A stretch of 32,000 bases of DNA from contig NC_016012.1 of the NCBI RefSeq assembly GCF_000283555.1, positions 1,200,001 through 1,232,000 of the forward strand, written 5' to 3'. This stretch comes from Candidatus Arthromitus sp. SFB-rat-Yit (lineage in GTDB: Bacteria > Bacillota > Clostridia > Clostridiales > Clostridiaceae). Numbering within the stretch: position 1 is the stretch's first letter; each line of letters opens with the position of its first letter. The notes beneath the pieces were generated by a model. The model saw only the letters and a list, made by a program, of their open reading frames with translations. It was not told the origin of the DNA and did not search any database. A program made the translations under genes and the position numbers. Positions 1 to 32,000 of the stretch are shown here, one piece after another.

Positions 1-400
1 AAAACTCAACTCTATCATCTTTTGATAAAAAAACTTTAAGAGTTGACTTAATCCCATTATAAGTATGAGTAAAAATAGCATACCCAATACCATATATAAC
101 TTTATAATCATCCCCACACAAATCAAAAGGCTTATATGTAAATCCCCAAACATCCATTGTATCTTCATCTCTTATATAAAAGTACTTTCCAAAATCATCA
201 AGTATAGAATCTTGAACAAATCTTGTAATTCTATTTTCAATAGAATTTTTCCCCCAAGAATATCCCCCACCTGTTTGCGTTACCAAAATTGAGTATTTAC
301 CATTGCTTATTATATTGCTCCATGGTTTTGGAGTTCTTGGATTTGTTATTATATACTCATATCCATCATTTGAAAAATATCCATATTTACAGGAGAACAT
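1..400 (-). CDS. GH94-family glycoside phosphorylase (cellobiose/chitobiose/beta-1,2-oligoglucan phosphorylase-like), N-terminal 133 codons; the gene runs off the left edge
   Basis: Absent from the ORF track because no stop lies in the window. Reverse translation from ATG at 398-400 gives MFSCKYGYFSNDGYEYIITNPRTPKPWSNIISNGKYSILVTQTGGGYSWGKNSIENRITRFVQDSILDDFGKYFYIRDEDTMDVWG... This matches the conserved GH94 N-terminal pattern (Y.ITnP.TP.PW.N ... GGGYSW..NS.ENR.T ... G...YIRDE...WS). GGAG lies about 11 nt upstream (411-415). The frame is open to position 1. Confidence 0.75.
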   Translation of the reverse strand, partial: MFSCKYGYFSNDGYEYIITNPRTPKPWSNIISNGKYSILVTQTGGGYSWGKNSIENRITRFVQDSILDDFGKYFYIRDEDTMDVWGFTYKPFDLCGDDYKVIYGIGYAIFTHTYNGIKSTLKVFLSKDDRVEF

Positions 401-473
401 ACAAAAATACACTCCACTCTAAAATCATTTTAATCTATTATTACTATAACTTAATAATTATATTCTAATATTT

Positions 474-503
474 AAAATAAAAAAAGTAGGACAATATCCT
501 ACT
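474..503 (-). terminator. Rho-independent terminator after the mscS-lipoprotein operon
   Basis: On the minus strand, AGTAGGA-tattg-TCCTACT (485-503) is followed by a T-run (plus-strand A-run 479-485). It abuts the stop codon at 503-505. Confidence 0.6.
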
Positions 504-1540
504 TAACTATATAAAATCAATCCCGATACAACACTATTTTTATCCATATTTAACTTTATATTCTTAGAGAGTTTAAAATCTTTCGCATCATATATTTCTA
601 AATACTTATCAGATAATATAAAAATTTTATCATCTAATATATCAAATACCTTTATATTATAATCAAATTCTATTTTGTAACTCTTTAATGATTTCCTATC
701 AATTTTTATCACACTATCTTTATTTAAATCTTTGTTATCCCCTCTAACTGTAACATAAATACTATCTTCGTATAATAATATCTTATCTAAATTATTTCTA
801 ATAGTATTTATATAATCAAAACTTTTAGTGTATATATCGTAAATCCCGACTTTACCAGAATCAATCTTTGAATTAACATCATAATTTGTGAAATATATTT
901 TCCCTTCATAATAAAACATATCATTTTGATATAATCCAAATTTTGATAGATTAAATCTACTTATATTCTCCAAGCTATCCTTATTTAACACATTTAAGTA
1001 AGAATTTCCATTATTATTTCTACTAAAAATATATACATTTTCATCGTCAACATGTATTTTCCCAACCACATGATCGTCTATACTAACTGTCTTAACTATC
1101 TTTAGTGACTCTTTATTGCAAATGCTTAGTTTATTTAAAGAATGCGTTATGTAAATCTTATCATTATACATAAAAATCTTATAAATATCTTCAATATCTA
1201 AATCAATTTTTGTATATCCATTATTGTATTTATCAATTTGTATTAAGTAACTATCACCTTTTGTTGAAACTATATCATTTGATTTAGCATAAAAATATGA
1301 ATCATCAGACGGTACAAAATTTCCAAGATAACTTATTCCTTCAAGTGAAAATTTTATCCTACTGCCTTCATGACCTTCACTATCATATTGATTTATAAAA
1401 GATTCCTTCCTATCTTTATTAAAATTTACAATCCCAATATAATATCCGTGATTCAAATTACTTGCATACTCTACACTACATGATACAAAAAACATAAATA
1501 TCATGGAAATAATAAATATAGATTTGATAACATATCGCAT
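503..1540 (-). CDS. Putative lipoprotein with repeated beta-strand motifs (possible beta-propeller); function unknown
   Basis: 345-aa ORF. GGAGG precedes the ATG. The N-terminus MRYVIKSIFIISMIFMFFVSC resembles a signal peptide with a lipobox-like Cys. Motifs recur periodically (IYITH, VYIFS, IYFTN, IYVTV), as in YVTN-type propeller blades. It starts 9 nt after the mscS stop, so it is probably co-transcribed. Confidence 0.65.
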   Translation of the reverse strand: MRYVIKSIFIISMIFMFFVSCSVEYASNLNHGYYIGIVNFNKDRKESFINQYDSEGHEGSRIKFSLEGISYLGNFVPSDDSYFYAKSNDIVSTKGDSYLIQIDKYNNGYTKIDLDIEDIYKIFMYNDKIYITHSLNKLSICNKESLKIVKTVSIDDHVVGKIHVDDENVYIFSRNNNGNSYLNVLNKDSLENISRFNLSKFGLYQNDMFYYEGKIYFTNYDVNSKIDSGKVGIYDIYTKSFDYINTIRNNLDKILLYEDSIYVTVRGDNKDLNKDSVIKIDRKSLKSYKIEFDYNIKVFDILDDKIFILSDKYLEIYDAKDFKLSKNIKLNMDKNSVVSGLILYS

Positions 1541-1549
1541 TTTTACCTC

Positions 1550-2383
1550 CTAATTCTTCATGATAGAGTACCTCTGTGTTGGTAAAATAATATTTTCTGA
1601 TAATAACCTGTCCATTATTAATTTCCTTAGTTCATTTTCTATATTCCAATGACTTAAAGGCTTTGCATATCCAACTACCCTATATGTTATAGCTACCTGA
1701 TCTGTTGAAATAATACCATAAATATAAGGTTTTACCGTTATATCATCGTGTGAATAATTATTCAAAACGTAATTTATATTTTCGCTTACAGCTTTTGACT
1801 TTTGAGATAATCCAACTTGTATATCTATTAAAATTCTTGAATCTTTTCTTGAGTGATTCGTAATCTGATTTATTGATCCATTCGGTATTATGTGATAATC
1901 ACCATTAAAATCTCTAAGCTTAGTTACTCGTACTTGTATACTATCTACTATTCCCTTAAACTCATTTGATCCTTTATTTATAGTAATATAATCACCAAAA
2001 GTAAACTGATTTTCAAAAGTTATAAACACCCCATTAAACAAATCTTTCAAAATATTTTGAGATGCAAATCCAAGTGCAACCCCAATAATACTTGTTAAAG
2101 TTACACCAACAGCTCCTACAAAATTTTGAATCAAAATTAAAACTAAAATAGTTATAAAAGAATATTTAACTATGCTAAGAACAAGTGTTTGAATCGTATG
2201 CAAACGTCCTTTATCAATTCTACTATTAAATATTTTTTTATTAAGTACACTTTTAAGCACTTTGCACACAATTTTATAAATAATATAAATCACTATAAAA
2301 CCAAATATTGAATCTAAAATTTTTATCCCAAGTTTTAAGGAAGAATCAACTATACTTTTAATAAAGTCTTCAAATACATTCAT
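1550..2383 (-). CDS. Small-conductance mechanosensitive channel (MscS family)
   Basis: 277 aa. Three N-terminal hydrophobic helices are followed by the MscS signature region GVALGFASQNILKDLFNGVFITFENQFTFGDYITI and a beta-domain. Confidence 0.85.
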   Translation of the reverse strand: MNVFEDFIKSIVDSSLKLGIKILDSIFGFIVIYIIYKIVCKVLKSVLNKKIFNSRIDKGRLHTIQTLVLSIVKYSFITILVLILIQNFVGAVGVTLTSIIGVALGFASQNILKDLFNGVFITFENQFTFGDYITINKGSNEFKGIVDSIQVRVTKLRDFNGDYHIIPNGSINQITNHSRKDSRILIDIQVGLSQKSKAVSENINYVLNNYSHDDITVKPYIYGIISTDQVAITYRVVGYAKPLSHWNIENELRKLIMDRLLSENIILPTQRYSIMKN

Positions 2384-2691
2384 TGAGTAATCCCTTCTGT
2401 TTCATAAATAGTTTTCATTATTTAAATAAAATTGGGGAAATTTAAAAAAGAAATGCTTCACAAACTAATAGTAAATAATCCGGAATGAATATAAAAAATA
2501 AATATGAAGTTACGAATAATAAAGTAATATAAAATTTTTGATAATAATTTCATTTAAAGGATTTAAATAACATTCTTTTGATTATAACACAATTAAAAAT
2601 GTAAATCTACATAAAACTTTTTATTATTGTATTGAGTTTATATTTGATACGTTGTATTATTGTTAACATACTATTAATAATAAGTTTACTT

Positions 2692-2719
2692 TTTACATAG
2701 TTTACTTATTTTTTATAAT
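2692..2719 (+). promoter_or_regulatory. Candidate sigma-A promoter for the 2736 surface-protein gene
   Basis: TTTACA (2692-2697), 16-nt spacer, TATAAT (2714-2719). GGAGG at 2722-2726 and ATG at 2736 follow. Sequence match only, in AT-rich DNA. Confidence 0.35.
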
Positions 2720-2735
2720 TTCGGAGGAACTTATA

Positions 2736-5651
2736 ATGAATAAATTAAAGACAATATCTTCTATATCTTTAGGTGTTGCTGTATTGTCACTTTCATTGCC
2801 AAACAGCTTTGAGACCTCAGCACTTTCAAACAGTTTATATACATTGACAGAAGAAGATTACGAAATATACTATCTAAACAATACTCTTACTTTAGCTTTT
2901 GATAATGCTACTATTCATAACAATGTAACCGATATAGAACTTAAAGATAAAAATGGTAGATACTTGAGCTTTGATAAAAATTCAGAAGACTTTACACTAG
3001 AACTTAATAATGGTTTAAATAACGGAATTTATTACTTAGTATTTTCACTCAAAACATCTAATTCTCAAATAAAAGAATTAATTTCACCTATATATATAAA
3101 TTTTTCACAAACATCAAGCAAAAATTTATCTGTCACTTCATTAAATCCTATAGTAAGTATCACAAATATTAATGGAGTTAATAAATTAAATGCTAGATTT
3201 ACAGTTCTTAATACACAAGAAAAAATTCATGATGCTAGAATCTTAGACTCCAATTTATCCGAAATTGGTTATTTAGAAAACGCATCTAATCCAAGAAACT
3301 ATGTATTTAATTTGGGATCAAATACTCCTAAAGTAGATGAAATCTATTATATAGAATATACTTTGGAAGATTTAAACAATGAAATATATACGGTTAAAGT
3401 TCCATTTACACATTCATCGAACTCAGTGCAACTTAATCAAACAAACACAAACGCATTCACTTATACTTCATATGAAAATTCAAATAAAACAATAGATCTT
3501 ACACTGGATTTCAAAGGTATTGATAATAAAAATGTTACTTTAACTCAAGTTAATAATTATGGAGTTGTAATTCTTCCTTCTTATGATAATAACGGACGTA
3601 TAGTTTTAAAAAATATAGAAAAAGGTACAATGATACAAGCAAATATTAAAAATCTAGATGGAAAATATACAGATTTAATCTTTAAAGTTCCAGATAAAAC
3701 ACAAACAACTGAATCAGTTATACCTTTTTTAAGATTTGTAAACGCACCATCATTAATACTGAAAAGAGGAACTAAAATTTCTCTTCCTCTTATAAAAGAT
3801 GACTTAATAAGTGCTGGACTTACAACTCCAAATACTTATTTGAAATTTGTTACTATAGATAATTTTGGAACAGAAACTGATTTAACAGATGAAGTTCGGG
3901 TTTCTACATCAATGGATAAAATAGACGTTCCAGTAAATACAAACATAGAAACATTATCTCAAGGTTCTCAGGTATATGTTAAGGTTTATAATCCTACAAA
4001 ATCTTATTTATTCCCATTTAGTACTTCAAATACAGTTGAAACTACAAAATCATCAGCTTTCGATGTTATAAAAAGTAGTACAAACCTTGATTCTGTTTCA
4101 TTAACATTTAGACCGAACAGTAACATCTTAGGAAATAATGAAACTTTCTCTAATAACGATATTCTTATTTTAAATGACTCAATTCAAGCAACACTTTCTC
4201 CAGACAAGAAAACTTTCTCTATTAATACAAAAGTAAACAATCTTATAAATGGTGTTAACACTTATACATTTATCAGAAACTCTTCAAGTGGTAACGCAAA
4301 ATATGTAACTGGTGAATTTTTAGCACTCTTCAACTCATCATCAAATGATATATCTCCAGCAATAACAGACTTTAATATTAAAACAAATAATAGCTCTAGT
4401 CTTATATTTAATTTAACTTTAAATCAGGATTTAGTTAACTCAGGTATTACTAAAAATTCAATCAAAATTTATGATGAGTTCGGAACTAGTATAAATATGA
4501 AAACAAACTTAAAGCAAAATGGAACTAAAAAATATTATGAGTTAATAATCGATCCTCCAAGTCAGCTCGTACCAAATAGATATTATACAATTGAATTTTC
4601 AAATGGATTAAATTCATTTGAATCAAACTTTATATACAATAACAATACAACTTATAATCCAAGAATAGATTTATCATTCAACAGTGCATCATCATTTACC
4701 CTTAAAAATTTAAATAGCATACCTGGATACTCAAATTATGAATTTAATATAAGAATTACAGATTACTATAACAAAAATAATGTTTTCTATGAAAACTTCA
4801 CACAAAGTTATTATGGAGAAAAATTAAACCAAAATTCTATTACTAGAAATTTAAATAATGGAAAATCCTTTTATAATGGTGATAGATACTTATTAGAAAT
4901 TTCAAATATCACAACTGGTGATACCTATAAAACTGATTTTACTTTTAGAGATAGTGATATAATAAACAGCGGTACAAATTCATCTCAAATAAATATTTCT
5001 TCAAGCTCTATTATAAATACAGACGATAAGATTTCATTCTCATACTTAATTCCAAATAATAAATCAATAGCAACTGTAATTACAAATACTCATGGAATAA
5101 CAGGAGATTACTCAAATAACAGAATAACTTTAGATGGAATAATTCCAAATAAAATTTACACAAACTTAAGGGTAACTGTTAACTTTAAAGATGGAACTAA
5201 CCAAAGTATAATTTTAAGCGAATTTAAAACTAATAAATCGTCAGATGAACTTAAAAATTATATATCAAAAGTTTATACAACTGCTTTAACTCCTATAAAT
5301 GAAACAAATAAATACAGAATCAGATATGCAGATGAAGAAGGTTTCAAATATTGGTACGATATGCTATATAACAAAAAAATGTCTGGACCAGAATTTATTT
5401 ATAGAGTACTAGATAGTGCTGAATTTAATAAAATCCATACCTCACCTCAAAATAAAATAAGAGCACTTTATCCCATAGTTACAAATAGAGAAGGGGATAA
5501 TAATGGAATAACTTATTGGATTAATGAACTAAACCAATATTCCTCATCTTTAAACAGCGAAAAACTTATATTAGAGATTATATTAACTAGAATGCTAAAT
5601 GAAGATGAGCCAAAAAGATTATTTCAAAGTTTAGGAATAAGATTAAGCTAA
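2736..5651 (+). CDS. Large secreted surface protein, paralog 1 (P1): signal peptide, Asn/Ser-rich tandem Ig-like modules, C-terminal beta domain plus two DUF4214-like repeats
   Basis: 971 aa. Signal-peptide-like N-terminus MNKLKTISSISLGVAVLSLSLPNSFETSALS. Roughly 90-100-aa modules each end in motifs such as GIYYLVFSL, IYYIEYTL, RYYTIEFSN and DRYLLEISN. No Cys residues. No LPXTG or hydrophobic tail. The C-terminus aligns with the two other paralogs. Confidence 0.85.
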   Translation: MNKLKTISSISLGVAVLSLSLPNSFETSALSNSLYTLTEEDYEIYYLNNTLTLAFDNATIHNNVTDIELKDKNGRYLSFDKNSEDFTLELNNGLNNGIYYLVFSLKTSNSQIKELISPIYINFSQTSSKNLSVTSLNPIVSITNINGVNKLNARFTVLNTQEKIHDARILDSNLSEIGYLENASNPRNYVFNLGSNTPKVDEIYYIEYTLEDLNNEIYTVKVPFTHSSNSVQLNQTNTNAFTYTSYENSNKTIDLTLDFKGIDNKNVTLTQVNNYGVVILPSYDNNGRIVLKNIEKGTMIQANIKNLDGKYTDLIFKVPDKTQTTESVIPFLRFVNAPSLILKRGTKISLPLIKDDLISAGLTTPNTYLKFVTIDNFGTETDLTDEVRVSTSMDKIDVPVNTNIETLSQGSQVYVKVYNPTKSYLFPFSTSNTVETTKSSAFDVIKSSTNLDSVSLTFRPNSNILGNNETFSNNDILILNDSIQATLSPDKKTFSINTKVNNLINGVNTYTFIRNSSSGNAKYVTGEFLALFNSSSNDISPAITDFNIKTNNSSSLIFNLTLNQDLVNSGITKNSIKIYDEFGTSINMKTNLKQNGTKKYYELIIDPPSQLVPNRYYTIEFSNGLNSFESNFIYNNNTTYNPRIDLSFNSASSFTLKNLNSIPGYSNYEFNIRITDYYNKNNVFYENFTQSYYGEKLNQNSITRNLNNGKSFYNGDRYLLEISNITTGDTYKTDFTFRDSDIINSGTNSSQINISSSSIINTDDKISFSYLIPNNKSIATVITNTHGITGDYSNNRITLDGIIPNKIYTNLRVTVNFKDGTNQSIILSEFKTNKSSDELKNYISKVYTTALTPINETNKYRIRYADEEGFKYWYDMLYNKKMSGPEFIYRVLDSAEFNKIHTSPQNKIRALYPIVTNREGDNNGITYWINELNQYSSSLNSEKLILEIILTRMLNEDEPKRLFQSLGIRLS
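5244..5648 (+). other. C-terminal tandem DUF4214-like repeats of P1
   Basis: DELKNYISKVYTTAL...RYADEEGFKYWYDMLYNKKMSGPEFIYRVLDSAEFNK, then IRALYPIVTNREGDNNGITYWINELN...ILTRMLNEDEPKRLFQSLGIRLS. This fits the recalled DUF4214 pattern (h-Y-x3-L-x-R-x2-D-x2-G-x2-YW ... S-x-EF). Not HMM-verified. Confidence 0.6.
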
Positions 5652-5656
5652 ATCAC

Positions 5657-5688
5657 TCACCCTACAATTAGATTGTGGGGTGATTTTT
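5657..5688 (+). terminator. Rho-independent terminator of P1
   Basis: TCACCCTACAA (5657-5667), loop ttaga, TTGTGGGGTGA (5673-5683), giving an 11-bp stem with one G-U pair, then TTTTT (5684-5688). Confidence 0.65.
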
Positions 5689-6078
5689 ATATTAAAATTA
5701 TTAATTTATTTATTTATCACATTTAGCAATTGCCTGATTCCTCTTAAACATGCTCTTCCTATAAATACACACAATAACTTATCAAACTTAGACTCTTTTT
5801 ACCTATCAAACATTTGTATATATGGAAATAATTCAATTTTTTTTGATATCCCAAAAAATCTTAAATTTTCATATTTAAATGTAATCTCATTCTCTTCTCC
5901 TTCAGGAAAACAACTAATATATACAATTCCTCAATTAATAAACATAACTTCATCTCCCGTTTATGTGATGCTAAAAAAACCTCTAACTGAAACAGGAATC
6001 TATAAAATAACATTCTCAGGAAAAGACGAAATAACAAATAATCAAATTGAATTAATGGGAAGCTTCACATTTAGATAA
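5680..6078 (+). CDS. Orphan 132-aa ORF resembling a single Ig-like module of P1; possible gene remnant
   Basis: The GTG start lies inside the terminator stem of the upstream gene and has no RBS. The C-terminal part (TETGIYKITFSGKDEITNNQIELMGSFTF) resembles a P1 module end (NNGIYYLVFSLKTSNSQIKELISPIYINF). The ORF sits between two terminators. Confidence 0.3.
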   Translation: MIFILKLLIYLFITFSNCLIPLKHALPINTHNNLSNLDSFYLSNICIYGNNSIFFDIPKNLKFSYLNVISFSSPSGKQLIYTIPQLINITSSPVYVMLKKPLTETGIYKITFSGKDEITNNQIELMGSFTFR

Positions 6079-6083
6079 AAAAT

Positions 6084-6115
6084 AAAGAATGCATATTACT
6101 ATGCATTCTTTTTTA
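6084..6115. terminator. Bidirectional rho-independent terminator (end of trmB-argS, and of the 5680 ORF)
   Basis: AAAGAATGCAT (6084-6094) pairs perfectly with ATGCATTCTTT (6101-6111) around loop attact. T-run follows on the plus strand and an A-run precedes it. Confidence 0.7.
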
Positions 6116-7807
6116 CATTTCATCAACAGTTTCAATACCTATTAAATATAAAGCATTTTTAATTACAATCGTTGTTGCATAAACCAAAATAAGCCTTGCA
6201 ATTTTTAAATCCTTATCCTCAAGGTTCAAAATATGATTGGAATTATAAAATTTATTAAATGCTTTTGATATATCAATTACATATCTCGTTATAATCGATG
6301 ACTCTAAATAAGATATAGCCAATTTAATATTATTATTAAAATCACTAAGAACCTTAATTAAATTACTTTCATTTTCATGTGTAAGAAGGCCTAAATATTT
6401 TTCAAAATCTATATCCAAAATATTAATTCCACTCTTTTTTAAAATGGACTTCCCTCTCGCAAAAGTATATTGAACATAAGGACCAGTTTCTCCCTCAAAA
6501 GATAAAACATCATCAAAATCAAATATGATATCTCTCTCTCTATTCATTTTTAAATATGTAAATACTATGGCTCCAATACCAACTTTCTTTGAAACCTCAT
6601 CTTTATTTAAAAGATTAGGATTCTTCTCATCAATTACACTTCTTATCTTATCTACAGACATATTTAGAAGATCCTCAAGAAGAATAACTTCTCCTTTTCT
6701 TGTTGAAAGTTTTTTATCCTTAAACTTCACAAGACCAAATCCAACATGAACACAATCCTTTGCCCACTCATATCCCATAAGCTCAATAGTTTTAAACACT
6801 TGCTTAAAATGAAGTGCCTGAGGAGTCCCTGCTACATATATATTCTTATAAAAATCATACGTTTTCTTCCTATATAATAAAGATGCTAAATCTCTCGTTG
6901 CATAAATTGTTGCACCATCTGCTTTTTTAATAATGCATGGAGGCATATTATACTCATCGAGTCTAACAACCTTAGCTCCAAGCGAATCACTCAAAAGACT
7001 TTTCTCCTCAAGCTCGCAAACTACCTCATCCGTCTTATCAGAAAAAAATGCCTCTCCATCATAAGAATCAAACTTAACCCCTAAAGTTTTATACAATTTT
7101 TCAAACTCTAAAAGGCTAAGATCCCTAAACTTTTTCCAAAGTTCTCTACACTCTTTATCCCCATCTTCAAGCATTTTAAAATACTTTCTTCCTTCATCTT
7201 CAATCGATGGATCATTTTCCGCCTCATTATGGAATTTTACATATATTCTAAATAGTTCATTTATGGGACTCTTTTCAAGTTCATCAAGGTTAACCCATCT
7301 TTTATATGCATAAATAAGCTTACCAAATTGAGTTCCCCAATCCCCTAAATAATTAATTCCAACAACATTATACCCTTGAAATTTATGTAATCTATATAAA
7401 GAATTTCCTACAACAGTTGTAAATAAATGCCCTATATGAAATGGTTTTGCAATATTTGGTGAAGAATAATCAATAACTATAGTCTTGCCTTCACCATAGT
7501 TTGATCTTCCATAATCATCTTTTAATTTTAATATAGTATTTAAAACACTTTTTGAAAAAATAGACTTATCTATGAAAAAATTTAAATATGCTCCAATAGT
7601 TTCAACTTTTTCAATACTCTCATGAGATATTTTTAATTTTAAATCCTCGGCAATAATTTGGGGAGATTTTTTAAGTTCCTTTGCAAGTTTAAAACACGGA
7701 AATGCAAAATCACCCATATTTTTATCAGGAGGTATCTCTATAAAATTATAAACATTTATCCCAATTATCTCTTCTATTAAATCACTTATAATTCTTTTAT
7801 AATCCAC
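6113..7807 (-). CDS. argS: Arginine--tRNA ligase
   Basis: Class I HIGH motif ([14 protein letters not shown]) and overall ArgRS-like sequence. The track starts at TTG 7840, overlapping trmB. I place the start at GTG 7805-7807, which is 8 nt after GGAAGGGG. This gives [13 protein letters not shown]..., a typical ArgRS N-terminus, 564 aa, and removes the overlap. Confidence 0.93.
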
Positions 7808-7808
7808 A

Positions 7809-8453
7809 CTATTTTCCCCTTCCTTTATATTTTGAAACAAGATGCATTATCTTCATTCCCTTATTTATAAATTTTTCCTCATACTCCGTCATAATATTTT
7901 TTATATTCTCACTATGTAAATCAAAAGTTTTATATATAATCTCAAAATCATTCTCTTCTAGATATTCTATTGAAGCTAAAAAAAACTCCTCATGATCAGT
8001 TTTAAGTATTATCTTAGAATCATCTTTCATTATTTTAATATACTTTTGTAAAAATCTAGGATAAGTTAACCTTCTTTTATTGTGTCTAGCCTTTGGCCAT
8101 GGTGTTGAAAAATTTAAATATATATCCAAAACTTCATTTTCTTCAAACACTTCATCTATGTAATTAATATCAAACGATAAAATTCTTACGTTGTTTAAAT
8201 TTAATTCCTCACATTTACGTTTGACATAAACTAAAACCTCATCCTTCAAATCCACAGCAACAAAATTTTTATCCATATTCTCTTTTGCAATATTTTCTAT
8301 AAATTTTCCTTTACCGCATCCAAGCTCTAAACAAATATCATTTTTATTTCCAAACAACTCATGAAATCTTCCTTTAAATTCTCTCGGATTTTTTATAAAC
8401 AAATTACTCTCCAAAAGTTCTGGACGTGCCCAAGCTTTCCTTCTCAATCTCAT
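7809..8453 (-). CDS. trmB: tRNA (guanine46-N7)-methyltransferase
   Basis: 214 aa. N-terminus [13 protein letters not shown]..., SAM-binding [10 protein letters not shown] and a PWPK(A)RHNKRR motif are all characteristic of TrmB. Confidence 0.9.
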
Positions 8454-8582
8454 CTTATCTACCTCAAATAAAGAAATACTCTTAACAATTAATTATTTTA
8501 TCATATAAAATATAAAATTTGACATTATTTGAAATATTTTTTATAATTAATCATCTAATTTTAGCGTATTGGGGAGTTTCAT

Positions 8583-9344
8583 ATGAGCTTAAACAATATA
8601 TTTAACGCAGATATTTATGAATTTGAAACAATTTCATCAACTAACGACTTCGCAAAGCAATTATGTACGAATAGCCCAAAGAATGGAACAATTATCATCT
8701 CAAACGAGCAGACAAAAGGAAAAGGTCGTTTAGGAAATACATGGTCTTCAAAAAAAGATAAAGGTTTATATTTCTCCATAATTTTTAAATGCATCAATAT
8801 AAAGTCAAATTATGAAACTCTAACCCTTATGATATCCCTTGCAATTTCTGATCTCCTCAAAACCTACTCATTAAATCCTAAAATTAAATGGCCAAATGAT
8901 ATATTGATAGATGATAAAAAAGTATGTGGCATACTCTGTGAGCTTAAACAAAATTCGCATGAAAACTTTATCATATGTGGTATAGGCATAAATCTATATC
9001 ATGATATATCAGACTTTGATGAAAGTATAATAAATAAAGCAACAAGCATTATTTTAAATACAAACATAAAAATAATAAAATATGAGTTTATAAACAATTT
9101 AATTTCTCATCTTCACACCTACTACAATAATTTTATAAACTTATCTTTTAAACCATTTTTAGATAAATATATAAGTCTGTCATCTATTTTAAATAAAGAG
9201 GTTTGTTTAAAAATAAATGGAATTGACGTGTCTGGAATTGTCGATGGATTTGATGAATTTGGTCATTTATTATTAAAAAGGGAAAATAAAATAATTAAAG
9301 TATCATCCGGAGAAGTAACCCTTAAAAATACATATAAAAAATAA
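8583..9344 (+). CDS. birA: Biotin--[acetyl-CoA-carboxylase] ligase, class I (no N-terminal HTH)
   Basis: 253 aa. GKGRLGNTWSS matches the BirA GRGRxGRxW motif, and KWPNDILIDDKKVCGIL is present. The protein begins directly with the catalytic domain. Confidence 0.88.
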   Translation: MSLNNIFNADIYEFETISSTNDFAKQLCTNSPKNGTIIISNEQTKGKGRLGNTWSSKKDKGLYFSIIFKCINIKSNYETLTLMISLAISDLLKTYSLNPKIKWPNDILIDDKKVCGILCELKQNSHENFIICGIGINLYHDISDFDESIINKATSIILNTNIKIIKYEFINNLISHLHTYYNNFINLSFKPFLDKYISLSSILNKEVCLKINGIDVSGIVDGFDEFGHLLLKRENKIIKVSSGEVTLKNTYKK

Positions 9345-9368
9345 AGGAGCAATTATTGCTCCTTTTTA
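9343..9368. terminator. Bidirectional terminator between birA and the convergent small-protein operon
   Basis: AGGAGCAA (9345-9352), loop tta, TTGCTCCT (9356-9363). TTTTT follows on the plus strand and an A-rich run precedes it. Confidence 0.6.
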
Positions 9369-9805
9369 ATTTCTTTCTCTTTACACTTTCCTCTATATTT
9401 AAATTCACTATCTAAAATATTTTTAATTTCCTCTTTAGATTTAGCAGAATTTATTTTTTCCTTTGTTCCCTTAATTTTAGAAATTTTCTCCTCTAATCTC
9501 TTAACCTTATCATTATCATTTTCACTTTTATATTTTTCAATCTCTTTCTCAATAAATGAAATCTTACTATCTAAATGAGCTAAAACATTCTTCTTAGCCT
9601 CATCAAAACTACCATCCTCTAAAAGTTTAATCATAGATTCTTTATGTTTATTGATCATCTTCTTACCATTTAAACACTGCGGACACTCTCTAGATATTTT
9701 TTTATCCATCCCCATTCCTGTAACTGATTGACCTTGAATCACTCCTGCTATAAAAACTAAAACACATCCTAAAATCAAAATAAAATTTTTAATTTTGTTT
9801 TTCAT
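9353..9805 (-). CDS. Small secreted helical protein (E), paralog of the neighbouring 129-aa protein; contains CPQC
   Basis: Start re-set to ATG 9803-9805, 5 nt after TAAGGAGAG. Signal-peptide-like MKNKIKNFILILGCVLVFIAGVIQG. The C-terminal KYKSENDNDKVKRLEEKISKI...KINSAKSKEEIKNIL aligns with protein D. Confidence 0.6.
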   Translation of the reverse strand: MKNKIKNFILILGCVLVFIAGVIQGQSVTGMGMDKKISRECPQCLNGKKMINKHKESMIKLLEDGSFDEAKKNVLAHLDSKISFIEKEIEKYKSENDNDKVKRLEEKISKIKGTKEKINSAKSKEEIKNILDSEFKYRGKCKEKEIKKEQ

Positions 9806-9840
9806 GTTAACTCTCCTTATCATTTTTATTTATTTAAAAT

Positions 9841-10230
9841 TTAAATAACTTCTTTATGCCTAACCTGCATAGCATCTCTTAAATCATCTTTTGTCTTTGC
9901 AGAATTTATATTGCTTAAAATTTTATTCAATCTCTTAATTTCACTCTCATACAATCTAATCTTATCTTCATTATTCTCTTTTTTAAAATCTTCAAGTTTT
10001 GTAACTGTAATCTCCATCATGTTATCTATGTACCCAAGTATGGATCCCCTGATCTCATCAATTGGTGTATTATCCCAATAATCATTTGGATCAACTTCAC
10101 TAACCCCAAGAGAAGCCATTGAATCTTGAGTATTAATACTAACTGCCTCATCTTGTTTATTTGAATATCCAATACAAAACGCTGAACAAACCAAAACTCC
10201 AATAATTGAAAACATAAACATCTTGTTCAT
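9841..10230 (-). CDS. Small secreted helical protein (D), paralog of E
   Basis: AGGAGGGA lies 5 nt before the ATG. Signal-peptide-like MNKMFMFSIIGVLVCSAFCIG. The C-terminal DFKKENNEDKIRLYESEIKRLNKILSNINSAKTKDDLRDAM aligns with protein E. Confidence 0.6.
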   Translation of the reverse strand: MNKMFMFSIIGVLVCSAFCIGYSNKQDEAVSINTQDSMASLGVSEVDPNDYWDNTPIDEIRGSILGYIDNMMEITVTKLEDFKKENNEDKIRLYESEIKRLNKILSNINSAKTKDDLRDAMQVRHKEVI

Positions 10231-10247
10231 AAAATCCCTCCTAAGAT

Positions 10248-10910
10248 TTAATAAATTACACCTTCTGCATAATTTCTCTCTTCACCATCTTTAATAATCA
10301 ATATTTGGTCATTAACTCCATTTTCAAGTCTAAAGCTCGGTCTATACGAAGCTTCCTCAGGATCTTTTGAAAATACTAAAAGCACATTATTTTTATCGCT
10401 GTTATTCCCAAAAATCTGTTTATACAAACCTTCAAGCTCTTCTTCAAATATCCTATCTAAATTTTCAACAACAACTGTACAATGACGAACATTTTCTCCA
10501 TTCTTCTTATATTCAATAGATTCAAACACATTGTAGAATAACTCATTACTTTCATTATCAATTTCATGTTTCAAAATTCTAAGGGTATCTTCTCTTAAAC
10601 TATCTCTAAGCTCGAGTTCTACAAAATTCCTATATTCTTTTTTCAAATCAACTCGAATAGATGGTTCAAACTTATCATAAAACTCTGAATATAATTCATT
10701 CTCAACCTCTACCTTTATCGCACTTTTCATACTATTAAAAACTTTCTGACGCTCCTTATCTATATTGTTTATAATACCAATTATCGCAATACCAACAGAT
10801 ATAAACAAAATAACTAGAACCTTTAACCACTCTTTTTGAAAAATATTTGTCTTGCTTCTCAAAAATTTACTATCATTAGAAACAACATTTCCATTCTCTT
10901 GCTTATACAA
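10248..10910 (-). CDS. Single-pass membrane protein (C), unknown function
   Basis: The track start TTG 10931 has no RBS. TTG at 10908-10910 follows GGAGGAG by 6 nt. One TM helix (WLKVLVILFISVGIAIIGIINNI) is followed by a charged helical segment (DLKKEYRNFVELELRDSLREDTLRILKHEI) and a C-terminal domain. Confidence 0.55.
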   Translation of the reverse strand: MYKQENGNVVSNDSKFLRSKTNIFQKEWLKVLVILFISVGIAIIGIINNIDKERQKVFNSMKSAIKVEVENELYSEFYDKFEPSIRVDLKKEYRNFVELELRDSLREDTLRILKHEIDNESNELFYNVFESIEYKKNGENVRHCTVVVENLDRIFEEELEGLYKQIFGNNSDKNNVLLVFSKDPEEASYRPSFRLENGVNDQILIIKDGEERNYAEGVIY

Positions 10911-10948
10911 CTTTATCTCTCCTCCAAACAATACAAATAAAATATCAC

Positions 10949-11260
10949 TTAAGATTTAATCCATTTTCTCTCAAGCCTAATCTCTTTTATCAAATCCTTT
11001 TTAAGACTTTCCCTAACATCATCTAAAAGCTCAACTCTAAGTTCTTTAAGTACTTCAGACTTTAACGAATCTTTAAGTTTTGCTTTAACTTTCGTTTCAA
11101 CTCCGTTTAAAATCTCTTCTTTAACATCCCTCTTATAATTTGTTACCATATATCTCGAAGACTCTGCCTTCACAAAATTAATTATTGGTATTTGAATAAT
11201 AGTCGATAAAAATAAAACAACAATCGGAATAAGTGCATATTTAAATTTTATAAACTTCAT
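10949..11260 (-). CDS. Small exported or membrane-anchored charged helical protein (B)
   Basis: 103 aa with an RBS (GAGGGAGAAG). The hydrophobic N-terminus ends in VKA-ES. It is followed by a periodic K/E/D/L helix (LKDSLKSEVLKELRVELLDDVRESLKKDLIKEI), weakly similar to the helical segment of C. Confidence 0.55.
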   Translation of the reverse strand: MKFIKFKYALIPIVVLFLSTIIQIPIINFVKAESSRYMVTNYKRDVKEEILNGVETKVKAKLKDSLKSEVLKELRVELLDDVRESLKKDLIKEIRLERKWIKS

Positions 11261-11362
11261 TAAAATCTTCTCCCTCGTTTAATCGTTAGATCTATTTTGG
11301 TATAATTGGATAATTTTAATACATTTGTAAAATTTAAAGTTTTTTGGTTTTTTTTAACGAGA

Positions 11363-11403
11363 TAAAAAAAATATGAAGAATAACTTAACAATTATCTTCA
11401 TAT
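11363..11403 (-). terminator. Rho-independent terminator after the 182-aa lipoprotein gene
   Basis: Minus strand: ATATGAAGA ... TCTTCATAT (a perfect 9-bp stem within 11371-11403) followed by TTTTTTTT (plus-strand A-run 11363-11370). Confidence 0.7.
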
Positions 11404-11414
11404 TTGAAAATCTT

Positions 11415-11963
11415 CTATTTAGTTGTATACAATAAAATATCACTGAACATTGAATCACTCACATTCTTGATTACTTTCTCGTAGTTATCAAACTGAAGTG
11501 ATAAATCTATTTTCCCATTTGGGTGATCATACCTATCTATATTTTTTATCTCCGTTAAATGAATTATTTCTTTTGAATATCCATTATCGGGCGTAAATAC
11601 TATTGAATTTCTTGTAACTTCAAAATTTCCCAAAATATCAACACCATCTAAATTGTATTTACCATAATATGTATTTTTTATATTAGCTAAATCCTCATCC
11701 TTAAATTCCTTTGCTTCAATATATGTACTATTTTCTCCTCTGCTTTCCATGTTTTCTCTCTTATCATAGGAATTCCTAGAAGTATTTCCCGTATCTCTGT
11801 TATAATTTTCAAAAGTTTTTTTATCACTTACACTGCTTAAAGCACTCTCAAACTTATCAACATTCGCACTTTTTGTACAACTAACCATTATGATTAATAT
11901 CAAAACCATACAAAATATAATAATAGGTCTTGTTATATTAAAAGAATTTCTACCATTGTTCAT
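11415..11963 (-). CDS. Lipoprotein (A), unknown function
   Basis: 182 aa with AAGGAG upstream. Signal peptide plus lipobox region RPIIIFCMVLILIIMVSCTKS. A disordered Asn/Ser/Arg-rich linker precedes a compact C-terminal beta-rich domain. Confidence 0.65.
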   Translation of the reverse strand: MNNGRNSFNITRPIIIFCMVLILIIMVSCTKSANVDKFESALSSVSDKKTFENYNRDTGNTSRNSYDKRENMESRGENSTYIEAKEFKDEDLANIKNTYYGKYNLDGVDILGNFEVTRNSIVFTPDNGYSKEIIHLTEIKNIDRYDHPNGKIDLSLQFDNYEKVIKNVSDSMFSDILLYTTK

Positions 11964-12117
11964 TTTTAAAATTCTCCTTTCTTATAATAATAATTTTTGT
12001 TATAATTAGCTTATTTCAATTTAGTTATACTTAAGATTATGTATTATATTTCCAGATTTATCGATATTTTATACTAAATATTTTAAAATTAATAATTTTG
12101 GAGGATCTTTACCTGAG

Positions 12118-13011
12118 ATGAATTTAAATATAATAACTGTTCCTACATTTTATGGATGTGATAAAAAAGGAGTTGAACTAGGCCCTAAAACTCTAATTGT
12201 AAATAATCTTATATCTACTATTGAGAATTGTGGACACAAAATAAATGAAATAATTGATATACCAATAAAAATAGATGATAAAGATAAATTTAACACTAAT
12301 AAACAAATCAAATATTTTGATAAAGTAATACCTATGGTTAAGAATATCTCAAAAATAATTGAAGAAAGCCATAAAAACAATGTATTCCCATTGGTTATAG
12401 GTGGAGATCATTCTATATCTATCGGATCTCTTGCTGGTTTTTCTAAAAGTTTTAACGATACTGGAATAATTTGGGTGGATGCTCATGGAGATTTAAATAT
12501 TCCAAGCTCATCTCCATCGTGTAATGCTCACGGAATGCCTCTTGCTTGCTCTCTTGGATATGGACATAAGGAATTTATATCAATATTTGAAAAAACTATT
12601 GATCCAAAAAATGTATTTTTATTTGGAATACGCTCACTTGATAATTGGGAAAAAGAATTTATAATCAAAAATGAAATGCACGTTTACGATGGAAATTCAT
12701 TCGATAATATCCCTCAAAATACAATGATCGAAACCCTAAATAAATACATAATAAAAAATAATATTAAAAACTTCCATTTATCATTTGATATAGATGTATT
12801 TGATCCTTTTATTGCACCTGGAACTGGTACTCCTGTAAAAAAAGGATTATCTATGGAGAACGTTAAAAATCTTATGGATAAATTATTATCTTCTTTAAAC
12901 ATAGTTTCAATGGATTTTGTTGAATTTAATCCTCTTCTTGATAAAAACAATAAAACATTGAATGCTTGTCTTGAAATTCTTGACTTTACATTTAGGAGGA
13001 TAAACAAATAA
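12118..13011 (+). CDS. rocF: Arginase
   Basis: 297 aa. The ureohydrolase metal-binding motifs GGDHSISIGS, WVDAHGDLN and SFDIDVFDP are present. The arginase-type loop SSSPSCNAHGMPLACSLG is close to B. subtilis RocF TSPSGNIHGMPLAVSLG. Confidence 0.9.
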   Translation: MNLNIITVPTFYGCDKKGVELGPKTLIVNNLISTIENCGHKINEIIDIPIKIDDKDKFNTNKQIKYFDKVIPMVKNISKIIEESHKNNVFPLVIGGDHSISIGSLAGFSKSFNDTGIIWVDAHGDLNIPSSSPSCNAHGMPLACSLGYGHKEFISIFEKTIDPKNVFLFGIRSLDNWEKEFIIKNEMHVYDGNSFDNIPQNTMIETLNKYIIKNNIKNFHLSFDIDVFDPFIAPGTGTPVKKGLSMENVKNLMDKLLSSLNIVSMDFVEFNPLLDKNNKTLNACLEILDFTFRRINK

Positions 13012-13622
13012 TGAGATTATTATTTTTAGATACTGAAACTACGGATAAATCTCCGGGTCAAATATGCCAATTAACATATATAATATATGATACAGATTTA
13101 CCTAAGGAAAATAGAGTTCAAGCAAAAAATTTCTTCTTTTCTGTAGACTTTGTCACAGATACTGCCTATAATGTCCATGGATTTAATATTGATATACTAA
13201 AAAAATTAAGTGGAAATTTGAAATTTAAAGACCTCTACAAATTATTCAAAAAAGATTTATTAGAGAATGATTTCATAATCGGTCACAATGTAAATTTTGA
13301 TATTTCTTTTTTAAAAAGAGAGTTCGATAGAATCGACATTGAATTTAAACCTAAAAATTTGTTTTGCTCTATGAACTATTTTAAAAATATACTCAAACTT
13401 AAAAACTCAATTGGAACAATTAAATCACCAAAATTATCTGAGCTTTTAGATCATCTTAAAATCACTGAAGATAATATCTTAAGCTCCACAACCAAATTAT
13501 TTAATAGTGATGAAACTCATTTCCATGACGCACGGTTTGATACAACAGCACTCTATCTTGCAATTATAAAATCCATTAAGCTTAATTTAATAAGTAATGG
13601 ATTTTTTTCAAGTCAAATATAA
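13011..13622 (+). CDS. DEDDh-family 3'-5' exonuclease (DnaQ/epsilon-like, stand-alone)
   Basis: 203 aa. Exo I LFLDTETTD, Exo II GHNVNFDISFL and Exo III HFHDARFDT motifs are present. The ATG overlaps the rocF stop (TAATG at 13009-13013). Confidence 0.8.
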   Translation: MRLLFLDTETTDKSPGQICQLTYIIYDTDLPKENRVQAKNFFFSVDFVTDTAYNVHGFNIDILKKLSGNLKFKDLYKLFKKDLLENDFIIGHNVNFDISFLKREFDRIDIEFKPKNLFCSMNYFKNILKLKNSIGTIKSPKLSELLDHLKITEDNILSSTTKLFNSDETHFHDARFDTTALYLAIIKSIKLNLISNGFFSSQI

Positions 13623-13643
13623 AATTTACTAGGGGTGTTTTTT

Positions 13644-14990
13644 ATGATTAATGCAAAAAATTATATAAAAGATGTTTACCAAAAGGTTATATCTAAAAAT
13701 CCCTCAGAACTCGAATTTCATCAAGCAGTACACGAAATTCTATTTTCGCTTGAACCTTTATTGGAAAAATATCCAAAATATATAGATCAAAATATATTAG
13801 AAAGAATTGTTGAACCAGATAGATTTATTCAATTTAGAGTAGCATGGGTTGACGATAATGGAAAAACTCAAATTAATAGAGGATTTAGAGTTCAATTTAA
13901 TAATGCAATAGGACCATATAAAGGAGGTCTTCGTTTTCACCCAACAGTTTGCCCTTCTATAATTAAATTTTTAGGTTTTGAGCAAATATTTAAAAATTCA
14001 CTAACATCCCTTCCTATGGGTGGTGGAAAAGGAGGTTCTGACTTCAATCCAAAAGGAAAATCGGATAATGAAATAATGCGATTTTGTCAGGCATTTATGA
14101 GTGAACTTTATAAGTACATCGGCGAAAATATAGATGTTCCTGCTGGAGATATCGGAGTTTCCTCAAAAGAAATCGGATATATGTTTGGAGAATACAAGAA
14201 ACTTAAAAATGATTTTACTGGAGTTCTAACTGGAAAAGGAATTAATTTTGGAGGAAGTCTTGCTCGCACTGAAGCTACCGGATATGGTTTATGCTACTTT
14301 GGAGAAGAAATGCTAAATACATTCTCTAAATCTTTTAAAAACTCTAAAGTTTCTATCTCAGGATCTGGTAATGTTGCAATTTACGCAGCTCAAAAATCTT
14401 ATGAACTTGGTGCAACTGTGGTATCTATGAGCGACTCCTCTGGATACATTTATAATGAAAATGGAATCGATATATCTATTATAAAGGAAATCAAAGAAGT
14501 TAATCATGAAAGAATAAGTAAATATTTAAACTTTGATAAAAGCACAAAATTTGTTCCGAATTTTAAAGAAATTTGGAATGAAAAATGCGATATTGCACTC
14601 CCATGTGCAACACAAAATGAAATAGATGAAGAATCCGCAAAAATATTAGTTAAAAATGGATGTTTCTGTGTTTGTGAAGGATCCAATATGTCATCAACTC
14701 CCGAAGCTATAAAATTATTTTTAGATAACAACATTTTATTTGGACCTTCAAAGGCTGCAAATGCTGGTGGAGTTGCAGTTTCTGGTCTTGAAATGTCACA
14801 AAACTCTCTTAGATATTCATGGCCTTTTAAGGAAGTTGATGACAAACTTAAAAATATAATGAAAAATATATTTACGATTTGTTACGATACGTGTAATGAA
14901 TTCTCTCTTGGAAATAATTTTCTTGCAGGTGCAAATATTTCTGGATTTAAAAAAGTTGGAGATGCAATGATATCTCAAGGTGTATATTAA
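13644..14990 (+). CDS. gdhA: NADP-specific glutamate dehydrogenase
   Basis: GPYKGGLRFHP and LPMGGGKGGSDFNPKGKS motifs and a GSGNVA Rossmann motif are present. The track starts at GTG 13635. ATG 13644 lies 8 nt after AGGGG and gives 448 aa. Confidence 0.95.
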   Translation: MINAKNYIKDVYQKVISKNPSELEFHQAVHEILFSLEPLLEKYPKYIDQNILERIVEPDRFIQFRVAWVDDNGKTQINRGFRVQFNNAIGPYKGGLRFHPTVCPSIIKFLGFEQIFKNSLTSLPMGGGKGGSDFNPKGKSDNEIMRFCQAFMSELYKYIGENIDVPAGDIGVSSKEIGYMFGEYKKLKNDFTGVLTGKGINFGGSLARTEATGYGLCYFGEEMLNTFSKSFKNSKVSISGSGNVAIYAAQKSYELGATVVSMSDSSGYIYNENGIDISIIKEIKEVNHERISKYLNFDKSTKFVPNFKEIWNEKCDIALPCATQNEIDEESAKILVKNGCFCVCEGSNMSSTPEAIKLFLDNNILFGPSKAANAGGVAVSGLEMSQNSLRYSWPFKEVDDKLKNIMKNIFTICYDTCNEFSLGNNFLAGANISGFKKVGDAMISQGVY

Positions 14991-14995
14991 AAATT

Positions 14996-15027
14996 AAACG
15001 GTATGAAAATCTCATACCGTTTTTTTT
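14996..15027. terminator. Bidirectional rho-independent terminator (gdhA and the convergent lipoprotein gene)
   Basis: AAACGGTATGA (14996-15006), loop aaatc, TCATACCGTTT (15012-15022), then a T-run to 15027. An A-rich run precedes it. Confidence 0.8.
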
Positions 15028-15035
15028 ATACAAAA

Positions 15036-15518
15036 TTATTTTACTAACTTCTGTAGGTTTTCAAGAATCTTTGCTGCATTATCAGCTATAATATATCCTT
15101 TTATATTACCCTCAGTAAACTTTTTAACTCCTTTAACAAGTTCATACTGATCAGGTAAATATTTACTCCATGTCACTTCTAAATCTTCTAATCTTTTTGT
15201 AATTCCCTTATCAATTGCATCTGATTGTTCTTTACTTGAAAATTTAAATATTGCTATCTCTGTCGCTTGAACATTCATCATACTCATAGAAAATGTAGCT
15301 TCATCATAGTTAGAAGAAGTTATAGAAGTTAAACTTTCTATTTCACTTGAAGAAATTTGATTCAATTTTGGAAGTTCAACTCCATTTGTTATTTTATCAT
15401 AAACCTCTTTAGTTGAAATAGTAACATTTTTGTTTTTTGCTCCACCACAAGAAACCATAATACCAACCAATAAAAAACACACAAAAACAAATGAAAACCT
15501 TTTTATATTATTAAACAA
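15036..15518 (-). CDS. Lipoprotein, DUF4358-like (tentative)
   Basis: Start re-set to TTG 15516-15518, 6 nt after AGAGGTGG. This gives MFNNIKRFSFVFVCFLLVGIMVSCGG (signal peptide with lipobox-like Cys). The C-terminal region (ATEIAIFKFSSKEQSDAIDKGITKRLEDL...YIIADNAAKI) recalls DUF4358 lipoproteins of Clostridia. Not verified. Confidence 0.6.
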   Translation of the reverse strand: MFNNIKRFSFVFVCFLLVGIMVSCGGAKNKNVTISTKEVYDKITNGVELPKLNQISSSEIESLTSITSSNYDEATFSMSMMNVQATEIAIFKFSSKEQSDAIDKGITKRLEDLEVTWSKYLPDQYELVKGVKKFTEGNIKGYIIADNAAKILENLQKLVK

Positions 15519-15574
15519 AATAAACCACCTCTTTAATTTATTAATCTTATTTTGCATCACATAATTTTTTTTTA

Positions 15575-15606
15575 TACAAAAAAGTACCACACAAATGCAG
15601 TACTTT
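15575..15606 (-). terminator. Probable terminator after pfkA
   Basis: Minus strand: AAAGTAC-TGCA-tttg-TGTG-GTACTTT (11 bp including two G-U pairs) followed by TTT. It overlaps the pfkA stop. Confidence 0.45.
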
Positions 15607-16699
15607 AATCTCCAAATCCGATCCCCATACTCCTAGATATCTTTACTAACTCATGATCAGGATTAACAAATTTCTCATTTCCAATAACATCTTCAAGCTT
15701 TATATATGAAATTTCATCACCATTTAAGCAAACCATATTTCCAAACTTTCCTTCATAAATAAGTCTAGCTGCTGCTGCTCCATACCTAGTTGACAAAACT
15801 CTATCATATGTTGAAGTGTTTCCTCCTCTTTGGATATGGCCAAGTATTGTTGATCTAACTTCTTGGTCAGATATTTTCTTCTCTAAGTCACTTGCGAGCT
15901 TGTTTGCTATTCCTCCAAATCTTATAGGATCTGGTGAATCTTCAACAACTTTTGCAATAACAGTTTCTCCCGAAATAGACTTAGCACCTTCAGACACAAC
16001 TATTAAAGTATATTTATACCCCTTAGCCTTTCTCTCATTTATCTTTTCTATAATTTTATCCAAACTATAGGGTATCTCAGGTATTAAAATTATATGAGCA
16101 TCACCGGCAATACCAGAATGAAGTGCAATCCATCCCGCATTCCTTCCCATAACTTCTGCTATCAAAATTCTATGATGAGATTCAGCTGTTGTATGAAGTC
16201 TATCTAAACAATCAGTAACTATTCCTATTGCTGTATTAAAACCAAAAGTAAAATCCGTAGACCCTAAATCATTATCAATAGTCTTAGGAACCCCCACAAC
16301 ATTAACACCCTTTCGTGCGAAATCTCTTGCTGATGTTAAAGTTCCATCTCCACCAACTATAACTAAGGCATCTACATTTTCCTTTTTTATATTTTCGATG
16401 GCAACGTCCGAAACATCTTTTTTAACCTTTTGTCCATCTTCTTCTACTACATAATCAAAAAGATTATCTTTATTGGAACTCCAAAGTATAGTTCCACCTT
16501 TATGTAAGATATTATCAACTGCACTAATATCAAGGTTCATATAATCATTATTGTACAAACCTCTATATCCAAACCTATACCCTATAACTTCATATCCATA
16601 TTCTAATATAGCTGTTTTTGTTACTGCTCTTATAACTGCATTAAGACCTGGACAGTCTCCTCCACCTGTAAGTATCGCAATTTTCTTTATTTGATTCAT
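15605..16699 (-). CDS. pfkA: 6-phosphofructokinase
   Basis: The true start is ATG 16697-16699, after GGAGGATTACT. This gives MNQIKKIAILTGGGDCPGLNAVIRAV..., 364 aa. GGDGT, PKTIDNDL and MGRNAGWIAL motifs are present. The 37 extra track codons are hydrophobic junk overlapping uppP. Confidence 0.92.
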   Translation of the reverse strand: MNQIKKIAILTGGGDCPGLNAVIRAVTKTAILEYGYEVIGYRFGYRGLYNNDYMNLDISAVDNILHKGGTILWSSNKDNLFDYVVEEDGQKVKKDVSDVAIENIKKENVDALVIVGGDGTLTSARDFARKGVNVVGVPKTIDNDLGSTDFTFGFNTAIGIVTDCLDRLHTTAESHHRILIAEVMGRNAGWIALHSGIAGDAHIILIPEIPYSLDKIIEKINERKAKGYKYTLIVVSEGAKSISGETVIAKVVEDSPDPIRFGGIANKLASDLEKKISDQEVRSTILGHIQRGGNTSTYDRVLSTRYGAAAARLIYEGKFGNMVCLNGDEISYIKLEDVIGNEKFVNPDHELVKISRSMGIGFGD

Positions 16700-16734
16700 A
16701 GTAATCCTCCCAATATCTGAGTACACTGAGATTA

Positions 16735-16763
16735 ATTGTAACATAAAACATAAAATGTGTAAA
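16735..16763 (-). promoter_or_regulatory. Candidate sigma-A promoter of pfkA
   Basis: Minus strand: TTTACA (16758-16763), 17-nt spacer, TACAAT (16735-16740), about 35 nt upstream of the pfkA ATG in the uppP-pfkA gap. Confidence 0.55.
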
Positions 16764-16775
16764 TATGTTAACCCC

Positions 16776-17612
16776 TTATACTTTAATAATATTAAGATTA
16801 ACAAGTACAATAAGAAGTATTGCTATTACTATCCTATAATACGCAAAATATTTCATAGGATATTTTCTCAAAAATTTCATAAAAATATCAACAACTAAAA
16901 GTGCAACCAAAAATGCAACTAAAAATCCAACTATAAGTGCAATTCCATGAGAAAATGTAAAATTTGAATAATCCGTACCTAAAAGTTCATATGCTGATGC
17001 CCCAATCATAGTCGGTATTGCTAAAAAAAATGAAAATTCTGCTGCAAGCTTTGTTGAACATCCAAATATCCAAGCTCCAGATATAGTAGATGATGATCTA
17101 CTCATTCCAGGACACAAAGATAAAACCTGAAAGCATCCAATTCCAAGTGCTTGTTTGAAATTTATGTTTTTTATATCACACGTTTGCTTGTCTACATTTT
17201 TAGTTGAGAAATACTTTTCAACAACTAAAAGTATAATTCCTCCAATAATGAGTCCAAGTGAAACACTAAATGTATTGAATAATTTAGCTTTAATTATATC
17301 ATCTACTAAGACTCCAATAATTGCAGATGGTAAAAATGCTATAATTATATAAAACCACATCTTAAATCCATATTCTTTTAAGTGTATAATCGAATCTATA
17401 ATTTTTTTTCTATACAAAACCATAATAGCAATGATTGCTCCTAATTGTATAACAATCTCATACATATGTGCAAAATTAACACCACTAGTTTCGACAAAGT
17501 TTATTATATCTCCTACAATTATCATGTGACCAGTCGATGATACAGGCAAAAACTCAGTTATACCTTCAACAATTGCAATTATAACTGATTTTAATAATAA
17601 CAAAACCTCCAA
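16776..17612 (-). CDS. uppP: Undecaprenyl-diphosphate phosphatase
   Basis: VEGITEFLPVSSTGHM and PGMSRSSSTISG motifs in a polytopic membrane protein. Start re-set to TTG 17610-17612, 9 nt after AAAGGGGGA. This gives MEVLLLLKSVIIAIVEGITEFLP..., 278 aa. Confidence 0.9.
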   Translation of the reverse strand: MEVLLLLKSVIIAIVEGITEFLPVSSTGHMIIVGDIINFVETSGVNFAHMYEIVIQLGAIIAIMVLYRKKIIDSIIHLKEYGFKMWFYIIIAFLPSAIIGVLVDDIIKAKLFNTFSVSLGLIIGGIILLVVEKYFSTKNVDKQTCDIKNINFKQALGIGCFQVLSLCPGMSRSSSTISGAWIFGCSTKLAAEFSFFLAIPTMIGASAYELLGTDYSNFTFSHGIALIVGFLVAFLVALLVVDIFMKFLRKYPMKYFAYYRIVIAILLIVLVNLNIIKV

Positions 17613-17656
17613 AATATTGTATCCCCCTTTTAAAATTAAGTTAAATATCATTACCT

Positions 17657-17685
17657 ATATTAACATTTTATATTTTTAAATACAA
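17657..17685 (-). promoter_or_regulatory. Candidate sigma-A promoter of uppP
   Basis: Minus strand: TTGTAT (17680-17685), 17-nt spacer, TAATAT (17657-17662), immediately downstream of the TPR-gene terminator. Confidence 0.45.
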
Positions 17686-17717
17686 AAAAACTTTAGGAAA
17701 ATAATTCCTAAAGTTTT
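17684..17717 (-). terminator. Rho-independent terminator after the TPR gene
   Basis: AAAACTTTAGGAA (17687-17699), loop aataa, TTCCTAAAGTTTT (17705-17717), a perfect 13-bp stem. T-rich on both sides. Confidence 0.7.
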
Positions 17718-17725
17718 TAATATTT

Positions 17726-19591
17726 TTAGTACAAATAATCTAAAGTAGGTATTTCTTCGCTTAAAATTTCTCCAGTTGTACTATCATAAATAGCTTTGAG
17801 CTTAAAATAATTCTCACGTATTATAAACGCCTCATACTCACTGTAAGAATTATCTAATCCCTCATAAGCTGCTTCAATATTTGAAAATGCTCTCTGTATA
17901 TTTTTCTCTATATTTGTATAATAAGCTCCTGCATTATTTAAATTTAAAATATCTTCTGGATTAAGCTCATAAGCTCTTCTTATACTATCTATACCAGGAC
18001 CTTCTTCTCCCATATTCAAAAGAAGCAATCCATATGTTCTAACATAAATAGAATCCTCTTTTAGAGCTATCGCTTCCATTAATTTTTGTTTAGCCTCTTC
18101 ATACTTTTTCAAATCTATATAAATTTTGGCTGCTTGATATCTAAGCCCAGACTCATATATAGAAATTTTATTTGAAAATTTAAGTATTTTAAGTGCACTT
18201 TCTATATCATTAAACTCATTTGTATATTTAAGTACAAAAATTTTATCAATATAAGTATTTAATATATCTAGTGATTTCATTTTACAATAAAAGTAATTCA
18301 TATTTACAATTTTTTTCTGTCCAATAAGTACATTAAGTAATACCTTATAACTTAAAGCAAAATCACCATTTAATTTAATGCTCTGAGTTATTTCATTTAA
18401 AGATTCATTATAGTTCTCAAGCTCTAAGTTATGCTTTGCCAAAATATAATGAACATAAAAATTCTTATCTTTTATACTCCTTAATTCATTTAAAATGACG
18501 TTGGCTTCATCTAATCTATTTGCGTTTGTAAGTATCTCGAGTCTTATCCCATTTGATAGCATATTTGTATTATATTTTTTCGAAAACTCATAAACATCTT
18601 CAAGATTTAATTGAGTCCTATACACATCTTCTATATGTATAATAGCACGAATAAATCGTATCTCTGGAGTTTCTCCAAAAGATTCTATAAAATAATTCAC
18701 AGCATTATTTGCATTATTTATATCATAATACTTGATCATATCTACAATAGATAAAACATTTATATTTTCAGGATCAATTTCAAATATCTTAACTAAAGCA
18801 TTTAAAGTATTATCAAATCTATTAAATATAACACTTAGCTTACCATAACTAATCACATCATCTATATCTAAGACATTTGATAAATCTATCCCATTATAAA
18901 TATATAGAGCATTCTCTGTATTACCTGTTAAAAGATTATATACTATCTCCTTTTCTTTAAACCTTACCTCATGTCCTAAATTCTGGGCATTTTTATCTAA
19001 AATTTCTCTTGCTTCTTCTAGGTTTTCATATAAAAATAAACTATCTAAGAACTTGTACACATTTTTTTTATACTCATCTTGATTTCTTGCAATAACACTT
19101 TGAGATAACTTATTTTTTATTAAGGAAAGCTCTTCTTTTACCTGTGAAACATTATTGATAGAAGCAAGCATCGTTACAAGTTCTAAATGACTTTCCATAG
19201 AAATTGATGAATCATTTCTATATGCACTTATAAGTTTTTGAAAATCTCCACGTATTATATAATCCAAAGAATTATTTATTATCTCTTCCTCTTCTTTCTT
19301 ACCCTCTATCTTATTTACCAAAAGTTCTATATTATTGTCAATAATACTATACGTTCCTGTAACGCTATAACTCACTACTAAAAACACTATACAACATGAA
19401 ACAACAACCATGCGTTTAAAAAATTTATTTGATGGAAGTACTTTATAATTTTTGCGTATATCCTTCTCTCTCAAATAATTAATTATCTCATAAGGTGACA
19501 TGCCCGTGAAGTCTACTTTCTTCTTTTTTCTCTTAACTATCTTATCTAAGCGTTCAAAGTAAACTTCCCTACCTTTCAAATTTTTCTTCAT
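17726..19591 (-). CDS. Membrane-anchored TPR-repeat protein
   Basis: 621 aa. A basic N-terminus (KRKKKKVDF) and one TM helix (MVVVSCCIVFLVVSYSV) are followed by a long helical repeat region. TPR-like units include YQAAKIYIDLKKYEEAKQKLMEAIALKEDS and RRAYELNPEDILNLNNAGAYY. Confidence 0.75.
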   Translation of the reverse strand: MKKNLKGREVYFERLDKIVKRKKKKVDFTGMSPYEIINYLREKDIRKNYKVLPSNKFFKRMVVVSCCIVFLVVSYSVTGTYSIIDNNIELLVNKIEGKKEEEEIINNSLDYIIRGDFQKLISAYRNDSSISMESHLELVTMLASINNVSQVKEELSLIKNKLSQSVIARNQDEYKKNVYKFLDSLFLYENLEEAREILDKNAQNLGHEVRFKEKEIVYNLLTGNTENALYIYNGIDLSNVLDIDDVISYGKLSVIFNRFDNTLNALVKIFEIDPENINVLSIVDMIKYYDINNANNAVNYFIESFGETPEIRFIRAIIHIEDVYRTQLNLEDVYEFSKKYNTNMLSNGIRLEILTNANRLDEANVILNELRSIKDKNFYVHYILAKHNLELENYNESLNEITQSIKLNGDFALSYKVLLNVLIGQKKIVNMNYFYCKMKSLDILNTYIDKIFVLKYTNEFNDIESALKILKFSNKISIYESGLRYQAAKIYIDLKKYEEAKQKLMEAIALKEDSIYVRTYGLLLLNMGEEGPGIDSIRRAYELNPEDILNLNNAGAYYTNIEKNIQRAFSNIEAAYEGLDNSYSEYEAFIIRENYFKLKAIYDSTTGEILSEEIPTLDYLY

Positions 19592-19673
19592 AATTTAAAA
19601 AACCTCATTCAACTACATTTTTATTACTTAGTTTGATAATACTAAATAAAAACTAATTACAAGGGGACTTAAA

Positions 19674-20573
19674 ATGAAATTTTTAATAAAATCATTACTT
19701 ATCATCACGTTTTTAACAGGATTTTATCTTTGTACATACGAAAATATTTTTTCCGAGTCCATACATCTTTTAACATTTTATTCTCAAAACTTTAAAGATT
19801 ATATAAGTAACATTCTACTACAAAATAAAAATATTAACAACACACTAGAGGAAACAAATACAAAATCACTATTAAACGAATACTTCATAACAATCTTTAA
19901 TGAATGTCATATGAATGATAATTTTAAAGAAAACATCAATTCTTCAAACTTTAAAATTTTAAACCTAAATAATGAAAAGGTTTCAAATATAGACAATATT
20001 TCAAATTTTTCTGGAAAAAACTTTTGCGTTTTAAATTCCCCTGAGGATTATGAAAATATTGAAAATTTTAAGATAAACAATCAAACTTATAAGCTATTTA
20101 ATTACGATAATTATTCAATTTCCTATATTAATCCAAAACTTTTAACAAATAAAGACTTATTAGATCTCTACAAATATTTAAGCGTATTTGAAAAAAATTT
20201 TTATACATCTGTTATCTTCTTAAATAAAAATGATGCAAAAGAAAAACTCATCTCTCAAATATTAAATAAATATAGAATAATTATAACTCTTGGAGATGAA
20301 TTTGTAGTTAAAGATTTTAAAAACTTTCCATTAATAACGCTCGGCAAATTAAACGATGTAAATCTCTTATATCAGATAAACCTCTTTATTTCGGATTATG
20401 CTATTAAAAAAATAAAAATAAAATTATTTCCAACAAACGAGCACGGAATAACTCTTTCCCATGAAAAAATACAAGAAGTTTTAAATAATTTAATAGAAAA
20501 TTCTGAATTAAAATTCCATATGAGCGAAAATGGTGACTATATTTATAGTGAATATGATATACTTAAGAAATAA
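19674..20573 (+). CDS. Hypothetical N-terminally anchored or secreted protein; first gene of the murT-gatD operon
   Basis: 299 aa. RBS AGGGGA. Hydrophobic N-terminus MKFLIKSLLIITFLTGFYL. I recognise no family. A 29-nt gap separates it from murT. Confidence 0.55.
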   Translation: MKFLIKSLLIITFLTGFYLCTYENIFSESIHLLTFYSQNFKDYISNILLQNKNINNTLEETNTKSLLNEYFITIFNECHMNDNFKENINSSNFKILNLNNEKVSNIDNISNFSGKNFCVLNSPEDYENIENFKINNQTYKLFNYDNYSISYINPKLLTNKDLLDLYKYLSVFEKNFYTSVIFLNKNDAKEKLISQILNKYRIIITLGDEFVVKDFKNFPLITLGKLNDVNLLYQINLFISDYAIKKIKIKLFPTNEHGITLSHEKIQEVLNNLIENSELKFHMSENGDYIYSEYDILKK

Positions 20574-20602
20574 TTAATAAAAATTTTAGAGGTTAGAGTA
20601 AA

Positions 20603-21943
20603 ATGAAAAAAATACTATCAATTATAATAACAAAAATAGCTATTATAATTTTAAAATTAATGAAAAAAGGAAGCTCATTCCCCGGCAAAATCGCTCTAAA
20701 AATTTGTCCAGATATATTAAAACACGTATCTAAAAATGTAGATACAATTTTAATCACAGGAACAAATGGAAAAACAACAACAACTGCTCTAACAAATCAC
20801 ATATTTAACAATGCATTTATTAATTGTTTTTCAAATTCTACAGGGGCAAATATGTTACCTGGAATAGTCTCAACTTACATAAAAAACTATAGTTTATTTA
20901 ATAAAAAAATTTCCAAGACAGCCTTAATAGAAGTAGACGAAGCAAGTTTAAAACACATATGCAAATTCATAGAACCAAAAATAATTGCTGTTACAAATAT
21001 TTTTCGGGATCAACTAGATCGTTATGGTGAAGTATATACAACTCTAAACCATATAAAAGAAGGAATAAAGTTATGCAATAACTCAAAACTCATATTAAAT
21101 GGAGATGAACCTCTTTTATGTTCTCTTAAAAAAGTATATAACAGCAAATATTATTTTGGATTTGATAATTATAAAGACACTTCACATGACAAAAATTTAA
21201 ACGTGGAGGCTATCAACTGTAAGTTTTGCGGATCACCATATGAATATAAATTTGTAACTTATAATCATTTAGGAGATTTTAAATGTAGTAAATGTGATTT
21301 TAAAAGAGAGCAACTTGATTTTTCTATTGCAGATGTTTTAGAAAGCAATATAAATGAAAGCATTATAAAAATCAAGAATAATATACTCACAATAAACCAA
21401 GGAGGAATTTACAATATATATAACACTCTTTGTGCGTATGCAATAAGTTCTGTTTGTAGCATACCTGATTATATTATTGTCGATTCCATAAAGACATTCT
21501 CAAATGTATTCGGTCGTCAAGAAACTTTCAAGATTAAAAATAAAAACATAACTATGTTTCTTGTAAAAAATCCTGCAGGATTCAACGAAACATTAAACAC
21601 TATAAATTTAGATAAACAAAATGAATTATCCCTTGGATTTTTGTTAAATGATAACTTCGCAGATGGTCAAGATATATCTTGGATATATGATGTAGACATC
21701 GAGATGATAAACGATTTTAAATTAAAAGATGTGTTTACAGGTGGAATTCGAACGCATGACATGGCACTTAGGCTAAAACTTGGAGAAGTTCAAAACATAA
21801 ATGTATTTGAAAAGTATGAAGAAATTTTGGAAAACTTAGAAAGCAAAGAAAACGAAACCATTTATATTCTTTGTAGTTATACTTGTATGCTTGAGTTTAG
21901 AAGATTTTTGTATGGAAAAAAGTACATAAATTCAATTTGGTAA
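20603..21943 (+). CDS. murT: Lipid II isoglutaminyl synthase, Mur-ligase-like subunit MurT
   Basis: 446 aa. Mur-ligase P-loop ITGTNGKTTTTAL, the MurT-specific Cys4 ribbon (CKFCGSPY...CSKCDF) and a DUF1727-like C-terminus are present. gatD follows immediately. Confidence 0.88.
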   Translation: MKKILSIIITKIAIIILKLMKKGSSFPGKIALKICPDILKHVSKNVDTILITGTNGKTTTTALTNHIFNNAFINCFSNSTGANMLPGIVSTYIKNYSLFNKKISKTALIEVDEASLKHICKFIEPKIIAVTNIFRDQLDRYGEVYTTLNHIKEGIKLCNNSKLILNGDEPLLCSLKKVYNSKYYFGFDNYKDTSHDKNLNVEAINCKFCGSPYEYKFVTYNHLGDFKCSKCDFKREQLDFSIADVLESNINESIIKIKNNILTINQGGIYNIYNTLCAYAISSVCSIPDYIIVDSIKTFSNVFGRQETFKIKNKNITMFLVKNPAGFNETLNTINLDKQNELSLGFLLNDNFADGQDISWIYDVDIEMINDFKLKDVFTGGIRTHDMALRLKLGEVQNINVFEKYEEILENLESKENETIYILCSYTCMLEFRRFLYGKKYINSIW

Positions 21944-21960
21944 ATTAGGAGAGTTTTAAT

Positions 21961-22686
21961 ATGGAAATAACAATACATCATTTCTACCCCAATTTATTAA
22001 ATACATATGGTGATATTGGAAATATCTTAGCCTTAAAGAAAAGATGTAAAGATAGAAATATAGATGTTAATATAAATAACATCAAAATAGGAGATGATAT
22101 TTCTTTAAATATCGGAGATATAGTATTTATTGGTGGTGGACAAGATTTTGAACAATCTCTCGTTGTAGATGATTTATTATCGAAAAAGGAAATATTGAAA
22201 AATTTTATAGAAGATAATGGATGCGTGCTTGCTATATGCGGTGGGTATCAACTTCTTGGAAAGAGTTATACAACTCAAAATGGAGATATCATAGAAGGAC
22301 TTGATATATTAAATATTTACACAGTTGCCTCTGAAGTTCGCAAAACAGGTAATATCATAATAAAAAACGAGGAAACTGGGGAAACTTATGTAGGATTTGA
22401 GAATCATTCAGGAAACACATATATAAATGATCACACCCCACTTGGAAAATGCTTAATTGGTTTTGGAAACAATGGAGAAGATTCCTATGAAGGAGTTACA
22501 TATAAAAATACAATATGTACATATATGCACGGTCCACTTCTTCCAAAAAATAGAGAACTAACAGATAGATTAATATCAAATTGTTTAAAATTAAAATATG
22601 AAGATTTCATAGAACTAGATGACATTGACTCTACATATGAAGATAATTGCAAAAATTCTTTATTAAATAGATTTGACATAAAATAA
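21961..22686 (+). CDS. gatD: Lipid II isoglutaminyl synthase, glutamine amidotransferase subunit GatD
   Basis: 241 aa CobQ/CobB-type GATase with nucleophile motif LAICGGYQLLG and a downstream YMHGP histidine. It starts 17 nt after murT. Confidence 0.88.
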   Translation: MEITIHHFYPNLLNTYGDIGNILALKKRCKDRNIDVNINNIKIGDDISLNIGDIVFIGGGQDFEQSLVVDDLLSKKEILKNFIEDNGCVLAICGGYQLLGKSYTTQNGDIIEGLDILNIYTVASEVRKTGNIIIKNEETGETYVGFENHSGNTYINDHTPLGKCLIGFGNNGEDSYEGVTYKNTICTYMHGPLLPKNRELTDRLISNCLKLKYEDFIELDDIDSTYEDNCKNSLLNRFDIK

Positions 22687-22725
22687 TTTAAACTTAAAAA
22701 TTTTAATATATTTGGAGTAATTTTC

Positions 22726-23973
22726 ATGAGAAGACTTAAGAGGAAATTTTTTATATTTATATTTACTATTTTTACAACAATTTTATATACAACAAATATT
22801 TCTCTAGCTACAACGCCCTATACTTACAAAATAACGCTCGAAGAAGATATACAGTTTGTACACGAAACAATAATAGACTACGATGGTAATGGAAACAATC
22901 AAGAAATAAATTACATCGAATTTGACTTAAACAACAAAAACATTTCATTATCACTTATTAAAGCAAATAACTTAACGGCATCAAAGGAAACTTTATTAAA
23001 CCAATTAAATGCTTCTGAAAGTATAACAGGTAAAAACATAATAGGAGGGATCAACGGAGATTTTTTTCAAATTTCAAATGGTCAACCACTTTTTACAACA
23101 ATATCAAATGGTGAAATATTCTCTATAACAGGCGATCCTTCTGATTATTTAAAAAGACCTGTATTTTATATAGACAAATCTGGTAACTACGATTTTGATT
23201 ATTTATATATAAATGGAACGCTTAAATTTCCAAAAAGTTCGTTTAAAAATTTAACTATAGACTCTATAAACAGGCTTGATTCATACAAACATACGAACAT
23301 ATCAAATTACAAAATTAATGAAGAGTCAACATACTACCCACATGAAGGCATACCTTCTAGATATATGTTAATAGAGCTTTTTAACAGTGATGGAAGTATC
23401 ATTGCTGGAACAACAATATATGGAAAAGTAATTGATGTGGGGGAAATGAATGAACCTAAAGAAATTAGAAAGAATGAAATTTTAATTACTTCCTATGGGG
23501 ATGATAATTATTATGATATAAATTACACATTTTTAAATGAAATTGTTTCCTTAAATTTTGATATTTACTCTACTAATCAAGGTAAATTTAAAAATGATAT
23601 TGTAAGTGCCTTCACGGGACACGAATATTTAATATTATCCGGAGAAGAAATGAACATTAATTATTATAAAACCCTAGGTGATACGGCTTTTATTTCAGGG
23701 CGTCACGCAAGGACAGCTTTAGGCATAACAGATGATAATAAACTAATATTATTTACAGTTGACAAATCAAATAATAGTGCAGGCATGACACTTTCTGAGC
23801 TAGCAAGATATTTAAAATATCTTCACGTAACTTCTGCGATAAACTTAGATGGTGGAGGATCAACCTCAATAGTACTTGAAAATAATACATATGATTTAAA
23901 CTTAATGAACGATCAAACAAAATATCAAAGAGAAATAACAGATGGAATTGGAATAATAATAAATAAGGCGTAG
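22726..23973 (+). CDS. Secreted phosphodiester glycosidase family protein (NAGPA/DUF2233-like)
   Basis: 415 aa. Signal peptide FIFIFTIFTTILYTTNISLA. C-terminal RTALGITDDNKLILFTVD ... AINLDGGGSTSIV is typical of the uncovering-enzyme-like domain. Confidence 0.8.
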   Translation: MRRLKRKFFIFIFTIFTTILYTTNISLATTPYTYKITLEEDIQFVHETIIDYDGNGNNQEINYIEFDLNNKNISLSLIKANNLTASKETLLNQLNASESITGKNIIGGINGDFFQISNGQPLFTTISNGEIFSITGDPSDYLKRPVFYIDKSGNYDFDYLYINGTLKFPKSSFKNLTIDSINRLDSYKHTNISNYKINEESTYYPHEGIPSRYMLIELFNSDGSIIAGTTIYGKVIDVGEMNEPKEIRKNEILITSYGDDNYYDINYTFLNEIVSLNFDIYSTNQGKFKNDIVSAFTGHEYLILSGEEMNINYYKTLGDTAFISGRHARTALGITDDNKLILFTVDKSNNSAGMTLSELARYLKYLHVTSAINLDGGGSTSIVLENNTYDLNLMNDQTKYQREITDGIGIIINKA

Positions 23974-24000
23974 ATTTAATATCTACGCCTTTTATTATTT
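23965..24000. terminator. Bidirectional terminator between the murT operon and the convergent P2 gene
   Basis: AAGGCGTAGAT (23965-23975), loop ttaat, ATCTACGCCTT (23981-23991), then a T-rich run. An A-rich run precedes it. Confidence 0.75.
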
Positions 24001-24039
24001 TCGGTAAATCACATGTGTTAGATAAACTTTTTCAAAATT

Positions 24040-27000
24040 CTACCATTCAAAATTTATTTTTTGAGCTAAATTTTTAAGTTCAGTTTCATTAACCATTCTA
24101 TCAGCTATAGCTTGAAGAGTTGCAGTAGCTGATCCATAAACTGCTAATAATTTTTTATATTCTTCAACCCAGAATGCTTTTCCTTGAGTATCAGAATCTC
24201 TATTAACTATAGCATTATATAATGCTTCTACTTTAGTTTCAGCAGTTGTATATATTTTCTCAAATTCTCTCTCATTTATCATATTCAACAAGAATGCTCT
24301 TAGAGAAACTCTCTTATTGCTTAAGTTGTCTAAATGGAACATATATCCATTTTCATCAGCTGGCCTATTAAATACTACATTATAAACGTTAGCTAAATAG
24401 CTTTGTCCTTCATTTGTAGCGTTAATTTTTACATTTTTAAGGAATAAAGTTCTAGTTCTGTTATTTCTATCATTGTAATTAATACTTATCTCAACGTAAT
24501 CTTTTCCTGGAACTAGTCCATCAACAACTACTCTTCCATTCTCAAATCTAACTTTAACATTTGAGTATTGGTCATTAGTTTCAGTTACAGTTTTACCATC
24601 TTTATCTTTATATTTAAATCCAGCAATTGAAGGATTTGAATTGCTTTCGTGATGGTAAGTTCCTGAAGGTAGAGTCACACTTATTGAATTTGAACCTGTA
24701 GTTGAGTTAGTTCCTGTTACATTTACTGTAGTAGAAGAAGTTGATGAAGAACTACCTGAAGAACCGCCAGATATTGTTCCACTATTTGATGAAGTTGGCT
24801 TAGTTGTAACTGTTAAAACATTAGATTCAATCGTATCATTATTTAGTGGATCATTTGTTTCATTATAAGTATAAACTGCTACAAATTCATACTTTGTATT
24901 AGCCTTTAATCCAGAAACAACCTTAGTTATTACACCATCTTTTATATCTTGTGGAATAGCTAAATCAAGTTCTTTATATGGATTATTAGTTCCAGCTTCC
25001 CTATAACTAATATAAGCTGCTTTTACACCAGTTGTAGCATTTCCAAAGAAATCAGCATCAATTTCTAAAGTAACTGAAGATGATGTTGTACCATATTCAT
25101 CAATGTATATTGTTATAGGCTGATTGCTTACAATTACTCCAGCACTATAAGTTCCTTGATATTTTCCTGTACCCACAACATTATTAATTGCATGACTTCC
25201 CTCTTTAAATTGATCAAAAGTAACTCTATCACTAGTAATAGTATCTACAGTAACTTTACCACCAGTAGGCACAGTAGTTCCAAAACTTGCATCAACTTTA
25301 AACTGATCAGTTATATTTTCCATTCCTTGGTTTGTAGCCTTAACACTTGTTAAATTAACTGATTCAACAGCTCCGCCAGTCAAATCTACTTCTCCTGTCG
25401 CAGTTTTATCTCCTATTTTAAGAGTCCAATCAGCATCATTATTATTTGGAACTTGTCCATTAAACTGAACATCGAACACTAAATCTTTACCATTACTCTT
25501 TGTACTATTAACTGTAGCCTTACCACCATCAACTGTTAACAATGCTTTAGTATAATCTGCTGAACCAACAAATTTAGTCAACAACTCAGTACCACCAGGT
25601 ATTGTAATTTGTCCTTCAGAAGAACTAGTCTTAACAAAGCTAGCTTGTACAGCAGCACCATCAATCTTATCAGTTGAAATTATTAATGATGTTTTAACAG
25701 TACTTGCTAATCCTGGAGTAAACTCTGATTTTACCTGAGTTGCACCAGCGTCTAATGATTGATTTCCACTTTCAACTTTTGCTTTATCATCAGTATCATT
25801 ATACTCAAATATAACTGGTATAGCTTGATATCCATGTTTAAAACTATCTACATTTAATTTAACTTGAGCATTTACATCTATCCCAATAAAGTCCGTTTTT
25901 CCATTTTGGATATCTACATAAGCATAAGTAGTAGTACCACCACCTGGAACACTAGTTGTTGCTGCAACTGTTACCCCACTAAATGCATCAAAATATACTG
26001 CACTACCATGTCCATCTATATTAAACGAATGTTTACCTATCAACGCAGTAGCACTCGTAGTAGCATTACCCCCTGCTTGAGGAGCTACAAATCCATAACT
26101 TGCCTCAGGTGTAGGAACAAAATTATCTTCAAGAGCTGTAGCATCATTAGCCAGTTTTGCAGATTCTACAGTAACTGTAACCTCTTTACCTGTTGTAGGA
26201 TCTATCTTTAATTTTGCTCCCCCAACTTTAGCTGTGTTACCTGTAGTTTCTTCCATAACTGTTTGTACATACGTCAACAATGGAGCACTTCCAAGTTGTA
26301 TTCCATAACTAGACTTATCTTTTTCATGAGTTGGAAGCGTTGGTGCAGTGGCTTCACCAAAATCAGTTTTTATAGTATCTGCTAAAGTTCCCATATTAGT
26401 TGAATCATTAGTAGCAGTAACTCCTTTAATTGAAGAATTTTGATCTTCAAATAAAATAATATCTGAAGTTAAAGTATACTGACCGTTTCCATAAGTAACA
26501 TCTACTTTTATTGTATCATTTAAATCCAAGTTTCCGTTTTTACCTAACTTTAATAAGCTTACTGTATAATTTCCAGTAGTAGTATCTTTAGTAAGATCAA
26601 ATCCTTTTGTCGCATCTGTTCCTATATAAGCAGTAACTTTCTCTGGATTAAAAGTAGTAATATCTTTTGAGCCATTATTAAATTTAAGATTCTTCACTAC
26701 AAGCTGTCCTGTAGTTATATCAGTATCAAAACTTATAGTATCGCTTGGTTTCTTAACTAAACTTAAAGTATACTTTTCTGTACTATTATCTTTATAAGTT
26801 ACAGTAACATCTCCAGTATAAATTCCTGGGTCAGTCATTCCACTTACAGTTAATTTTTTTGTAGTACTATCCCAAGCTCCAGTAGCACCATTTCCGTTAG
26901 TCTCGATATTTACTCTTTCATCAAAAATTTTATGAGCAAATGTACCAGCGTCAATCTTATTTACATTATTAAAATCTAAATTCTTAAACGTAACTTCTGC

Positions 27001-27201
27001 GTTACCATTTGTAGTAACCTCAACAGATGTTTCTAAGTATTTTATTTGCAAAGCATCTAACTTAGCTGCTAAATCTGCACTCAATCTTGAATCTTGAGCG
27101 TGTGCTATTACTGCTTGTCTACCTACTGTTCCAACAGTAACCATTAAAGAATTTATTCCAAGTGCTGCTGCTAAAGCAAGCGCTACTCTTTTTTTATTCA
27201 T
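24040..27201 (-). CDS. Large secreted surface protein, paralog 2 (P2): candidate major S-layer protein with C-terminal beta domain plus two DUF4214-like repeats
   Basis: Start set to ATG 27199-27201 (GGAGG at 27214-27218). This gives MNKKRVALALAAALGINSLMVTVGTVGRQAVIAHA-QD, 1053 aa. Rich in Thr/Gly/Val/Ala/Asn/Asp/Lys, with zero Cys. FN3-like unit (VSGLKANTKYEFVAVYTY). S/T/G linker. No LPXTG. Confidence 0.9.
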   Translation of the reverse strand: MNKKRVALALAAALGINSLMVTVGTVGRQAVIAHAQDSRLSADLAAKLDALQIKYLETSVEVTTNGNAEVTFKNLDFNNVNKIDAGTFAHKIFDERVNIETNGNGATGAWDSTTKKLTVSGMTDPGIYTGDVTVTYKDNSTEKYTLSLVKKPSDTISFDTDITTGQLVVKNLKFNNGSKDITTFNPEKVTAYIGTDATKGFDLTKDTTTGNYTVSLLKLGKNGNLDLNDTIKVDVTYGNGQYTLTSDIILFEDQNSSIKGVTATNDSTNMGTLADTIKTDFGEATAPTLPTHEKDKSSYGIQLGSAPLLTYVQTVMEETTGNTAKVGGAKLKIDPTTGKEVTVTVESAKLANDATALEDNFVPTPEASYGFVAPQAGGNATTSATALIGKHSFNIDGHGSAVYFDAFSGVTVAATTSVPGGGTTTYAYVDIQNGKTDFIGIDVNAQVKLNVDSFKHGYQAIPVIFEYNDTDDKAKVESGNQSLDAGATQVKSEFTPGLASTVKTSLIISTDKIDGAAVQASFVKTSSSEGQITIPGGTELLTKFVGSADYTKALLTVDGGKATVNSTKSNGKDLVFDVQFNGQVPNNNDADWTLKIGDKTATGEVDLTGGAVESVNLTSVKATNQGMENITDQFKVDASFGTTVPTGGKVTVDTITSDRVTFDQFKEGSHAINNVVGTGKYQGTYSAGVIVSNQPITIYIDEYGTTSSSVTLEIDADFFGNATTGVKAAYISYREAGTNNPYKELDLAIPQDIKDGVITKVVSGLKANTKYEFVAVYTYNETNDPLNNDTIESNVLTVTTKPTSSNSGTISGGSSGSSSSTSSTTVNVTGTNSTTGSNSISVTLPSGTYHHESNSNPSIAGFKYKDKDGKTVTETNDQYSNVKVRFENGRVVVDGLVPGKDYVEISINYNDRNNRTRTLFLKNVKINATNEGQSYLANVYNVVFNRPADENGYMFHLDNLSNKRVSLRAFLLNMINEREFEKIYTTAETKVEALYNAIVNRDSDTQGKAFWVEEYKKLLAVYGSATATLQAIADRMVNETELKNLAQKINFEW
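24043..24408 (-). other. C-terminal tandem DUF4214-like repeats of P2
   Basis: SYLANVYNVVFNRPADENGYMFHLDNLSNKRVSLRAFLLNMINEREFEK, then VEALYNAIVNRDSDTQGKAFWVEEYKKLL...LQAIADRMVNETELKNLAQKINFEW. This aligns with the P1 and P3 tails. Confidence 0.6.
24670..24807 (-). other. Ser/Thr/Gly-rich low-complexity linker in P2
   Basis: Residues TTKPTSSNSGTISGGSSGSSSSTSSTTVNVTGTNSTTGSNSISVTLP lie between the FN3-like unit and the conserved C-terminal cassette. Confidence 0.8.
26452..27060 (-). repeat. Two tandem ~100-aa N-terminal modules in P2 (protein-level duplication)
   Basis: AEVTFKNLDFNNVNKIDA...GDVTVTYKDNSTEKYTLSL versus GQLVVKNLKFNNGSKDIT...IKVDVTYGNGQYTLTSDI. The same motif order appears in both. 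Aligned by eye only. Confidence 0.45.
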
Positions 27202-27660
27202 ATTATTTTTTTGCCTCCATTTTTTATTTGAAATCAATATTTTCTTATTCTTATGTAAATATTAACTATGCAAGTTGTTCCATAGAAGTTCCAAATCCTT
27301 TTTACAAATCATCTTCATACTTCCAAATCCCCAACTAAAAGTTATATTTTATCATCTATCTACTCATTTGTTAGACTCTGTTTTATCAAAATAATTATAA
27401 AAACCTATTTTTTCGCTTGATTATCAATTTTAATAGTTTAACATTGTTTATTGCTTGTCCATTTACTAAACCTAGCAATGATACACTACCATGTCGAAAT
27501 TCATTAAAATATCTTGAAAACAAAACTAAATAACTAAAATTTCCTATTATTAAAATAATATTTTTTTCGGTTTTATGTCAAACTTTCCAGTAAAAAGATA
27601 AAACTTCTCCTCAAAAATTTTATCTGCATTGTTATACAATATAAACTTAGAGAATTCTTT

Positions 27661-27675
27661 CTACATGTTCCCTCC
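27661..27675 (-). promoter_or_regulatory. Orphan Shine-Dalgarno plus start-stop (GGAGGGAACATGTAG) in the P2 upstream region
   Basis: Minus strand: GGAGGG (27670-27675), aac, ATG (27664-27666), TAG (27661-27663). The element sits in the loop region of an imperfect hairpin formed by AATTCTTT (27653-27660) and AAAGAATT (27691-27698). Confidence 0.3.
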
Positions 27676-27735
27676 AATTAACTCAAACATAAAGAATTGC
27701 ATTAATTTTTATAAAATAATAACAATTACATTACA

Positions 27736-27765
27736 ATATTACTACATTTTTTATACTAAAGTCAA
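27736..27765 (-). promoter_or_regulatory. Candidate distal sigma-A promoter for P2 (would give a ~530-nt leader)
   Basis: Minus strand: TTGACT (27760-27765), 18-nt spacer, TAATAT (27736-27741). A second candidate is TTGACA (27576-27581), 18 nt, TATTTT (27552-27557). Sequence matches only. Confidence 0.35.
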
Positions 27766-27942
27766 CCTATTTTATAATTATTTTCCTAAAATATATACTT
27801 GTTTCCCTATATTTTATAGTAAAATATTTCATATTTCATAAACTATAATTGCTCATAATACCCGAAACCTTAAGTTAATTTAACTAAAATTTTATTTATA
27901 AAATCTAAAAATGTTATACCATACTAATTTTAAATAAAACAA

Positions 27943-27971
27943 ATAGTCATTTGAAAATTTCAAATGACTAT
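27943..27971 (-). terminator. Rho-independent terminator of the GT2 gene
   Basis: ATAGTCATTTGAAA (27943-27956) is the reverse complement of TTTCAAATGACTAT (27958-27971). The minus strand continues with T-rich TTGTTTTATTT. It overlaps the TAG stop. Confidence 0.7.
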
Positions 27972-28951
27972 ACAAACAAAAACAAATTATAAAGATGTCT
28001 ATACCCAAAATCCATAAGCTTACTTTCTATTATTTTAATAAAACCAATCCCACTAAATATTGCAGTTCTACTACTCTCATATTTGAATACATCCTCACCC
28101 ATAAAACAATTAAAACCATACTCATCTATAAATCTACATTTAACATCTGGATAATATCTCTGCATTATATCATTAATAATCATTATAATATCTTTTTCAT
28201 ACACAATAACTATGTTCTCAAAATTTCTTAAAACATTATCAAACAAATAAATCAACTTAAGCTCAAAATTTCTATACATCATTTCTAATTTATTCTCAGG
28301 ATTAAGCGATGTATTTGTTTTATGAACTCTATAATTATAAACCACATCAGGTAAATTTCCTATCTTAAACCCTGCATTATGAAATTCAAGATAAATAAGC
28401 TTATCCTCAATAATCGAAAACTCCTTCTTAAATGGCATAAGTTTTATAAATAAATCACGTCTACCGAATAACCCTCCCCCGTTTATACAAGACCCAGAAT
28501 ATATCCTTAAAAATTGAATATCTTCATTTAGAATTTCATAATTAAGAGTTTCCATCATTTTCATATAAAGCTTGCTACCATTACCAAAACTCTTTAAATA
28601 ACATCCTATAAGATCATAATTACCCTCTTTTAAATACTTAAGTTGCTTCTCATACCTATAAATCTCATTAATATCATCTCCATCACACCTTGCAATATAT
28701 TTTCCACGAGAAAGCAAAACTCCAACCTTCATAGCCTCACATATTCCACCATTTCTTTTTGTTATAACCCTAATTCTTTCATCCTTTTTTTCATACTCTC
28801 TTAAAATATTGTAACTCCTATCTGTAGAACCATCATCAACCAAAATTATATCTAAATTAGTATGAGTTTGATTAACAATACTATCAAGTGTATCCCTTAA
28901 ATAAATTTCATTATTATATACTGGTACAATAACACTTATTAAATCCTCCAT
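27968..28951 (-). CDS. Family 2 glycosyltransferase (GT-A fold)
   Basis: 327 aa. ISVIVPVYNNEIYLRDTLDSIVNQTHTNLDIILVDDGSTD plus a DGDD (DXD) motif. Confidence 0.88.
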   Translation of the reverse strand: MEDLISVIVPVYNNEIYLRDTLDSIVNQTHTNLDIILVDDGSTDRSYNILREYEKKDERIRVITKRNGGICEAMKVGVLLSRGKYIARCDGDDINEIYRYEKQLKYLKEGNYDLIGCYLKSFGNGSKLYMKMMETLNYEILNEDIQFLRIYSGSCINGGGLFGRRDLFIKLMPFKKEFSIIEDKLIYLEFHNAGFKIGNLPDVVYNYRVHKTNTSLNPENKLEMMYRNFELKLIYLFDNVLRNFENIVIVYEKDIIMIINDIMQRYYPDVKCRFIDEYGFNCFMGEDVFKYESSRTAIFSGIGFIKIIESKLMDFGYRHLYNLFLFV

Positions 28952-28978
28952 AGCACAATGTCCCCTTTTACATAAATT

Positions 28979-29015
28979 AAAAAATAGCTAGAATTTTTTA
29001 AAAAAATCCTAGCTA
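28979..29015 (-). terminator. Hairpin plus T-run between the 298-aa gene and the GT2 gene (terminator or attenuator)
   Basis: TAGCTAGAATTTTTT (28985-28999) pairs with AAAAAATCCTAGCTA (29001-29015) with one mismatch. TTTTTT follows on the minus strand. It ends about 25 nt before the GT2 RBS. Confidence 0.55.
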
Positions 29016-29120
29016 AATCTATATAAAATCGAATTCAAATTTGATATTAATAATTTACGTAAACCATATAAATTCATTTAATTATAATTCGTGATATATC
29101 ACAAGTCCTAATAAATTAAA

Positions 29121-30017
29121 CTATAAGCTGTTAAACTCATCAATATATTTTTCAAGTGCATCTTTATCTTCCCTTTTAAGTGCATACTCACATAAAATCA
29201 TTAATGTATTCTTACCTATAAAACTATATAAATCTTTATTTAAATTAAAATAATTTTTATATTTGTTACTTATATTAAGTGCATATTTTTCTATAACTTC
29301 ATCCAATTCTTTATTCTTAATTTTAGAATCAAGTATATAATACTCCCAAATTGGATTATCATCAAGTATACTTAATCTATCTAATATAAATCCATCAATC
29401 TCATTACATTCAATTAATTTTAAATAATCTCTTATCTTTATAATATTTATCTTAGTATTTACAAAATTCTTATATTCATAATTACTTACTCTATCTTCTA
29501 ATACGACCTCTTTATTAACTAAATCATTAATAACAAAATTTATATTACATGGCACTATCTCTTTTAATATGAAATATAGTTCATTTAATTCTGAATAATC
29601 TTCTAAAAAAAATTCATCAGCATTTAATCTTATAGCTATTTTATTAGAACAATCATAATTATGCTTAATTGGATATGAGTTAGAACAAATTTTATATAAA
29701 TTTTTATCCAAAACCTCATCTTTTAAATTAATCTCTATTCCATAATTTCTATAATATAAAAGATTCTCTACAAAATAATCAAAATCCTCATATATGTTAT
29801 AGTATTCAATCAATTCCTCATAATCATCGCCAAAAAAATAATCTTTCAAACCATCTGATACTGAATCTATAAGCTTTAACACCTTAATCCTTTTTTGTAC
29901 TTTTAAAATTAAATTACTATTTATCCTCTCTTTCCCTAAAAGTTCATCCATTATATAATAGAAAAAATTAATATTCCCTATTAAAAATTTAGAGTAGGCA
30001 TGTATAAAATCTCCCAA
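29121..30017 (-). CDS. Hypothetical cytoplasmic acidic protein, no recognisable family
   Basis: 298 aa. The TTG start follows AAGGAGAAT (two tandem AAGGAGAAT copies). No TM segment or signal peptide. Rich in Tyr/Glu/Asp/Asn/Ile. Confidence 0.6.
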   Translation of the reverse strand: MGDFIHAYSKFLIGNINFFYYIMDELLGKERINSNLILKVQKRIKVLKLIDSVSDGLKDYFFGDDYEELIEYYNIYEDFDYFVENLLYYRNYGIEINLKDEVLDKNLYKICSNSYPIKHNYDCSNKIAIRLNADEFFLEDYSELNELYFILKEIVPCNINFVINDLVNKEVVLEDRVSNYEYKNFVNTKINIIKIRDYLKLIECNEIDGFILDRLSILDDNPIWEYYILDSKIKNKELDEVIEKYALNISNKYKNYFNLNKDLYSFIGKNTLMILCEYALKREDKDALEKYIDEFNSL

Positions 30018-30082
30018 TTTATTCTCCTTAAAAATTAATTCTCCTTATATTAATAGGTATTAACCAATTAAAATATACCCAT

Positions 30083-30112
30083 AATAAAAGGCATGTACCT
30101 ATGGCACACACC
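30083..30112 (-). terminator. Possible terminator after P3
   Basis: Minus strand: GGTGTGTG-ccatagg-TACATGCC (8 bp including G-U pairs) followed by TTTTATTAT. Confidence 0.4.
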
Positions 30113-30120
30113 TTTATTAA

Positions 30121-32000
30121 TTACTCTACTCTTAATCCAAGACTATATAAGAAGTTTCTAGTTTCTGACTCACCAAGCATTCTTTCAGATATAGCCTGCA
30201 TAGCCGCAGTTCTATCTCCAACTTGTGCAATTGTTTCTTCTAAAGTCTTAACCCACCAAGCAAGTCCTTCAGAATCTGATGTTCTTCCTGTAACAGATCT
30301 ATACATACGCTCTACGTACTTAGTATTATCTAAGTTTTTCTCTTTATATTCTTGTTCGTTAACTATATTAGACGTGAAATAATTAACTGAAAACTCTTGT
30401 GAAGAAAGTTTTGATGTCCAATATGCCATTCCATCTGGATCACCATCTCTTAAGAAGAATATATTATAGAAACCTTCAATCCACTCTTTTGCATTTGTAA
30501 TTTTCTTAGTTGTAAATGGCTCTATATCCATAGCTAACTCTTGTCCATCTTTAAGCACAACTACTAATTCAAGTCCTTCAGTTAAATTGTTTGGAATTAT
30601 TCCATATAACTTAACTAAATTCTCTTTAGTATCATAGAATGAACTTGCAATTGAATCTCCAACAATTGAAACATCTTTTATAATTCCATTTGGATCATTA
30701 AATAATATTTCAAATTCCGCTTTAGTTGGAGTAACATTCTTAAGTTCAAATGATTTTAATAAATCTCCTTCTTCTCCAGCTGAAGTACCATTTCCAAGTG
30801 TTCTTATCGTCATAGGATTTACAGAAATAACATCATAATTTGTAAACCTTCTGTTTATATCACCATCTCCAGAGTTAAACGTAACAATTAATTCCGTAAA
30901 CTTATAATCTGTTCCAGACTTTAACCCTGTTATCAATAAATCTTTATACTCAGAGGCATTTTTTTGAGGATCCTTTAAAGTATTATCAAGTTTAGCATAA
31001 GACTGCATAGATCCAATTTTAGTATCCTCTTTTAAAATCTTACCATCATAAAGATTTCCTTCCGAATCCTTTACTTGTATTCTCTTTATTGTATCCTCAG
31101 GATCATATAAAGCATCATAAAGTACTACTCCATCCTCCAAAGGTCTAACGTTAGCATGATTATATCCTTGTGCTTTATCTTCTTCTGAAAATGGACCAAT
31201 ATAACGGATTATATTATCATCAGTTGATACAATCTCACCTTTATCATCTACATCAACATTAACAAAATAAGAAACTGTAGGTTTAATTGCTAAAGGATCT
31301 AATGGATTTGTATTATCAATATTTATATTCTCTGTTAATAGAGGATCTAAATAAGGAATTATTCCTTTTTTACCTTCTATAGCAGTTTGAGTTGATGTTT
31401 TTTGAACTACACTCTTGTCCACAAGTGTTGGAAAAATCAAAGAACCACCAAAAGATATATTAGTTATCTCAGATCCTGTTGGTAATCCATAAATCTTAAA
31501 ATAAATATTCCCTTCTTTGTCTACAATTTTAGGAGCATTATAAACATTTGTATACTGATTTATCTTACCTGTTGTGGTATCCATAACTAAATCCTCAATT
31601 GATATCTTTTTAGTTTCAGTTTTAGCACCACTTGTATATGTCACATTAAGTGTAAAATCTTTATTCACCAAATTGCCTGACTCATCTTTCATACCAAGTG
31701 AATTTTGTATAATTGTCGCAAGAGTTTCTTGTTGAACTAATTCAATCTGAGAACCCTTTCCACTTGATAAAATATTTAAATTCTTAGTATATTCATTAAC
31801 AGCTGCATCTATATTAGACTTCAAAGCAGCTTCAACATTACCCGAAAACTTAACCTTGATATAAGCATATCCACCTGTTGATTTATCCCTTAAGTACGAT
31901 TTTTGATAACCTTGCATATCTTCTCTTGCTACAACTGAAGTATTTCGAATTACCCCACCTTCAACTCCAGTTATTGTTAAAAACTGCTCTTCTGCATTTA
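30121..32000 (-). CDS. Large secreted surface protein, paralog 3 (P3), 3' portion; the frame is open to the window edge
   Basis: The track starts at Met 31917, but the 27 codons upstream (NAEEQFLTITGVEGGVIRNTSVVARED) contain no stop, so the gene continues beyond 32000. FN3-like unit ITGLKSGTDYKFTELIV. The C-terminal cassette is shared with P1 and P2. No Cys in the visible part. Confidence 0.85.
   Translation of the reverse strand, partial: NAEEQFLTITGVEGGVIRNTSVVAREDMQGYQKSYLRDKSTGGYAYIKVKFSGNVEAALKSNIDAAVNEYTKNLNILSSGKGSQIELVQQETLATIIQNSLGMKDESGNLVNKDFTLNVTYTSGAKTETKKISIEDLVMDTTTGKINQYTNVYNAPKIVDKEGNIYFKIYGLPTGSEITNISFGGSLIFPTLVDKSVVQKTSTQTAIEGKKGIIPYLDPLLTENINIDNTNPLDPLAIKPTVSYFVNVDVDDKGEIVSTDDNIIRYIGPFSEEDKAQGYNHANVRPLEDGVVLYDALYDPEDTIKRIQVKDSEGNLYDGKILKEDTKIGSMQSYAKLDNTLKDPQKNASEYKDLLITGLKSGTDYKFTELIVTFNSGDGDINRRFTNYDVISVNPMTIRTLGNGTSAGEEGDLLKSFELKNVTPTKAEFEILFNDPNGIIKDVSIVGDSIASSFYDTKENLVKLYGIIPNNLTEGLELVVVLKDGQELAMDIEPFTTKKITNAKEWIEGFYNIFFLRDGDPDGMAYWTSKLSSQEFSVNYFTSNIVNEQEYKEKNLDNTKYVERMYRSVTGRTSDSEGLAWWVKTLEETIAQVGDRTAAMQAISERMLGESETRNFLYSLGLRVE
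30124..30492 (-). other. C-terminal tandem DUF4214-like repeats of P3
   Basis: EWIEGFYNIFFLRDGDPDGMAYWTSKLSSQEFSVNYFTSNIVNEQEYKE, then YVERMYRSVTGRTSDSEGLAWWVKTLEE...MQAISERMLGESETRNFLYSLGLRVE. Confidence 0.65.

Follow-up and report, generated by a model that had tools for sequence, protein, structure and literature searches.

A conserved C-terminal DUF4214 cassette on secreted proteins of SFB-rat-Yit, a candidate module for non-covalent retention in the cell envelope

P1, P2 and P3, three proteins encoded in the 32,000-nucleotide stretch of the SFB-rat-Yit chromosome analysed here (the window), are paralogs of an SFB-lineage family of Sec-exported, cysteine-free proteins in which a fast-evolving, all-beta display body is followed by a conserved cassette of ~205 aa. 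This family identity, together with a cassette that holds the proteins non-covalently in the cell envelope, is the best explanation of the observations, and we consider it probable. The family itself was published in 2012 by Pamp et al. (PMC3371716), whose accessible text describes 19 secreted Cluster.1 proteins from the mouse-SFB genomes sequenced in that study and notes the C-terminal DUF4214 region (PF13946), its resemblance to phycobilisome linkers, and FN3 in one member. [quoted passage not shown] The accessible text of Jonsson et al. 2020 (PMC7474095) has SFB without sortase and proposes the C-terminal motif, found in at least 14 human-SFB proteins, as an anchor; the sortase-independent wall-anchor proposal for the tail was restated in 2025 (PMC12780176). 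A sequence-only reading of the window had called the system uncharacterised, which these three papers contradict. In published analyses of SFB genomes, the sortase/LPXTG, SLH and CWB2 systems are described as absent or largely absent. What is added here is a confident model of the cassette, a comparison of tail and body conservation, and a cluster of cassette proteins, glycosyltransferases and a methyltransferase across SFB lineages. As far as the accessible texts of PMC3371716 and PMC7474095 go, they do not describe the beta-sandwich as part of the module, the tail and body figures or the glycosyltransferase cluster; there is no essential difference otherwise. The features of the window are as follows.

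2736..5651, + strand: P1 gene, 971 aa; BAK81612.1/WP_014095072.1; 'hypothetical protein' in the SFB-rat-Yit annotation
2736..2822, + strand: P1 signal peptide, ~aa 1-29, MNKLKTISSISLGVAVLSLSLPNSFETSA; read from the sequence, cleavage site putative
5013..5648, + strand: P1 cassette, FN3-like beta-sandwich then two DUF4214 repeats; profile match ~aa 760-969
22726..23973, + strand: NAGPA-type phosphodiester glycosidase, secreted, Cys-free; convergent with P2
24040..27201, - strand: P2 gene, 1053 aa from ATG; BAK81633.1/WP_014095093.1; 'DUF4214 domain-containing protein'
27097..27201, - strand: P2 signal peptide, aa 1-35, MNKKRVALALAAALGINSLMVTVGTVGRQAVIAHA; read from the sequence, putative cleavage after AHA
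24694..24813, - strand: P2 S/T/G-rich linker, aa 797-836; S, T or G at 31/40 residues
24427..24687, - strand: P2 cassette beta-sandwich, aa 839-925; contains the GLVPGKxY motif
24058..24411, - strand: P2 cassette eight-helix domain, aa 931-1048; two DUF4214 repeats, predicted phycobilisome-linker-like fold
27711..27765, - strand: promoter-like site (TTGACT-18-TAATAT) and invariant 28-nt element, TATTGTAATGTAATTGTTATTATTTTAT; ~510 nt upstream of the P2 start
27968..28951, - strand: family-2 glycosyltransferase (GT2), between P3 and P2; Pfam Glycos_transf_2, E=7e-35
29121..30017, - strand: 298-aa ORF, corresponding to the N-terminal half of TylF-type methyltransferase proteins (594-622 aa) of other SFB lineages
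30121..32000, - strand: P3 gene, C-terminal 625 of 721 aa in the window; start codon and signal peptide ~290 nt beyond the edge
30124..30762, - strand: P3 cassette, beta-sandwich then two DUF4214 repeats; profile match visible aa 413-624

P1, P2, MurT, GT2 and arginase of the window match SFB-rat-Yit proteins exactly. A TTG at 27237 opens the P2 ORF; P2 was counted from the ATG.

Sequence and predicted structure of the cassette

The tails of the three proteins matched each other in BLASTP (P1/P2, E=7e-25, 175 aa, 30% identity; P1/P3, E=1.4e-18, 180 aa; P2/P3, E=2.7e-19, 114 aa), and the residues invariant over 13 aligned tails include Y..R..D..G (twice), W, and RM..E.E. Motif strings quoted in the sequence-only reading were found in all three proteins and could be aligned, and its DUF4214 assignment was borne out by Pfam, PF13946 matching two stretches per protein with scores above the gathering score of 23.2 (25.8 bits for P1, 38.8 for P2 and 50.9 for P3). 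That the tail is shared also stood, but its length and its 'short beta domain' did not: the beta part is a full sandwich of seven predicted strands and ~85-90 aa, so that the cassette is ~205-215 aa long rather than ~170. An L/P/K/Y motif in this sandwich is nearly invariant among 32 cassette proteins. When the cassette profile was run against every ORF of the window, only P1, P2 and P3 matched. The claim that they carry no known Gram-positive anchor agrees with the Pfam search, in which SLH, CWB2, LysM and choline-binding repeats had no match at E<=1, with a regex search that found no LPXTG-like motif, and with the lack of a hydrophobic C-terminal tail in P1, P2 and P3; an NCBIfam search of the three gave no significant match.

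The AF2 model of the P2 cassette (m1143451d58f6; pLDDT 87.8, pTM 0.79) has seven strands in residues 1-87 (block-mean pLDDT 72-93) and helices at 93-210. The model suggests that the cassette is one rigid two-domain unit, and it predicts with confidence that the pair of DUF4214 repeats folds into a single domain of eight helices, similar to a phycobilisome linker and connected to an FN3-like domain. The best PDB matches of the eight-helix domain in Foldseek were phycobilisome rod linkers (7sc8_BK, 9v7g_X and 3pru_D; E=2-4e-3, probability 1.0), and a profile search matched it to ApcE REP domains (E=7e-9). The phycobilisome linker domain (PF00427; rod linkers CpcC/CpcG, ApcE REP) and the cassette have the helical fold in common and both carry a repeated Y..F.R..D/E..G..W-type motif, but P3 scored only 14.2 against the PF00427 threshold of 28.7, and P1 and P2 gave no PF00427 match. 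Further, SFB, unlike phycobilisome hosts, are non-photosynthetic and without phycobiliproteins, and the role of the cassette is extracellular. The invariant Y, R, D, G, W and E are the family-wide DUF4214/phycobilisome-linker signature and may be structural and uninformative on the ligand.

Phycobilisome linkers, the only relatives with a characterised structure, bind proteins, not glycans, which speaks against retention by the wall; they sit inside phycobiliprotein rings. By analogy, the cassette might be a protein-protein docking or assembly module that binds other cassettes or a common envelope scaffold, building an S-layer or hair-like layer or docking passengers on one anchor. We regard this as possible but doubtful. 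In its favour are the matches to rod and core linkers, as well as a candidate scaffold, a ~375-aa protein whose cassette has diverged (E=7e-15 to 5e-22) and whose N-terminal segment is hydrophobic (by inspection a predicted membrane anchor), encoded directly upstream of the P3 ortholog on contigs of mouse SFB, SRR27489441, MAG.106 and Ca. Dwaynia; its second R..D..G..W motif, however, has been lost. Cryo-ET revealed two regular outer SFB layers (PMC12780176), and P1 is modelled as an elongated string of ~8 sandwiches, with an estimated length on the order of that of the 34 nm hair-like structures. The P2 ortholog, though, lies under the regular layers and not within them, and a cassette borne by such different passengers is more readily understood as a generic tag for retention than as a contact within a lattice.

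Secreted bodies and breadth of the family

The 2649 visible residues of P1, P2 and P3 include no cysteine, versus 1.3% Cys in the window's other 24 ORFs; at this background frequency ~35 would be expected, and the calculated chance of zero is ~6e-16. Signal peptides were read from the sequence for P1 and P2, and that of P3, MFSKKFMKKLIGIFLSLSVASGVMTHIGSKFAWA/VP, was found on rat-SFB contig L010, where full-length P3 has 721 aa. Orthologs of P3 with 719-723 aa are present on mouse, turkey and other SFB-lineage contigs, and the P2 N-terminus is kept in all orthologs compared. Outside the tails, the best BLASTP match between the three proteins was marginal (E=0.003 over 82 aa), and the bodies are therefore unrelated at the sequence level. 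The sequence-only reading was thus right on the lack of cysteine, the three signal peptides and the unrelated N-terminal regions, but at ~720-1050 aa the proteins are large rather than 'giant'. The full-length AF2 model of P1 is all-beta, with ~8 sandwich modules followed by helices at 838-965 and with pLDDT <50 for residues 1-34; its Foldseek matches are Ig/FN3 arrays. A positional ortholog of P1 is found in a further SFB genome, where the gene order is MscS-P1-ArgRS. The S/T/G-rich linker directly ahead of the P2 cassette may serve as a spacer across the wall or as a region of O-glycosylation.

Among the best 150 of 17,508 profile matches, ~55 proteins match the cassette over its whole length, each a single time and at the very C-terminal end. 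Of these, 40 were inspected; they range from 245 to 1824 aa, most with a signal-peptide-like N-terminus and 38 with 0-2 Cys. A Pfam scan of 32 cassette proteins found DUF4214 in all 32 and FN3 in eight.

P2, the mouse antigen P3340, and conservation of the cassette

Aligned over 100% of its length, P2 shares 54% identity with P0039 (AID45212.1), and the 90% cluster of the latter includes EGX28318.1, i.e., SFBNYU_003340, and the P2 gene order is identical in mouse SFB. By sequence and position, P2 is the rat-SFB positional ortholog of SFBNYU_003340 (P3340, or Th17Ag), the dominant Th17 and B-cell antigen of mouse. The segment QFSGAVPNKTD, which we take to be a mouse Th17 epitope, is present in the mouse orthologs; its rat P2 counterpart is QFNGQVPNNND. 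P3340 (AID45212) and P2 are alike in length and neighbours, but while the cassettes are 80% identical, the bodies are only 50% identical. For P2 of rat and turkey the corresponding values were 63% and 35%, for P3 of rat and mouse 93% and 81%, and for P1 and its ortholog 64% and 45%. In each of the three ortholog sets, then, sequence conservation is much higher in the cassette than in the body.

This bears on a reading in which the cassette is not for retention, being instead a binding domain directed at the host or at mucus, or a module for folding, stability or export quality in proteins that are released. DUF4214 is found in many released T1SS substrates of Gram-negative bacteria, DUF4214 protein peptides have been detected in human gut luminal fluid, an observation compatible with shedding as well as anchoring, and P3340 is transferred into host epithelial cells (PMC12780176). 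The cassette, however, is the most conserved part across SFB of rat, mouse, turkey and other hosts while the host-facing bodies diverge fast, the opposite of the pattern for a host-specific ligand binder, and the P2 ortholog is located on the bacterial wall. We consider this reading very unlikely.

The least probable reading is that P2, and by extension the locus, encodes an S-layer subunit, with the cassette as an S-layer anchoring domain like SLH or CWB2. P2 is monocistronic, with terminator-like hairpins on both sides, a GGAGG ribosome-binding site and a 730-bp upstream region with a strongly conserved leader. In this region the 28-nt element overlaps the -10 hexamer of the promoter-like site and extends downstream of it; its 25-nt core does not vary between the rat, mouse, turkey, SRR27489441 and MAG.106 contigs, and the element occurs once in the window, with 0 copies expected by chance. 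A monocistronic gene with terminator-like hairpins, a GGAGG ribosome-binding site and a conserved leader is typical of S-layer proteins. Further, the mature P2 body is acidic and Cys-free, glycosyltransferase genes adjoin P2, and the P2 ortholog was reported to be abundant on the surface (PMC12780176). By immuno-EM and immunogold, though, P3340 was placed at the SFB cell wall, masked by outer layers (PMC12780176; accessible text of PMC7474095), and in published immunogold and nanobody data it is reachable only at filament tips or after permeabilisation. Since its ortholog lies beneath the outer layers, P2 is not the outermost lattice, and its candidacy as an S-layer subunit is disfavoured. Of the earlier proposal of an S-layer or non-covalent anchor, the variable display region on a conserved module was upheld; the S-layer part was not, for P2, while P1 and P3 are still candidates for the S-layer or the hair-like layer.

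Retention in the envelope and the gene neighbourhood

Wall retention is the likeliest role of the cassette, and a non-covalent mode is best supported. Once a protein has been exported by Sec and its signal peptide removed, the cassette would hold it non-covalently in the envelope, replacing sortase/LPXTG, SLH and CWB2 systems in SFB, and the linker and beta-sandwich body would push the variable region outward. One cassette type ends proteins of unrelated body, and no other anchor was found in P1, P2 or P3. The ligand would most likely be a wall glycopolymer or peptidoglycan feature. A module that adheres to anionic wall polymers by charge alone is expected to have generic positive charge; the cassette, with a pI of 8.9 in P1, 7.0 in P2 and 4.6 in P3, is not uniformly basic and therefore lacks it. 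In the literature searched we found no binding experiment of any DUF4214 domain with a Gram-positive wall, in keeping with the caveat of the sequence-only reading that such binding is not established. One multi-DUF4214 protein is fused to SH3_3 and a VgrG3-like domain, the latter presumably a wall hydrolase, a weak precedent for retention; another observation is that one multi-DUF4214 protein also has choline-binding repeats, so that DUF4214 is not the sole possible anchor there.

As with the cassette, SLH (Bacillus, Paenibacillus, Thermoanaerobacterium) and CWB2 (the C. difficile Cwp family) are single conserved non-covalent modules carried by many Sec-exported variable passengers; unlike them, the cassette, which has no sequence match to either, lies at the very C-terminal end, after a beta-sandwich, and its binding is a proposal. 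The C. difficile cwp genes are close to those for synthesis of the wall polymer ligand. A further weak precedent is Psh, an RTX-DUF4214 protein of Pseudomonas putida proposed to sit on O-antigen, a contact modelled rather than measured (preprint 10.64898/2026.09.02.748959). Psh resembles the cassette proteins in being secreted and surface-associated with a DUF4214 helical domain, and its gene adjoins surface-glycan biosynthesis genes; it differs in its Gram-negative host, T1SS export, RTX body and lack of a beta-sandwich partner.

In every SFB lineage examined, P2 and P3 are flanked by glycosyltransferase, methyltransferase, epimerase and NAGPA genes, whose products may make or trim the cassette ligand. 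The full order, 375-aa cassette protein-P3-TylF-type-GT2 (one to four copies)-P2-NAGPA-GatD-MurT, was found in the SRR27489441 lineage and in the mouse locus, where the TylF-type gene is cut to its N-terminal half; the rat, turkey and MAG.106 loci, which are shorter, agree with it over the part that each covers. The 298-aa ORF of the window matched residues 2-299 of the 622-aa protein of contig L007 (BLASTP E=7e-102, 53% identity), and PF05711 (TylF) matches the long forms (594-622 aa), the methyltransferase half being missing in rat and mouse. GT2, present in one to four copies in other SFB lineages, is a conserved neighbour of the cassette genes and may be functionally tied to the cassette proteins. 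The NAGPA gene adjoins P2 at every SFB locus examined.

Three exported proteins and their common tail

A sequence-only reading had picked out three cysteine-free secreted proteins with a common C-terminus, and their ORFs lie where it had placed them:

2736-5651, plus strand: P1, ORF of 971 aa
24040-27201, minus strand: P2, ORF of 1053 aa counted from its ATG
30121 to past the window end, minus strand: P3, ORF with 625 aa visible

There are 0 Cys in the 2649 visible residues of P1, P2 and P3, versus 1.3% Cys in the 24 other ORFs of the window, and full-length P3, found on a contig of rat segmented filamentous bacteria (SFB; contig L010), is a 721-aa protein with a signal peptide that is Cys-free too. 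By inspection, all three proteins have signal peptides, seen for P1 and P2 in the window and for P3 in the full-length rat-SFB sequence; the n-h-c regions, likewise assigned by inspection only, end in TSA (P1), AHA (P2) and AWA (full-length P3). The tails are similar in each pairing (BLASTP E=7e-25 over 175 aa for P1/P2, E=1.4e-18 over 180 aa for P1/P3, and E=2.7e-19 over 114 aa for P2/P3). Outside the tails the best pairwise BLASTP match has E=0.003, significance thus being confined to the tails, and the bodies are unrelated as had been claimed. A Pfam scan bore out the assignment of the tails to DUF4214 (PF13946): two stretches were found in each, and the scores of 25.8 (P1), 38.8 (P2) and 50.9 bits (P3) all clear the gathering score of 23.2 bits. 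The known anchors are indeed missing, in that SLH, CWB2, LysM and choline-binding Pfam models gave no match at E<=1 in P1-P3, and no [LN]P.[TSA][GAN] motif of the LPXTG kind is present in P1-P3, whose C-termini are hydrophilic and without a hydrophobic tail. An NCBIfam scan of P1-P3 gave nothing significant, and a profile of the C-terminal module, here called the cassette, matched only P1, P2 and P3 among the window ORFs. P1 and P2 are exact matches to the SFB-rat-Yit proteins BAK81612.1 and BAK81633.1, and the MurT, GT2 and arginase products of the window also have exact matches.

What did not survive is the description of the system as uncharacterised, since the family was published in 2012 and the anchor hypothesis in 2020 and 2025. 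[quoted passage not shown] P1-P3 are proteins of this C-terminal-motif family (Cluster.1/3), being encoded in an SFB genome, predicted to be secreted, DUF4214-like at the C-terminus and dissimilar in their bodies. According to passages of Jonsson 2020 (PMC7474095), SFB have no sortase, and the motif, present in at least 14 predicted human-SFB surface proteins including the antigen P3340, was postulated to be an anchor, the cited support being that P3340 was seen at the cell wall by immuno-EM. DUF4214 in SFB was termed a "likely surface-anchoring domain" in a 2025 cryo-ET study (PMC12780176), and a 2026 preprint takes the same view of the family member SFBNYU_003240. The three-protein observation is confirmed, as a finding already in the literature, and the reading made from it matches the field's existing working hypothesis.

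A small GTG-started ORF of 132 aa without a Pfam match (5680-6078, plus strand) lies directly 3' of P1. It may be a real gene, because a counterpart of 128 aa is called at the equivalent position in another SFB genome (L008 8925-9311).

Fold, conservation and spread of the cassette

The last 215 aa of P2 were modelled with AlphaFold2 from an alignment of 13 tails (pLDDT 87.8, pTM 0.79). In the model, residues 1-87 form a seven-stranded beta-sandwich with a nearly invariant L.P.K.Y motif (consensus GLVPxKxY), followed by eight helices at 93-210. Foldseek searches gave weak matches of the sandwich to PKD- and Rib-type domains, and matches of the helical part, made up of both DUF4214 repeats, to the phycobilisome rod linkers 7sc8_BK, 9v7g_X and 3pru_D (E 2-4e-3, probability 1.0, alignments of ~120-130 columns). 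In a profile search, the helical part matched ApcE REP domains at E=7e-9. Because the rod-linker and ApcE matches span both DUF4214 repeats, the two repeats are modelled as one linker-like domain. This model-based view agrees with the 2012 description (Pamp), to which we add the beta-sandwich as a conserved component that belongs to the cassette itself. The phycobilisome linker family proper, PF00427, has a match in P3 only, at 14.2 bits against a threshold of 28.7. With real similarity in fold and profile and a sub-threshold PF00427 score, the cassette has a superfamily in common with the linkers rather than membership in their family.

The cassette is more conserved than the body in all four ortholog comparisons. 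For P2, rat versus mouse identity is 80% in the cassette and 50% in the body, and rat versus turkey identity is 63% and 35%; for P3, the rat and mouse values are 93% and 81%; and for P1 and its positional ortholog they are 64% and 45%. A host-directed role of the cassette is unlikely, because it is the tail that is conserved across SFB from different hosts.

The cassette pI is 8.9 in P1, 7.0 in P2 and 4.6 in P3, i.e., not uniformly basic, and generic electrostatic wall binding is unsupported given this span. In P2, 31 of the 40 residues directly ahead of the cassette are S, T or G. In a model of full-length P1 (pLDDT 73.9), ~8 all-beta sandwich modules are strung together and end in the helical tail; the model matches Ig/FN3 arrays in the PDB.

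A search of 1.84 billion representative proteins with the cassette profile gave 17,508 matches, 277 of them at E<=1e-30. Two classes were seen among the best 150 of the 17,508. In the first, of ~55 proteins, the whole cassette occurs once, at the extreme C-terminus. Forty of these proteins were inspected; they are 245-1824 aa long, most have a signal-peptide-like N-terminus, and 38/40 contain 0-2 Cys. FN3 was found in the body of 8 of the 32 that were Pfam-scanned. All named members are from SFB, the remainder being metagenome proteins. In the second class, again among the best 150, the helical unit occurs alone, with 3-11 matches per protein, and the passengers in the ten proteins scanned include BspA-type LRRs, choline-binding repeats with Big_2, and SH3_3 with a VgrG3-like domain, which we take to be a wall hydrolase in that multi-DUF4214 protein. 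By signal peptide and passenger domains these proteins were judged to be Firmicute-like, and the use of DUF4214 arrays as surface modules may extend far outside SFB. Secreted members such as P0116 (L009 508-3042) and P0100-P0112 have 8-10 DUF4214 repeats fused to LRR, choline-binding/Big_2 or SH3_3/VgrG3-like passengers, and the SH3_3/VgrG3-like gene adjoins a capsule-type locus (Wzz, CpsD-like, CpsB).

A search with the full-length alignment of 36 cassette proteins returned P2 orthologs and two unrelated weak matches, and a scan of genome contigs with the cassette alignment returned two SFB-lineage MAG loci only and none of the reference SFB genomes. For a cassette subgroup beginning "MLRKK...", an SFB-lineage origin is suggested, though unproven, because its member L005 (31% GC) is from the same sample as L007, a contig of a divergent SFB lineage.

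P2 and the Th17 antigen P3340

SFB are the textbook commensal inducers of intestinal Th17 cells and IgA, and their dominant antigen, P3340, belongs to the cassette family. A search with full-length P2 gave 61 proteins, 59 of which are 1012-1129 aa long and contain PF13946. Among them, the mouse-SFB-NL protein AID45212.1 (P0039) is 54% identical to P2 across 100% of its length, and its 90% cluster includes EGX28318.1, "hypothetical protein SFBNYU_003340". AID45212.1 was expressed as "Th17Ag" in the 2025 paper (PMC12780176). The mouse-SFB-NL gene order is identical to that in rat, running from a 719-aa DUF4214 protein (P3) through a 298-aa protein, GT2, P3340, NAGPA, GatD and MurT to, further on, GDH. 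Judged by full-length homology and gene order, P2 is the rat-SFB ortholog of P3340. In turkey SFB (LXFF01000021.1, L006 13439-16717), a second P2-type gene, of 1092 aa, immediately follows the P3340 ortholog in a tandem arrangement.

The peptide QFSGAVPNKTD, which we take to be a mouse Th17 epitope, is present in all mouse-type orthologs. Rat P2 differs at its aa 567-577, 7/11 residues being identical:

about 25470-25502, minus strand: QFNGQVPNNND of P2, in the fast-evolving body, outside the cassette

The beta-domain of the cassette contains a comparable G..P.K..Y motif, but a placement of QFSGAVPNKTD there was dropped, as the peptide is mid-protein, starting at residue 570 in the mouse ortholog. 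The CD8 epitope SGLIYVTL (SFBNYU_003240) is absent from P1-P3 and from the other proteins retrieved before this comparison.

Mouse P3340 is abundant and wall-associated by immunogold and nanobody labelling, and is accessible at filament tips only, unless cells are permeabilised (PMC12780176). It is thus covered by the S-layer in intracellular offspring and by the hair-like layer in filaments. These published data on its ortholog count against P2 as an S-layer subunit; what has been published on localisation and immunodominance concerns the mouse protein alone.

In the 730-bp region upstream of P2, a ~230-nt block (27564-27793, minus strand) has ~93-95% rat/mouse identity, versus 50% for the P2 body. 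It contains an element that is unique in the window:

27711-27738, minus strand: 28-nt element TATTGTAATGTAATTGTTATTATTTTAT, overlapped by a promoter-like TTGACT-18-TAATAT site
L003 9474-9498, L004 3432-3456, L006 9681-9705, L007 9570-9594 and L001 7720-7744: the 25-nt core in comparison contigs

No change is seen in the 25-nt core across five SFB lineages. A second conserved motif, GTTTGAC(T/A)TAAAACC, follows. An Rfam scan of the window, this element included, gave no match. The element may act as an operator; alternatively, a long 5' leader of the antigen gene may begin there.

Gene context and function of the cassette

The SFB-lineage order around P2 and P3 is ~375-aa cassette protein, P3, TylF-type protein, one to four GT2, P2, NAGPA, GatD and MurT. 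The full order was seen in an SRR27489441 contig and in mouse, where the TylF-type gene is half-length; coverage of the rat, turkey and MAG.106 loci is partial. Features of the cluster are:

29121-30017, minus strand: 298-aa ORF between GT2 and P3, N-terminal half of a 594-622 aa TylF-type protein
L007 5488-7356, L006 3301-5169, L001 4628-6412: long TylF-type forms, C-terminal half a TylF-type O-methyltransferase
L003 3672-4793, L007 2010-3080, L001 1062-2195, L002 1071-2204: ~375-aa cassette protein, directly upstream of the P3 ortholog
22726-23973, plus strand: NAGPA-type phosphodiester glycosidase, Cys-free, convergent with P2

The 29121-30017 product aligns with the 622-aa form over residues 2-299 of the latter (E=7e-102), the long form is present in turkey SFB, MAG.106 and the divergent lineage, and by this comparison the methyltransferase half is lost in rat and mouse SFB. 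GT2 copies number 1 in rat, 1 in mouse, 2 in SRR27489441 and 4 in turkey, and epimerase/dehydratase genes lie just past the cluster in mouse and the divergent lineage. NAGPA, GatD and MurT follow P2 in every SFB locus examined. The NAGPA-type protein has a hydrophobic signal-like N-terminal segment and from its sequence is apparently exported; its gene and P2 have in common a bidirectional terminator-like hairpin at 23965-23991. C. difficile cwp genes adjoin a wall-polymer locus, and S-layer glycosylation clusters are also known; the SFB P2/P3 cluster resembles both. By this analogy there may be a glycan link of the cassette proteins, which is circumstantial and might mean that the cassette binds a glycan or that the proteins are themselves glycosylated.

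Passages of two papers report that the usual clostridial wall-binding domains, SLH included, are largely absent in SFB (PMC12780176, PMC7474095). Localisation evidence comes from one full-length family member, at the wall (PMC12780176, PMC7474095), and in the literature searched we found no experiment on direct saturable binding of an isolated DUF4214 module to Gram-positive wall material. With architecture, fold, conservation pattern and lack of other anchors shown in this analysis, the best-supported function is non-covalent envelope retention, by which the cassette would hold Sec-exported proteins in the envelope of a sortase-less organism; that the cassette causes the wall localisation, and the nature of its ligand, we infer. 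The main rival is that the cassette is a protein-protein docking or lattice-assembly module, as suggested by its phycobilisome-linker fold and by the neighbouring ~375-aa cassette protein. The N-terminal segment of this protein is hydrophobic and was read from sequence as a predicted membrane anchor; its cassette is divergent, matching the profile at E=7e-15 to 5e-22, and has lost the second R..D..G..W motif. The protein is possibly a membrane-tethered partner of the cassette family. Its rat gene is expected just beyond window position 32000.

Retention can be extended to a joint reading, which we consider rather doubtful as a whole. The FN3-like and two-DUF4214 cassette would be a new Gram-positive retention class, equivalent in function to SLH and CWB2; it would bind a wall glycan specific to the lineage, built by the products of the neighbouring GT2, TylF and epimerase genes, which vary in copy number; the S-layer and hair-like layer would be formed by cassette proteins other than P2, either the highly conserved 721-aa P3 or P1 as a ~30-nm string of sandwiches; and the multi-DUF4214 tails of secreted LRR and choline-binding-repeat proteins would likewise be surface-retention modules.

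If the cassette is a retention module, a new class of wall-binding domain would be defined, the diversification of antigenic bodies on a constant tail would be explained, and the cassette could be used to display SFB antigens or to strip them off. The DUF4214 ligand and the makeup of the SFB outer layers are questions already raised in the field, not newly exposed here; what is contributed here is the confirmation itself, a more precise dissection of the cassette, and the finding that cassette genes and glycosylation genes form a conserved cluster.

Elsewhere in the window, five consecutive small ORFs (9353-11963, minus strand; 156, 129, 227, 103 and 182 aa) and a 345-aa ORF (503-1540, minus strand) have no Pfam match. 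The N-termini of all six are signal-peptide or lipoprotein-like, e.g., ILGC and MVSC, and these ORFs probably encode SFB-specific envelope proteins. Four genes of similar size are called at the position equivalent to the small-ORF row in the other SFB genome (L008 12570-14596).
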